Positions 1 through 43,263 of a stretch of DNA of 43,263 bases are shown here, piece after piece. Made by a program: the position numbers and the translations under genes. The notes under the pieces are model-generated. The model was not told the origin of the DNA and made no database searches. It saw only the letters and a program-made list of their open reading frames with translations. Position 1 is the stretch's first letter. Each line of letters opens with the position of its first letter. Where the stretch lies: the IMG/VR virus record IMGVR_UViG_3300029351_000004, positions 1-43,263 of that record. One strand, 5' to 3'. This stretch comes from a virus.

Positions 1-1490
1 TAGTTTGCCGCGGCCAGCTTTTGCAGCAGGTCCGCGCCGTATCGGTACGCCTCCAGGTAGTCCATGGTCTCCTCGGCCAGCCCGAAGCGCGCCTGTACCT
101 GGGCCCGGTAGCCCGGCGACTGCACCGGGGTCTGTCGCCATACCGCCGCCCGGAACATATCCATGGTCTTACTGTGGTAAGGCCACCAGTGCATCACGTC
201 CGCGTGGTTGGAGGCGATGCCCTTGGCATAGCCCTCCGAGTGGCACAGGATATCCGATTGGCTTAGGCCATAGGTCTTGCAAAGCTGGACGCACAGGGCC
301 ACGGCGCGGCTCCACACGGCCTCAAAATATGCGGCGGTATCCTGGGGGTTGTACGCCAGGTACGAGCCCTGGCGACTTGCCAGCTTGGCGAGGGTGGCCG
401 GTCCGCAGGACCCGTCCGCCGTGAGTCCCAGGTCCTTTTGGCAGGCCCTCAATGCCGCGTCGCAGCCGGGCCCGAAAGAGCCGTCCACCCCCTTAGGGTC
501 GTATCCTCTGGCCTGGAGCTCCATCTGGAGGCGCTGGACAGCCCAGCCAGAGGACCCCCGTTTGAGGGCAATCCACTCGGCGGGGATCAGGCGGCACTCC
601 TGGGGCTCACAAATCTCCATGCTCAGGTGGGTGTTGTTGGCCGCCCCGCCGCAGTGCCATGCCCGGCAGGTGTCCGGCAGGGTCTGGAGCGTGCGCTGGT
701 CGTCGATGGTGTAGTGGACCGCAGCCTCTGCGCCTGACCGGTCCCAGGCGGACCGGATGGTCTGGGCGTCCGCCCCCGGGGTGGCGGTTGAGTGTACCAT
801 GATCCCCTTGGGGGTGATGGTCCTCCCGGCCTTGTAGCAGTCGCTGTTGGTCATAACGGCCTGGGTGATGTCGTCCACAGGCTTGTCCTCCTTATCGCTG
901 TCGTCGGGCTTGGATGGGGCCCCCTTTTTTGTATAGACCAAGATGAGGTTGTGTACCTTCCGGTTGCTGACAATCCGCTTCCCCGCCAGATCGCACTGAG
1001 AGGAGCCGCCGCCGTCCAGCATGAGAGCGCTCTCCCACCCCAGGGCCAGTAGCTCGGCCTGGAGTTCCTCCGGAGTCCGCCCGCTGTTGGTGCAGTAGAG
1101 GCACAGCGCCCCATCCATAATCCCCATGGCTGTCCTGGGCCTGCTGCCCCCCACATCCCGGTTATAGATCAGTGTTTCGGCTTTTCCGCCCCGCAGCAAA
1201 CACACGCAGCAGATGTAACTCCGCCGTTCCGCCGCAGGGACAGAGCGCAGGGTGATGTCCGGCCCTGTGTCCCAGGCATAGCCCCAGTAGGTATACGGGT
1301 CCTTAGCATAGGTCCGCCCGTCCGCCCGGAGGTGGCATACCGCCTGGGCCCCCTGGTACAGTCCGCCGTTGATCAGATAGTCAGCCCCGGTCTCCGCCTT
1401 GATCTCGGCCAGGGTCTTGGCCGACTTGTTGACGTATATCTGGATGCGCTCGATGTCCCCCAGCGGGATGGAGGCGATGTACTTACTCAT
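1..1490 (-). CDS. Endolysin (496 aa): phosphodiester-glycosidase-like (NAGPA/DUF2233) N-domain plus Amidase_2 with an inserted PG_binding_1-like module. The stop codon lies across the circular junction (43164-43166).
   Basis: Absent from the ORF track because the window edge cuts the stop. The minus frame from ATG 1488-1490 (overlapping the upstream stop, ATGAGTAA) is open down to nt 3 and ends ...LAAAN-TAG in the terminal duplicate. Motifs read: SRPRTAMG...MLDGGGSS; GIMVHSTATPG...AWHCGG...SMEICEP; GVDGSFGPGCDAALRACQKDLGL; ILCHSEGYAKGIASNHADVMHWW. Confidence 0.85.
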   Translation of the reverse strand, partial: MSKYIASIPLGDIERIQIYVNKSAKTLAEIKAETGADYLINGGLYQGAQAVCHLRADGRTYAKDPYTYWGYAWDTGPDITLRSVPAAERRSYICCVCLLRGGKAETLIYNRDVGGSRPRTAMGIMDGALCLYCTNSGRTPEELQAELLALGWESALMLDGGGSSQCDLAGKRIVSNRKVHNLILVYTKKGAPSKPDDSDKEDKPVDDITQAVMTNSDCYKAGRTITPKGIMVHSTATPGADAQTIRSAWDRSGAEAAVHYTIDDQRTLQTLPDTCRAWHCGGAANNTHLSMEICEPQECRLIPAEWIALKRGSSGWAVQRLQMELQARGYDPKGVDGSFGPGCDAALRACQKDLGLTADGSCGPATLAKLASRQGSYLAYNPQDTAAYFEAVWSRAVALCVQLCKTYGLSQSDILCHSEGYAKGIASNHADVMHWWPYHSKTMDMFRAAVWRQTPVQSPGYRAQVQARFGLAEETMDYLEAYRYGADLLQKLAAAN

Positions 1491-1821
1491 CGTCGTCGCA
1501 AAGTCCGCTTGACTCTGCCTCCACAGCCCCGCGCATCAGCTCCACCGCCTCGGCGTACCGCCCCGCCCTGCGCAGCTCCACCAGTGCGGCGTAGCAATCA
1601 AATACCGCCTGAGTGAGGGCCGCTCCCTCTTTGGTCAGTCCGGGCAGGTCCTCCGCCAGTGCGGCGTAATCCACATCCCCCGCGCCCCTGTAGTGGGGCA
1701 GCGTGGGGTCCCCGGCGTTTCTGGCATTAGCCAGGAACATATCCTTCGCGTTCTGCGGCTCCGCGTGATTGACTTCGGCGATGTCCATGATCTCGTTGAT
1801 GTACTCGTAGAGGTGTTTCAT
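1483..1821 (-). CDS. Hypothetical protein (about 112 aa) just upstream of the endolysin
   Basis: Track ORF 1483..1878. Start moved to MKHLYEYINE (ATG 1819-1821), which follows an AAAGGA-type RBS. No TM segment or recognisable motif. Confidence 0.55.
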   Translation of the reverse strand: MKHLYEYINEIMDIAEVNHAEPQNAKDMFLANARNAGDPTLPHYRGAGDVDYAALAEDLPGLTKEGAALTQAVFDCYAALVELRRAGRYAEAVELMRGAVEAESSGLCDDDE

Positions 1822-1906
1822 CTCTGCTTCATCCTTTCTGTCATTAGATTTCCAAATTATAAGAACAGCCATTGCCATAGGCGGCGAGCTTAGTATGCAT
1901 TATGCA

Positions 1907-2974
1907 TTAGGTGAGTTTCACCACCCAAACTGTGCTTATCCCAGCGTCAGAAATGTATAGAGTGCTGCTCCCATTTTTTAAGGTTGTAACATTTATTCCA
2001 GCGTCTGAGGTGCTTTTAGCTTTAGCTCTAAAACAAATACAATATTGGGAAGTGCTATCGTTTTTCCCAATAGCTCCGATATAAGTTGATGTAGTACCAT
2101 TCGCTATAGCAGTGTCAAGCGCCATATAGGTTACATTGATTCCACATTTGACCTTTAAATAAAGTCCTGACGTTACTTCTGCGGCTGTCAGTATGTCGAA
2201 ATTACCTACAAAGTTTGTGGTGTCCAGGGTTTTAACTAACGTCTCGCTTTTTATATCTGCGGTCCCGGTAATTTGAACACCTTTTACCCAGGCGGTTTTA
2301 CCGCTGGCGATATCAGCGGCTACAGCGGTCCCGGCTGTTTGGGTGGATAGAAAGTTTGCTTGTACTTTTTCTGTTCCGGGATGATAGCCCTTTGGAATCG
2401 TATGAGCTTGACCGCAGTCGAGATAGGTAATAGCAGTATTTCTAGATACCATACTGCCAGTTACTTTTACCCCGTCGGCATATGCGGTCTTACCAGATAA
2501 AATATCCCCCGCCGCCGCGGTCGCATCCGAGGTCATGCTCTCCAATGTCGGGCACTGGTGGGCCCCCGTGATTTTTGTCCCGTTCACCCATGCCGTCTTC
2601 CCGTCCGCGAGGTCCGCCTCCGTCGCCGTTCCCTGCGTCTGGGTGGACAAGCTGTTGGCCGTCACCTGCCCGGCGCCGTTGTGATACCCCGCTGGAATGG
2701 TGTAGGACCCGCCCGCGTTGATGGCCGCCGTCTTGGCGCCCTGGTTTGCCATGACGCCCGTCAGCTTCTCCCCATTGACGTAGGCCGTTTTGCCGGACAG
2801 CAGGTCCCCCGCCGCAGCAGTGGCGTCCGAGGTATCCAGCGGTACCAGCGTCCCCGTAATCATCCCGCCTGTCTGGTTGATGGCCTGTTTGCCCGCGAGG
2901 ATATCCCCGGAACTGGCCGGGTCGGTCAGCGCGGGCAGCTCCGCCCCTTCGATACTCCCCTGAAATCCGTTCAT
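1907..2974 (-). CDS. Tail fibre / receptor-binding protein (355 aa) with internal repeats
   Basis: Track ORF 1907..3028 trimmed to MNGFQGS. Its ATG overlaps the upstream TGA (CTGATGA). It has five copies of a GD(I/L)LxGKTAxVxGxx(I/L)TG motif and a duplicated module of about 110 aa. Confidence 0.75.
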   Translation of the reverse strand: MNGFQGSIEGAELPALTDPASSGDILAGKQAINQTGGMITGTLVPLDTSDATAAAGDLLSGKTAYVNGEKLTGVMANQGAKTAAINAGGSYTIPAGYHNGAGQVTANSLSTQTQGTATEADLADGKTAWVNGTKITGAHQCPTLESMTSDATAAAGDILSGKTAYADGVKVTGSMVSRNTAITYLDCGQAHTIPKGYHPGTEKVQANFLSTQTAGTAVAADIASGKTAWVKGVQITGTADIKSETLVKTLDTTNFVGNFDILTAAEVTSGLYLKVKCGINVTYMALDTAIANGTTSTYIGAIGKNDSTSQYCICFRAKAKSTSDAGINVTTLKNGSSTLYISDAGISTVWVVKLT

Positions 2975-3102
2975 CAGCACGGTACGCCACCCCCCACGAT
3001 CTCTTCCGCCTGATCGGCAGTGATCCACTTCGGGGCCATGGAGCGCACCTGCTCCGCCGTCAGACGGCCCAGACGATACTGGATGCGAATAAACTCATAC
3101 AT
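2974..3102 (-). CDS. XkdX-like small protein (42 aa)
   Basis: Below the ORF-track size cutoff. Translation MYEFIRIQYRLGRLTAEQVRSMAPKWITADQAEEIVGGGVPC fits the XkdX pattern (Y..G..T.EQV...WIT..Q.EEI.G). Translationally coupled on both sides. Confidence 0.65.
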   Translation of the reverse strand: MYEFIRIQYRLGRLTAEQVRSMAPKWITADQAEEIVGGGVPC

Positions 3103-3265
3103 CGCCCGTCCCTCCCATCATCAGCTCCAGTATGGCCGCCTCCAGCGCGGAGAGCCGTTCCGCCTCTGTGGGCGAGATGGGAGGCTGGGCCTGTCTCATG
3201 GCCTCCAGCTCCGCGAGCTCTTCTGCTGTTGCGTCGCGGTAGATGCCGTTATCGCAGATTCTCAT
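3095..3265 (-). CDS. Small protein (56 aa) in the XkdW position between fibre and XkdX-like gene
   Basis: Below the track cutoff. Starts 1 nt after the fibre stop (TGAAATG). Translation MRICDNGIYRDATAEELAELEAMRQAQPPISPTEAERLSALEAAILELMMGGTGDV. The call rests on position only. Confidence 0.5.
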   Translation of the reverse strand: MRICDNGIYRDATAEELAELEAMRQAQPPISPTEAERLSALEAAILELMMGGTGDV

Positions 3266-3266
3266 T

Positions 3267-5522
3267 TCACATTGCCTCCACTAAAAAGATACTTCCCGTG
3301 CCAAAATAACTTGTCCCCCAGGTATGTAGCCGCACCTCTTGACCGTTAGAGCGAACTGTCCCAAGAACCCCCGTGGACCAAGCGGCCTCGCCCTTGCTGA
3401 AAGTACCAGCAATGCGAAATGCGCCAATATCTAAAACTATCAATTCAGTCCCGTAATCCGAGTGACTAGCCGAATTGTCTTGTGTCGGTACAAAGGTGGG
3501 CCACCTCGCTATTTCTGACCCACATATAGTCGTTACCATTGGGCCAGACTCGCTTTGGTTGTTGCTGGGGGATAGCTTTACCGATATCCTGACTGTCTTT
3601 GCTGTATCCGGAACCGAAACTGATACGGCCTGAACATCCTCGGTAAGGGTAGTATTAAGCAGTGTGTTCCACTCTCCGCCCCCACCCGGCGCGCTCACCT
3701 TGCCCCACGCTCCGTCCACCACGCCCGCATACATGCCGTTGTCCTCTGCGGTCACCGTGGGGAGGCCGACGCCATCCGCACCTGCGGGACCCTGCGGGCC
3801 GGTGTCACCTTTTGGCCCCTGCGGACCCGGCGCTGTCCACAACCGCCCGTCGTCATCCACACCCACGCTCTGGGTCATGGCGTCGTCTGCCGTCTCGGGC
3901 GATACGCCGCCCAGGGTCCCGGGCCCCGCCAGCGGGAGCCGATAGCTACGTCCAGTCGAGACAAAACCGTCTGCGGTAACGTTAATGTTCATGCAGGCGC
4001 TTGCAAAGCAGAATGTCGCGTCAATCGCCGTGATATCGGAAAGCGGCGCATAACCGGTAAGGGGCCCCTCCACGACCTTCCCAATGCAGTTGTCTCCCGC
4101 GTCATGCGCGGCTTTGATTTCCGCAAAGGTTTTATCCGCGCTGCACTCGCCGTCTGCATACGTAAATGTCACCCAGAAAGGGGTTGCCCCTCCGGATGGG
4201 TCCACCCAGACCGCAGCTCCGCCACTCCTGCCCAGCACCTGCCCGTCCGTCCCCCCGGGCGGGACCAGCGATCCGGCGTCCTGTGTCACCACCCCTCCGA
4301 AGTTGGCCGTGCACGGGAGGTCCACGGTGGGCTTGTCCCCGTCGGCAATCAGGGTCACGGCCCCGTCCGTCTGACTCTGGATGGAGAGGAGGGCCGCCCG
4401 TGCCGCCGCCCGCTGTGCGTCCGTGGCCCCCTGTGTCAGCCCGATCTCCCCAAAGCTGTCCGCCAGGAGCCCCGCCACAGCCACCGTCTGGGTGTAGGAG
4501 GCGGCCTCGCCGGTCCATCCGGCGGCGGTCAGCACCACGTCCACACTGGTTCCGTAGGCGCTGATGGCCTCCGCCGCGTCCACCGCGGCGTCTGCGCTCT
4601 GCCGGGCCTCTCCCGCCTTGGCCGTGGCCGTCGCACACGCTGTCTGAGCCTGGTCCCGGGCCGTCTCCGCCCCGGTTTTGGCCGTCACTGCGGCGCTCTG
4701 GGCGGACGTGGCCGCGCTCGCAGCGGTATGCGCCGTCTGGGCCGACTGCGCCGCCGACAATCCCGATGCGGAAGCTTCCCCCGCCTTAGCTGCCGCTGTC
4801 TGGGCAGATGTGGAGGCGGAGGAGGCGGACGCTGCCGCCGCCGTCTCGCTGGCTTTGGCGTTGTTCTCCGAGGTCTTGGCCGCCGTCTCACTGTTTCCCG
4901 CCGCAGCGGCCGAGGCGGAGGCTGCCGCCGCGCTGTTTCCCGCCGCGTTCGCGCTACTCGCCGCAGCGGCCGCACTTTTCTCAGCGCCCTGTGCGCTGCT
5001 CGCCGCTGTAGCGGCGGATGCTGTAGCTTCTGCGGCCTTCTGTGTAGCCGTAGCCGCCCCCGCCTGGGCAATGCCCGCTTGTTCCGACATATCCTCTAGC
5101 AGCGTGTCGATCTGTGCCTGGAGCTGTTCGGCCTGGGTGGGAGTGGGGTCCGTGGGGTCCGACGGCACGATGGGCGCGTGCTTCACCAGCAGGCGTACCG
5201 CCACACTCCGCGCCCGCACCCCGTCCGTATAGCCATCCACCACCATCGTGCACTCCCCAGCGTAGGCAAGAGGTTCCGGCGGGATCACGGTTCGGTAGAG
5301 TCTGGTATTGTCCGCCAGGTCCACCAGCAGGTCCGCAGTCAGCGTCCGCACCACAGGGTCCTGTCCCAGCGCGTTGATCCAAGTGAGCTTTTTCGCCATG
5401 CCGTCCCAGTCCTCACCAAAGGAGATCAGCAGACTCGTTGCGTTGCCCTCTCCCTGGGTACCTGCGCAGCCGGAGGTCTTTTTCACCTCATACCCTATGA
5501 TCTGCATTTGGATTTCTCGCAT
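3267..5522 (-). CDS. Tail fibre (751 aa): BppU_N/DUF2479-like N-terminus, long Ala/Ser/Thr-rich rod, collagen-like G-X-Y run, lower-GC C-terminal domain
   Basis: Track ORF with RBS AAAGGAGGG 6 nt upstream of the ATG. GPQGPKGDTGPQGPAGADG is encoded at 3771-3827. The A/S/T-rich stretch lies at about 4560-5075. Confidence 0.8.
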   Translation of the reverse strand: MREIQMQIIGYEVKKTSGCAGTQGEGNATSLLISFGEDWDGMAKKLTWINALGQDPVVRTLTADLLVDLADNTRLYRTVIPPEPLAYAGECTMVVDGYTDGVRARSVAVRLLVKHAPIVPSDPTDPTPTQAEQLQAQIDTLLEDMSEQAGIAQAGAATATQKAAEATASAATAASSAQGAEKSAAAAASSANAAGNSAAAASASAAAAGNSETAAKTSENNAKASETAAAASASSASTSAQTAAAKAGEASASGLSAAQSAQTAHTAASAATSAQSAAVTAKTGAETARDQAQTACATATAKAGEARQSADAAVDAAEAISAYGTSVDVVLTAAGWTGEAASYTQTVAVAGLLADSFGEIGLTQGATDAQRAAARAALLSIQSQTDGAVTLIADGDKPTVDLPCTANFGGVVTQDAGSLVPPGGTDGQVLGRSGGAAVWVDPSGGATPFWVTFTYADGECSADKTFAEIKAAHDAGDNCIGKVVEGPLTGYAPLSDITAIDATFCFASACMNINVTADGFVSTGRSYRLPLAGPGTLGGVSPETADDAMTQSVGVDDDGRLWTAPGPQGPKGDTGPQGPAGADGVGLPTVTAEDNGMYAGVVDGAWGKVSAPGGGGEWNTLLNTTLTEDVQAVSVSVPDTAKTVRISVKLSPSNNQSESGPMVTTICGSEIARWPTFVPTQDNSASHSDYGTELIVLDIGAFRIAGTFSKGEAAWSTGVLGTVRSNGQEVRLHTWGTSYFGTGSIFLVEAM

Positions 5523-5545
5523 TTCATTCCCTCCTTTCTATGGGC

Positions 5546-5600
5546 GAAAAAACGCAGCGAAGCAGGAGGCTGTTTCAGTCTGCCTCCGTACTTCGCTGCG
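5546..5600 (-). terminator. Rho-independent terminator between the head genes and the fibre gene
   Basis: Minus strand reads GCAGCGAAGTACGGAGGC-AGACTGAAACA-GCCTCCTGCTTCGCTGC followed by TTTTTT. Confidence 0.7.
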
Positions 5601-5675
5601 CCGTGTCGCATCGTCGCCACACCCTTCATATCCCTCGCTTCCGGCTAAAGCCGAAAGCTCGCTCATTTCGGGGTG

Positions 5676-5720
5676 TCTCCTCTCCCCAAAAATGGCGCAG
5701 CCGTTTTTGGGGACCCCGGA
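5676..5720 (-). repeat. Late-operon intergenic hairpin element, copy 1 of 6
   Basis: Plus strand reads CTCCTCTCCCC-AAAAATGGC-GCA-GCCGTTTTT-GGGGACCCCGG. Its flanks are shared with the other copies. Confidence 0.7.
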
Positions 5721-5746
5721 GAGTGGGTCCCGCGGATGGTTCTTGT

Positions 5747-6043
5747 TTAGTTGAGGTCGGCCAGCGCCTTGGAGCTGCCCCTCTGAGCCCCCTCCATGTA
5801 GGCGTAGGCCGCCATCTCCTGCGCCTCGGCGTTGTCCAGGACTTCCTTAAACTTCCGCTTGATCTTAACCTTCTCGCCCCGCTTAATGCGGATGTTCTCT
5901 CCGTTTACCTGGCAGAAAATAGTCTGATCGGCCTTGCCCAGGATGACCGGGGCCATGTAGCCCACCAGCTCCTCCATGGGGTCGTCGGTGATCTCCTTGA
6001 CGGAGTCATCGGTCTGCCTGGTCTCTTTCTGCTTGGTCTCCAT
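5747..6043 (-). CDS. Hypothetical protein (98 aa) downstream of the capsid gene, possibly a head-associated protein
   Basis: Track ORF with RBS AAAGGAGGAAACGATC before the ATG. No recognisable motif. Confidence 0.6.
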   Translation of the reverse strand: METKQKETRQTDDSVKEITDDPMEELVGYMAPVILGKADQTIFCQVNGENIRIKRGEKVKIKRKFKEVLDNAEAQEMAAYAYMEGAQRGSSKALADLN

Positions 6044-6139
6044 GATCGTTTCCTCCTTTTTGCTCTGCCTTTGTTGTTGCCGTCACGCTTGGATTGGACG
6101 CGCTGTCAACTCCCCCGCGCGTCTATCCTCGCGCTTGTC

Positions 6140-7162
6140 TCAGGCTGTGGCGCCGCTCTCAATGCGGGTCAGGTACTGGGGAACCAGAATCTTCGCCACC
6201 TTAGTGGCCTTCCACCCGCAGGTGGCCCGCTGGTTCAGGGGGTCGCCGGTGCCGGCGGAGCCAAGCTGCTTGACGATGTGCTGGAGGCCGCCGCCGGTGA
6301 TCTCGGTCACGCCGTAAGCGTCATCGGCGATGATGAGGGTGGCGTATACGTCAACGGCCACAGCGCCCGAGCCGGAGGGGACGGCCCCCGCCTGCTTGAA
6401 CACCTTGGCCCGGCTGGACTGGACAAACCGCACGCCGTACAGCTCGCCGATCTCATTCTGGTAAATGTTCTCGGTGTCGGTGTACTGGTGGGGGTACTTC
6501 CAGTCCACGTCCTTCATCAAGTCATATTTCACGTTGGGGTGAATGATGCCGATGTAGTAGCCGTTGATCTTGGGCGCGTCCTGGGCTTCCAGGTCCCGGA
6601 CCGCCTTCTTCACGTCGTCCACCGTCAGAACGTCGGCGGCGGTGATGGTGTTCCGGGCAGACTTGCCGCCGGAGTACCGCACGTTTGTGCCGGCGGCCAG
6701 GACCTCCCGGGTGATGGTGTCCAGCGTCCGACCGGCCTGGGATGCGATGAGCTTGGTTGCCTGCACCAAGTTGTTGTCGATGGCGCTGAGCATCAGCATG
6801 TCGGAAATGGTCACGTAGCCGCCGTACTGGCTCACGGAGGCGGTGACTGCCTTCACGTCAAGGCTCTGGCCGTCGGGGGTAACGCCCTCCGTCAGCGCCG
6901 TGGTCAGCTCGGGAAGGGGGTCGTACTGGCGGAACTCAATCGTCTTGCCGTTGTTGGCGGGAATGGGGTGCTTCTGCCCGAACTGATCATGCACCAGCTC
7001 CGGCTCGGCCAGGTCGATGAGGTAGTCGGAGTAGTAGGTCTTCATCTCCACCGACAGGTCGTTGCCGGTGGTGTTGGCCGTGGTCACGTTGGTATTGAGG
7101 TCGCCATCGAAGCGGCCCAGGTCGAACAGGCCCATAGCGAACTGCCGAAATTTCTCTTTCAT
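6140..7162 (-). CDS. Major capsid protein (340 aa), N4-gp56-family-like HK97 fold
   Basis: Track ORF 6140..7267 trimmed to MKEKFRQF, which follows RBS AGAGGAG. The segment FGQKHPIPANNGKTIEFRQYDPLPELTTALTEGVTPDGQSL...VSQYGGYVTISDML matches my memory of the N4-gp56 capsid family. Confidence 0.8.
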   Translation of the reverse strand: MKEKFRQFAMGLFDLGRFDGDLNTNVTTANTTGNDLSVEMKTYYSDYLIDLAEPELVHDQFGQKHPIPANNGKTIEFRQYDPLPELTTALTEGVTPDGQSLDVKAVTASVSQYGGYVTISDMLMLSAIDNNLVQATKLIASQAGRTLDTITREVLAAGTNVRYSGGKSARNTITAADVLTVDDVKKAVRDLEAQDAPKINGYYIGIIHPNVKYDLMKDVDWKYPHQYTDTENIYQNEIGELYGVRFVQSSRAKVFKQAGAVPSGSGAVAVDVYATLIIADDAYGVTEITGGGLQHIVKQLGSAGTGDPLNQRATCGWKATKVAKILVPQYLTRIESGATA

Positions 7163-7187
7163 GTTGATAATCTCCTCTTCTGCTTCG

Positions 7188-8264
7188 TTAGAAGCTGATG
7201 ATTTCGCCCCTCTGGGCTCTCCGGGCGATCTCCGCCCGGTCCTTCTTCGAGAGCTTGGAGACATCATCCTTCACCGTAAAAGCGCTCTGCGCGGCGGTCC
7301 CGTTCTCAGCCGGTCTCGCCCCTCTGGCCCGTACCTGGGCCACCACCTTCTGTTCCTGCCGGGCCGCCGTCACCGAAACGGCGTCTCCCACCAGCTCGTC
7401 AAAGTGCAGCACCTTGTATGCATGCTCAACGGGTGTTCCGGCCTTCAGCATAGCCAGGAACTGAGGGTTCTTGACCTCTGTGGACAGGTCGAACTTGGGG
7501 AACTTGGCCTTCAGGGCCTCGGCCTCGGAAACCCACTGCCTGGTCTGCCTCTCGGCCCTCTCCGCGCCCTGGCGCTGCCGCTGCAGTTCCACAAGCTCCG
7601 CGTTCTGCCGCTTCAGCTTCTGGAACTGCTTGTACTGCTCTACGCTCATACCGGCCTCATCGGCGGCGCCGGCCCAGTAGGCGTCATCCTCTTCGATCGC
7701 CTTCCGGAGCTTTCCCAGGTCCCCGTCTTCGATGTTGTAGCGTCCCATGAGGATCCGCAGGACCGATTGGCTCTTGGCGTTCTGCTCCCGCAGATCCTCG
7801 GTCTCCTTGAAGCGTTGGTTGATGAGGTGCTGGGTGTCCTCGGTGTATAGGTCCTTGTACTCGCCCTCCATCAAATCCCGGTAGGCCTTCCGGCGCTCGT
7901 CCGGGGTTTTGGCTTCCGCGGTGTCCTTGGTGATGTCAGTACCATCCCCGGCGACGGAATGGCTATCCCCGGCGCTCTGTCCATCCGTCTGCGACTCTGC
8001 CGCATTACGGATGGGGCGTTCCCCTTGCGGGGACTGCCTGCCGTAGAGGATATGCGCTGTGGTCCCGCCCGACTGGGCAGCCGTTTGCGGCTTTGCCGCA
8101 TTACGGATGCCGCGTACCCCTTGCGGGTGATTTCCCTTCCCGGCGACGGAAGGGGCTGCCTGGGTCCCGCCCGTGGCGCCGCTCGCACCTCCGTCACCGC
8201 CGCCAACGGCGGCTCCGCCGTCAAAACGGGAGAGGTCGAAGAGCAGCTTTTGCTTGTCCAGCAT
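7188..8264 (-). CDS. Scaffolding protein (358 aa)
   Basis: Lies between the protease and the capsid gene. The C-terminal half is charged and coiled-coil-like. RBS AAAAGGAGGAAACTCT precedes the ATG. The N-terminus carries LFDLSRFDG, a motif shared with the capsid protein. Confidence 0.7.
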   Translation of the reverse strand: MLDKQKLLFDLSRFDGGAAVGGGDGGASGATGGTQAAPSVAGKGNHPQGVRGIRNAAKPQTAAQSGGTTAHILYGRQSPQGERPIRNAAESQTDGQSAGDSHSVAGDGTDITKDTAEAKTPDERRKAYRDLMEGEYKDLYTEDTQHLINQRFKETEDLREQNAKSQSVLRILMGRYNIEDGDLGKLRKAIEEDDAYWAGAADEAGMSVEQYKQFQKLKRQNAELVELQRQRQGAERAERQTRQWVSEAEALKAKFPKFDLSTEVKNPQFLAMLKAGTPVEHAYKVLHFDELVGDAVSVTAARQEQKVVAQVRARGARPAENGTAAQSAFTVKDDVSKLSKKDRAEIARRAQRGEIISF

Positions 8265-8424
8265 AGAGTTTCCTCCTTTTCCGCGATCATAACGCTATCG
8301 TGTACGGCCCTCTTTTGATTCCGCTCCGGTGGACACCAGGGGAGTTTGACGCTCCCCCGGCCTCCGCCCGGCAGCGTGGAACGTTGTCACGCTCCGCGCT
8401 TCTAAGGAGGACACCATGAGCGTA

Positions 8425-8865
8425 TCACAGCCTCCACGAAAAAGCGCCGGGAGAATCCCAAAATTTTTGAAAAAATGGATCCGCTTTTACGTTCACCCGG
8501 TCCGGGTGGGTGGTATGGAGCGCGGCTGCGCCGCAGTATGCGCTCTGGAAGAGGGTCTTAACCGGCCCCCGCCCCCGCGCACTCACTGCGGCGTATCCGT
8601 CTCCCGCGTCCACGTGGACGCTCTCCCGATCGATGCCCGGGAGCATTTCGAGGGAGAGAGCCAGTGTGCTGGTCAGCATAGATACCGCGGCGCACACCTT
8701 TACGCCCTCGCCGTCATCGGTCTCCGCCGTCGTGGTGGCGTGCCCTTTGGCCTCCAGGCGGTACTTTTGCCCCTGTTTGATGCAGATGATCTCTATCACG
8801 TCGTCGTCGCAACCTCCATATCCTTCGCTCCGCCGCATCGTCCTCGCAAAGTCCATTTCGCTCAT
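8425..8865 (-). CDS. Prp-like (DUF464, ribosomal-processing cysteine protease family) protease; start uncertain
   Basis: GHATTTAETDDGEGVKVCAAVSMLTST matches the GHA...(I/V)VCAAVS signature of Prp. The track N-terminal extension (to 8982) covers an intergenic hairpin element, so I trimmed the start to ATG 8863-8865. Confidence 0.6.
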   Translation of the reverse strand: MSEMDFARTMRRSEGYGGCDDDVIEIICIKQGQKYRLEAKGHATTTAETDDGEGVKVCAAVSMLTSTLALSLEMLPGIDRESVHVDAGDGYAAVSARGRGPVKTLFQSAYCGAAALHTTHPDRVNVKADPFFQKFWDSPGAFSWRL

Positions 8866-8899
8866 GACCGCCTGCGGCGGTCTCTCGCTCCATTTCCTT

Positions 8900-8947
8900 G
8901 CTCGTCCTCCCCCACCAAGGGGCAAGCCCTTGGTGGGGCCCCGGTTT
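8900..8947 (-). repeat. Late-operon intergenic hairpin element, copy 2 of 6
   Basis: Plus strand reads GCTCGTCCTCCCCCACCAAGGGG-CAA-GCCCTTGGTGGGGCCCCGGTTT. Confidence 0.7.
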
Positions 8948-8971
8948 GCCTTGCGGCTTTGCGGGGACCCC

Positions 8972-10930
8972 TCATTTCCCATCCATATCCGGGACGCTCC
9001 GCTTGGCGAGGCGTTCCCCGTAGCTCGTCATGGGCGTTTGCGCCGCCATGACGCCGCTGGTAAGGGCGTCTGCGCCGCCCGACGCAGAGGCGCTGGTCGC
9101 CGTCGCACCTGCAGATGTCTTCCCACCCTGTTGTGCCTGTGGCGCCCCCACACCCATATCCTTGCCAGTGAGCGTCTGGAGGAGCATCGCCATCTGGTCG
9201 AGCTGCCGGGACATCTGCTGACAGATGTTGAGCAGTGTCTGCCCCTCTTCCACCCGCTCCTTCACCTTGTCGATGCCCTCAAATTCCATCATTTCCAGAG
9301 CTCCCATCGCCTCCTGTGCCCGCTCTGGGTTGAAAAAGCCCAGGCCGTAGAGCTCCTTTGCCCTCTCGTTCTGCTCCATGCGGGAGAAGGGATTCTTCTT
9401 TTGGGCCTTGATTTTGAGGTCAAACACAGGCTTTCGGAACAGGGGCGTACCGTCCATGGCCGCCCCGATCTGCTGCTCTTGTAGTCCCTGGTTGTTCAGC
9501 CCCTGGAACTCATAGCTTCCCGGTGTGCTGCCCGTGATGCGGAAGGTCCTGGTCTCGTCGTAGAACTGGCTGATGCGTGAGATCACCATGGTATTGATTG
9601 CCACATGGGCCCGGTAGCTGGTGGAGATCATATCCCGGCTGGCTTTGTTGCCTGCCTCCTGCAATGCGGCGATGGCGCTGGCCGCTGTCACGCCGGACCC
9701 GGTGCTGCCGCTGTTCACGTCCCGGTTGCTGGCCGTCTCCTTCATCTCGTCCACTTTCATCTGGAGGATGGTGGTGTAGACCCCGTCCACCGGGCTGATC
9801 CTGATCTCCTGAAGCCGCCGTTCGTCCAGCTCCCCCTCCACATGTACGATAGGCTTGGCCCAGTCCAGGAACTCCTCCTCGTTGATGGCCGTACTGGTGC
9901 TGGCGAAGAACCGCTTCTTGGTGGCCATCATGGAGCTTTCCAGGATATTCGCGCTCAGCTTGTCGATGTAGAGCTGGGGGTCCTTGCAGATGGCTACATA
10001 ACCGAAGCCCACAGGAGTCCCCTTTTCCGGGTAGAGAACGTCCAGCACAACGGGGTATTGCCCGTCCTCATACCATCCGGCGTCCCGGTAGTTGGGGTCC
10101 TCCTCGCTGGAATACAGGAGGCAATCCCCCACGAACTTGGCGTAGTGGAGCGCCGTCTTTCCGCTGGGGGTGATGACCTTGTAGTACCAGTCCACCACCA
10201 CGCTCTTGCCCTGGGTGTCCACCGTGTCGTCGTAGACGTACTGTTTCACATCAATGGTCTGTCCGCCCAGCTTGCCCTTGTACTGGGGATACTGCTGCTC
10301 CAAAAGGTCGGTGTCGGTGAGCTCCACGAGAAAGAGATTTCGGCTCTTCTGGATGTCGGTCACCCCCGGCTCCCAAAAGAGCTTCAATAGGTCGATCTGC
10401 CTGATGTCCACGTCTCCCAGACCGTTTTCCTTCTGGCTGTTCCAGAAGATTCCATAGGCCCCGGTTCCGTGTTTGAGCTTCTCCCACCAGTTTTCCGAGT
10501 AAGTCCTTTCGAAGTCGTTGTACTCCATGATGACGGGCAGCACGGCGGAGAGCAGCTTGGCGCTCTCCTCGTCGCTCCGCTCCCGGGGGAGCACAATGGG
10601 CTCCGGGTAGTTGTCCATCGCGTCGGCGTGCTTGTTGACGATGGAGTTGAAGAGCCAGGCGGAGGAGGGCTCGGGCCCCTTCTTCTGATTGCTGCGAATC
10701 ACGTCCCAGTGGCGCAGCTTCCACCACTGCTCGTCCTCCACGATCCTCTTCTCCAGGTTAGCTTTGCCACCCTTGTACTCCTTCAAGGTCTCCTGGGCGT
10801 AGGAAAGCCGCTCTTTGTCCACCCGGTGCAGCTCCTCCGGCCTCATGCCGGGGTCCGCTCCCAGCAATGCCGCCTGAAGCTGCGGGCCGGGGCCGCCTTC
10901 GCCTGTCTGTCCGTCGAAAAATCGTGCCAT
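8972..10930 (-). CDS. Portal protein (652 aa)
   Basis: Large ORF immediately downstream of the large terminase. Size and position are typical of portals. The family call rests on position and general composition. Confidence 0.8.
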   Translation of the reverse strand: MARFFDGQTGEGGPGPQLQAALLGADPGMRPEELHRVDKERLSYAQETLKEYKGGKANLEKRIVEDEQWWKLRHWDVIRSNQKKGPEPSSAWLFNSIVNKHADAMDNYPEPIVLPRERSDEESAKLLSAVLPVIMEYNDFERTYSENWWEKLKHGTGAYGIFWNSQKENGLGDVDIRQIDLLKLFWEPGVTDIQKSRNLFLVELTDTDLLEQQYPQYKGKLGGQTIDVKQYVYDDTVDTQGKSVVVDWYYKVITPSGKTALHYAKFVGDCLLYSSEEDPNYRDAGWYEDGQYPVVLDVLYPEKGTPVGFGYVAICKDPQLYIDKLSANILESSMMATKKRFFASTSTAINEEEFLDWAKPIVHVEGELDERRLQEIRISPVDGVYTTILQMKVDEMKETASNRDVNSGSTGSGVTAASAIAALQEAGNKASRDMISTSYRAHVAINTMVISRISQFYDETRTFRITGSTPGSYEFQGLNNQGLQEQQIGAAMDGTPLFRKPVFDLKIKAQKKNPFSRMEQNERAKELYGLGFFNPERAQEAMGALEMMEFEGIDKVKERVEEGQTLLNICQQMSRQLDQMAMLLQTLTGKDMGVGAPQAQQGGKTSAGATATSASASGGADALTSGVMAAQTPMTSYGERLAKRSVPDMDGK

Positions 10931-10942
10931 ACGGGATCCCCC

Positions 10943-12388
10943 CTAAAATTTTTTGTACCAGTCGTAATGCCCTGCCCCGGCGTTCCGCCCGCCTCCCAGC
11001 TCCAGCGGGTCGTATGGCTTCGGTTCCGGCGCTTTTCTCACCCTAGGAGCGATTGGGTTCTGCATGCACACGTAGCGAAGTTCATCGTAAATATGATCTT
11101 CTCCGTCTGTGTCGATGTCCTCCACGTCTGTTTCGTCATATACCAAGTTGGGCACCGTGCGAATAAAGTGCTTGCAGGTGGAGAATACGTAGAGCATTGC
11201 CCAGCCGTCCTCGTCAAAGGCGAGCCGGTGGTGGACCTGCATCTTGCCGTCGATGCGGGCATGGTCCCCCCGCTCAAAGTACACCCGCTCCCGCTCCATC
11301 AGGGCCCCGATGCTCTCTGTCCCGTCGCTGCCCCAGATAGCTGGATCTCCAATGCGGTGGATGGTCCGCCCCCGCAGGTTTGGGTCCTCCTCCTCAATGC
11401 GCTTGATCTGCCGTGCAACCTCTCCCGGCTCCATCTTCACGCCCACATTGGGGGTCCCAGTGCAGCCATAGTACTCTCGGATGCGGTAGAGCCGCCTCTC
11501 CCGGTCCACGGCGTACCAGCCCACCGAAAAGGGCCTGGAGTAGCCCCAGTCCAGAGCACACCAGATTCCCCAGCCGTCCGGGACAGGGAACGGGTCGATC
11601 ACGTGTGTCCATCTCCGGTCCCCGTAGTGCTCCGGATCATTGCGCCACTCGGTGAACACCTGCCCTGAGAAGGTGTCCCAGTCGCCGTAGAGCAGGGCCT
11701 TACGCTCTGCCTCGGGCATAGCGGCCAGCCTGGTAATATAATCCGGGTCGTTGGCCAGAAGGGCCGGATTGTCGAAGACGGAGGAGGGCACGAAAATCCT
11801 GCTCCTGCTCTCCCTATGCTCCTGCCCCGCAGGGTCCCGCCACTTGATATCCTCCCAAATGGGCGTCATGGGCTTACCGGCCGTGATAAATCTCTCTTTT
11901 ACCCAGCCGTGGCCGATCCCGCCCGGATTGGCAGTGGAGCGGATATAGCAGCGGGTCCCCGGCCCGTTTGGGCGGCACCTGGAAAACAAATAGCTGTACT
12001 CCTCAAAGCTAAAATGGGTAAGTTCGTCAAATGCCACGAAGTCATAGGCTTGGCCCTGGTACTTGGTCTTATCCTTTGCGTACTGCATCGCTCCGAAGAC
12101 AATCTTTGCTCCGCTGGGGAACGTCCAGGTATGGGCCGTGGCGTTATATTTGGCTCCTGAGAAGGCCCTGGGGTAGTAGTTGAGGCTCTTGTCTATCAGC
12201 TCGGCCAGTTGAGGAAAGGTCTTGCGCAAAATCAGGGCCTTGTAATGGGGGATATGTACCTGACGCAAGGCCTCGATCACCAAAGCGTCGCTCTTCCCGC
12301 CTCCGGCGGCTCCCCCGTACAGCGCCTCCCACTCGCCGCGGGCCATAAATGCCGCCTGGCGTGGCTGCGGCTTCCAAATCGTCCTCAC
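10943..12388 (-). CDS. terL: Terminase large subunit (481 aa, GTG start)
   Basis: Walker A-like YGGAAGGGKSDAL, Walker B-like AYDFVAFDELTHF, and a C-terminal nuclease-type region. RBS GGAGAGGAGCGGAG precedes the GTG. Confidence 0.9.
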   Translation of the reverse strand: MRTIWKPQPRQAAFMARGEWEALYGGAAGGGKSDALVIEALRQVHIPHYKALILRKTFPQLAELIDKSLNYYPRAFSGAKYNATAHTWTFPSGAKIVFGAMQYAKDKTKYQGQAYDFVAFDELTHFSFEEYSYLFSRCRPNGPGTRCYIRSTANPGGIGHGWVKERFITAGKPMTPIWEDIKWRDPAGQEHRESRSRIFVPSSVFDNPALLANDPDYITRLAAMPEAERKALLYGDWDTFSGQVFTEWRNDPEHYGDRRWTHVIDPFPVPDGWGIWCALDWGYSRPFSVGWYAVDRERRLYRIREYYGCTGTPNVGVKMEPGEVARQIKRIEEEDPNLRGRTIHRIGDPAIWGSDGTESIGALMERERVYFERGDHARIDGKMQVHHRLAFDEDGWAMLYVFSTCKHFIRTVPNLVYDETDVEDIDTDGEDHIYDELRYVCMQNPIAPRVRKAPEPKPYDPLELGGGRNAGAGHYDWYKKF

Positions 12389-12440
12389 AAACTCCGCTCC
12401 TCTCCGCCGGTCTTACGCCCGGCGTCCGCTCCGCTGCGTT

Positions 12441-12490
12441 GCTCGTCCTCTCCCCACAAAAAGGCTGCTCCTTTTCGTGGGGGCCCCGGT
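12441..12490 (-). repeat. Late-operon intergenic hairpin element, copy 3 of 6
   Basis: Plus strand reads GCTCGTCCTCTCCCCACAAAAAGG-CTGCT-CCTTTTCGTGGGGGCCCCGG. Confidence 0.7.
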
Positions 12491-12491
12491 T

Positions 12492-12941
12492 TTATTCCGC
12501 TTCATGGCTCACCTCTGGCATCAGTACTACGCCGCCCTCACCTCCACCTGCGGCCTCCAGTTCCGGCTTATCTCTCCAGGCTTTTCTCTTGCGGTTTTTG
12601 AGCCAGAAAATCTGGGCAGTAACGTTGCCCTCCAGCGCCGCTTTGAGCAGCGCATTTTCCACCTCGTAGTCCACAACCTCCTTGCCCCTTTTTAGAGCCT
12701 CACAGATGTCACTGTAGGTCCGCTTCCACTCATACAGGGTTTTGGTCGTAATGCCCATGTTGTGCGCGATCTGCGCGTCCTTTAACCCATCTCTGGCCCA
12801 TCCCTTCAGCAGCACGAGCCCGTCTGGTTCCAACCACTCGTGATATTTTCCTTTCGCCACAGCGGACTCGCCTCCTCTCTCACCATGGAGCGTAGCATAT
12901 CTACAGTGCTTTTCCGCCTGTAAAAAGCGCAAAAACCCCAA
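12492..12941 (-). CDS. terS: Terminase small subunit (HTH type); the real start is probably GTG at 12860
   Basis: GWARDGLKDAQIAHNMGITTKTLYEWKRTY is an HTH segment. EVENALLKAALEGNVTAQIFWLKNR is typical of small terminases. GGAGG lies 9 nt upstream of the GTG at 12860. Confidence 0.75.
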   Translation of the reverse strand: MGFLRFLQAEKHCRYATLHGERGGESAVAKGKYHEWLEPDGLVLLKGWARDGLKDAQIAHNMGITTKTLYEWKRTYSDICEALKRGKEVVDYEVENALLKAALEGNVTAQIFWLKNRKRKAWRDKPELEAAGGGEGGVVLMPEVSHEAE

Positions 12942-12949
12942 GCTAAGGC

Positions 12950-13174
12950 TCAGGGTTTCTCCGCATCCATCCTCTCATAATACGCCAGCAAAGCCGAGGC
13001 AACGGAGCACTTCTGCCATCCAGGCAGACTGGCACAGTACTGGTCCGTGTATGCCACATAGGCCTCCCGATCCGGAAATGAGATACAGTTCCCACACTCA
13101 CAATGCACCTTACCCCTTTCGTCCCACGCGAAAAAAGGGCATATCCACTTCCTGTTTGAATATCCTGTACTCAC
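12950..13174 (-). CDS. Cys-rich small protein
   Basis: Track ORF 12950..13207 trimmed to a GTG after AGAGGAGAAA. Motifs WICPFF...HCECGNC...YC...C. Confidence 0.5.
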   Translation of the reverse strand: MSTGYSNRKWICPFFAWDERGKVHCECGNCISFPDREAYVAYTDQYCASLPGWQKCSVASALLAYYERMDAEKP

Positions 13175-13380
13175 TTTCTCCTCTCTTTCCTCGCCTCCTT
13201 GGCCCATACCACACCGGGGTCCTTATCCGTAAGTATCCTCCCACTGGCACACTTAACGCACTTAATGCGCCACTTTGGCTGACCCGGCGCCGCATTTCGG
13301 ACCCGTTCAAAGTGCCCATATCCCGGCTCCACCCAGGCCCCACAGCAGTAGCAGCGACCGGGGTACTTATTCCGTGCCAT
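13171..13380 (-). CDS. Zinc-ribbon-like small protein (69 aa)
   Basis: Track ORF trimmed to MARNKYPGRCYCCG...KCVKC. RBS AAAGGAGAAAAACT precedes the ATG. Confidence 0.55.
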   Translation of the reverse strand: MARNKYPGRCYCCGAWVEPGYGHFERVRNAAPGQPKWRIKCVKCASGRILTDKDPGVVWAKEARKERRK

Positions 13381-13408
13381 AGTTTTTCTCCTTTCGAGCC
13401 TGTGACGC

Positions 13409-13612
13409 TTACCCTCCGATCTGCTTGGCCATCTGCACCAGCTTGCACAGCCCATAAAAGGATCTCGGATCAATCCCGGTCGATTTCTTGATCTGGTTCA
13501 GATGATACCCCACGGTCACGTAGCTTAAATACAGCTTCCGCCCCGTTTCCACCGCATTCATGCTGCACTCGGCGTATCCCAGCACAATCTCTCTCTGGCG
13601 TTCGGTCATGTG
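13409..13612 (-). CDS. LuxR/GerE-type (sigma region-4-like) HTH regulator (67 aa), candidate late-gene regulator
   Basis: MTERQREIVLGYAECSMNAVETGRKLYLSYVTVGYHLNQIKKSTG, with RBS AAAGGAGGAACACAC before the ATG. Confidence 0.6.
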   Translation of the reverse strand, partial: HMTERQREIVLGYAECSMNAVETGRKLYLSYVTVGYHLNQIKKSTGIDPRSFYGLCKLVQMAKQIGG

Positions 13613-13971
13613 TGTTCCTCCTTTCGGCTTTTGAGCAAATTTTCCCACGTCCGCCGCATAGGAATATCTGGCGCTCCGAGCCATCCCCATATCCTTTCGT
13701 CCCGCACTGTCAATGCCTGCGCATGGTCGGCCGCTTCTGCTGATGTATAGAATACTCTCTCGCCAATCTCCGACAACCTGACGCTATATGGAGTCCTGTT
13801 CCCATCCGGATCATCTCCAATGAGCCGCACATCCGTATAGCTTCCGGCGAAGAAACCCGTTACATCCGCCTCACACACGCAGTATTCCTTGACCGGCCCG
13901 GCATGGTTTGGGATGTAGTATAGGTGCTCGCAAACGAAATACATTTTAGTCCCAATATCCGGTTTCTTCAT
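13606..13971 (-). CDS. Hypothetical protein (121 aa; alternative start at 13944)
   Basis: Track ORF with protein-like composition. No recognisable motif. Confidence 0.5.
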   Translation of the reverse strand: MKKPDIGTKMYFVCEHLYYIPNHAGPVKEYCVCEADVTGFFAGSYTDVRLIGDDPDGNRTPYSVRLSEIGERVFYTSAEAADHAQALTVRDERIWGWLGAPDIPMRRTWENLLKSRKEEHT

Positions 13972-14125
13972 TGTGGTTATTCACCTCCGGCTCCAGGCCC
14001 GAGTCCTCGTAGGCAGCGAGGCGCTCAACGTGCGGTCCGCTCTCCTCACGGCCATAAATATTGACACGCCACTCGCCGCCGCCCCGGCCATCGTCACACC
14101 AGTATGTAAGCCTCTCCATGCTCAT
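13946..14125 (-). CDS. Hypothetical small protein (59 aa)
   Basis: Just below the track cutoff. Its ATG overlaps the upstream stop (GGGATGAGC). Translation MSMERLTYWCDDGRGGGEWRVNIYGREESGPHVERLAAYEDSGLEPEV... Confidence 0.4.
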   Translation of the reverse strand: MSMERLTYWCDDGRGGGEWRVNIYGREESGPHVERLAAYEDSGLEPEVNNHNEETGYWD

Positions 14126-14538
14126 CCCTCCCCTAAAGCCAGTTGTCCGCCCTGATAGAGTTGATACAGTGTATTGCCTCGACCATCGGTCATGTAGGGC
14201 AGAAATACCTCGTCCATGCTCACCATACCGGCCTCAATGATCGCCATTTGCGCCTGTACCCAGTCCCGGATGTTGCGCCAGCCTGTCCGCTCCGCCTGTG
14301 CCAGGTCTGCCTTGACTTTTTGCCGCTGGAGCACCGCCATCACACCGTTGATGTTGGCCGGGAGCATAAAGCCCCGTCGCCCGTTCGGCGTGTCAATGGC
14401 AAAGGCTACACCGGTGGGACGTCCCTGGTCATCATACTCCACCATGATCTGCCGTGCTCCATGCCCTGCCAACGCCCCCTGAATCTCGCCCAGGCTCGTG
14501 TACACGTCCACCCCAGACGTGTAATTTTTTATGGCCAT
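14122..14538 (-). CDS. Hypothetical protein (138 aa) of the replication module
   Basis: Track ORF lying tightly downstream of the SNF2 helicase gene. Confidence 0.55.
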   Translation of the reverse strand: MAIKNYTSGVDVYTSLGEIQGALAGHGARQIMVEYDDQGRPTGVAFAIDTPNGRRGFMLPANINGVMAVLQRQKVKADLAQAERTGWRNIRDWVQAQMAIIEAGMVSMDEVFLPYMTDGRGNTLYQLYQGGQLALGEG

Positions 14539-14557
14539 TGCTCACTTCTCCTCTCTG

Positions 14558-15943
14558 TCATACTAGATTCCTTCGCGCATTCTCGATGCGTGCTTTTAAC
14601 GCCCGCATCAACGCATCCTGTGCATCGCCCTTGGCCCCCAGGGCCGACACCACGTCCTCGTCCATGCCATCCTGGACCACCAACAGATGGGAGATCACCG
14701 GGTATGGCTGCCCCTGCCGGTGGAGGCGCTTGTTCGCCTGCTGGTACAGTTCCAGATTCCAGTTGGGGTATCCGTACCAAATCGCATGGTGTCCGCCGTC
14801 CTGGAGGTTGAGGCCATAGCCGCAGGAGGCCGGATGCGCCAGCAGGATGTCTACCTGGCCGGCGTTCCACGCCGTTTCGTCGTCCGGCCCCTGGTAGACC
14901 CGTACCCGCAGATCCGAGCCCTCCAGCGCCGCCAGCAGCCGGTCCCGCTCATGCTGGAACCAGTAGAACACCAGGGCGTGCTCGCCGTGAAGCTGCTCCA
15001 CCACCTCCAGGAACGCCTCCACCTTGCAGTCATGGACCGGTACCACATGGCTTTCCGTATCGTACACGGCCCCACTGCATAGCTGAAGCAGCTTCCCATT
15101 CAGAACGGCGGCGGTGCCGGCCGTGATGGTCTGTTCGTCCACCTCCAGCAGCATCTCCCGCTCCAGCTTGTCGTAGGCCTTCCGGGCCTTGACATCCAGA
15201 GCCACCGGCACCACGTCCTCGATGATCGCCGGCAGTTCCAGATAATCCTCGGCCACCATGCTTACGCAGATATCCGCGATGGCCTCCCGGATCCGGCGGT
15301 CTGCGCCGTCCTGGAGGCTGTACGTGCGGTACTGCTGGCCCGGATGGGATGCGTCCTGGACCATAAAGCACTCCCGAAAGCTGGTCATGGTCTTGCCCAG
15401 CCGTGCCCCGCCATCCAAGAGGAATATCTGCGCCCACAGATCTTCCATCCCGTTGGGCGCCGGCGTACCGGTCAGCTCCACCAGGCGGCGGATGCGGCCG
15501 CGCACCATTTTCAGCGCCTTGAACCGCTTTGACTGCGGATTTTTGAAGCTGCTGCTCTCATCCAGCACCACAAGGTCAAACGGCCAGGCGTTGCGGTAAT
15601 ACTCTGCCAGCCAGGGGACGTTCTCCCGATTGATCACCCACACGTCACCGGGGGTGTTCAGGGCCGCGATGCGCTTCTTGGCACTGCCCAGCACTGAGAT
15701 GATCCGCAGGTGCTTCAGGTGGTCCCACTTCTCCGCCTCACGGCTCCAGGTGGCCTCTGCCACCTTCTTGGGCGCCACCACCAGGCACCGTGAGACCGCC
15801 CAGCGGTTGAACCGCAGATCGCTTACAGCGGTGAGGGTTATGACGGTCTTACCCAGGCCCATATCCAGAAACAGCCCCAGGGCCGGATCCGATATGATGC
15901 GCTCAATGGCGTACCGCTGGTAGCTGTGTGGTATGAACTTCAT
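14558..15943 (-). CDS. SNF2/DEAD-like helicase (461 aa)
   Basis: GLFLDMGLGKT (motif I), LVVLDESSSFKN (motif II, DExx), and C-terminal LLAHPASCGYGLNLQ...RLHRQGQ (motifs V and VI). Confidence 0.9.
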   Translation of the reverse strand: MKFIPHSYQRYAIERIISDPALGLFLDMGLGKTVITLTAVSDLRFNRWAVSRCLVVAPKKVAEATWSREAEKWDHLKHLRIISVLGSAKKRIAALNTPGDVWVINRENVPWLAEYYRNAWPFDLVVLDESSSFKNPQSKRFKALKMVRGRIRRLVELTGTPAPNGMEDLWAQIFLLDGGARLGKTMTSFRECFMVQDASHPGQQYRTYSLQDGADRRIREAIADICVSMVAEDYLELPAIIEDVVPVALDVKARKAYDKLEREMLLEVDEQTITAGTAAVLNGKLLQLCSGAVYDTESHVVPVHDCKVEAFLEVVEQLHGEHALVFYWFQHERDRLLAALEGSDLRVRVYQGPDDETAWNAGQVDILLAHPASCGYGLNLQDGGHHAIWYGYPNWNLELYQQANKRLHRQGQPYPVISHLLVVQDGMDEDVVSALGAKGDAQDALMRALKARIENARRNLV

Positions 15944-16220
15944 TCGGCATCACCTCCCTCACGAACTCCTTCACCTGGTCCATCCCTTTCAGCACCCGGA
16001 CGTCGGCGCCCCGCTTCCGCAGCTGCTCCAACTGCCACTTCTGGATATTGGCCAGCCGTCCCGTCTCGGTTTTCAGCTCCACGTAGATGGTCCGCCCCGC
16101 GGGGGTAATGACAATCCTGTCCGGCACCCCCGGGTTCCCCGGCGAGACGAATTTATAGCACAGCCCGCCCCGCTCCCGCACCATCCGAACCAGCTTGGCC
16201 TCGATTGCACTTTCTTTCAT
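15903..16220 (-). CDS. VRR-NUC domain nuclease (105 aa)
   Basis: GVPDRIVI...IYVELKTETGRLANIQKWQLEQLRKRG, a PD-(D/E)xK pattern. Confidence 0.8.
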   Translation of the reverse strand: MKESAIEAKLVRMVRERGGLCYKFVSPGNPGVPDRIVITPAGRTIYVELKTETGRLANIQKWQLEQLRKRGADVRVLKGMDQVKEFVREVMPNEVHTTQLPAVRH

Positions 16221-16429
16221 CCTTCGTCCTCCGGCAGAGACCAGTACCAGGCGCCGTCAATCTGCTCCGAAACCAGGCCCAGCTCCTTACGTGCGGCTTT
16301 TAATTCGGCGCGTGTCAGCCGGTGTTGCTTCCGTCCAATATCCGTCAAAAGCGAGACCGGCTGCTTCTTTGCCAGTACTAGGTCTGTCAACATCTTCCGC
16401 AAAAAAGCACATGCAAGTTCAACGTTCAT
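16217..16429 (-). CDS. Hypothetical small protein (70 aa) adjacent to the iteron region
   Basis: Track ORF, basic and helical in character. No motif. Its position next to the putative origin is the only functional hint. Confidence 0.45.
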   Translation of the reverse strand: MNVELACAFLRKMLTDLVLAKKQPVSLLTDIGRKQHRLTRAELKAARKELGLVSEQIDGAWYWSLPEDEG

Positions 16430-16461
16430 AATGCGCCTCCTAAATTTTGTAAAATAGCGCG

Positions 16462-16685
16462 GGTTACATTGGTTACATCGTTTTCTATATATTCCTTATA
16501 TGTGGTATATTAGGCGGTAATTAGAGGCTCTAATATATACTTTTAACTCTATAGAAGAAAAAGATGTAACCTTGTTACCTTCCTACTCCCGCAAGGGTTT
16601 CAGCGGTAACATTCCAATGTAACCAAATGTTACCTTGTAACCCTCGAATGTTACCTTTCGACCCAATGTAACCGTCAATGTTACC
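16462..16685. repeat. Iteron cluster with an AT-rich core: putative origin of replication
   Basis: At least 11 copies of (A/T)TGT(A/T)ACC or its complement GGT(A/T)ACA(T/A). Starts are at 16462, 16471, 16564, 16572, 16605, 16617, 16627, 16635, 16648, 16666 and 16678. They flank an AT-rich stretch (about 16480-16560). Confidence 0.65.
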
Positions 16686-19089
16686 CCCGCACGAAGCCCC
16701 TCTGCGCTCCGCAATAGCCGTATTTCAGCGGCTGCGCCGTGCGTTTCCACCCGGGCGCCGCGGCGATGACCGCGTTGATCTCCTGGGTGTCAGTGTACTT
16801 TATATCCTTCTTTTGCCCCTCGAACAGCTCACACCAGATCTCCAGGGCGCATACCCGCCCCCTCGGCGTCAGCTCCAGCTCCCCGGTCACGCCGGCGGCC
16901 CAGAACATCCGGCGGCGGTCCAAGGGCCATGCGGACCAGTCCTGGGGCACCGGCCGCTCCAGGAAGTCCAGAATCAGCCCCTCCCGGGCGCTGACCTCCC
17001 GGTGGTCCTCTTGCTGGACCTTGGCGGCCTCCTCCAGCTCCCCGGCCAAATAAAGGGGCTCCCCCAGCCGCCAGCGGGCCACGGCCTCGGCCCAGAGCTG
17101 GTCCCGCTCCCGGTCCAGATCCCGCCACACGTTTTTCACCGACGGCCGGCGGCCCACGTCCACCGGCCAGAAGCGGCGGTTGCCGGTCTTATCCTGCAAG
17201 TAGTCCTCCGTATTGGTGGTGCCGAAGAACACGCAGCACCGGGGCATCTCCTTCACATGGCGGCCGTAGGCGGCCCGGAAGCGGTCCACCCGCAGGCTCA
17301 AAAACTGCTTGATGCGGGAGACGTCTGTCCTCCGGAAGGCGTCCAACTCAGAGATCTCCACCAGCCACACGCCCTGAAGCAGCTCACTGGCCTCCTTGCC
17401 CTCGAAGGTCCTGATGCTGTCGTTGAACCACCCCCGGGACATCTTATCCAGCAGGGTGCTCTTGCCGATGCCCTGGGGCCCCGAGAGTATGGTCATGTTG
17501 TCGAACTTGGTCCCCGGCCGCATGGCGCGGGCCACGGCCGCGGTGAAGGCTTTCCGGGTCACGGCCCGGGTATATGGGGCATCCTCCGCCCCCAGATAGT
17601 CGATGAGAAGGGCGTCCAGCCGGGGCACGCCGTCCCACTCCAGGCCGCCCAGATAGGCGGTGATCTCGTTGAAGGCGTGCTTCTCGCTGTGCAGGGACAG
17701 CGCCCCGTCAATCTTGGCGGTGCCGGTGATTTGATAATACTTCTCCAGATACCAGTAGAGGCCCGCACTGTCCGTGTCGCTCCACAGCCGCCGTCCGGCC
17801 TGTTCCGCCCAGGGCAGCGGCCCCAGAATTTCCCCGCGGCCGGCAAAGGCGTTCAGGGCAAATTTCCCCCGCAGGCGGGGGTCGTGCTCCAGGATGAGCC
17901 ACACGTTGTCGATGGTGGACTGGGGCACGCCGGTCTTTGCGCTGACCTTCAGGAGATTCATCCAGGCGGTGTCCTCCGGCTCCCCATCGGCTCCGGGCTC
18001 CCCGTCCTGGGCGGCGGTGAAACCCTCCGTGGCCTCCTCCCACCGCTCCTTCAGCAGCAGGCCGGATACCTCTTTGTCCTGGGTGGCCGTCTCGCACATG
18101 GCGGCGTAACTGGGCAGGCGGTTGACAGGCGTGCCCGGCGCGGCCTCGTTGTCCAGGTCCCCGAAGCGGTGGATACGCACCAGGTCAAAGGCATTGACCA
18201 GCCGGCCCCCGCAGGGGTCCGTAGCGTGGTGGGAGTAGAGGAACTTTCCGTTGTCGTACAGCACCGCGCCACCGGTGGTGGACCCACCAGTAAAGGTGAA
18301 GCGCCCGGGCATGGTATCCACCGGTTCATATATCCCGGGCAGGAAGGCGGCCATGGCGTGTTCGATGTCGTAGATGCGGCAGAACGCCCCGACAACACCC
18401 TTTTTGGCCTCCGGGTCTCCCTGCTTGGCCGCCAGCCGCGCGGGGCCCACAGCCCCCGGCACGGCCGGCCAGGAGGCATAATCCCTCCAATCTGGATACT
18501 TGGCCAGCACTCCGTCCACGGACAGCAGAGGCTTGTCGGCGGGCTGATAGACATATTGGCCGTCGGCGCAGCAGGAGGGCCAGTACATCAGCCGGGACAC
18601 CTCGAAGGTGGAGGGGTCGCACAGCTCCATGCCGATCCACTCCGCCAGCTTCCGGGCGCAAGGCTCATACTCGTCGGCGGTACAGGTCCGGTCCAGGGGC
18701 AGCAGCACCCGCAGCCGGGGCGCGGCCGGGTGGTGCTTGCGGGTGGAGTACACGCAGTAGCCGCACCCCAGTCCCTCCACCCGCCGCAGCACGTCATCGG
18801 TGCCGCCGGCCGGTATGTTGTCCAGGTCCAGGGTCAGCACATCCCGGCCGGCGACGGCGCCAACCTTGCGGCGGGGACCGTTCAGGGCCCCCGCCACATA
18901 GCCGCCCACGTCTTTCAGCTCATCCTGCTGTCCCTTGGGCAGGGCGAAATAGGCCGCCATGGTCTCGGTGCTTCTGACCGGCGTGGCAAGCCGGGCGTAC
19001 AACTCAGAGATACGCATGGTCTGCGCCTGCCACCGGGCCGCCCGTCGGCTCGTCCCCACCGATATGGTAATTTGTCTGTCGTTCGTCAT
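16681..19089 (-). CDS. DNA primase/helicase (802 aa; primase-polymerase-like N-terminus plus VirE/D5-type P-loop ATPase)
   Basis: ILSGPQGIGKSTLLDKM (Walker A), VWLVEISELD (Walker B-like), and conserved blocks typical of VirE-family phage primases. Confidence 0.85.
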   Translation of the reverse strand: MTNDRQITISVGTSRRAARWQAQTMRISELYARLATPVRSTETMAAYFALPKGQQDELKDVGGYVAGALNGPRRKVGAVAGRDVLTLDLDNIPAGGTDDVLRRVEGLGCGYCVYSTRKHHPAAPRLRVLLPLDRTCTADEYEPCARKLAEWIGMELCDPSTFEVSRLMYWPSCCADGQYVYQPADKPLLSVDGVLAKYPDWRDYASWPAVPGAVGPARLAAKQGDPEAKKGVVGAFCRIYDIEHAMAAFLPGIYEPVDTMPGRFTFTGGSTTGGAVLYDNGKFLYSHHATDPCGGRLVNAFDLVRIHRFGDLDNEAAPGTPVNRLPSYAAMCETATQDKEVSGLLLKERWEEATEGFTAAQDGEPGADGEPEDTAWMNLLKVSAKTGVPQSTIDNVWLILEHDPRLRGKFALNAFAGRGEILGPLPWAEQAGRRLWSDTDSAGLYWYLEKYYQITGTAKIDGALSLHSEKHAFNEITAYLGGLEWDGVPRLDALLIDYLGAEDAPYTRAVTRKAFTAAVARAMRPGTKFDNMTILSGPQGIGKSTLLDKMSRGWFNDSIRTFEGKEASELLQGVWLVEISELDAFRRTDVSRIKQFLSLRVDRFRAAYGRHVKEMPRCCVFFGTTNTEDYLQDKTGNRRFWPVDVGRRPSVKNVWRDLDRERDQLWAEAVARWRLGEPLYLAGELEEAAKVQQEDHREVSAREGLILDFLERPVPQDWSAWPLDRRRMFWAAGVTGELELTPRGRVCALEIWCELFEGQKKDIKYTDTQEINAVIAAAPGWKRTAQPLKYGYCGAQRGFVRG

Positions 19090-19106
19090 GCCCGGCGGAC
19101 TCCTTT

Positions 19107-21137
19107 CTAGTCCTTCTTAAAGAACGGGTTCACCCACCCGTCCGCATTCAGCGGCAGCCCCGGGGCCCACACCGGCGCCTGGCGCATGATGCCTACCACA
19201 TCCTCCAAGCGGTCCTTTCCGGGCCCGGCGTCAATCACCACTTCATCATGGACGTGGAACACCACGTGGTACCCGACGGCCTCCAGGCGCTCCACGGCCT
19301 CGGCCAGACAGTCCCGGGCGGTAGCCTGGGTGATGTTCTCTACGAGCTTGCCGCCGTAGGTCTCCAGCTCCTGCCACTTCTTCGTGGTCTGGTTCTGCCC
19401 CCAATAGCAGAGGGACGGCTGCCCAAAGCGGTTGATGCCCATGTGCGGCCCGGGGTAGTAGAGCTTGCGGCCGTTGGGCAGCCGGATGGTCATGAAGTCC
19501 AGCTCGTTTCCCGGGTCGCACTCCCGGGCGAAGGCCAGCCGCCCGTCCCACAGCTCCACCCGGCGGCCGGTGTTCACGGCCTCCTTGGCGGCGGCGTCCA
19601 CCGTGTACCAGAACTGGACGATAGCGGGGTTGGCCCGCCGCCAGCGGTCCCGGATGTCCAGCAGCTCCTCTTCTGGGGTCTCCCCCGGAAGGTGGCCGGC
19701 GGTAATGAGCGCGGATGCCCCGCCGCCGTACCCCAGGGCCAGGGTAGCCGCCTTGCCATACTGGCGCAGGGCATACTCTTCGTTGCCCTTCTTGATGCGC
19801 TCCATGGGCACGTCGTAAAGCTGGGAGGCGGTGGCCTCGTAGATCTTCCCGTGGGTGCGAAAGACTTCCAGCACCCACTCCTCCCCGGCCAGCCAAGCCA
19901 CCACCCGGGCCTCGATGGCGGAAAAGTCGGCGTCCACCAGGGTATGCCCCGGCACCGCCACGAAGGCTGTGCGGATAAGCTGGGACAGGGTATCGGGGAC
20001 ACTGCCAAACACTGCCCGCAGGCCGTCGATGTGCCGGCGCTTTACCAGGTCCCGAGCCAGGGGCAGCAGGTCCCCGTCAATGTAGGTCCGGGGCAGGTTC
20101 TGGGGCTGGACGATGCGTCCGGCCCACCGCCCGGTGCGGTTGGCCCCGTAGAACTGGAGCAGCCCCCGCACGCGCCCGTCCGCGCACACGGCGTGTTCCA
20201 GCGCGTTGTATTTCTTCGTACTGGTCTTGCCCAGTTCCCGGCGGATCTCCAGCATCCGCCGGGCCTTATCCCCGGGCAGTTCCCGACCCAGCAGCTCGTT
20301 CACGGTGGCCTTGCGCAGGTCCGCCACCTCCTCGCCGGTCTCCTCCTGGAGCCACTTGGCGAGTTGGGCCACACTGTTGGGGTTCTCCAGCCCGGTGAGC
20401 TGCACGGCCTCCTGGATGTATCGGGCCCGCACGGCGCTGTCGATCTCCAGCGCCCCGGCCACCAGCTCCGTGTCCACGCCCACCCCGCGCAGATTGATGA
20501 TCTGGTCGGTCACCCACTGGGCCTGGACCGCCTCGGGCACCGGGAAGCCGGACAGACGGCGGTCAATCTCCATCTCCGTCACCACGTCCTGGCCGTTGTA
20601 GGTCTTGAACAGCTCCCATTTGGCTGGATCGTGGCGGGGCAGGTTCCGGGCGCGGCCGCCGTTGCTCTTGGTGGGGGCGCAGGGCACGCAAAAGTATTTT
20701 ATGAGGGCCTTGCCAGCCGCCAGCTTCTGTTTATCCTGGGGCAGCCCCAGCGCCTTGCCCGTAGCGTCCAGGCCGGCGGGATAGCCGCAGTAGAGGCCGT
20801 GAAGCATGGTGCAGCGCCACTGTGGCAGCCATCGCTCCGGCGGGTAGCCGGGATTGCGGTCGAGGCCAAAATAACGGGACAGGCAGTACCACTCAAACGG
20901 CGCGTTGTACGCATGCTTGATACAAGCGGGGTCAAAGAGCCGCCGCATGACCTCCTGGGGCAGGTAGGTCCCCGGTTCGGTCAGGTCCACTACCTGTACC
21001 GGCCCGCCGTCGAGACTGTACGCAAATAGGAGGACGGCAAAGGCCGGGCTCTGGGCGTACCGATAGAGCCCGGCCTTGCCAATATCCACGTCGCTGTACG
21101 TCTCAATGTCGATGGACAAGTGATGCACAGCGTCCAT
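19107..21137 (-). CDS. Family A DNA polymerase with 3'-5' exonuclease domain (676 aa)
   Basis: LSIDIETYS (Exo I), DFSAIEARVVAWL (motif A), YGKAATLALGYGGG (motif B region), HVHDEVVID (motif C). Confidence 0.92.
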   Translation of the reverse strand: MDAVHHLSIDIETYSDVDIGKAGLYRYAQSPAFAVLLFAYSLDGGPVQVVDLTEPGTYLPQEVMRRLFDPACIKHAYNAPFEWYCLSRYFGLDRNPGYPPERWLPQWRCTMLHGLYCGYPAGLDATGKALGLPQDKQKLAAGKALIKYFCVPCAPTKSNGGRARNLPRHDPAKWELFKTYNGQDVVTEMEIDRRLSGFPVPEAVQAQWVTDQIINLRGVGVDTELVAGALEIDSAVRARYIQEAVQLTGLENPNSVAQLAKWLQEETGEEVADLRKATVNELLGRELPGDKARRMLEIRRELGKTSTKKYNALEHAVCADGRVRGLLQFYGANRTGRWAGRIVQPQNLPRTYIDGDLLPLARDLVKRRHIDGLRAVFGSVPDTLSQLIRTAFVAVPGHTLVDADFSAIEARVVAWLAGEEWVLEVFRTHGKIYEATASQLYDVPMERIKKGNEEYALRQYGKAATLALGYGGGASALITAGHLPGETPEEELLDIRDRWRRANPAIVQFWYTVDAAAKEAVNTGRRVELWDGRLAFARECDPGNELDFMTIRLPNGRKLYYPGPHMGINRFGQPSLCYWGQNQTTKKWQELETYGGKLVENITQATARDCLAEAVERLEAVGYHVVFHVHDEVVIDAGPGKDRLEDVVGIMRQAPVWAPGLPLNADGWVNPFFKKD

Positions 21138-21140
21138 GGC

Positions 21141-21911
21141 TTACAGGCCCATGATGGGGGCGCCGGAGGGGTTGTACCCGCCCGGGGCACGCCCCATCCG
21201 TACGTCGGCTTCGCCTCCAACGGCTGGGCTGTAGCCCTGGGGGGCCATGGGCTGGCCGGTGATGGGGTCGACCGCAGGGGCGGCGGGCTGGCCGTAGCCG
21301 GGCGCAGGAGCTACGGGAGCGCCCCAGGGGGCCGTGCCGGGGGCTACCGGCTGGCCGTAGGCTGACGCGGGAGCGGCAGGGGCGACGGGCTTAAAAGCCT
21401 CCTCAGCGGTCACATGGGCGGACAGGGGCGTGTCGTCACGAATTTTCTGCACGCCGTTCAGACCGCAGCCAATCCCCTTCTTCCCCGCCTGGTTGTAGGC
21501 AAAGAAGTTGACACTCACGTTACCCCACATTCCGGAGTAGATCACCCGGGGGTCCATAATGTTCTGTACGTTGGCATCCACCACGAAGGGCGCCTGCTTG
21601 CTAGAGGCGGTGAAGACCCAGCAGCCCCGGCACTCCTCTCCGTAGGTCATCCCATCGCTGGGCCTCACGCCGTCCCCGTCGTGGACGCAGACATTGGGCA
21701 CAGGCGGCATCTGACCGTTCCACTTGGCGTTCACGCCCGCCTGGATAGCCTCCTGGATGGCGGCGTCCATGGCTGCCTTGGCTGCCGCGTTGGTTTTGGG
21801 CACCAAGACGGTTACGCTGTACTTGGGCTCCCCGTTGGGGTTGTTGATGGGTGCCTTGGGCTGAAACAGATTGCAGTAGGAAAAACGCACATTGTTAAGG
21901 GTAGTAGCCAT
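21141..21911 (-). CDS. DUF2815-type ssDNA-binding protein with a P/G/A/Q-rich tail
   Basis: Trimmed to MATTLNNVRFSYCNLFQPK, which follows AAAAGGAGATTAACTGAT. The typical DUF2815 N-terminus and its synteny with DUF2800 and PolA support the call. Confidence 0.75.
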   Translation of the reverse strand: MATTLNNVRFSYCNLFQPKAPINNPNGEPKYSVTVLVPKTNAAAKAAMDAAIQEAIQAGVNAKWNGQMPPVPNVCVHDGDGVRPSDGMTYGEECRGCWVFTASSKQAPFVVDANVQNIMDPRVIYSGMWGNVSVNFFAYNQAGKKGIGCGLNGVQKIRDDTPLSAHVTAEEAFKPVAPAAPASAYGQPVAPGTAPWGAPVAPAPGYGQPAAPAVDPITGQPMAPQGYSPAVGGEADVRMGRAPGGYNPSGAPIMGL

Positions 21912-21987
21912 ATCAGTTAATCTCCTTTTCATATAGCCCGCAGGGGCTTTCATTTCAAGAATCCGGTCAATGTATGCGTCGGCGAGC

Positions 21988-23226
21988 TCACCCATTTCCC
22001 ACGCCTCCGAAAGCGAGCTGGGCGGCGTTGTACGGCGGGCGCCTGTCGCTCTCTGGGGCCAGGGCAGGCTTGCCGGGTTTCTTGGTCACCAAGTCCCCGG
22101 CTATCTCTGCGAAGGGTCCCTTGCCCAAGGCTTTCTCCAGCGCCGGAGGTGTGACCGGCCTTCTCTCATACAGCATAGCCTCCGCCACGCCGCGCTCCTG
22201 TAAGATCTGAAGCGCGGCGTCCAGGTCGGTCCAGTCCCGGGAACCGCGCCCCTCCACCACCTTGAAACCGGGGATGTCCCAACCGTCCAGTAGTGCGGAG
22301 AGGGCGTAGTCCTTTAGCTCGTTGTACCAAGCCACCAAATTCGCCCCGCGCTCCAGGATGTCACCCACTTCGGCGTTAGTCAGGACCGCGTTGGTTTGAA
22401 GGTCGGTATACTCGGTCTGAAATTGAGTTTCGCCGGCTTTTATCACATTGAGCTTTAAATAGCGGTCGCTGTACGTTTCCAACTCCAGCATTTTAGCCGC
22501 CCGAGCGGAGCAACGCGCCCCGGCTGGGCAGAATCGGCACCACTCACCGGGTGCAAACTCTCCGCCCCCAGCGTAGGCCAGGGCCGCACGGGGCTGCACA
22601 TAGTTCAGGCCCCACGCCTCCAGCTCCGCCCGGGTGCAGCTCCACTCCTTCACACCGCCGGCGTTGGGCTGGATGATGGCCAAATGGATTTCTTGGATGG
22701 TATCACCGTAGATGGGCGCATAGAGCTTCAGGGCGCCCAGGGCGTAGAGCATCATCTGGCTGTTGTTCTCGGCCTCCACCGGCACCCCGGCCCCGTTCTT
22801 GTAGTCGTTGACACAGAGCCGGCGGCCGCCGATCATGATGCAATCCGCCGTCCCAAATCCTTCCGGGGCGTAGTCGCTAAAGTCCACACGGGTCTCCAGC
22901 GCCACGAAGGGCTGCGCCGCGCCGAAGCGCATCGCCAGGGCCTTCAAGTAGTCCAGATATTCGTCCGTGGAAGCGTCCATGCCCTTGTCGTAGCTGGGGT
23001 CCTCCTTCAGCTTCTTCATCCGGGCGTTGTAAGTACGGGTGCTCATGGGTTCCAGAAAATATTTGCGGGCTTTCAGCTCCGCGATGGCGTGGGCCAGTGT
23101 ACCGGCCGCCGCATACGCGCTTCCGGTGTCGGGGAACTGCTCCCCCAGACGCGCGGAGGGCGGGCAGTGCAGCCACCGCTCCGAGCTGGACGCGGAGAGA
23201 AGCGCGTGCTGGTCAGGTGTCGGCAT
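21988..23226 (-). CDS. DUF2800-type PD-(D/E)xK nuclease (Cas4/RecB-like)
   Basis: MPTPDQHALLSASSSERWLHCPPSARL...AAGTLAHAIAE, a C-terminal Cys cluster (CRFCPAGARC), and the expected synteny. Confidence 0.75.
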   Translation of the reverse strand: MPTPDQHALLSASSSERWLHCPPSARLGEQFPDTGSAYAAAGTLAHAIAELKARKYFLEPMSTRTYNARMKKLKEDPSYDKGMDASTDEYLDYLKALAMRFGAAQPFVALETRVDFSDYAPEGFGTADCIMIGGRRLCVNDYKNGAGVPVEAENNSQMMLYALGALKLYAPIYGDTIQEIHLAIIQPNAGGVKEWSCTRAELEAWGLNYVQPRAALAYAGGGEFAPGEWCRFCPAGARCSARAAKMLELETYSDRYLKLNVIKAGETQFQTEYTDLQTNAVLTNAEVGDILERGANLVAWYNELKDYALSALLDGWDIPGFKVVEGRGSRDWTDLDAALQILQERGVAEAMLYERRPVTPPALEKALGKGPFAEIAGDLVTKKPGKPALAPESDRRPPYNAAQLAFGGVGNG

Positions 23227-23410
23227 GATCTTCATCCTCCATATGCTCCAGTGCATAGTCGACGCACTGTTCCACAATGTTGCCCAGGGGCAGTCCCGTC
23301 CGGGCCTTGAGCACGCTCAGGGTCTGATAGTAGGTGGGCTTCAACCGGATGATCGGCTGCTTGTTGAAGCTGTCGTCCGGGTAGGGCATTTTCAGCTTGA
23401 AAGGCTCCAT
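23213..23410 (-). CDS. Hypothetical small protein (65 aa)
   Basis: Track ORF, translationally coupled to its neighbours. Confidence 0.5.
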   Translation of the reverse strand: MEPFKLKMPYPDDSFNKQPIIRLKPTYYQTLSVLKARTGLPLGNIVEQCVDYALEHMEDEDHADT

Positions 23411-23848
23411 TTAGATCTCCGCCCCCAGTCCCCGCAGCGCAGTGGCGAAGGCTCCCAACTGCTCCGGCTTTAGCGCAGTGATGGCGGGAACGCTGAATTG
23501 CTGAAGCAGAGACATAAGCTCCTGCATCTTGGCCGGGTTCGCCGCGATCAGATCCGCGCCGGCCTTACCTACTTGTTCGTGGGTGTAACTGGGGGGCGGG
23601 GCCACGGGTGCGGGCCCAGGGCCGGGGACGCACCCCGGCGTCTGTGTGGGGTTAATAGGGGCTGCCGTCCCACTGGTTGGCACAGCGGCCGCGGGCGCAG
23701 GATAGGGGGCAGGGTCCCCCATGGGGGCAGCAGGAGGGGTTACCGGGGCGGCGGGCGGGGTCTGTTCGCGGCAGGCGATAGCCGCGGCAAGATGTTCCAG
23801 CGCGGCGGCCAGCCCAGGAACCTCAATGGTCAGTTTTCCTTCAAACAT
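23411..23848 (-). CDS. Hypothetical protein with a Pro/Ala-rich linker
   Basis: Trimmed to MFEGKLTIEV, which follows GAGGAGG. Confidence 0.5.
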   Translation of the reverse strand: MFEGKLTIEVPGLAAALEHLAAAIACREQTPPAAPVTPPAAPMGDPAPYPAPAAAVPTSGTAAPINPTQTPGCVPGPGPAPVAPPPSYTHEQVGKAGADLIAANPAKMQELMSLLQQFSVPAITALKPEQLGAFATALRGLGAEI

Positions 23849-24020
23849 TTTCAGCGTCCTCCTCAATATTGACGATGATCCCCTTCTTGGGGTCGATACC
23901 GGCGTTGTTCACATCGGCCTTCTTCAGGTACAGGGTAATGAGGTTGCCGGCGTCGTCCCGGCGCTCGAATCGGAAGCAGGTCTTGGTCTCGTTTTTCAGT
24001 CTCATGGATAGTGTAAGCAT
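23841..24020 (-). CDS. Hypothetical small protein (59 aa)
   Basis: Trimmed to MLTLSMRLKNETK, which follows AAAGGAA. Confidence 0.45.
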   Translation of the reverse strand: MLTLSMRLKNETKTCFRFERRDDAGNLITLYLKKADVNNAGIDPKKGIIVNIEEDAENV

Positions 24021-24110
24021 CTTGACAATTCCTTTCTGTCGCCCCATAATAAAGGTGTATCTGTTTCCATTGCCGCCGTCAGAGCTCAGCCCCTCTGGCG
24101 GCGGCGCTTT

Positions 24111-24701
24111 TTATGCCCGCTCCGTCAATTTTTCGAGCATTTCCCGCCAGTTTTTGGGCGGGGAGATGGTCTCCCAGTAGCACACCGTGGATTGGACCAC
24201 TCCCAGCAGCTCGGCAGCCTCCCTTTGCGTCAGCCCCAGAGCAATACGAGCGTCACGCAGCTTGCGCTTGCCCTCGGCGATCTCCTCCCTGTGGGCCTCG
24301 TAGTACCGGCGCTGGGCCTCAGCGAGCTCCTCCTTGTGGGTCTCGCGGTACCGGCGCTTGCCCTCGGCGATCTCCTCCTTGTGGGCCTCGCGGTACCGGC
24401 GCTGGTACTCGACGATCTCCTCCTTGTGGGCCTCGCGGTACCGGCGCTGGTACTCGACGATCTCCTCCTTGTGGGCCTCGTAGTACCGGCGCTGGGCCTC
24501 AGCGATCTCCTCCTTGTGGGCCTCGCGGTACCGGCGCTGGGCCTCAGCGATCCGCTTTTGCTTTGAGTCCATGCGGCCCAGGATGGCCTCCCGATCAATG
24601 AGCCGCCCAAGCGCAATGTCGGCATTTGTAACGCAAAATGTAGACTCGATCTCTGCGTCGGCACGGGCCATTTCTGCCAGCTCTGCGGGGGTGAATCCCA
24701 T
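24111..24701 (-). CDS. HTH (XRE-like, C-terminal) protein with six tandem 15-aa charged repeats
   Basis: Repeats of QRRYREAHKEEI(A/V)E(A/Y/G). The C-terminal HTH is LGLTQREAAELLGVVQSTVCYWE. Start trimmed to MGFTPAEL, which follows AAAGGAG. Confidence 0.7.
   Translation of the reverse strand: MGFTPAELAEMARADAEIESTFCVTNADIALGRLIDREAILGRMDSKQKRIAEAQRRYREAHKEEIAEAQRRYYEAHKEEIVEYQRRYREAHKEEIVEYQRRYREAHKEEIAEGKRRYRETHKEELAEAQRRYYEAHREEIAEGKRKLRDARIALGLTQREAAELLGVVQSTVCYWETISPPKNWREMLEKLTERA
24270..24539. repeat. Tandem 45-bp repeat x6 (in frame, inside CDS 24111..24701)
   Basis: Units start at 24270, 24315, 24360, 24405, 24450 and 24495. Only a few substitutions separate the units. Confidence 0.95.
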
Positions 24702-24733
24702 TGACAAGTCATCTCCTTTCTGCGCGGCGCTTT

Positions 24734-24883
24734 TTATGTCGGCTCCGCCTCCGCCCACTTGGCCGACTGGATCACCCGTTTGCGGGGGCCATAGTCAAAG
24801 ACCACCAACCGCATCCCATCCGGCGTCCGGGCCTCCACCTTCCACCCGCCGTCCATGGCCTCCACTTTTACGATCTTGTTCAT
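24734..24883 (-). CDS. Hypothetical small protein (49 aa)
   Basis: MNKIVKVEAMDGGWKVEARTPDGMRLVVFDYGPRKRV..., preceded by AAAGGAGG 6 nt upstream. Confidence 0.5.
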   Translation of the reverse strand: MNKIVKVEAMDGGWKVEARTPDGMRLVVFDYGPRKRVIQSAKWAEAEPT

Positions 24884-25034
24884 GGTACGCCTCCTTTTTC
24901 TCCAGTATCCATCCGCAGCGCATGTTGCAGTCCTGCGGACAGGCCGCGCAGCATTGATACGGCTCTTCGCAGTAAAATGCCGCCCCGCAGTGCCCCGATG
25001 GGCTGTATCCGGTCCAGCATTCCTGGTTTTGCAT
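24795..25034 (-). CDS. Cys-rich small protein (possible; its 3' part overlaps the next gene and may be non-coding)
   Basis: MQNQECWTGYSPSGHCGAAFYCEEPYQCCAACPQDCNMRCGW looks protein-like. The tail after about residue 50 does not. Confidence 0.35.
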   Translation of the reverse strand: MQNQECWTGYSPSGHCGAAFYCEEPYQCCAACPQDCNMRCGWILEKKEAYHEQDRKSGGHGRRVEGGGPDAGWDAVGGL

Positions 25035-25038
25035 ACGA

Positions 25039-25512
25039 TCATCTCCAGACCGCAGCAGTTTGCACTCCAAAATCTAACGCAGCCCCATGGCTGGCCATGT
25101 AGACGTCCAGGGCTTGTCCATCGATCCCCGCCCCGGTATCCTCCACCACCCTCCAGCCGACGCCCTCTATGTAGATCTCAGTCCCTGCCGGCAGCACGTC
25201 CCAATCCGCCGCCACCGTGCGCCCCTCCTCCGGCACGGTCCCGGAGGCCGTCAGCCCGCCGGACCACTGCCCGCAGCACTTTGCGCATGGGCAATAGGCA
25301 TACACGGTGTACGTGCCCAGGCTCTCAAGCTCCGGCGTATCCGCCTCCATCAGCTCACGTACCAGCACAGGCCCGCCTGGGTGCTTGTCCAGCGTGTGGG
25401 CGATGGCCGGGCCTGTGTCCAGTGCGTTGACCGCGCAGCAGGCCGCAAGGTAGATGGCTGGGATCAGCGCCAGAAGAGCCAGATCGCGACGGAGTGTCTT
25501 TGGTAATATCAT
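25039..25512 (-). CDS. Membrane-anchored 3D-domain (MltA/RlpA-like) protein
   Basis: N-terminal TM segment LALLALIPAIYLAACCAV. GLTASGTVPEEGRTVAADWDVLPAGTEIYIEGVGWRVVEDTGAGIDGQALDVYM matches the 3D domain. Confidence 0.7.
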   Translation of the reverse strand: MILPKTLRRDLALLALIPAIYLAACCAVNALDTGPAIAHTLDKHPGGPVLVRELMEADTPELESLGTYTVYAYCPCAKCCGQWSGGLTASGTVPEEGRTVAADWDVLPAGTEIYIEGVGWRVVEDTGAGIDGQALDVYMASHGAALDFGVQTAAVWR

Positions 25513-25528
25513 TTGGGTGGGGCTCCTT

Positions 25529-25804
25529 TCATGCACTACCCTGGGTTCGCTCATCTGGGCCGTCCGGCGGCTCACGCCACCGCACTTTTACGCTCGTGAG
25601 TTCCAGCCCCTCGCGCTTCATCATGATTCTTGCGGTGTGGATCAAAACTGCCGCTGCAAACTGCTTCCGAAATTCAGGGTCATCCATTTTGTGCTCGGGG
25701 TCTATGAGTACAGCTGCCACGTCTGGGGCCTCCTTTCTAACTCGCGTATTGGTCGCCGCCTCCGGTCTCACAGACCGGGGGGCGGGCTTTTTATGGCCTG
25801 CCAT
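25529..25804 (-). CDS. Hypothetical early protein (91 aa; start uncertain)
   Basis: Track ORF only. Confidence 0.4.
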   Translation of the reverse strand: MAGHKKPAPRSVRPEAATNTRVRKEAPDVAAVLIDPEHKMDDPEFRKQFAAAVLIHTARIMMKREGLELTSVKVRWREPPDGPDERTQGSA

Positions 25805-25920
25805 GCGTCCTTCTCCCCTTCCTTACGCGCTGTCCTGGGCGTCTGTCTTTGAAATAGGATTGTCCTTCTCTTCTGCGCTATGGTATGATTTGAATAATTA
25901 AGATAAAGGAGATTGGGAAA

Positions 25921-26532
25921 ATGTCTTTTGCTTTTGCCAGTTATAATGCATACGGCATCGTAGTTTCTGCCGATCGTTGCCTTACCGGCACATCCTCCAG
26001 TGGAGAAAGGTACACCCTAACCAATAACGGCAGAAAGCTATTTTTGTCAAAGCAAGGATTCGCTGTCGCATTCACCGGATGTTCATCAGTAGCCGGCTTC
26101 CTGGCGCCGGCCGCAATTCCGGACATTTTAGATTCCCTTGATGGCCCAATGCGCCTAACTGATTTTTCTTCTCAATTTGTTGCCTCGATGTCCAAACTTT
26201 GCAGAGAAAACATGATCTTTCTAATCGCTGGATATCAGGATGGGACGCCGCAGATATACACGGCGACAACTCAAAAAACTGAACTCGTGCAAATGGAGGG
26301 CCTTGCTTATTCAGGAGAGAGCGACCTTGGTAAGGCCATCTTGTGCGCCGTGCCCGTCACATATGGCACTATGACTTTGCAAGACCGTATAGACTTTCAT
26401 CGTTTTGTCACCAAGACGATTTCCAACCTGCAATCCTACAGTGACCGTATCCGAACTGTGAGCGAGGCTTGCGATGTAGTTGCCATTGAAAAACAGGGAA
26501 TTGTGCTCTCCGCTTTTAGTGAGCTACGTTAG
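25921..26532 (+). CDS. Proteasome beta/HslV-like Ntn-hydrolase-fold protein (203 aa), low-GC moron
   Basis: SFAFASYNAYGIVVSADRCLTG...GRKLFL...AFTG and IFLIAGYQDGTPQIYTATT...GLAYSGESD follow the proteasome beta-subunit block pattern. RBS AAAGGAG lies upstream. A TGgTATGAT extended -10 element is at about 25885-25893. Confidence 0.55.
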   Translation: MSFAFASYNAYGIVVSADRCLTGTSSSGERYTLTNNGRKLFLSKQGFAVAFTGCSSVAGFLAPAAIPDILDSLDGPMRLTDFSSQFVASMSKLCRENMIFLIAGYQDGTPQIYTATTQKTELVQMEGLAYSGESDLGKAILCAVPVTYGTMTLQDRIDFHRFVTKTISNLQSYSDRIRTVSEACDVVAIEKQGIVLSAFSELR

Positions 26533-26776
26533 CTGCACTACACGCGCTGTCCTGGCTGGCTGAATCGTTATCTACCAAAGTAGAATTATCGGTCAAAAAA
26601 ATATAGGCAATTGGAATGCCTGTAATTTCTGATATCTGATTCACCTGACCGACAGTTGCCCTAGAAACATCCTTTTCAATTTTTATGTAGGTAGACCTAT
26701 CAATTCCAAGCTTTTCAGCGAGTTCCGCTTGTGTCATGCCAGCGTGTGTCCGGGCCTGTTTTATCGTAAATTGCAA
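26516..26776 (-). CDS. XRE-family HTH regulator (86 aa, TTG start), cro-like by position
   Basis: KQARTHAGMTQAELAEKLGIDRSTYIKIEKD. AAAGGAGG lies 9 nt upstream of the TTG. It is transcribed toward the early genes. Confidence 0.75.
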   Translation of the reverse strand: MQFTIKQARTHAGMTQAELAEKLGIDRSTYIKIEKDVSRATVGQVNQISEITGIPIAYIFLTDNSTLVDNDSASQDSACSAANVAH

Positions 26777-26801
26777 GGTGCTCAGCCTCCTTTCTGTGGT
26801 A

Positions 26802-26830
26802 AGTATATATCTACCTAAGTAGAATGTCAA
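26802..26830 (-). promoter_or_regulatory. Sigma-70-type promoter (TTGACA-17-TATACT) with a palindromic operator in the spacer
   Basis: On the minus strand, -35 is at 26830-26825 and -10 at 26807-26802. TCTACCTAAGTAGA (26810-26823) lies in the spacer. Confidence 0.7.
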
Positions 26831-26861
26831 GTACAAAATGGAGAATTAGTAGAAAAAAATA

Positions 26862-26890
26862 TTGAAATAACTCTACTTTTGCTGTATAGT
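26862..26890 (+). promoter_or_regulatory. Sigma-70-type promoter (TTGAAA-17-TATAGT) for the rightward regulator and moron operon
   Basis: -35 at 26862-26867 and -10 at 26885-26890. Half-sites GTAGA (26849-26853) and TCTAC (26872-26876) are nearby. Confidence 0.7.
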
Positions 26891-26913
26891 CAGTTTCAGA
26901 GAGGTGTCGCACT

Positions 26914-27255
26914 ATGGAAATATCAGAAAAGATATACAGATTACGGACAGATAACGATTTGACACAAGCACAATTTGGGAAAATAGCTGGTGTATCCGAT
27001 AAGGCTGTTTCTACTTGGGAGCTCGGGATAAAAGAGCCCAGAATGAAACCATTGCAAAAAATATGCTCTTATTTTGATCTCGATATAAACTCATTTGTGG
27101 ACCCAAACGCTCATGTATACGAAAAAGGGCCCACCCCCGTCCCCGAGAGTGGACCCTTGTACCCGCCTGGGTATGATTTGCTTACGCCTGAGCAAAAGGA
27201 GATTGTTGACCGTCTGATCGCCGACCTTGCACGAAATCATCAATCAGGCGGATAA
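26914..27255 (+). CDS. XRE-family HTH regulator (113 aa), cI-like by position
   Basis: LRTDNDLTQAQFGKIAGVSDKAVSTWELG. It is divergent from the cro-like gene and heads the operon that runs toward the integrase. Confidence 0.75.
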   Translation: MEISEKIYRLRTDNDLTQAQFGKIAGVSDKAVSTWELGIKEPRMKPLQKICSYFDLDINSFVDPNAHVYEKGPTPVPESGPLYPPGYDLLTPEQKEIVDRLIADLARNHQSGG

Positions 27256-27442
27256 CCTGTTCGCGTTCACAATTGTCTAGCGATAAGTACATCGCAAGAG
27301 TGTCCGAATCCACCGCATCCCCCTTTCTCCGCAAGCCCGAACGAAATTCCTTGACTCCATAATAGTACGTTTGTTCTATTTGGTCAACCCGGAAAAGTTG
27401 CCAAATTTCAACGCAAATTTTCTGCCTTTTGACAAATTTCAC
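27182..27442 (-). CDS. Possible small protein (86 aa, GTG start, no clear RBS)
   Basis: Only the track ORF fills an otherwise empty 190-nt gap. Composition is protein-like. Its 3' end overlaps the cI-like gene by 74 nt. Confidence 0.3.
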   Translation of the reverse strand: MKFVKRQKICVEIWQLFRVDQIEQTYYYGVKEFRSGLRRKGDAVDSDTLAMYLSLDNCEREQVIRLIDDFVQGRRSDGQQSPFAQA

Positions 27443-27530
27443 ACACTTGCGGAATAGTCCGGATTATGGGACACGTGGAATGATATCGTTACCCAGCCGT
27501 CCGATGGTGGAGAAAGGAGAGAAAGACTGT

Positions 27531-27842
27531 ATGAGTTTGAAAAATCAGCGCAATATCGCCTTCGTCCTCTGTGCGGTGTTCTTTGCCTTGACCTTAATCT
27601 TTGCCTTCCGGTCCACACCTGTGGCATCCAAGCAGGCAGCCTCCCCCACAAGCACGGCCCGTGCGCAGGCGCAGCGTACAGACTAGGCGAAAAACTATGT
27701 CGCTAGCGTGAACAGCGGTAAATACCACCGTTTGACCTGCGACTATGCGGACAACATTCTGGAAGAAAACCGAGTTTACTATGCCACGGTGCAGGAGGCG
27801 GAAGCTGCCGGAAAACAGTCGTGCTCCGTATGTAGACCATGA
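27531..27842 (+). pseudogene. Membrane-anchored small protein with a C-terminal KYH...C...CxxC ('sunset'-like) module, interrupted by one in-frame TAG (27684-27686). Either a pseudogene or a readthrough/recoding candidate.
   Basis: ATG at 27531 follows AAAGGAGAG. Translation MSLKNQRNIAFVLCAVFFALTLIFAF...AQAQRTD-TAG-AKNYVASVNSGKYHRLTCDYADNILEENRVYYATVQEAEAAGKQSCSVCRP-TGA, all in one frame. Confidence 0.6.
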
Positions 27843-27878
27843 GGAGTGAGCATTAAGATGAAACCAAGGAGGTTGATG

Positions 27879-28184
27879 ATGAAAAAGGGGCTACTCTCTT
27901 TACGGATGTGGGTCGACACCCTAATCCTTGTTCTTCCCGTTGGATGGGTCTTAACCTGCTACGATGGCGGCTGGGCAGACTTCTGCTCCGGGGCATATCT
28001 GGCATTTATCTGGCACCTGTTATGCGCCTGTATCATTTCGACACTTTTGATTGGGTTTGGTATGCGTCTATCGGGTCAGACAATGACTGAAGACTCTGAG
28101 TTTCCTCGCCCCTGCTCACAGTGGGCAGCGATCGGGATAGAGATGTTGGTTTTATTGATTGCAACCTATAAACTACTCGGGTAG
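27879..28184 (+). CDS. Multi-pass membrane protein (about 101 aa), candidate superinfection-exclusion or moron protein
   Basis: Track ORF 27846..28184 trimmed to the ATG after AAGGAGG. It has three to four hydrophobic segments. Confidence 0.6.
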   Translation: MKKGLLSLRMWVDTLILVLPVGWVLTCYDGGWADFCSGAYLAFIWHLLCACIISTLLIGFGMRLSGQTMTEDSEFPRPCSQWAAIGIEMLVLLIATYKLLG

Positions 28185-28242
28185 AAAAAGCCACCCCTGC
28201 TGGTATACATACGGGAATCTGGCTACAGAGTTATACTTTTAA

Positions 28243-28274
28243 GATCGCCTCCCTACAGGGGCGTGGGTTGAAAT
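28243..28274 (+). CRISPR. Solitary type I-C-like CRISPR repeat unit (no array, no cas genes)
   Basis: GATCGCCTCCCTACAGGGGCGTGGGTTGAAAT has a 5' (A/G)TCGC, a GC stem with a TACA loop, and the 3' handle GCGTGGnTTGAAAT as in remembered I-C repeats (for example GTCGCACTCTACATGAGTGCGTGGATTGAAAT). I found only one copy on either strand. Confidence 0.6.
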
Positions 28275-28386
28275 AAATACCCCGCCGCTGGAGGGCGGTA
28301 ATATAAAAATCCCCGGCACGAGGCCTACATGACCCCGGAGACCCTGATCAAGCTGTGTACCACGCGGAAAGTGGTAAAAAATTACA

Positions 28387-28415
28387 TTGACAAAATTTTT
28401 CCCGGCGCATATAAT
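28387..28415 (+). promoter_or_regulatory. Consensus sigma-70 promoter (TTGACA-17-TATAAT)
   Basis: TTGACA at 28387-28392, a 17-nt spacer, and TATAAT at 28410-28415. It lies about 110 nt upstream of the NYN gene. Confidence 0.8.
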
Positions 28416-28532
28416 AGGGGCGTAGCAAGGCTACACTATATTTGCTGAACAGGCCCTTGGTAGTAAGCCCCCCACATATACGGGGTAGGCAGAATCCTTG
28501 GGCCTTATTATTTTGTTAGGACGTGAGAATAT

Positions 28533-29201
28533 ATGTCAAAGACAGCTATTCTGATTGATGGTGGGTTTTATAGAAAGCGCGCAAAACATTTATGGGGTGA
28601 AAAAACTGCCGAAGAACGCGCAAAAGAATTGGAAGCGTACTGCAAAGCTCATTTACATCGCAAGGACAGCGGTACGGAACGCCAGTTGTATAGAATATTT
28701 TATTACGACTGTTCACCTGTTGGGCGCCGAAGCGTGTACCACCCACTCACCAAGAAGAATGTTGATTTAGATAAATCGGATACATACACTTGGACTACAA
28801 TTTTCCTTGAAGAGTTGAAGCGCCGGCGGAAATTTGCACTTAGGCTTGGAGAATTATCAGAACAAATGCACTACAATCTGCGACCGGATGTCACAAGAAA
28901 ACTTTTGGCTGGGAAGATTAGCTTGGAAGACTTAACCGAAAACGACTTTGTATTTGTCGCCCAGCAAAAGGGTGTAGATATGCGAATCGGGATTGATATC
29001 GCTTCCATGACTTACAAGCAGCAGGTGAACCAAATTATTCTGGTCGCCGGGGACAGTGATTTTGTTCCCGCTGCTAAAATGGCCCGTCGCGAAGGAATCG
29101 ACTTTATTCTTGATCCGATGTGGGCCGACATACGGCCAAATCTGTTTGAACATATTGACGGACTTTACTCGATGTGGAAAAAGAAACCCGACGATAAATA
29201 A
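28533..29201 (+). CDS. NYN/LabA-like (PIN-like) domain protein, predicted ribonuclease (222 aa)
   Basis: KTAILIDGGFY...QKGVDMRIGIDI...IILVAGDSDFVPAAKMARREG follows the NYN/DUF88 acidic-residue pattern. Confidence 0.7.
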   Translation: MSKTAILIDGGFYRKRAKHLWGEKTAEERAKELEAYCKAHLHRKDSGTERQLYRIFYYDCSPVGRRSVYHPLTKKNVDLDKSDTYTWTTIFLEELKRRRKFALRLGELSEQMHYNLRPDVTRKLLAGKISLEDLTENDFVFVAQQKGVDMRIGIDIASMTYKQQVNQIILVAGDSDFVPAAKMARREGIDFILDPMWADIRPNLFEHIDGLYSMWKKKPDDK

Positions 29202-29300
29202 AATAACCGCTCCCGGTGCTGGCACACCAGGAGCGACGGGAAGGCGTAGACCACAGAGCGGCGGCTACCCTTCTATTATCGGAATAGGAGGATTTTGTCA

Positions 29301-30710
29301 ATGTCCACGTTCCCCGACGACGCGACGTGCAAGAGCATTCGTGCAGCGCTGTACGTCCGGGTCTCGACCGAAGAGCAGAAAGTACATGGCCTGTCCATTG
29401 AGTCCCAGACGGAGGCACTGGACGAGTGGGCGAAGACGCACAGCGTGAAGGTAGTCGGCCATTACAATGACGCCGGGATATCGGCCCGCAGGAGGTACAC
29501 AAAACGGCCTGAGCTGCTCCGGCTGCTAGAGGATGTAAAAGCGGGGAAAATCGACCTTATCGTCTTCACGAAACTGGACCGGTGGTTCCGCAATATCGCC
29601 GAGTATTACAAGGTGCAGGAAATTCTGGAGGCGAATCACGTCAACTGGAAGACCATACATGAGGACTATGATACCTCCACCGCGTCAGGTCGGCTAAAGA
29701 TCAACATCATGCTCTCTGTGGCGCAGGACGAGGCAGACCGGACGAGCGAGCGCATTAAGGCCGTGTTCGACGCGAAGAAGAAAAACGGGGAACCTGTGAC
29801 GGGCCACGTCCCAACCGGCTACCTCCTGGATGGCAAAAAGATCGTTTTTGACCCCGAATGGCAGGAAGCGGTAACCGCCTTCTTCTCCGAATATCTTGCC
29901 AGCGGCAGTCCGTCGCAGGCCAGAAAGGCGGCGCTAGCCCGCTCCGGCAAGGTCATATCGTACCAACTCGCTACCCTCATGCTGAAGAACCAGGCGTACA
30001 GCGGCAGTTTTCACGGCGTTCCCGGAATGTGCCCACAATATATTTCTGAGGCGCAGTTCGCCCGCGTCCAGCAGCTTAGACAGTCGAATCCAAAGGCCGC
30101 GCCAACAGGGCGGACCTACCTTTTCAGCGGGCTTATCTTCTGCGGAGAGTGCGGCCGCAGGCTGTCCGGTGCCTGCCGGAAAGTCTCCAGAAACGACGGA
30201 AGCATATACGAGTTCAAATATTACATCTGTCAAAACCACTACGTTCGAAGCGGGTGCCCGAATAATTCCTGTACCAGAGAGCGTTACATTGAGGAAGAGC
30301 TCCTCAAGCTGCTCCCGGCAGAGGTAGACCAAGCAATCGTTGATACGTCCGGCGCCCGTCTCTTATCGAAGCAGGGGAACGCAGACCTTTCTAAAATGAA
30401 GCGCAGGATGGCACGTCTCCAGGAGCTGTACCTAAATGAACTGATTGATTTGGCGGCGTACAGCAAAGAATACAACGAGATAAAAGGCCGCATGCAGGCC
30501 GCTGAGGCGGCTAAGGCAGCAGAATCCAGAGAGGCGGATCTCCGAATGCTTTCAGGTCTGGACTGGGCAGCGCTGTACAGTACTATGAACGGTCACGAAC
30601 AGAGGGAGCTATGGCGTTCTCTTTTGAGCAAGGTCTTTGTCAGCAAGGACAAGGCCATATCGGTTGAATTGAATCCAGATATAGGTGGTGCTCTAATTCA
30701 TGTTAAGTAA
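29301..30710 (+). CDS. int: Large serine recombinase (integrase)
   Basis: AALYVRVSTEEQ (catalytic Ser region), GISARR, LIVFTKLDRWFRN, GRLKINIMLSVAQDEADRTSERIK, a zinc-ribbon CGECGRRL...YYICQNH...C, and a C-terminal coiled coil. ATG follows AGGAGG. Confidence 0.92.
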   Translation: MSTFPDDATCKSIRAALYVRVSTEEQKVHGLSIESQTEALDEWAKTHSVKVVGHYNDAGISARRRYTKRPELLRLLEDVKAGKIDLIVFTKLDRWFRNIAEYYKVQEILEANHVNWKTIHEDYDTSTASGRLKINIMLSVAQDEADRTSERIKAVFDAKKKNGEPVTGHVPTGYLLDGKKIVFDPEWQEAVTAFFSEYLASGSPSQARKAALARSGKVISYQLATLMLKNQAYSGSFHGVPGMCPQYISEAQFARVQQLRQSNPKAAPTGRTYLFSGLIFCGECGRRLSGACRKVSRNDGSIYEFKYYICQNHYVRSGCPNNSCTRERYIEEELLKLLPAEVDQAIVDTSGARLLSKQGNADLSKMKRRMARLQELYLNELIDLAAYSKEYNEIKGRMQAAEAAKAAESREADLRMLSGLDWAALYSTMNGHEQRELWRSLLSKVFVSKDKAISVELNPDIGGALIHVK

Positions 30711-30772
30711 TCGATGTAATCCGGACGGATCACATTATTTACTTAACAAAGCCGCCTGATTTATTCCATGAG

Positions 30773-30800
30773 AAAGCCCCCCAAGGTGGCGGGGGCTTTT
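30773..30800. terminator. Bidirectional terminator between the integrase gene and the convergent XRE gene
   Basis: AAAGCCCCC-CAAGGTGG-CGGGGGCTTTT, with A/T runs on both sides. Confidence 0.7.
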
Positions 30801-30806
30801 CATTCC

Positions 30807-31259
30807 TTAGGGGAGTCTATCGACAATAGCATCCAAGAGATGTGCTGGGGAAAGTTGATACGAATTAAAGTCCCGAACCATATTCAGTACGAAGTCGGCA
30901 TCCACCGAGATATCATGCACGATACTCACCAGTGAATATCCAGACTTTGTATTTCTGCATACCATCATTCCATAGGTATACGGGTACTGCGCATCAGTTC
31001 CCTGTTCTAAAACAGCAAAATAGCTTACTTTTCCAATCAGCCCACTTGTTTCGGATGGCTCTGCTATCAAATCAGCCAAACTGAGAGACATCCCTTCTTC
31101 AATTCTTCCTAGCGTCTCCAATGTAATATTCGCTTGTGCCCGCTCTATTTTCCCCATGGTCTTCTCGCTGATTCCACAGAGTTCGGCGGCCTGCTCTTGC
31201 GAATAACCTCTTTTTATTCTGGCGAGCCTGAGATTATTTCCAAGAAGTGAAATATCCAT
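30807..31259 (-). CDS. XRE-family HTH regulator with a C-terminal extra domain (150 aa)
   Basis: Trimmed to MDISLLGNNLRLARIKRGYSQEQAAELCGISEKTMGKIE, which follows GGGAGG. TTGAAA-17-TATTAT lies upstream on the minus strand. The C-terminus (...YGMMV...LSPAHLLDAIVDRL) resembles a Clostridial DUF I recall only loosely. Confidence 0.7.
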   Translation of the reverse strand: MDISLLGNNLRLARIKRGYSQEQAAELCGISEKTMGKIERAQANITLETLGRIEEGMSLSLADLIAEPSETSGLIGKVSYFAVLEQGTDAQYPYTYGMMVCRNTKSGYSLVSIVHDISVDADFVLNMVRDFNSYQLSPAHLLDAIVDRLP

Positions 31260-31354
31260 TTTATCATTCCTCCCTGAAAATATAATAATTGGTAAAATTA
31301 TCAATTTCAAGGGAATATAGTTCTTTTTTGTAATACTGGCCCGATAAGATGTCA

Positions 31355-31391
31355 AAATAAAACCCGCCACCATGACCGGCAGCGGGTTTTT
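31355..31391 (-). terminator. Rho-independent terminator ending the late operon
   Basis: Minus strand reads AAAACCCGC-TGCCGGTCATGGTG-GCGGGTTTTATTTT, beginning 8 nt after the stop of the 2245-aa gene. Confidence 0.8.
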
Positions 31392-31399
31392 GGGTATAT

Positions 31400-34300
31400 T
31401 CAGCTCTTCCTCAGCTTTCGTAGTTTCTCTTCTACCAGTGCTTTATTGTACTGGATGATCGTTTTTCCTACCTCAAAATCAGTAAACATGGCCTGTCTCT
31501 GTTTATCCGTCAGTCCCTGGATGGAATATACGGCCTCCATAACGAGCAGTCCTCTGCTGTTCGTAATGGTCTCCCCGTTCTGATCTTTCAGCGATTGGAT
31601 GTCTCGCTGCACCTCATAAGCGTAGAGGTAAGTTTCAATCGGGACTCCGGTTCGTTTGGTGGTGCTGATTGCCCTTTTGATCCATCCATCGGGCTGATAT
31701 TCGGACACATTTGTTTTTCCTATGGCATTAGCATAGTCGTATGCATCCTGTATCAGTCTTACCTTGTCCCCATCGCTCAGGCCTGTATACCATCTTGCGT
31801 TTGTAATCTTACACAGTATCTGATAGGATGTCTGCCCCTTTGCCGTGGCGTATGTCACATATTCCTCCGCCGTCAGCTCCCTGCGCTTACCGTTTACTGT
31901 GAAATATTTGTCGGCACGGGCGGGGAATACGCCACTATCTCCTGTGGCCTCGTAGAGTCTCAGCAGTTCCTCCTCCATTTGGCTCGTCTCAATCTGAGCG
32001 GTATAGGCCGGATTTAAAAAGTTGTCCACCGCCCGTTTGCCCGCACTGCCTGTATCCTCGGTACGCCCCCATGCGTCAATGTAGGGGATCTGCTGATAAT
32101 CCCAGCCGGGCAGCCTCCCGCTGATCCGCCCCAAGGTATACTGGGCGTCCCGGGTCAAAAACGCATTCTTTTCCGTGTAGGTAGTCATCCGCTCCTCCTG
32201 TCCGGTCCGCTCGAATTGACCGAGGAGCGTGGGGACTCCCTGTGTCAGATAGCTTGTGGCAGCGCTGGCCAAGGCGGAAAAGAGGCCGTCCATTCCCTCG
32301 GAGGTGGCGTACCCCACCGCGTCAAACACGTCGTTCAGGCTCTGGAGACAGGACATCTCCAGCAATGGCTCCGTTACATTACCGGTTGCTTTCAAAATGG
32401 CGGACAGGGTAATGGGTTCCCTCTCCCCCTGTGTCTGTTCCCAAAGGTTTACGCCCACGAAGAAGGGCAGCGCTTCCGGTGCCAGCCAGTCCAGCGTCAC
32501 GCTGGTGCCGTCCGGAAGCTCCAGCGCATAGGTCTGATGCCCCTGTAATTCCTCAAACTTTTTCTTCTCTTCGTCTTCACCGCCGGCCCCCCGCACAAGT
32601 GCCTGAGCCGCGCAGTACATCCCAAAAGCGAGCAGCCCCGTACCGGTCATTCCAGCAGAGATGCGGTCGATGGCCTCGGCGCCGCTCAGCTCGCCCTGCT
32701 TCACCTGGTGCAGGTCATAGGTCAGGCCCTTCAAAAGTCCGGCGGGACTGTACTCCAGTCCCCGGGCCAATATGTTGGCCGGCGTCTTGCGGAAGGGCAG
32801 TATTCCTTCCATGGCAGTGCTCACGCCTTTTCCCACCGCGTTTTTCCCACTATAGCGCCCCAGATCGCTGATGGTCTGCGACAGGGCATTGGTGTCCCGG
32901 TAGGTGGCCTTTTGGGCCTCTTTGATCGCATAGGCCCTGGCCTTGTCCATCCCCTTCCCTGTGGCGATCTGCTCCGCCGTGATGTGGTTGGCCTTGCAGT
33001 ACTGGGCCAGCGCATAGGCGTAGTGGGGGTGTGAGAACCAGGCATCCTCCGCATCCAGAGCCCTGCTGTTGGCTCTCCTGACCGCCTCCAGGGACTTGCT
33101 CTTAAAGATGCGCCGCCCCTCCTCGATGTACTGGTTGGCGTTGGCAAAGTCGCTGTATTTGCCTGCCCCCAGGGCGGCCTCCTTCACGTTGGCGTAGTCG
33201 CCCCATGCGGCCGCAAGCAGGTCCCGGTCCGCCCTGCCCAATCCCACCGCCCCTTTTGTCCGGTTCAGTCTCCCGCCGGATACCCGTTCTACCGCAACCT
33301 CAATGGCTGTTGCAGTCATATCCTTGGCTGCGACCACCGGAGCAAAGAAGGCGTTGCCTACAATATTTCTTACGTGTGTCCTGGGGTTTGCCAGCATGGC
33401 CAGATACCGCCAGGCGTTCCACTTGTCCACAAATCGGGAGGGCATCTGTCTGCCGATATCCCGGAACAGCTCCCGGGCAGCCTCGTCCCGCGCTTTCTGG
33501 TCCTCCGCCAGGAGCATCGCCTGTGCAAGATCCGGGTCGATCTTCAGGTCCGGGGCGTCCTTACCATACTCTTTCTTCAGCTCCTCCTGGAGGTTTTGCA
33601 CGCTCCGCTGGACGCCGTAAAGCTGGCCCTCCGGGGACATCTTTTTGAGAATGCGGGTGGCCTGCACCGCCTGGGCGGCGTTTCGTTGATGTCCCACCAT
33701 TTTTGTGAGCACCGTCATAGCTGACTGAATGTCTCCGGCATTGGCCGCCGCGTTGTACAGAGCCCAGCCCATGGCCGTGTTCGCCTTGGACACCTCGCCT
33801 TTCCCCACTGCATCCGACCAGTCCGCCAAGGCGGTGGCGTATCCCTTGTCCTGGATTGCGCTCTCCGCCTCCGCGATGGCCCTTTTATCTGAGTGGACCT
33901 CATAGGAAAATTCTCCTCGAGCGACCAATTCCTTGATGCTGGGAACCGTTTCCTCTGGAGTGGCTTTTGCCTCCAGTACAGTCCGTGCAGTCAGGGAGAC
34001 CTTTTGGTCCTTTTCTGTCATTTGTGGCACCTGAATGTGGCGTGCCGGCCGCTCTCCCTGTTTTATCTCACCGTATTCTCCAATCATCCCCCGGTATGTC
34101 TCATCCACGATCTGTGCAATTTCCTCTTTGACCTGTGCATCGCTCATTCCCTCACGTTCTGCACGGTCGGAGAGTGCCTGCACCGCCGCGTACATCTCTC
34201 GTGAGCCCATCAGGGAGTGACGGATATCCGGGTCTGTGGTATCAAAGGTCCCGGCGTTATCCTCCGCAGCTTTAATCTGCTCCGGCTCAAACACGACAAA

Positions 34301-37300
34301 TACATCGGACATTTCCCGGAACTTTTTGCTTCCAAAGGTGTCATACACATTTTTGAACACCACGCCGTCCTTTCCGGTTTGGGCCGCTTCCTGAATGATT
34401 CTCGTATATCTTTCCGAATTGCCCTGATAGGCATCCCCCTTAAAGTCCACAACAACAGGATTTTTCATGGATAAGAATACCTTCATCAAAACACCGGAAA
34501 TTCCGCTGGCCCGGTAGTTCTTTACTGCTTTTTCATATTTCTCCCTCACCTTCTTAAACAGATCGTCAGCCTCCGGAACCACTCCCAGTAGTTCTTCCAT
34601 GCGGTCAAACTCATCTCTCAGTTTCAATATTTCATAGGGAAAGGTATTCTCGGCATATCCACTCGCTACCTTTGCGCTGCTGGAGAAAAAGAATCCCATC
34701 CGCGCATCTTCTGTCTTTGTAAAGGCTCCTCGTTTTTTCTTGTCAAAGATATGTATCTCTTCCGCCGTCCCGTGGTATACAGCTCTGGGGCTTCCATCTT
34801 CCTGGTAGAGCTCGGGGGTGTTGCCATCATAAAATCGCTTGAAGTAAGGGCTCTGTGTCCCCATCTCTCTCCACAGTTGTGCCGCCTCGGCCCGCTCCTC
34901 AGCTGTGAATGCTCCTGCATGTTCCGCCCCTTCTACGGAGTACTCCTCCCCGTCCAAGGCCATCAGAGAATATTTGGTGTTGCTATTTTGGCCGCTGGAG
35001 GGTGTACTGGAAGTAGGACCGTAGGTGGTTGGAGAGAACGGCAATCGGAGCGTATTATCGCGCAGCCACTGATCGGTTCTTTTTTTAACATCCTGACCGG
35101 TCCGGACCAGTGCCGCCTCCAGTGCCTGGGCCATACTGTCCAGGTTTTTCTCCAGATCACGAAGGCCCGCTCTTTCCTCTTGCGTCAGGGGAGGCTGTTC
35201 TCTGCCCCTCTGATGATCCAGTGCGGCGCGCACCTTCTCCAGCAGCTCATGCACCGCGTCCATCAGCCTCTCTGCCGCCGTACGGTGCTCCATGACGAAC
35301 TGCTCCAGCATGGCGCTGTCACCCAGAACTTGCCCAAAGGCATCCGCAACCAGTTCTTCGGTCAGATAGTCTATGTTTTGCGTATCATGTAGCTTGCCCA
35401 ATGCCCCCAGAGCGATGTCTGCAGTTTGCGCGTTCAAGTTTTTCTGCACAAACTGCGCCAGTTCCGAATAGCTCTCCGGTGATACCTCTCGCATCCGATG
35501 GATAATTTCGTGGGTAAATGCTGTGCGCACCGGGTCCTGGGCATCCAGGGCAATGGTGATCCGCCCTCCATTTGGACCGGATTCGTATTTAGCGTTGGCA
35601 CGCGCGCCGGTTTGGGTGTCCACAATCTCCTCTGCAAACCGCACCTCTACCCCCGCAGTCTTTCCCATTGTATCCAGCACCCGAGCGGTTTTTGCGCTCA
35701 TATTTGCTTGGCGGTATCTTTGATCTCTCACCAATCCTGCCTTTCTCCCAAAGTATTTCGCCTGCTGGGCCCGGAGCGCATCGTTTTTCCCCGCAGCTTC
35801 AGCCGCCAGAGTCAGATGTGCTGGGAGCGTTTCCTCCCGTGTGGACTTCTTCCCGTCCAGCGCTCTGTTATAGATCCTGGCGAAGCCCGCAAACGCATCC
35901 TGCAGGCTTATTCTTTCCGCAGTCTCTGCGTCGTAGGCCGCCAAAAAAGCCCGGGAACCGCTTTCTCCCAGAGTAGCGGCGGCCCGCTGCACCAGCCTGT
36001 CGGGATAGATTTGCTGTTTTTCCCCGAATACCGCCGGTCCCGCCTGGACAGACTGGGTATTGCCACCAGCGGAGGAATCTGCTATAATGGGGGTAGAAGA
36101 TGGTGCAGTATCCGTGCTATGTACGCTGGTCGCGTGACGGCCAGCCGTGGATGCTGCGCCATCGTTCTTTTTTATGACCTCTATCGCCTCTGGGGTGAAA
36201 TGGTACAGGCGGTTCCCGCCTCCTGCCTTTTGGTCCTCCACGCGGACACGCATATCAACCAGATACGGGCTTCCGTCAATATATACCGTAGTCATAAGGT
36301 GGTCGTATCCCGCGATTTGCGCCCGCCCGCGCCGGTCGCCTTCGCTGCTGAAATACACGCCATTTTGAGCAATACGCTCCAGTTGTCCCAAAACCGCAAT
36401 GCTCTCCAGTGGGACCACCCGGTCAGAATAGCTGCCGGCAGACAGCATCTTTTTCAACGAGGGTTTTGTGATTTTAATCACATAAGCATCCCCGTTTCTG
36501 GTTACGTTGCTGGCTTCGATGTATGCCGCCGGATTCTTGTCAAGTCCGAGGCGCGCTTCCGTTTGTTCCAGCGCAGTCTTTCGGATATAGTTTCCGGCCT
36601 TGGGCATGGTTCCGCCGTTCATATCCGCCACTGTCTGCATAGACAGATTAATGATGGGCACGGTGGGCAGCTCTACATTTTCGGGTCTCGCCGCCCGATA
36701 CGTTCCCGTCTCCCCCGTGGAGGCGGTTTTTTGCGTCTGTTGAGCCGCAGGGGCATACAAAGCCGTGGTCTGCGAGTTTGCCGCCTCTGGGGCCTCCTGC
36801 GCGGGCCGGGCCGGATTCGCGGCGAGGTCCCTTCCGGCGGTCACGTTGTACACCCCGCCGGGTACATTCAGCATACCGAATGTCAGCAGTGAGGCGAGTC
36901 CTGTATCCTTCAGCCGGTCAGCCACCTCTCCCGCGCCATATTGCCACTCCCCCGTTTCCATCCTGCTGGCGGCTTGGGCTCCGGCGATGGTCACGCCCTC
37001 CTGCGCCATTTCCTGAAGCGTCTCGTTTCCTACGTCCGTGCCGCGCTCTATCAGCTCCCGTGCAATCCTGCGCGCCAGCCCCTGCGTGGCAGTGTTCCCT
37101 TTGAGGACTTGGAAGGATTTTACCAGCTCGTCCGCCTGCACATATTCCAACATGGCGTTGCCCACACCCACCGCCGTGGCGACCTTGGATGCGGTGTCCG
37201 GAGATATCCCGTTCTCGATCATCTCATTGTAGGCAAATCCCGCCTCGATTTCATAGTTTGAAACGGCGCTGCCCGCTTGCAGCCCCATCATTGCCGCCCC

Positions 37301-38137
37301 CGGGACCGTGACAAGCTCCTCCGGGGCCAATGCCTGCGGCCCTGCCTGGCCCGCTGCCGCAGCCATGCCCGCATACCCCGTCGCCAGCGCGACAGAGCGT
37401 GGATCCGTCCACTGGCGGAGCTGCTGTCCGAGTTGTCCTGCCGCCCCGGACACGGCCTCCTCCAGCCAGCCGTCCGGCAAGAAACGATACTCCTCGCCCG
37501 CCAGCTTCTCCGCGTATTTCCGGGCCTCATTCTCTTTGCCCGTCATCGCTTTATAGCTCTCCTGGCCATATACAGAGTTATAGTATCCCTGAGAAAAGCT
37601 GCCCAACGTCAGGTCCTTCAGGGACGCATCCCGATATCCGGCGTTCAGCAGAGCCTGCCGTTCGGATTCCTCCGCCGCCTTTTGCTCCTCCCTGAGCGGA
37701 TCCATCTGCTGATAAAGCGCGACAAGCTCCGTATTGAGCCTGCCCAGCTCTTCCCGGCTCCGCCCGGCTTTCCCCTTCTGTGTGAGCTCGCCGATCCTGC
37801 GGTTGAGATCATCCGCACGGCCCTGTAGAGTCCCCATATCATACTGGATATCTGCCGCGCTTCTGGCTGTAGCGGTGCTTTCCCTCTCATCTCCCTGCAC
37901 CGCACGCACCGGGCGCTCCTCCTGCGTGAGCCCCAGCCTCCTGGTCGCCGCAGTGCTGCGCCTTCTCGCAAAATAGGAATCGGTAAAGGCGTCCGTACCC
38001 GCTCCGACTGCCGCCATTTTGGCCGGCGCGGCGCTTTGTGTCTGGCTCAATTTCGCCTTAGGCGCACTTTTGTTCTGGGCGTCGTTCTCCTTTTTTCTGC
38101 GTGAGAGATAGGCCGCGGTAAAGTTGTCAGAAGCCAA
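31400..38137 (-). CDS. Giant multi-domain ('polyvalent'-type) virion/ejection protein (2245 aa) with an HExxH metallopeptidase-like motif and an ADP-ribosyltransferase-like module
   Basis: Uninterrupted 6.7-kb ORF. HEIIH is encoded at 35498-35512. VYHGT...GFFFSSS...VVFEPEQ lies at about 34253-34855. A possible nuclease/toxin-like module covers residues ~488-655. The C-terminal ~850 aa are helical. Confidence 0.8.
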   Translation of the reverse strand: MASDNFTAAYLSRRKKENDAQNKSAPKAKLSQTQSAAPAKMAAVGAGTDAFTDSYFARRRSTAATRRLGLTQEERPVRAVQGDERESTATARSAADIQYDMGTLQGRADDLNRRIGELTQKGKAGRSREELGRLNTELVALYQQMDPLREEQKAAEESERQALLNAGYRDASLKDLTLGSFSQGYYNSVYGQESYKAMTGKENEARKYAEKLAGEEYRFLPDGWLEEAVSGAAGQLGQQLRQWTDPRSVALATGYAGMAAAAGQAGPQALAPEELVTVPGAAMMGLQAGSAVSNYEIEAGFAYNEMIENGISPDTASKVATAVGVGNAMLEYVQADELVKSFQVLKGNTATQGLARRIARELIERGTDVGNETLQEMAQEGVTIAGAQAASRMETGEWQYGAGEVADRLKDTGLASLLTFGMLNVPGGVYNVTAGRDLAANPARPAQEAPEAANSQTTALYAPAAQQTQKTASTGETGTYRAARPENVELPTVPIINLSMQTVADMNGGTMPKAGNYIRKTALEQTEARLGLDKNPAAYIEASNVTRNGDAYVIKITKPSLKKMLSAGSYSDRVVPLESIAVLGQLERIAQNGVYFSSEGDRRGRAQIAGYDHLMTTVYIDGSPYLVDMRVRVEDQKAGGGNRLYHFTPEAIEVIKKNDGAASTAGRHATSVHSTDTAPSSTPIIADSSAGGNTQSVQAGPAVFGEKQQIYPDRLVQRAAATLGESGSRAFLAAYDAETAERISLQDAFAGFARIYNRALDGKKSTREETLPAHLTLAAEAAGKNDALRAQQAKYFGRKAGLVRDQRYRQANMSAKTARVLDTMGKTAGVEVRFAEEIVDTQTGARANAKYESGPNGGRITIALDAQDPVRTAFTHEIIHRMREVSPESYSELAQFVQKNLNAQTADIALGALGKLHDTQNIDYLTEELVADAFGQVLGDSAMLEQFVMEHRTAAERLMDAVHELLEKVRAALDHQRGREQPPLTQEERAGLRDLEKNLDSMAQALEAALVRTGQDVKKRTDQWLRDNTLRLPFSPTTYGPTSSTPSSGQNSNTKYSLMALDGEEYSVEGAEHAGAFTAEERAEAAQLWREMGTQSPYFKRFYDGNTPELYQEDGSPRAVYHGTAEEIHIFDKKKRGAFTKTEDARMGFFFSSSAKVASGYAENTFPYEILKLRDEFDRMEELLGVVPEADDLFKKVREKYEKAVKNYRASGISGVLMKVFLSMKNPVVVDFKGDAYQGNSERYTRIIQEAAQTGKDGVVFKNVYDTFGSKKFREMSDVFVVFEPEQIKAAEDNAGTFDTTDPDIRHSLMGSREMYAAVQALSDRAEREGMSDAQVKEEIAQIVDETYRGMIGEYGEIKQGERPARHIQVPQMTEKDQKVSLTARTVLEAKATPEETVPSIKELVARGEFSYEVHSDKRAIAEAESAIQDKGYATALADWSDAVGKGEVSKANTAMGWALYNAAANAGDIQSAMTVLTKMVGHQRNAAQAVQATRILKKMSPEGQLYGVQRSVQNLQEELKKEYGKDAPDLKIDPDLAQAMLLAEDQKARDEAARELFRDIGRQMPSRFVDKWNAWRYLAMLANPRTHVRNIVGNAFFAPVVAAKDMTATAIEVAVERVSGGRLNRTKGAVGLGRADRDLLAAAWGDYANVKEAALGAGKYSDFANANQYIEEGRRIFKSKSLEAVRRANSRALDAEDAWFSHPHYAYALAQYCKANHITAEQIATGKGMDKARAYAIKEAQKATYRDTNALSQTISDLGRYSGKNAVGKGVSTAMEGILPFRKTPANILARGLEYSPAGLLKGLTYDLHQVKQGELSGAEAIDRISAGMTGTGLLAFGMYCAAQALVRGAGGEDEEKKKFEELQGHQTYALELPDGTSVTLDWLAPEALPFFVGVNLWEQTQGEREPITLSAILKATGNVTEPLLEMSCLQSLNDVFDAVGYATSEGMDGLFSALASAATSYLTQGVPTLLGQFERTGQEERMTTYTEKNAFLTRDAQYTLGRISGRLPGWDYQQIPYIDAWGRTEDTGSAGKRAVDNFLNPAYTAQIETSQMEEELLRLYEATGDSGVFPARADKYFTVNGKRRELTAEEYVTYATAKGQTSYQILCKITNARWYTGLSDGDKVRLIQDAYDYANAIGKTNVSEYQPDGWIKRAISTTKRTGVPIETYLYAYEVQRDIQSLKDQNGETITNSRGLLVMEAVYSIQGLTDKQRQAMFTDFEVGKTIIQYNKALVEEKLRKLRKS

Positions 38138-39536
38138 GAGCAGTCCCTCCGATCATGCCCGTTCTGTTTCGCGTCTTCCGGAATTTGATCTTCCCGTTCT
38201 CTTCGTAGCTCTCGATTTCCCCGGCATCCTCCAGGTCGGCCAGCCGGTCGGCGCTGATCGCGCCGTATCCGAGCGCAAGCACAGAGTCCATATCCACTAC
38301 AGCAGCATTTTCATTCTCCGCCGTGCCTGCTCCGTAGAACTGCTCATAAGCGCCCTCTCCCATATAGTAGTCATAGGCGTAACGGACCGCGTCCGTCACC
38401 GCGCCGTTCTCTATGGCCTTCTCTGCCTGCGCCAGCGTCATGCTCGGCTTGTCCTTCCCGCCGGTACTGTTCCCGCCGCTGCCGCTGCTGCTCCCCCCGG
38501 AACGCCGGGCCAGCATCTCAGCAGCCATCTCCCGGTCGTAGGCGCTTTTGAGGCTTGCAATCTCCTCGTCTGTGTAGCCCAGGGCCTTATACCCGGAGAA
38601 GTTCCCTCCCGCCGCCAGCGTCTGGCCCTTGGCAAGGGCCTGGTCGTACGCCGTCTCGTTTGCGTAGCGCTCCTTCTCCCACGCCGTGTCCGACCGGCTG
38701 TCGGCGTACTCCCGGTCATACCGCTGGTCGCTGCGCTGATCCCGCCCCACCTGGTAGTTCCACTCCTGGGCGTATCTCTGATCGGCCACCTGGTCCCGGT
38801 TCAGCCCGTAGGCGAAGCTCCGGTCCGTATTGTACTGGCCCAGCCGGTCCTGATACCGCCCATAGTCGCCGCTCTCCATGCCTTGCAGCATCGCCAGGTC
38901 AGAGCGCAGCCGGTCCCCCTCGTCCATATACATGGAATAGGCAAGCTGGTAGAGCTCCGGGATCTTGTCTGCGAGCTGGGCCATGTAGTAGTTGTTGGCC
39001 TGCGCCGCCGCGGTCGTGGCGTAGGAGCTGGCGAGGCCCCCTGTCCGGGCCGATACCTCCCCCAGCGCGTCCTGCATGGCCCGCTGCCCCTCCCGCGTGT
39101 ACTGCTCCTTGTACTGGTCGTACAGTGGGTCTGTCTCCGGGTCGTAGGAGAATGCCTCCCGGTTCAGAATGGCCGACGTCAGCTCGTCAATCTGGTTCTG
39201 ATACCTGCTGGTATAAGACGGCGCGCTCTCGTAGGAGAACGCCGCCTGCTTTGTTCCGCTGCCGGTGGGCAGGTACTGGGACCCGTCCGCCCCGCCGGAA
39301 TAGCCGTACTTGCTCCGGATGCTCTCCGCCTGCTGGTGGGCCGCGTCCATCCCCTCCTGATCCCCCGCCTTGTTTGCGCTCTGCCAGGACGACTGCGCCG
39401 CCTCCAGCGCCGCCTGGCTCAGCTCGTCCATGCCGGAGAGGCCTGCATAGTTGTTCCCGCTGCTGTCCAGCGCATGGTATTTGCCCCCGGAGGCAGATTC
39501 TTCCTCTTTTCGTTTCCAATTGGTAGGATACGCCAT
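38127..39536 (-). CDS. Internal virion/ejection protein candidate (469 aa)
   Basis: Track ORF overlapping the giant gene by 11 nt. It is rich in Q/Y/D/R. The call rests on position. Confidence 0.55.
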   Translation of the reverse strand: MAYPTNWKRKEEESASGGKYHALDSSGNNYAGLSGMDELSQAALEAAQSSWQSANKAGDQEGMDAAHQQAESIRSKYGYSGGADGSQYLPTGSGTKQAAFSYESAPSYTSRYQNQIDELTSAILNREAFSYDPETDPLYDQYKEQYTREGQRAMQDALGEVSARTGGLASSYATTAAAQANNYYMAQLADKIPELYQLAYSMYMDEGDRLRSDLAMLQGMESGDYGRYQDRLGQYNTDRSFAYGLNRDQVADQRYAQEWNYQVGRDQRSDQRYDREYADSRSDTAWEKERYANETAYDQALAKGQTLAAGGNFSGYKALGYTDEEIASLKSAYDREMAAEMLARRSGGSSSGSGGNSTGGKDKPSMTLAQAEKAIENGAVTDAVRYAYDYYMGEGAYEQFYGAGTAENENAAVVDMDSVLALGYGAISADRLADLEDAGEIESYEENGKIKFRKTRNRTGMIGGTALGF

Positions 39537-39552
39537 CTTTGACCCCTCTTTC

Positions 39553-39885
39553 TTATGCCCGCTCCAGGTCCCTCACCTGGTCCTCCAGGTCTTCGATCCC
39601 GCTTTCCGTCGTGCTCACTCTTTTTGTCAGCGCCGCCATAGCTGTCTCCATCGTGCTCACGCGTTCCGTCAGGGCCGCCAGCGCCTGCCGTTCCACTTCC
39701 AATGCAGTGGATAGGGCCTCCAGAGATGCCTGCTGGGCCGCCCCGTCCTCCCCCCTGGCCTCCAGCCCGGCGGACAACTGCCCCAGCTGATAATCTGTGG
39801 TCTCCTGGAGGTAGTTCAGGAAGGCCGCCAGCTCACTGGATACGCCCCGCTCCGCCGCGCCCAGGCGCTTGGTGTAAACGTTCAT
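39553..39885 (-). CDS. Coiled-coil protein (110 aa), tail needle/plug candidate by position
   Basis: Heptad-like ALEVERQALAALTERVSTMETAMAALTKRVSTTESGIEDLEDQVRDLE. Confidence 0.5.
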   Translation of the reverse strand: MNVYTKRLGAAERGVSSELAAFLNYLQETTDYQLGQLSAGLEARGEDGAAQQASLEALSTALEVERQALAALTERVSTMETAMAALTKRVSTTESGIEDLEDQVRDLERA

Positions 39886-39959
39886 CTGCCTTTCCCCCTC
39901 GTCGTCGCAAAGTCTGCTCTGCTCATCCCGACCTTACGGTCAGGCTTCGCCGCGCTCCC

Positions 39960-40010
39960 TTGCTCCTCCTCTCCGGGGCAAACCCATTTCTCTGGGCTTT
40001 GCCCCGGTTT
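39960..40010 (-). repeat. Late-operon intergenic hairpin element, copy 4 of 6
   Basis: Plus strand reads TTGCTCCTCCTCTCCGGGGCAAACCCA-TTTCTC-TGGGCTTTGCCCCGGTTT. Confidence 0.65.
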
Positions 40011-40037
40011 CCATGCCGTCTTATTCTCCCTATGCGC

Positions 40038-41945
40038 CTATCCTCGCGCTTCTCCCACATCGAAGCTCCGCTCCAAGGTCCTCACGATGCACACACCCTC
40101 GCCGGAAAGCCGGAGCTCCATCCTGTCGCAGCGTGTGGGCCGCAGAGGCACTGCGAACACCCTACGGCGTCCCGCCGGCGAGAGCCAGACCTGCCGCCAT
40201 TGCCCGCCGTCGGTTCTAGTCTCCACCCGTACCCAGGCCCCTTCTTCCAGCTCCAGGCGCAGCGTCAGGCGGGTATACCGCTTCTTCCCCAGCGCCTGCT
40301 CGGTAAGCGGGTTGAGCCGGGCGCTCCACACCCCGGAGAAGTCCCCCTCTCCGCAGAGAAACACCGTGTCTCCCGCCAGGTAGTGCGCCTTTCCATCCAC
40401 CGTGGCGAACTGTATGGCGTGGGTCTCGTCCTCCCGCAGCCACACACCGCTCTGGATATCATAGGAAAAGAAGCCCCAGTTTCCCTCCTCATCCATCATG
40501 GAGAGATAATACCGCGCCCCGTCGCTGCCCCCCGCCGCCTGCGCAAAGCGCCGGTTCCCAAAGCACTCGGAAATACATACCGGCGTCCCGCCGGTATAGG
40601 CGAATACCCCCGTCACGCCTTTGTAGTACAGCACTTCGTTGACCGTGCACAGGGACCTGTGGCTGCCCTTCTGCACGCCCCAGAAGCGCAGCGTATTCAT
40701 CTGGTAGTTTTTAGGGCTTGTGCCCAACAGCTTGTGCACGCAGTTTTCCTTGAAAAACAGCGCCCCGGAAGAATAGCCGATGCACCCGGTAAAGGGCCCC
40801 TCCGTCCCGACAGCCACGGCGTAGCCGTCGGTGGACAGCCCGTCATAGACGTAGAAATTCCCAGGGTCCCCCAGAGCCGAGGCATAAATGGTCGTCCCAC
40901 AGCAGCCCCACAGGCGGTTGTCCACTTCACAGATATACTCCAGATCCGGCACAGGCCGCTTTACCGTCACCGTCCCCGCCTCGCTGCCGGAGGAAAAAAT
41001 GCCGCTGTCAAACGTGAGCGTGGTGTCGGACACCTCGCGGATGACCGCGGACTTGTTGTTCCCTTTCAGCGTCGTGCATCCGGTGATCTCTATGCCGTCC
41101 CCCTTTTTGAATACCGCGGTGAACAGCACGTTGCTGCTGGCCCCATCGTAGAGCTGGGCCGTCACCTCCCAGTACTCCGCGTTTTCTCCCGCCTCGTAGC
41201 TGGTGGCCGTGATGACCCCGTATACGCCATTCTGGTTCTCCGGCTCGTATGGATCCGTGGAGAACTGGAGCGGCAGATAGTAGTTTCCATACTCGTTCAC
41301 ACTGGGGATGATGTACTTCCCCTTCAGCTTGTCCGGCGCGTTCTCGCCGGCAATGGCCGTTCCCTGCGCCTCCTGAGCCGTCCCCTTCACCCAGGCCCCG
41401 TTTTGCCAGACAGGGGCGCTGTCATAGTACCGCAGCTTGATCCGGTAGGGGGAGGAGTAGTTCCGGCCGTAACGTTCCGTCACCTCGTCCATCTTTGGGT
41501 TTGGGCTGAACTGCAAGGTATTTTCCGTAAAGACGGCGGAGTGCTCCAAAGCGGTGAGAGACGCCTCCAGCTCCCCAAATTCCCTGCTCTCCAGGTCAAA
41601 GTACCGCTTATCAGGGAAAATGCACAGTTTGGTATTGACCACGGACATCTCCTTGGCCCCCGGTATGACCGTACCCACCTTTTCTCCATCGTAGAGAAAG
41701 TCCGTCCCGTCCACCACGCACAGCTTTTCCCGCGCGAAGATCGCCGTTGGGTCCAGGTAGGTTCCGTATACCCCACGTCCTCCCCGTTGGCCCAGGGCCG
41801 GGTAGCGCCCGGCGGAGAGTCCCCGGCTGTCCGCCAGGGTCCCCTCGTCCGGTTCCTGCCGCCAGTCCAGTCCGCCGAAGACGATGATATCCCGCTCCGT
41901 CCTCCCCTTTGTCACCGGCACCTTTGGCAACTGCATAAACCTCAC
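40038..41945 (-). CDS. Tail hub / packaged-DNA-stabilisation (P22 gp10-like) protein candidate (635 aa; alternative start ATG 41936)
   Basis: The N-terminus MQLPKVPVTKG... and the C-terminal R-rich strand pattern loosely recall P22 gp10. Its position after an adaptor-sized gene and before a coiled-coil gene fits the same order. Confidence 0.45.
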   Translation of the reverse strand: MRFMQLPKVPVTKGRTERDIIVFGGLDWRQEPDEGTLADSRGLSAGRYPALGQRGGRGVYGTYLDPTAIFAREKLCVVDGTDFLYDGEKVGTVIPGAKEMSVVNTKLCIFPDKRYFDLESREFGELEASLTALEHSAVFTENTLQFSPNPKMDEVTERYGRNYSSPYRIKLRYYDSAPVWQNGAWVKGTAQEAQGTAIAGENAPDKLKGKYIIPSVNEYGNYYLPLQFSTDPYEPENQNGVYGVITATSYEAGENAEYWEVTAQLYDGASSNVLFTAVFKKGDGIEITGCTTLKGNNKSAVIREVSDTTLTFDSGIFSSGSEAGTVTVKRPVPDLEYICEVDNRLWGCCGTTIYASALGDPGNFYVYDGLSTDGYAVAVGTEGPFTGCIGYSSGALFFKENCVHKLLGTSPKNYQMNTLRFWGVQKGSHRSLCTVNEVLYYKGVTGVFAYTGGTPVCISECFGNRRFAQAAGGSDGARYYLSMMDEEGNWGFFSYDIQSGVWLREDETHAIQFATVDGKAHYLAGDTVFLCGEGDFSGVWSARLNPLTEQALGKKRYTRLTLRLELEEGAWVRVETRTDGGQWRQVWLSPAGRRRVFAVPLRPTRCDRMELRLSGEGVCIVRTLERSFDVGEARG

Positions 41946-42017
41946 GCCTTTCTGTCACGCGTCCTGCTCCCGGGCGCTCCGCGCTGTCACGCTCCGAAGC
42001 CTCCGCCGCGCTCGGCT

Positions 42018-42077
42018 GCTCGTCCCTCCGCGAAAAACACCTTGCGCTTCGCGCAACTGCTTTTTCGTCTGCGGGCC
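42018..42077 (-). repeat. Late-operon intergenic hairpin element, copy 5 of 6 (degenerate)
   Basis: Plus strand reads GCTCGTCCCTCCGCGAAAAACACCTTGCGC-TTC-GCGCAACTGCTTTTTCGTCTGCGGGCC. Confidence 0.5.
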
Positions 42078-42114
42078 TCACTGCCTCCCTGCTCCGGCTT
42101 CTCCGCGTTTCTCA

Positions 42115-42480
42115 TCACATCAGATTTTTATAGTACCCGTCGCGCTGCGGCATATGGCCTCTCCGATAAGCCCGCTTCCACTCCCCTATGGCGGCCTCCG
42201 CCATAGCCTGAGAATTGGCGTACTGGTCCCACTCGCGGTTGTGAAAGTCCATCATGGCGCAGAGATACAGGTCGTAAAGATTGTCGTATGTAGCCGGGAC
42301 CATCAGGGGCTTGTCTCCGTCCTCCGGCCAGGACTCCGGCGGTTTCTCCCCCTGCTCTTCCATCACTTCACGGTAGAGTTTCCCGTCCAGTTCTATGAGC
42401 CATCTGGCCTTCTCCTCTTCCTCCCAGGCGTTCTCCACCGCCCGGTCCACCCGTTCGATCACTTCCCGGATACTTGCCAT
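42115..42480 (-). CDS. Hypothetical protein (121 aa), head-to-tail adaptor candidate by position
   Basis: Track ORF. The call rests on position and size only. Confidence 0.4.
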   Translation of the reverse strand: MASIREVIERVDRAVENAWEEEEKARWLIELDGKLYREVMEEQGEKPPESWPEDGDKPLMVPATYDNLYDLYLCAMMDFHNREWDQYANSQAMAEAAIGEWKRAYRRGHMPQRDGYYKNLM

Positions 42481-42548
42481 ATCGTCTCGTCCTCGCTTTC
42501 TCCGTATCGTTCGCCCCGCCCTTTCGGGCGGGGCTCATTCACTCCGAA

Positions 42549-42597
42549 GCTCGTCCTCTCCCCAGCAAGGGCGCGCGCCCTTGCTGGGGCCCCTTTT
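42549..42597 (-). repeat. Late-operon intergenic hairpin element, copy 6 of 6 (best exemplar)
   Basis: Plus strand reads GCTCGTCCTCTCCCCAGCAAGGGCG-CG-CGCCCTTGCTGGGGCCCCTTTT. Confidence 0.75.
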
Positions 42598-42601
42598 CTG
42601 C

Positions 42602-42895
42602 TCAACTTATCATCTGCGCCGCGATGAACCCCAGCGCCCCGGAGACGGCCAGCCAAATGAGCTTGTCCACGATACCGTCCCAGCGCTTGGCGGGCTTCTC
42701 GGTGAGGGCCTTCACGTCGGTCTTGATCTCCTTCACGTCGGTCTCCACCGTCTTCTGCCGTGTCGCCAACACCTCCACGGATGACACCAGTTTGTCCAGG
42801 TTGTCCTGTCGCTCCTCCACCTTGTCCAGCCGGTGGGTGTTCGATTTGCTCCGCTGCTCGATTTCGGCCACCTTGACCGCGATGTCCTCCGCCAT
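42602..42895 (-). CDS. xhlA: XhlA-like lysis-associated membrane protein (97 aa)
   Basis: N-terminal coiled coil plus a single C-terminal TM segment (LIWLAVSGALGFIAAQMI). It lies adjacent to the holin, as in PBSX-type lysis cassettes. Confidence 0.65.
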   Translation of the reverse strand: MAEDIAVKVAEIEQRSKSNTHRLDKVEERQDNLDKLVSSVEVLATRQKTVETDVKEIKTDVKALTEKPAKRWDGIVDKLIWLAVSGALGFIAAQMIS

Positions 42896-42898
42896 GGC

Positions 42899-43147
42899 TT
42901 ACTCCTCCCTGGCCCTGATTTCGTCCTTCAGGGCGTCCCCCGCAAGGGCGGCCTGTGTAAAGCTGTTGTTCTTCCACCACGCCGCCAGGGAGGCGGCGAT
43001 GGTCCAGCCGGTGGCGATGAGGGTGTTGACGTCCTCGTCCGCGATGGGGATGGTCTGGACGCCCAGCATGCTCAGCACCTGGTTGACCAGGGCCAGCAGC
43101 AGTACAACGGTCCGGGCAATCGTGCCCGCGCTGATCTTGTTGGTCAT
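42899..43147 (-). CDS. Holin (82 aa, two TM segments, phiLC3/SPP1-type)
   Basis: GTIARTVVLLLALVNQVLSMLG, IATGWTIAASLAAWWKNNSFTQAA and a charged tail. It lies directly downstream of the endolysin. Confidence 0.8.
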   Translation of the reverse strand: MTNKISAGTIARTVVLLLALVNQVLSMLGVQTIPIADEDVNTLIATGWTIAASLAAWWKNNSFTQAALAGDALKDEIRAREE

Positions 43148-43164
43148 GATAAGTACTCCTCTCC

Positions 43165-43263
43165 TAGTTTGCCGCGGCCAGCTTTTGCAGCAGGTCCGCG
43201 CCGTATCGGTACGCCTCCAGGTAGTCCATGGTCTCCTCGGCCAGCCCGAAGCGCGCCTGTACC
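43165..43263. repeat. Exact 99-nt duplicate of positions 1-99 (circular-closure overlap)
   Basis: Base-by-base identity read directly (tagtttgccgcggccagc...gcgcgcctgtacc). It carries the 3' end of the endolysin CDS. Confidence 0.97.

Follow-up and report, generated by a model that had tools for sequence, protein, structure and literature searches.

Many new families of proteasome-like proteins were catalogued by Fuchs, Alva and Lupas in 2021 (Bioinformatics, PMC8665760), among them the phage and prophage families PPH, AAH, CPH, PMI-4, and DAH and the Firmicute-specific clusters FC1-FC5. Thr1/Ser1, Asp17, Lys33, and Gly47 are common to all of these families, which have neither a propeptide nor an AAA+ partner, and their genomic context gave no hint of function (PMC8665760). 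Literature searches found no later paper giving orphan proteasome homologues a function. Dozens of orphan bacterial and phage proteasome-like families lack a known function so far, and the locus described here provides a concrete handle on them: a compact cassette with a promoter-like site, exact boundaries, and natural near-isogenic partners that lack it. The immunity regions of temperate phages are a familiar site of cargo genes, as exemplified by lambda rexAB and sieB and by the exclusion genes in the lysogeny modules of Gram-positive siphophages.

The gene under study encodes a 203-aa protein (the Ntn protein). Like the orphans of Fuchs et al. (PMC8665760), it is stand-alone and propeptide-less, carries the same four residues, lacks an AAA+ partner, and has a Firmicute/phage setting; by description, PPH proteins are ~140 aa and lack helix H2, whereas the Ntn protein has all four helices. 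It is a new member of a kind that Fuchs et al. had on record for phages and Firmicutes, though one for which current libraries contain no HMM, and the claim of novelty in the original prediction, which knew of no stand-alone proteasome homologue carried as a prophage moron, fails. What is added here is a precise empty site, an altered Cro C terminus, and, unlike the uninformative context of the catalogued orphans, a lysogeny-module/defense-island context for the close subfamily. The explanation favored as a whole, with a probability of about 0.6, is that the locus is a 717-bp moron encoding a propeptide-less, stand-alone Ntn hydrolase that benefits the lysogen.

The Gene Lies beside the Switch Genes of a Temperate Phage

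The DNA analyzed (the window; 43,263 nt) was assembled as a closed circle whose two ends overlap, the first 99 nt being identical to the last 99 nt. A leftward replication operon encodes a 3D-domain protein, an exonuclease, a Gp2.5-like SSB, PolA, a VapE-like primase, and a helicase; a rightward lysogeny operon encodes a cI-like HTH protein, small ORFs, an NYN nuclease, and a serine integrase. Identical phages were found integrated beside an acyltransferase/MBOAT/ALGX operon, with the junction at window position 30728, and the nearest relatives of this operon are in Intestinimonas (~70% identity). The phage is temperate and its host is an Intestinimonas-like member of the Oscillospiraceae. Because the circular and the integrated forms both carry the cassette, the phage works with it in place. 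The phage itself is not deposited among 50,697 GenBank phage records.

The features of the region are collected in Table 1. Promoter-like sites lie back to back between the cro-like and cI-like genes. Operator-like palindromes (TCTACCnAAGTAGA) are found between the two elements of the leftward promoter and to the right of the cassette, at 26571-26584, and a related inverted copy is present in the rightward promoter, at 26867-26879. The ORF that had been proposed to encode the Ntn protein proved to be real: its close homologues number 11 (48-62% identity), and an exhaustive profile search recovered a wider family of 271 clusters at E<=1e-3. Since the ORF starts at the earliest possible start codon, the N terminus Met-Ser-Phe is unambiguous. 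The RBS and the extended -10 element described earlier were both found; the promoter-like site is a prediction by consensus match, and its extended -10 lies within the cassette. A search for Rfam RNAs in the region of the Ntn gene found none.

Table 1. Coordinates of the proteasome-like gene, its cassette, and the adjoining switch region in the 43,263-nt window
Feature	Position	Strand	Remarks
Left copy of 14-nt direct repeat, ACGCGCTGTCCTGG	25825-25838		Imperfect extension to 25845
Cargo cassette, 717 bp	25839-26555	+	Promoter, RBS, Ntn ORF, and 23 nt of 3' flank; missing from L159/L160
Cassette promoter-like site, TTGTCC-18-TATGAT	25860-25889	+	Consensus match, 9/12
-35 element of cassette promoter	25860-25865
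TG of extended -10 element	25881-25882
-10 element of cassette promoter	25884-25889
Ntn RBS, AAAGGAG	25905-25911	+	9 nt 5' of ATG
Proteasome-like Ntn hydrolase gene, 203 aa	25921-26532	+	ORF
Ser2 codon	25924-25926
Asp18 codon	25972-25974
Lys39 codon	26035-26037
Gly53 codon	26077-26079
Gly132 codon	26314-26316
Asp185 codon	26473-26475
cro-like HTH gene, 86 aa	26516-26776	-	TTG start and AGGAGG RBS
Right copy of 14-nt direct repeat, ACGCGCTGTCCTGG	26542-26555		10 nt past Ntn stop, within cro 3' end
Distal operator-like palindrome, TCTACCAAAGTAGA	26571-26584		16 nt right of cassette
Leftward early promoter-like site, TTGACA-17-TATACT	26802-26830	-	11/12; palindrome in spacer
Operator-like palindrome, TCTACCTAAGTAGA	26810-26823		In leftward promoter spacer; twin of 26571-26584
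Rightward promoter-like site, TTGAAA-17-TATAGT	26862-26890	+	For cI-like gene
cI-like HTH_3 repressor candidate, 113 aa	26914-27255	+	No S24 peptidase domain

The Ntn gene is read in the direction of the lysogeny operon and is opposed to the early lytic operon. It had been described as the only plus-strand gene within the leftward unit, and gene calls on identical contigs agree: it is the sole plus-strand gene between the SNF2 helicase gene and cro. The Ntn and cro-like genes are convergent, and the reported overlap of their 3' ends is present, with 17 nt shared at 26516-26532. The GC content of the Ntn gene (0.479; GC3 0.48) is below that of the replication genes (0.62-0.67; GC3 0.74-0.87), as had been stated, but it is not special to this gene. 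GC is equally low in cro (0.43) and in both the cI-like and the NYN gene (0.44 each), so that low GC is a mark of the whole immunity region rather than of the Ntn gene alone.

Phages with the Same Switch Lack Exactly the Cassette

On either side of the promoter-like site and Ntn ORF lies a copy of ACGCGCTGTCCTGG, a 14-nt direct repeat that has two copies only in the 43-kb window (0.01 expected; two copies in 0 of 100 shuffles). Metagenomes scanned with the right repeat and its flank yielded the contigs L159 and L160, and each of the two joins window position 25838 straight to 26542 via one repeat copy. Positions 2759-2840 of L159 correspond to window 25756-25838 and positions 2827-3788 to window 26542-27504 (98.9%), with the two alignments overlapping by the 14-nt repeat. 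The junction pattern had no match in genome and viral collections. Since L159 and L160 keep a single copy of the repeat at this place, the segment that is present or absent is exactly 717 bp (25839-26555). This difference may stem from an insertion or from a deletion between the repeats; in either case, both switch and phage function in the absence of the Ntn gene. The cro/cI switch of both contigs is 98.9-100% identical to that of the window. The Ntn cassette is dispensable cargo and not part of the switch, and the moron reading of the original prediction is thereby supported directly. The lysogeny module has a second variable cargo slot, occupied by the NYN nuclease gene. The notion that the element has fixed ends was rejected, as other phages lack flanking repeats. 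In L105, a phage more distantly related to that of the window, cro abuts the next early gene directly, which also fits a cargo status. The comparison with L105 had suggested that the Ntn gene belongs to an exchangeable low-GC immunity module; this was overturned by the empty-site variants, which keep the module.

The empty site also reveals how the overlap with cro came about. Cro of the empty site ends in ...SQDSA*, and its TAA consists of two bases to the left of the repeat and the first base of the repeat itself. In the window this stop is displaced, and eight extra residues (CSAANVAH) and a stop codon come from the cassette, the new stop being an antisense TAA within the Phe199-Ser200 codons of the Ntn gene. 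The 17-nt overlap exists because the displaced stop lets Cro run into the Ntn gene. An identical overlap, from the same conserved codons, occurs at a close relative (L024). The locus thus illustrates a moron at the 3' end of cro that alters the Cro C terminus while the phage is still viable.

The empty-site variants bear directly on the proposal that the Ntn gene has a function within the lysis-lysogeny switch, acting either as an ImmA-like protease on the cI-like protein or Cro or through antisense/collision control of cro. Such a role would fit the position of the gene, which directly adjoins the cro and cI-like genes, converges with cro with a 17-nt overlap, and has an operator-like palindrome just past its 3' end. 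It would also fit the 113-aa repressor candidate; because this protein has no S24 autoprotease domain, induction needs another factor. Yet variants whose cro/cI/promoter region is 98.9-100% identical do without the cassette, the regulators are unrelated among phages with close homologues, and many relatives have no regulator nearby. A role inside the circuit, which the original prediction had offered as an option, is largely refuted by the empty-site variants and is regarded as highly improbable. An essential switch component or ImmA analogue was rejected, as the same repressor/cro pair occurs without the Ntn gene; hmmscan detected no ImmA/IrrE-type metalloprotease domain in the Ntn protein. 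A conserved gene pair with cro was likewise rejected, since the neighboring regulators are unrelated between phages with close homologues.

Profile and Model Comparisons Support a Proteasome-Type Fold

As a single sequence, the 203-aa protein had no Pfam, PHROG, NCBIfam, or PADLOC match (hmmscan; PADLOC-DB v2, E<=1), and searches of PDB sequences with the single sequence or an 11-sequence profile returned chance matches only (seed protein, SufE). A deep family profile was built from 146 full-length representatives with <50% identity to each other, and it was only with this profile that a sequence link to the proteasome chains of the PDB emerged, the matches being to 20S proteasome beta-subunits (E 2e-8). 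The Pfam Proteasome family (PF00227) is matched individually by 37 of the 146 members (best E 3.7e-9), though not by the window protein alone. The profile-HMM check proposed at the outset gave nothing for the single sequence and proteasome matches for the family. As a cross-check, hhalign of the family against an archaeal (Thermoplasma) beta-subunit gave Prob 94.8% and E 5e-8. The motif correspondences to proteasome beta-subunits originally proposed were upheld by the profile alignments.

An AlphaFold (AF2) model from the deep alignment reached a pLDDT of 95.6 and a pTM of 0.91; the pLDDT of an earlier AlphaFold model, built from 11 sequences, was 76.6. For both models, the structures matched best by Foldseek (prob 1.00, E ~1e-8, TM 0.69-0.72, rmsd 3.3-3.9 Å) were those of 20S beta-subunits and Anbu. 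There were 328 structural matches in the PDB at E<=1e-3, and the best 50 of the 328 were all 20S subunits or Anbu, with TM <=0.72. The best viral structural match was a metagenomic Siphoviridae protein labeled proteasome beta subunit (TM 0.84, 23% identity). The modeled fold is a four-layer alpha-beta-beta-alpha arrangement in which strands S1-S10 and helices H1-H4 follow the canonical order, and the fold ends with the S9-S10 hairpin at residue 198, without a C-terminal helix. The model, with its TM of ~0.70 to beta-subunits and Anbu, bears out the expected Ntn-hydrolase fold. Together, the profile and the model support the assignment of the 203-aa product as a predicted proteasome-type Ntn hydrolase of the beta-subunit/Anbu branch.

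The label "Proteasome/HslV-like" given originally holds in its first half and not in its second. An HslV-like identity was rejected, hhalign against E. coli HslV giving a Prob of 1.2%, and HslV was found neither among the best 50 structural matches nor among the best 60 sequence matches. Because the HslV comparison was insignificant and HslV is missing from the top matches, the protein is beta-subunit/Anbu-like rather than HslV-like. It shares its superfamily with HslV/CodW (ClpQ), and in E. coli HslV the nucleophile is exposed by plain Met removal; Kang et al. 2001 (cited in PMC7468587) reported B. subtilis CodW to be an N-terminal serine protease. Unlike HslV, the Ntn protein lacks significant profile similarity to this group and an HslU-like ATPase gene; no AAA+ unfoldase gene, of the HslU-like type or any other, was found in the phage.

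The Ntn protein shares with the 20S beta-subunits (PsmB; beta1, beta2, and beta5) the alpha-beta-beta-alpha sandwich with the same order of elements, as well as the AADSR motif around Asp17 and a C-terminal GGxIDxxVI in the family consensus. It differs from them in having no propeptide, an extra beta-hairpin between S2 and S3, and a nucleophile that is Ser in 121 of 146 members rather than Thr. Alpha-subunit, AAA+ partner, and H5 helix of the 20S proteasome are all lacking, and identity is 10-17%. The structural match to Anbu is equal to that of the beta-subunits (5nyg, 5nyj; TM 0.69-0.72), and Anbu is also bacterial, stand-alone, and without a propeptide. The long C-terminal H5 coiled-coil helix of Anbu is, in contrast, missing from the Ntn protein, whose gene has phage switch genes as neighbors. 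The Anbu operon includes transglutaminase-like and ATP-grasp genes, and neither was found beside the Ntn gene.

The Predicted Active Site Is Conserved

Met1, Ser2, Asp18, Lys39, and Gly53 are invariant across the 11 close homologues. Among the 146 representatives, position 2 is Ser in 121 and Thr in 21 (142 of 146), and the other residues are kept in 144 (Asp/Glu18), 145 (Lys39), 138 (Gly53), 141 (Gly132), and 141 (Asp185). HMMER alignment to beta5 and hhalign alignment to the Thermoplasma beta-subunit agree on a register in which Ser2 corresponds to Thr1, Asp18 to Glu/Asp17, Lys39 to Lys33, Gly53 to Gly47, and Gly132 to Gly130, so that the nucleophile, Asp17, Lys33, Gly47, and Gly130 equivalents are aligned as in the 20S beta-subunits. 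The HMMER alignment to yeast beta1 alone sets Lys39 against a neighboring Lys, which is read here as a probable local misalignment. The Lys and the Gly lie 14 residues apart in the Ntn family and in the proteasome alike. In the model, the catalytic residues are found where S1 begins, S2 ends, S3 begins, and S4 ends, which matches the proteasome. The alignments and the conservation at the Thr1/Asp17/Lys33-equivalent positions (142, 144, and 145 of 146) support Ser2, Asp18, and Lys39 as the predicted catalytic triad, as had been proposed, with Ser2 expected to become residue 1 upon loss of Met.

The second shell is less proteasome-like. By alignment, Asp166 corresponds to Ile177 and Ser169 to Val180, and neither is conserved, unlike in the 20S beta-subunits; Ser131 is variable, and Thr179 and Asp185 are conserved instead. 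The second-shell residues Ser129/Asp166/Ser169 lie outside the definition of proteasome homologues used by Fuchs et al.

These second-shell substitutions are one reason to consider that the protein has a protease fold without protease function and is instead a connectase-like ligase/transpeptidase, a small-molecule amidase, or an inactive scaffold. A weak match to the connectase N-terminal domain was found in 21 of the 146 members, and the family profile also matches connectase 6zvz across its first 31 residues; for Anbu, too, little peptidase activity is known in vitro. The connectase likeness is, however, confined to N-terminal strands common to all family members, and the helical insertion that sets connectases apart, located between S3 and S4, is missing from the model. 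An inactive scaffold is hard to reconcile with residues as strictly conserved as Ser/Thr2, Asp18, Lys39, and Gly53. A non-protease function is considered unlikely on balance.

In the favored explanation, a propeptide-less hydrolase encoded by a moron, methionine aminopeptidase would take off Met1, as expected from Ser being a permissive second residue; because there is no propeptide, Met removal alone would suffice. The exposed Ser2 would offer its free amino group and hydroxyl as the catalytic center, with Lys39 and Asp18 completing the triad and Gly53 supplying the oxyanion hole. The enzyme most likely cuts peptide bonds without a dedicated AAA+ partner and is probably a homo-oligomer. The cassette promoter probably drives expression in the lysogen, and convergent transcription from the leftward early promoter would silence the cassette in lytic growth. 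The benefit would most likely fall to the lysogen, by way of exclusion/defense or the remodeling of host proteins.

Relatives Occupy Lysogeny Modules, Defense Islands, and Other Sites

The original prediction had called for a survey of homologue neighborhoods in other prophages. Such a survey places close relatives in lysogeny modules, while others are in defense islands and the flanking genes are unrelated from one close locus to the next. One close relative (L024) is antisense within a leftward operon and adjoins a divergent HTH gene, another (L019) is a single plus-strand gene amid minus-strand genes, and a third (L002) has a cro-like HTH gene on one side and a 3D/YqaJ/RecT operon on the other. 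Further close relatives lie immediately 3' of a serine recombinase gene (L022), immediately 3' of a fused PARIS AriAB gene (L017; E 1e-129), or between a DzbB-like (Dazbog-like) gene and an NTase/HEPN pair (L001). PADLOC matches near relatives were AriAB, DzbB, PDC-S09, and PDC-M05B, beside two relatives only, and defense islands make up 2 of ~7 close contexts. Similarity of the cassette among close loci extends only from the RBS to ~15 nt beyond the stop; the RBS is conserved in the relatives, which have comparable extended -10-like elements.

The cassette resembles prophage morons in being a discrete gene with its own promoter-like site and a composition unlike the phage backbone, in its location beside repressor and cro genes, and in being present or absent among near-identical phages. 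It differs from lambda-type exclusion cargo in encoding a proteasome-fold hydrolase rather than a membrane or nuclease-type protein, in lying antisense within the early lytic transcript, and in changing the Cro C terminus. Defense or exclusion is the leading specific version of the lysogen benefit, suggested by the cargo-slot position and the two defense-island neighbors, and is put forward tentatively, with the odds well against it. In its fullest form, the Ntn protein would be a single-gene prophage immunity determinant, a Ser1 protease made only in the lysogen that degrades a protein of the superinfecting phage or a host factor that this phage needs; this is speculative and doubtful as it stands. 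If true, it would be the first physiological function for orphan bacterial and phage proteasome homologues.

A superinfection-exclusion or anti-phage protease of this kind, expressed from a single gene in the lysogen and acting on an incoming-phage protein or, by abortive infection, on a host protein, is in keeping with several observations. The gene is optional cargo of a lysogeny module with presence/absence polymorphism, the same module has the second slot for an NYN nuclease, close relatives adjoin PARIS AriAB (E 1e-129) or lie between DzbB-like and NTase/HEPN genes, and the GC content of the family gene is below that of its surroundings in all nine viral lineages examined. On the other hand, the Ntn protein has no PADLOC match, defense islands account for only the 2 of ~7 close contexts, no sensor or partner gene is evident, wider members are found beside the tail/terminase genes of large phages and in housekeeping settings, and literature searches gave no experimental precedent. 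A defense or exclusion protease is consequently rated as possible and rather unlikely.

The wider family in IMG/VR comprises 53 contigs in about eight lineages, and the GC content of its genes is invariably below that of the neighboring DNA. Its genes are often near tape-measure or terminase genes, including those of large, apparently lytic phages, and other sites are a prophage end after the lysis genes, a position between tail and lysis genes, and plain chromosomal settings. No conserved partner gene was found across the family neighborhoods examined. A tblastn search with three family members against the 50,697 GenBank phage records gave no match, and a search of IMG/VR for related loci with close alignment found none. 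Because wider members sit in apparently lytic phages and in ordinary chromosomal neighborhoods, a lysogen-specific role is not general to the family.

Some wider members lie among the structural or late genes of large phages, in stretches devoid of lysogeny genes. This raises the alternative that the Ntn protein serves the infecting phage rather than the lysogen, as a protease for counter-defense or host takeover. Accessory genes at phage module junctions often encode anti-defense functions. The Ntn gene is nevertheless oriented like the lysogeny genes, its close relatives adjoin integrases and repressors, and expression in lytic growth should be hindered, since the leftward early transcript crosses the gene in antisense. 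A lytic role is judged very unlikely. A moron that serves the lysogen is the preferred reading, and the empty/occupied pairs, together with the contexts of the relatives, make the function of an orphan putative protease open to experiment. One relative, from Oceanobacillus, carries the NCBI name 'Ntn hydrolase family protein'.

Genome Ends and Attachment Site

The terminal 99 nt of the window are identical (1-99 and 43165-43263), indicating that the assembly is circularly closed. On two contigs that carry integrated copies of this phage (L005 and L006), homology to the window stops at 30728, 18 nt past the stop codon of the serine integrase gene (window segment 30711-30728 separates the two points), and this divergence places the attP crossover at 30728. 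The bacterial side of the L005/L006 junction contains an Acyl_transf_3/MBOAT/ALGX/MFS operon from an Intestinimonas-like host.

The cro-like Gene, Operator-Like Sites, and a Candidate Terminator

The leftward promoter-like site (26830-26802) falls inside the 106-aa mechanical ORF of the cro-like gene, so translation probably begins instead at TTG 26776, giving a product of 86 aa. This codon is preceded by an AGGAGG ribosome-binding site, and the same start was picked by gene callers. One operator-like palindrome with the consensus TCTACC(A/T)AAGTAGA sits within the leftward promoter's spacer; another, ~240 bp away in the 3' part of cro, adjoins the optional cassette that holds the Ntn hydrolase gene. 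The rightward promoter contains a related copy in inverted form. This arrangement could serve repressor looping, or could form a roadblock where the Ntn transcript ends. A short distance upstream of the cassette, within the first codons of a leftward 91-aa ORF, the plus-strand hairpin and its U-run form a candidate terminator. The hairpin is kept in L159, a contig with a near-identical cro/cI switch and an empty cassette site; the orf91 frame there is disrupted after 11 codons.

Selected features of the window phage
Feature	Position	Strand	Description
Early-operon repeat protein	24111-24758	-	Tandem repeats and C-terminal HTH
Putative orf91	25529-25804	leftward	91 aa
GC-rich hairpin, then U-run	25759-25795	+	dG -28.6 kcal/mol, z -2.8
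cro-like mechanical ORF	26516-26836	-	106 aa
Operator-like palindrome	26571-26584		Within cro 3' part, adjoining cassette
Operator-like palindrome	26810-26823		In leftward promoter spacer
Related inverted palindrome copy	26867-26879		In rightward promoter
NYN-domain nuclease gene	28533-29201		In second cargo slot
HTH/DUF6514 gene	30807-31373		Precedes polyvalent protein gene
Polyvalent protein	31400-38137	-	2245 aa; LPD3 and ART-PolyVal domains (seen on identical contig)

Variable Modules and Neighboring Genes

The cI-like gene is separated from the integrase by a second slot of variable cargo (window 27505-29204; L159 3789-4862). In the window it holds the NYN-domain nuclease and small membrane-like ORFs, which L159 replaces with a Cu_amine_oxidN1-domain protein (340 aa). 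Immunity modules are mosaic across the phage group to which the window phage and L105, a more distant relative, belong; the two share the attachment neighborhood, and L105 encodes a 292-aa LexA-like (S24) repressor (3760-4638, minus strand) where the window has a short HTH repressor. The early-operon repeat protein contains ~7 tandem 15-residue repeats (RRYREAHKEEIxExQ) ahead of its HTH, and repeat number varies among otherwise identical contigs.

Two close homologues of the Ntn protein are flanked by defense genes: on contig L017, a fused PARIS AriAB (712-2625; E 1e-129), and on contig L001, from an Acutalibacteraceae MAG, a DzbB-like protein and a PDC-S09 NTase/PDC-M05B HEPN pair (2-1297 and 2306-3035).

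Follow-up and report, generated by a model that had tools for sequence, protein, structure and literature searches.

RNA anti-CRISPRs (Racrs) and solitary repeat units (SRUs) were described by Camara-Wilpert et al. (Nature 2023; PMC10651486). SRUs are intergenic elements of viruses or plasmids, and no other repeat, whole or partial, of >70% identity lies within 100 bp of them (PMC10651486). SRUfinder retains a candidate when its BLAST match to a known repeat reaches at least 90% coverage and 41.1 bits (PMC10651486). Members of the class are further characterized by a host whose CRISPR-Cas system is of the matching subtype, by expression as an RNA that the cognate Cas ribonuclease binds or processes, and by inhibition of interference; many adjoin acr genes, which is a supportive feature, not a defining one (PMC10651486). 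RacrIC1, a type I-C member, follows acrIC5 at a distance of 11 nt, shares a bicistronic transcript with it, and inhibits I-C (PMC10651486). I-C SRUs with a G-handle are also found in the supplement of that study, as is the unit of phage L248, an I-C SRU with 100% identity to a known repeat and a score of 63.9 bits (PMC10651486).

The window is the whole stretch of DNA analyzed here, 43,263 nucleotides of the IMG/VR record IMGVR_UViG_3300029351_000004. It contains a solitary, degenerate type I-C CRISPR repeat unit at 28243..28274 on the plus strand, found as an exact single copy and as a match to an I-C covariance model over 28244-28274. An earlier reading of the letters without database searches (the sequence-only reading) proposed this unit as a candidate RNA anti-CRISPR and as a good test case for the idea. 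Since an I-C Racr, RacrIC1, had already been published (PMC10651486), the unit adds another instance of a known idea rather than providing a first test of it.

The phage and its host

The window begins and ends with the same 99 nt and is therefore a complete circular contig of ~43,164 bp. Its phage genes include a P22-like portal, capsid, large terminase, DNA polymerase A, serine integrase, and HTH regulators. The phage is present free and integrated in many human-gut assemblies. Free and integrated forms agree until ~17 nt after the integrase stop codon and differ from there on, which places attP at ~30725-30730. The unit is ~2.45 kb from attP and is thus not the attachment site. In integrated copies, the host flanks are acyltransferase/MBOAT/ALGX genes, or a second site, and are not arrays. 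The MBOAT protein of the host flank falls in a 90% cluster named Intestinimonas butyriciproducens. The window is a temperate P22-like phage of I. butyriciproducens, and the flanks of the integrated copies thereby put a name to the GC-rich Clostridia host that the sequence-only reading had expected for a temperate phage.

Type I-C systems are very common in the Oscillospiraceae, including Flavonifractor, Pseudoflavonifractor, Lawsonibacter, Dysosmobacter, and Oscillibacter. No Intestinimonas name appears among the Cas7c/Cas8c matches and clusters inspected, none of the I-C proteins or arrays inspected could be assigned to I. butyriciproducens, and literature searches for I-C in this species gave nothing. 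None of the sampled arrays holds a spacer that targets the phage.

A solitary intergenic repeat unit

The unit, GATCGCCTCCCTACAGGGGCGTGGGTTGAAAT, spans 28243-28274 (+) and is present in one copy in the window when up to 3 mismatches are allowed on both strands. It is intergenic, as 28195-28328 is free of open reading frames of at least 40 aa. The gap that contains it is 348 nt long and separates the gene of a 101-aa membrane-like protein (27879-28184) from the NYN gene (28533-29201). The covariance model detects no second repeat near the unit, and local alignment detects no degenerate same-strand copy within 160 nt. Same-strand flanks score no higher than shuffles in the alignment. No spacer is found near the unit, and no cas genes were found in the phage genome. 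The claims that the 32-mer is real, occurs once, is oriented with the rightward lysogeny operon, and is accompanied by neither a second repeat nor cas genes are borne out by the exact search, the covariance model, the alignment, and the gene annotation.

In being solitary, intergenic, and located on a virus, the unit agrees with the description of an SRU. The tandem copies, 33-37-nt spacers, and adjoining cas genes that define an I-C array are not found at this locus. Among the 39 array repeats compared, the best BLAST match covers 19/32 nt with 30.2 bits, which is below the SRUfinder cut-offs, and a closer repeat may exist. In Rfam, neither CRISPR-DR nor any other family matches the unit at E values up to 10. 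Searches for further copies returned none from IMG/VR and none from INPHARED; JGI metagenomes gave only the relative L226.

The lysogeny operon and transcription signals

Upstream of the unit is a rightward lysogeny operon (26862..28184, +), outlined by a promoter scan, Pfam/PHROG, and gene calls in relatives. The promoter scan places a promoter-like site at 26862-26890 (+). It is followed by an HTH repressor-like gene (26914-27255, +), the gene of an Ada-Zn-like small protein (27531-27842, +), and the gene of the 101-aa membrane-like protein (27879-28184, +). From 26914 to 28243, no strong plus-strand terminator is present. No promoter was detected directly upstream of the unit, and no plus-strand terminator defines a small RNA at the unit. 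Transcripts with the unit in their 3' tail would likely originate from this operon. Neither Pfam nor PHROG identifies an acr homologue among the neighboring small proteins.

The NYN gene has a perfect sigma-70 promoter at 28387..28415 (+), TTGACA-17-TATAAT, with agreement at 12/12 positions in the promoter scan. This promoter marks the right-hand boundary of the repeat-bearing intergenic segment. Together with its leader, it is also kept in NYN loci that have no repeat. The scan also returned a promoter-like site on the minus strand at 28539-28510.

Type I-C identity of the unit

The covariance model was built from 39 distinct repeats of genuine multi-copy I-C arrays. With filters off, this model scores the window unit at 27.7 bits (E 4.6e-4; 28244-28274, +), with model positions 1-33 all covered; the pattern used to collect most of the training repeats included CCTCCC, which comes from the unit. 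The runner-up match in the 43-kb genome has 12.8 bits, and a chance match is ruled out by this result. Intact units score 45-54 bits in the same model, as in the intact solitary units L223 (54.1 bits) and L248 (48.7 bits), and the repeats of the mini-array L215 score 44.8 and 37.8 bits. Given these scores, the unit is I-C-derived but degenerate. It derives from a type I-C CRISPR repeat.

The I-C character is most complete at the 3' end. I-C repeats have an overhang UGGAUUGAAA(U/C) preceded by a stem-base GCG, and the unit has both. Array comparison and the rules in PMC8524198 define an 11-nt 3' overhang, TGGGTTGAAAT (28264..28274, +), which would serve as the 5' handle of a crRNA and as the recognition region of Cas5c, with U-G-G by the cut site. 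TGGGTTGAAAT shares 10/11 positions with the common A-handle. Extended by the GCG before it, the handle becomes GCGTGGGTTGAAAT, which matches the native array repeats of L211/L212, L122, and L220 at 14/14 positions. GCGTGGGTTGAAAT is the dominant form in the gut Oscillospiraceae L211/L212, which have complete cas3-cas5c-cas8c-cas7-cas4-cas1-cas2 loci, and also in the Ca. Egerieimonas array L122 and in L220. A- and G-handle variants occur together within single arrays. The sequence-only reading had counted 13/14 positions with one mismatch (GGGTTGAAAT). Since GGGTTGAAAT is native to real I-C arrays of gut Oscillospiraceae, this count is corrected to 14/14.

Canonical I-C repeats are 32-33 nt long, start with GTCGC, and have a 2-nt 5' overhang, a 7-bp stem, and a 4-5-nt loop. 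The unit departs from this architecture. It starts with ATCGC, its stem is 6 bp including one G-U pair, and its loop is 6 nt. The spacing from TCGC to GCGTGG is 12 nt in the unit versus 14-15 nt in canonical repeats. The I-C hallmarks named by the sequence-only reading are upheld for the TCGC start, the imperfect GC stem, and the handle, but the loop is the 6-nt CCTACA and the spacing is 2 nt short.

Among the matches listed, the closest sequence is repeat 2 of L187, a two-repeat mini-array in a rabbit-gut Clostridia MAG, which matches at 28/31 positions and likewise begins with ATCGC. The closest arrays among the matches listed are those of Neglectibacter, Oscillibacter, and Egerieimonas, whose repeats agree with the unit at 27-28/33 positions. 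The suggestion that near-identical host repeats might be found is answered in part by these related repeats and by an identical handle in the family of the host.

Cas5c reads the cut site at the stem base, the downstream U-G-G, and the 3' overhang, and it tolerates changes in the loop and the 5' overhang (PMC8524198). In the unit, the 4 Watson-Crick pairs of the stem base, the UGG, and the 3' overhang are preserved. The upper stem, the loop, and the 5' end are degenerate. This pattern of preservation and decay fits what Cas5c reads and what it tolerates.

Hairpins and a downstream inverted copy

The predicted repeat hairpin (28246..28263, +) is formed by CGCCTC (28246-28251) pairing with GGGGCG (28258-28263) around the loop CCTACA, and its 4 basal pairs are Watson-Crick. 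Folded alone, the unit has a predicted energy of -9.0 kcal/mol (z -0.34), compared with -16.7 kcal/mol (z -3.3) for a canonical repeat. The stability of its own hairpin is no better than that of shuffled sequence.

A 21-nt inverted partial copy, ACCCCGCCGCTGGAGGGCGG, begins 5 nt downstream of the unit (28279..28299, +). Its reverse complement aligns with the core of the unit at 17/21 positions, a score equalled by 1/500 shuffles. The unit and this copy are part of a 72-nt imperfect palindrome (28237..28308, +), predicted to form a long RNA hairpin with the loop TGAAATAAAT. The predicted energy is -32.6 kcal/mol (z -4.27), and 0/200 shuffles fold equally well. The repeat arm and the first handle bases would pair with the downstream copy, and the pairing extends into non-repeat flanks. 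On this folding model, the 72-nt hairpin may limit access of Cas5c or may be a separate structural element. This predicted masking hairpin is a peculiarity of the unit. Both the hairpin and the degeneracy of the unit relative to true repeats go beyond what the sequence-only reading had noticed.

The inverted copy contains a small hairpin at 28282-28298. The sequence-only reading had pointed to a GC hairpin followed by an A/T-rich stretch; the hairpin is there and is the partial inverted copy of the unit. The tail after the palindrome is A-rich, and it is therefore no plus-strand terminator. A plus-strand terminator after the unit was rejected on this A-rich tail and the missing U-tract. The small hairpins here are terminator-like on the minus strand only (28298-28282 and 28323-28311).

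Relatives and comparable phage units

The unit is identical in 20 near-clonal relatives, which show 0-6 differences per 2,400 positions. As the population is near-clonal around the unit, this conservation carries little weight. L226 is a 98.7%-identical relative in which the NYN and serine integrase genes have been swapped for KilA-N and tyrosine integrase genes and the unit has been kept. The recombination breakpoint is at ~28294, inside the downstream inverted copy, and the purine-rich ribosome-binding site belonging to the next gene takes the place of the palindrome arm. The palindrome is largely retained (-30.6 kcal/mol, z -2.7). Two positions of the L226 unit are substituted (A28257G and T28274C); each change brings it closer to the I-C consensus, and the I-C score rises from 27.7 to 31.3 bits. 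A28257G extends the stem, and the hairpin has a predicted energy of -12.2 kcal/mol.

Phage loci with an NYN homologue (n = 80, 58-82% identity, 442 kb) contain an I-C-like unit in one case only, L036. The L036 unit, GTCTCTCCCTACACGAGGAGGGTGGATTGAAAC, is degenerate (30.6 bits) and shares the CTCCCTACA core with the window unit. Its location, directly 3' of the stop codon of an HTH-S24 repressor gene and ahead of the NYN promoter, corresponds to the slot of the window unit. The stems of the two units differ by both-sided changes at two pairs, G-C versus U-G and C-G versus U-A. In NYN loci without a unit, the slot holds only an AT-rich spacer.

In L248 (IMGVR_UViG_3300029775_000009), a Rha regulator and a CI-like repressor flank a perfect solitary I-C unit, GTCGCTCCCTACACGGGAGCGTGGATTGAAAT. 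This unit agrees with the window unit at 28/32 positions and shares the CTCCCTACA core. Solitary I-C units with this core adjoin lysogeny regulators in three other phage lineages. The inverted copy is absent from the solitary units L036, L223, L224, and L248. Across IMG/VR, INPHARED, and JGI metagenomes, the proposed search of other phages returned a further copy, in variant form, from L226 only, and comparison of other phages gave related solitary units, one of which is catalogued as an I-C SRU.

Candidate function and alternative explanations

With a probability of roughly one half, the unit is a Racr-type RNA decoy against host I-C, carried in the untranslated 3' end of the repressor operon. 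Lysogens would transcribe it along with this operon. The host I-C ribonuclease Cas5c would recognize the intact hairpin base, the U-G-G by the cut site, and the 11-nt handle. Cas5c would bind the RNA and perhaps cleave it, and Cas5c, possibly with Cas7, would be titrated onto an RNA that has no spacer. The pool of functional Cascade would then fall, shielding the prophage from self-targeting and its progeny from interference and primed adaptation.

The decoy is favored by the I-C identity of the unit, the preservation of the parts read by Cas5c, the comparative units of L248, L036, and L226, the precedent of RacrIC1, and the frequency of I-C in the family of the host. Weighing against it are the low score, the short spacing, the weak hairpin of the unit itself, a match below the SRUfinder cut-offs, and the predicted sequestration of part of the handle. 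The unit also has no promoter of its own and no plus-strand terminator, and no acr homologue was recognized nearby. On the host side, no I-C system of I. butyriciproducens was seen among the matches inspected, and no spacer to the phage was found in sampled arrays. The proposal of a solitary I-C-type RNA anti-CRISPR in the sequence-only reading retains an I-C-derived solitary repeat, its orientation with the lysogeny operon, I-C systems in the family, and related SRUs, which leaves the decoy a plausible and partly supported reading.

The unit could instead be a neutral relic, derived from a fragment of a host I-C array (e.g., a degenerate terminal repeat) or from an ancestral phage SRU or mini-array, that entered a module junction through illegitimate recombination and has since been decaying with no function. 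This is unlikely, though it is a live rival, and the scar from a host array that the sequence-only reading had listed belongs here. A relic accounts for the low model score, the two deletions, and a stem no stabler than shuffled sequence, and the unit is located exactly at the junction where modules are exchanged and has neither promoter nor terminator of its own. Persistence in a near-clonal lineage needs no selection. Solitary I-C-like matches are common in genomes, and degenerate array-end repeats without the same 'AG' exist, e.g., GTCGCTTTCCGCGAGGGGCGTGGATTGAAAT in L211. The decay is uneven, however, with the handle and stem base perfect and variation at tolerated positions, and both L226 substitutions are toward consensus. 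Related units also recur beside lysogeny regulators in L036 and L248, and both partners of two stem pairs differ between L036 and the window. Decay of a mini-array at this site, another of the earlier suggestions, was rejected, as local alignment and the covariance model give no second repeat. A further alternative, quite improbable, is that the 72-nt palindrome is a functional cis-acting structural element and the repeat-like sequence is merely one of its GC-rich arms. Such an element could be an RNA stabilizer or processing site at the 3' end of the operon, a barrier before the NYN promoter, or a minus-strand terminator. The stability of the long hairpin (-32.6 kcal/mol, z -4.27) and its reach into non-repeat flanks fit this explanation, as do the retention of the palindrome in L226 despite its replaced arm and the two terminator-like sites and promoter-like site of the minus strand. 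It leaves unexplained why one arm is a full-length I-C repeat with an exact 11-nt handle that is mostly in the loop. There is also no U-tract for plus-strand termination, and the units of L036, L223, L224, and L248 have no inverted copy.

Two explanations that give the unit a role in guiding or integration fare worse. As a crRNA-like regulatory RNA (Cracr/crlRNA), the unit would be cut by Cas5c to leave the handle and ~35 nt of downstream sequence. This RNA, partially complementary to a host cas or toxin promoter, would direct Cascade to silence it. The intact handle and the non-coding sequence after it speak for such an RNA, and viral I-C Cracrs have been reported (bioRxiv 10.1101/2024.10.29.618823). 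Against this, no second pseudo-repeat is found at I-C spacing, the pseudo-spacer is itself a hairpin, and in L226 it is truncated by a gene start. Compared with the I-C loci L211, L212, L095, and L177, the pseudo-spacer scores no better than shuffled sequence and has no PAM-flanked seed match, and its protospacer is absent from IMG/VR and INPHARED. A Cracr-type guide was rejected on the missing second repeat and on the lack of a target in these four I-C loci, IMG/VR, and INPHARED, and it is very unlikely. The probability is close to nil for a DNA homology patch or attachment site through which the phage would integrate into host CRISPR arrays or recombine with them. There is precedent for prophages that integrate at CRISPR repeats (cited in PMC10651486), and the unit is ~1 kb upstream of the integrase gene. 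However, the free and integrated forms refute integration into arrays at the unit and with it the attachment-site patch of the sequence-only reading: attP is by the integrase, at ~30725-30730, and the host junctions are not in arrays. The integrase is a large serine recombinase, which is not homology-dependent, and phage-array junctions at the unit were seen in 0/20 loci.

The decoy reading has a variant that takes in the palindrome. In this variant, the unit is a 'caged' repeat mimic whose built-in anti-repeat hairpin masks the Cas5c site, and co-transcriptional binding of Cas5c would switch either decoy activity or read-through from the lysogeny operon into the NYN and integrase genes. It is a long shot. 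If true, the immunity operon of this prophage would contain a riboregulator that responds to a Cas protein and is tuned to gut I-C systems of the G-handle lineage.

If the unit is active as a decoy, it would be a natural I-C Racr from a prophage of an abundant human-gut butyrate producer. Strongly degenerate repeat mimics below the published SRU-finder thresholds could then work, and existing catalogues would undercount them. The minimal determinants for Cas5c capture would be the stem base and the handle. Activity would also tie RNA anti-CRISPRs to constitutive expression from a lysogeny operon, which fits self-protection of the prophage. Without activity, it is an ordinary relic. As the concept has been published before, the gain is incremental.

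Comparison with known systems

The unit resembles the native I-C repeats of gut Clostridia, i.e., L211/L212, L122, L177 (Neglectibacter), and L095 (Oscillibacter), in its TCGC, its GC hairpin, and its GCGTGG(G/A)TTGAAAT handle. Unlike these repeats, it is not part of an array, its stem region is 2 nt shorter, it has a G-U pair and a 6-nt loop, and its first base is A, not G. The mini-arrays L187 and L215 are similar in that they are degenerate I-C-like repeats on mobile elements. They have a second repeat ~35 nt away and a spacer, whereas the window unit has neither. In mini-arrays and Cracrs as a class, the second (pseudo-)repeat is about 33-37 nt distant, and the spacer is directed at a competing phage or at a host cas or toxin promoter.

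The L248 unit is also solitary, is located in a lysogeny-control region, has the CTCCCTACA core, and belongs to a human-gut phage. It is a perfect copy of an array repeat, with an A-handle and a 7-bp stem. The window unit differs from the L248 unit by an inserted C, the loss of two bases, a G-handle, and A as the first base.

Compared with the tested Racrs, the window unit is much more degenerate and, for the repeats sampled here, is below both the score and the coverage cut-offs of SRUfinder. Unlike Racrs, it is predicted to be masked by the downstream inverted copy, and its activity is that of a candidate only. RacrIC1 is beside acrIC5, whereas the window unit is joined to an operon of repressor and membrane-protein genes. 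Like RacrIC1, the window unit is a single mimic of a type I-C repeat that is intergenic, located in a prophage, and accompanied by neither cas genes nor a spacer. Also like RacrIC1, it is just downstream of a protein gene, with which it is probably co-transcribed. The window unit is best read as a degenerate member of the SRU/Racr class that has already been described.

A structured leader RNA upstream of the NYN gene

At window positions 28416-28532 (core 28448-28509), the NYN gene is separated from its perfect promoter by a leader that is a conserved structured RNA. Its 3' end carries a hairpin and a U-run. The leader matches Rfam family RF03535 (TEG147, cis-regulatory) with 28.1 bits, and the same family is matched at the equivalent position in L011, L033, L039, and L047 with 36-41 bits, all below the gathering score of 56.1. 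Lying ahead of phrog_5783 NYN genes, the leader may be an attenuator or a riboswitch-like element.

On the minus strand, a promoter-like site (28539-28510; 10/12 positions) is followed downstream by two tandem terminator-like hairpins with U-tracts, at 28298-28282 and 28323-28311. Taken together, these signals suggest that an antisense RNA could span the NYN promoter and leader. In all relatives, gene calling places a 39-aa plus-strand ORF at 28329-28448, accompanied by a GAGG motif resembling a ribosome-binding site. This ORF is probably spurious because it crosses the NYN promoter and has no counterpart in L226, the 98.7%-identical phage, or in L036, a phage locus with an NYN homologue.

Genome ends, integration, and module exchange

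Window positions 1-99 and 43165-43263 form a 99-nt terminal overlap, and the assembly is circular. The window represents the whole genome of a P22-like temperate phage whose host is Intestinimonas butyriciproducens. The attP site is at ~30725-30730, ~17 nt 3' of the serine-integrase stop codon, and the integrated phage sits upstream of a host Acyl_transf_3/MBOAT/ALGX/MFS cluster. A second integration site is seen in L008 and L239.

A module is swapped between the window (28295-30785) and the near-identical phage L226 (3093-5395). The window encodes the NYN protein and serine integrase, whereas L226 encodes KilA-N and a tyrosine integrase. The left breakpoint falls inside the hairpin directly 3' of the solitary CRISPR repeat unit. 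Directly adjoining the lysogeny module is the minus-strand gene (31400-38137) for a 2,245-aa "polyvalent" giant protein with LPD3 and ART-PolyVal domains. In some relatives (L001 1779-3416; L004 2031-3668), a GIY-YIG endonuclease gene interrupts recT and leaves two ORFs of 189 and 108 aa, which suggests insertion of a homing endonuclease or intron.

Type I-C repeats in gut Clostridia

A two-repeat I-C mini-array is found on the minus strand of L187 (512-608), a rabbit-gut Clostridia MAG. Its repeats are divergent, and both begin with ATCGC; the spacer is 35 nt long, a promoter-like site is present, and tRNA genes adjoin the mini-array.

A lineage of gut Clostridia I-C arrays carries the 3' repeat handle GGGTTGAAAT in place of the textbook GGATTGAAAT. 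These arrays include those of the Oscillospiraceae loci L211 (13056-15600) and L212, Ca. Egerieimonas (L122), and L220. The A and G handle variants co-occur in single arrays, at 32:3 in L211 and 9:5 in L122, and either handle is found among loci with Cas7c proteins of one 90% cluster.
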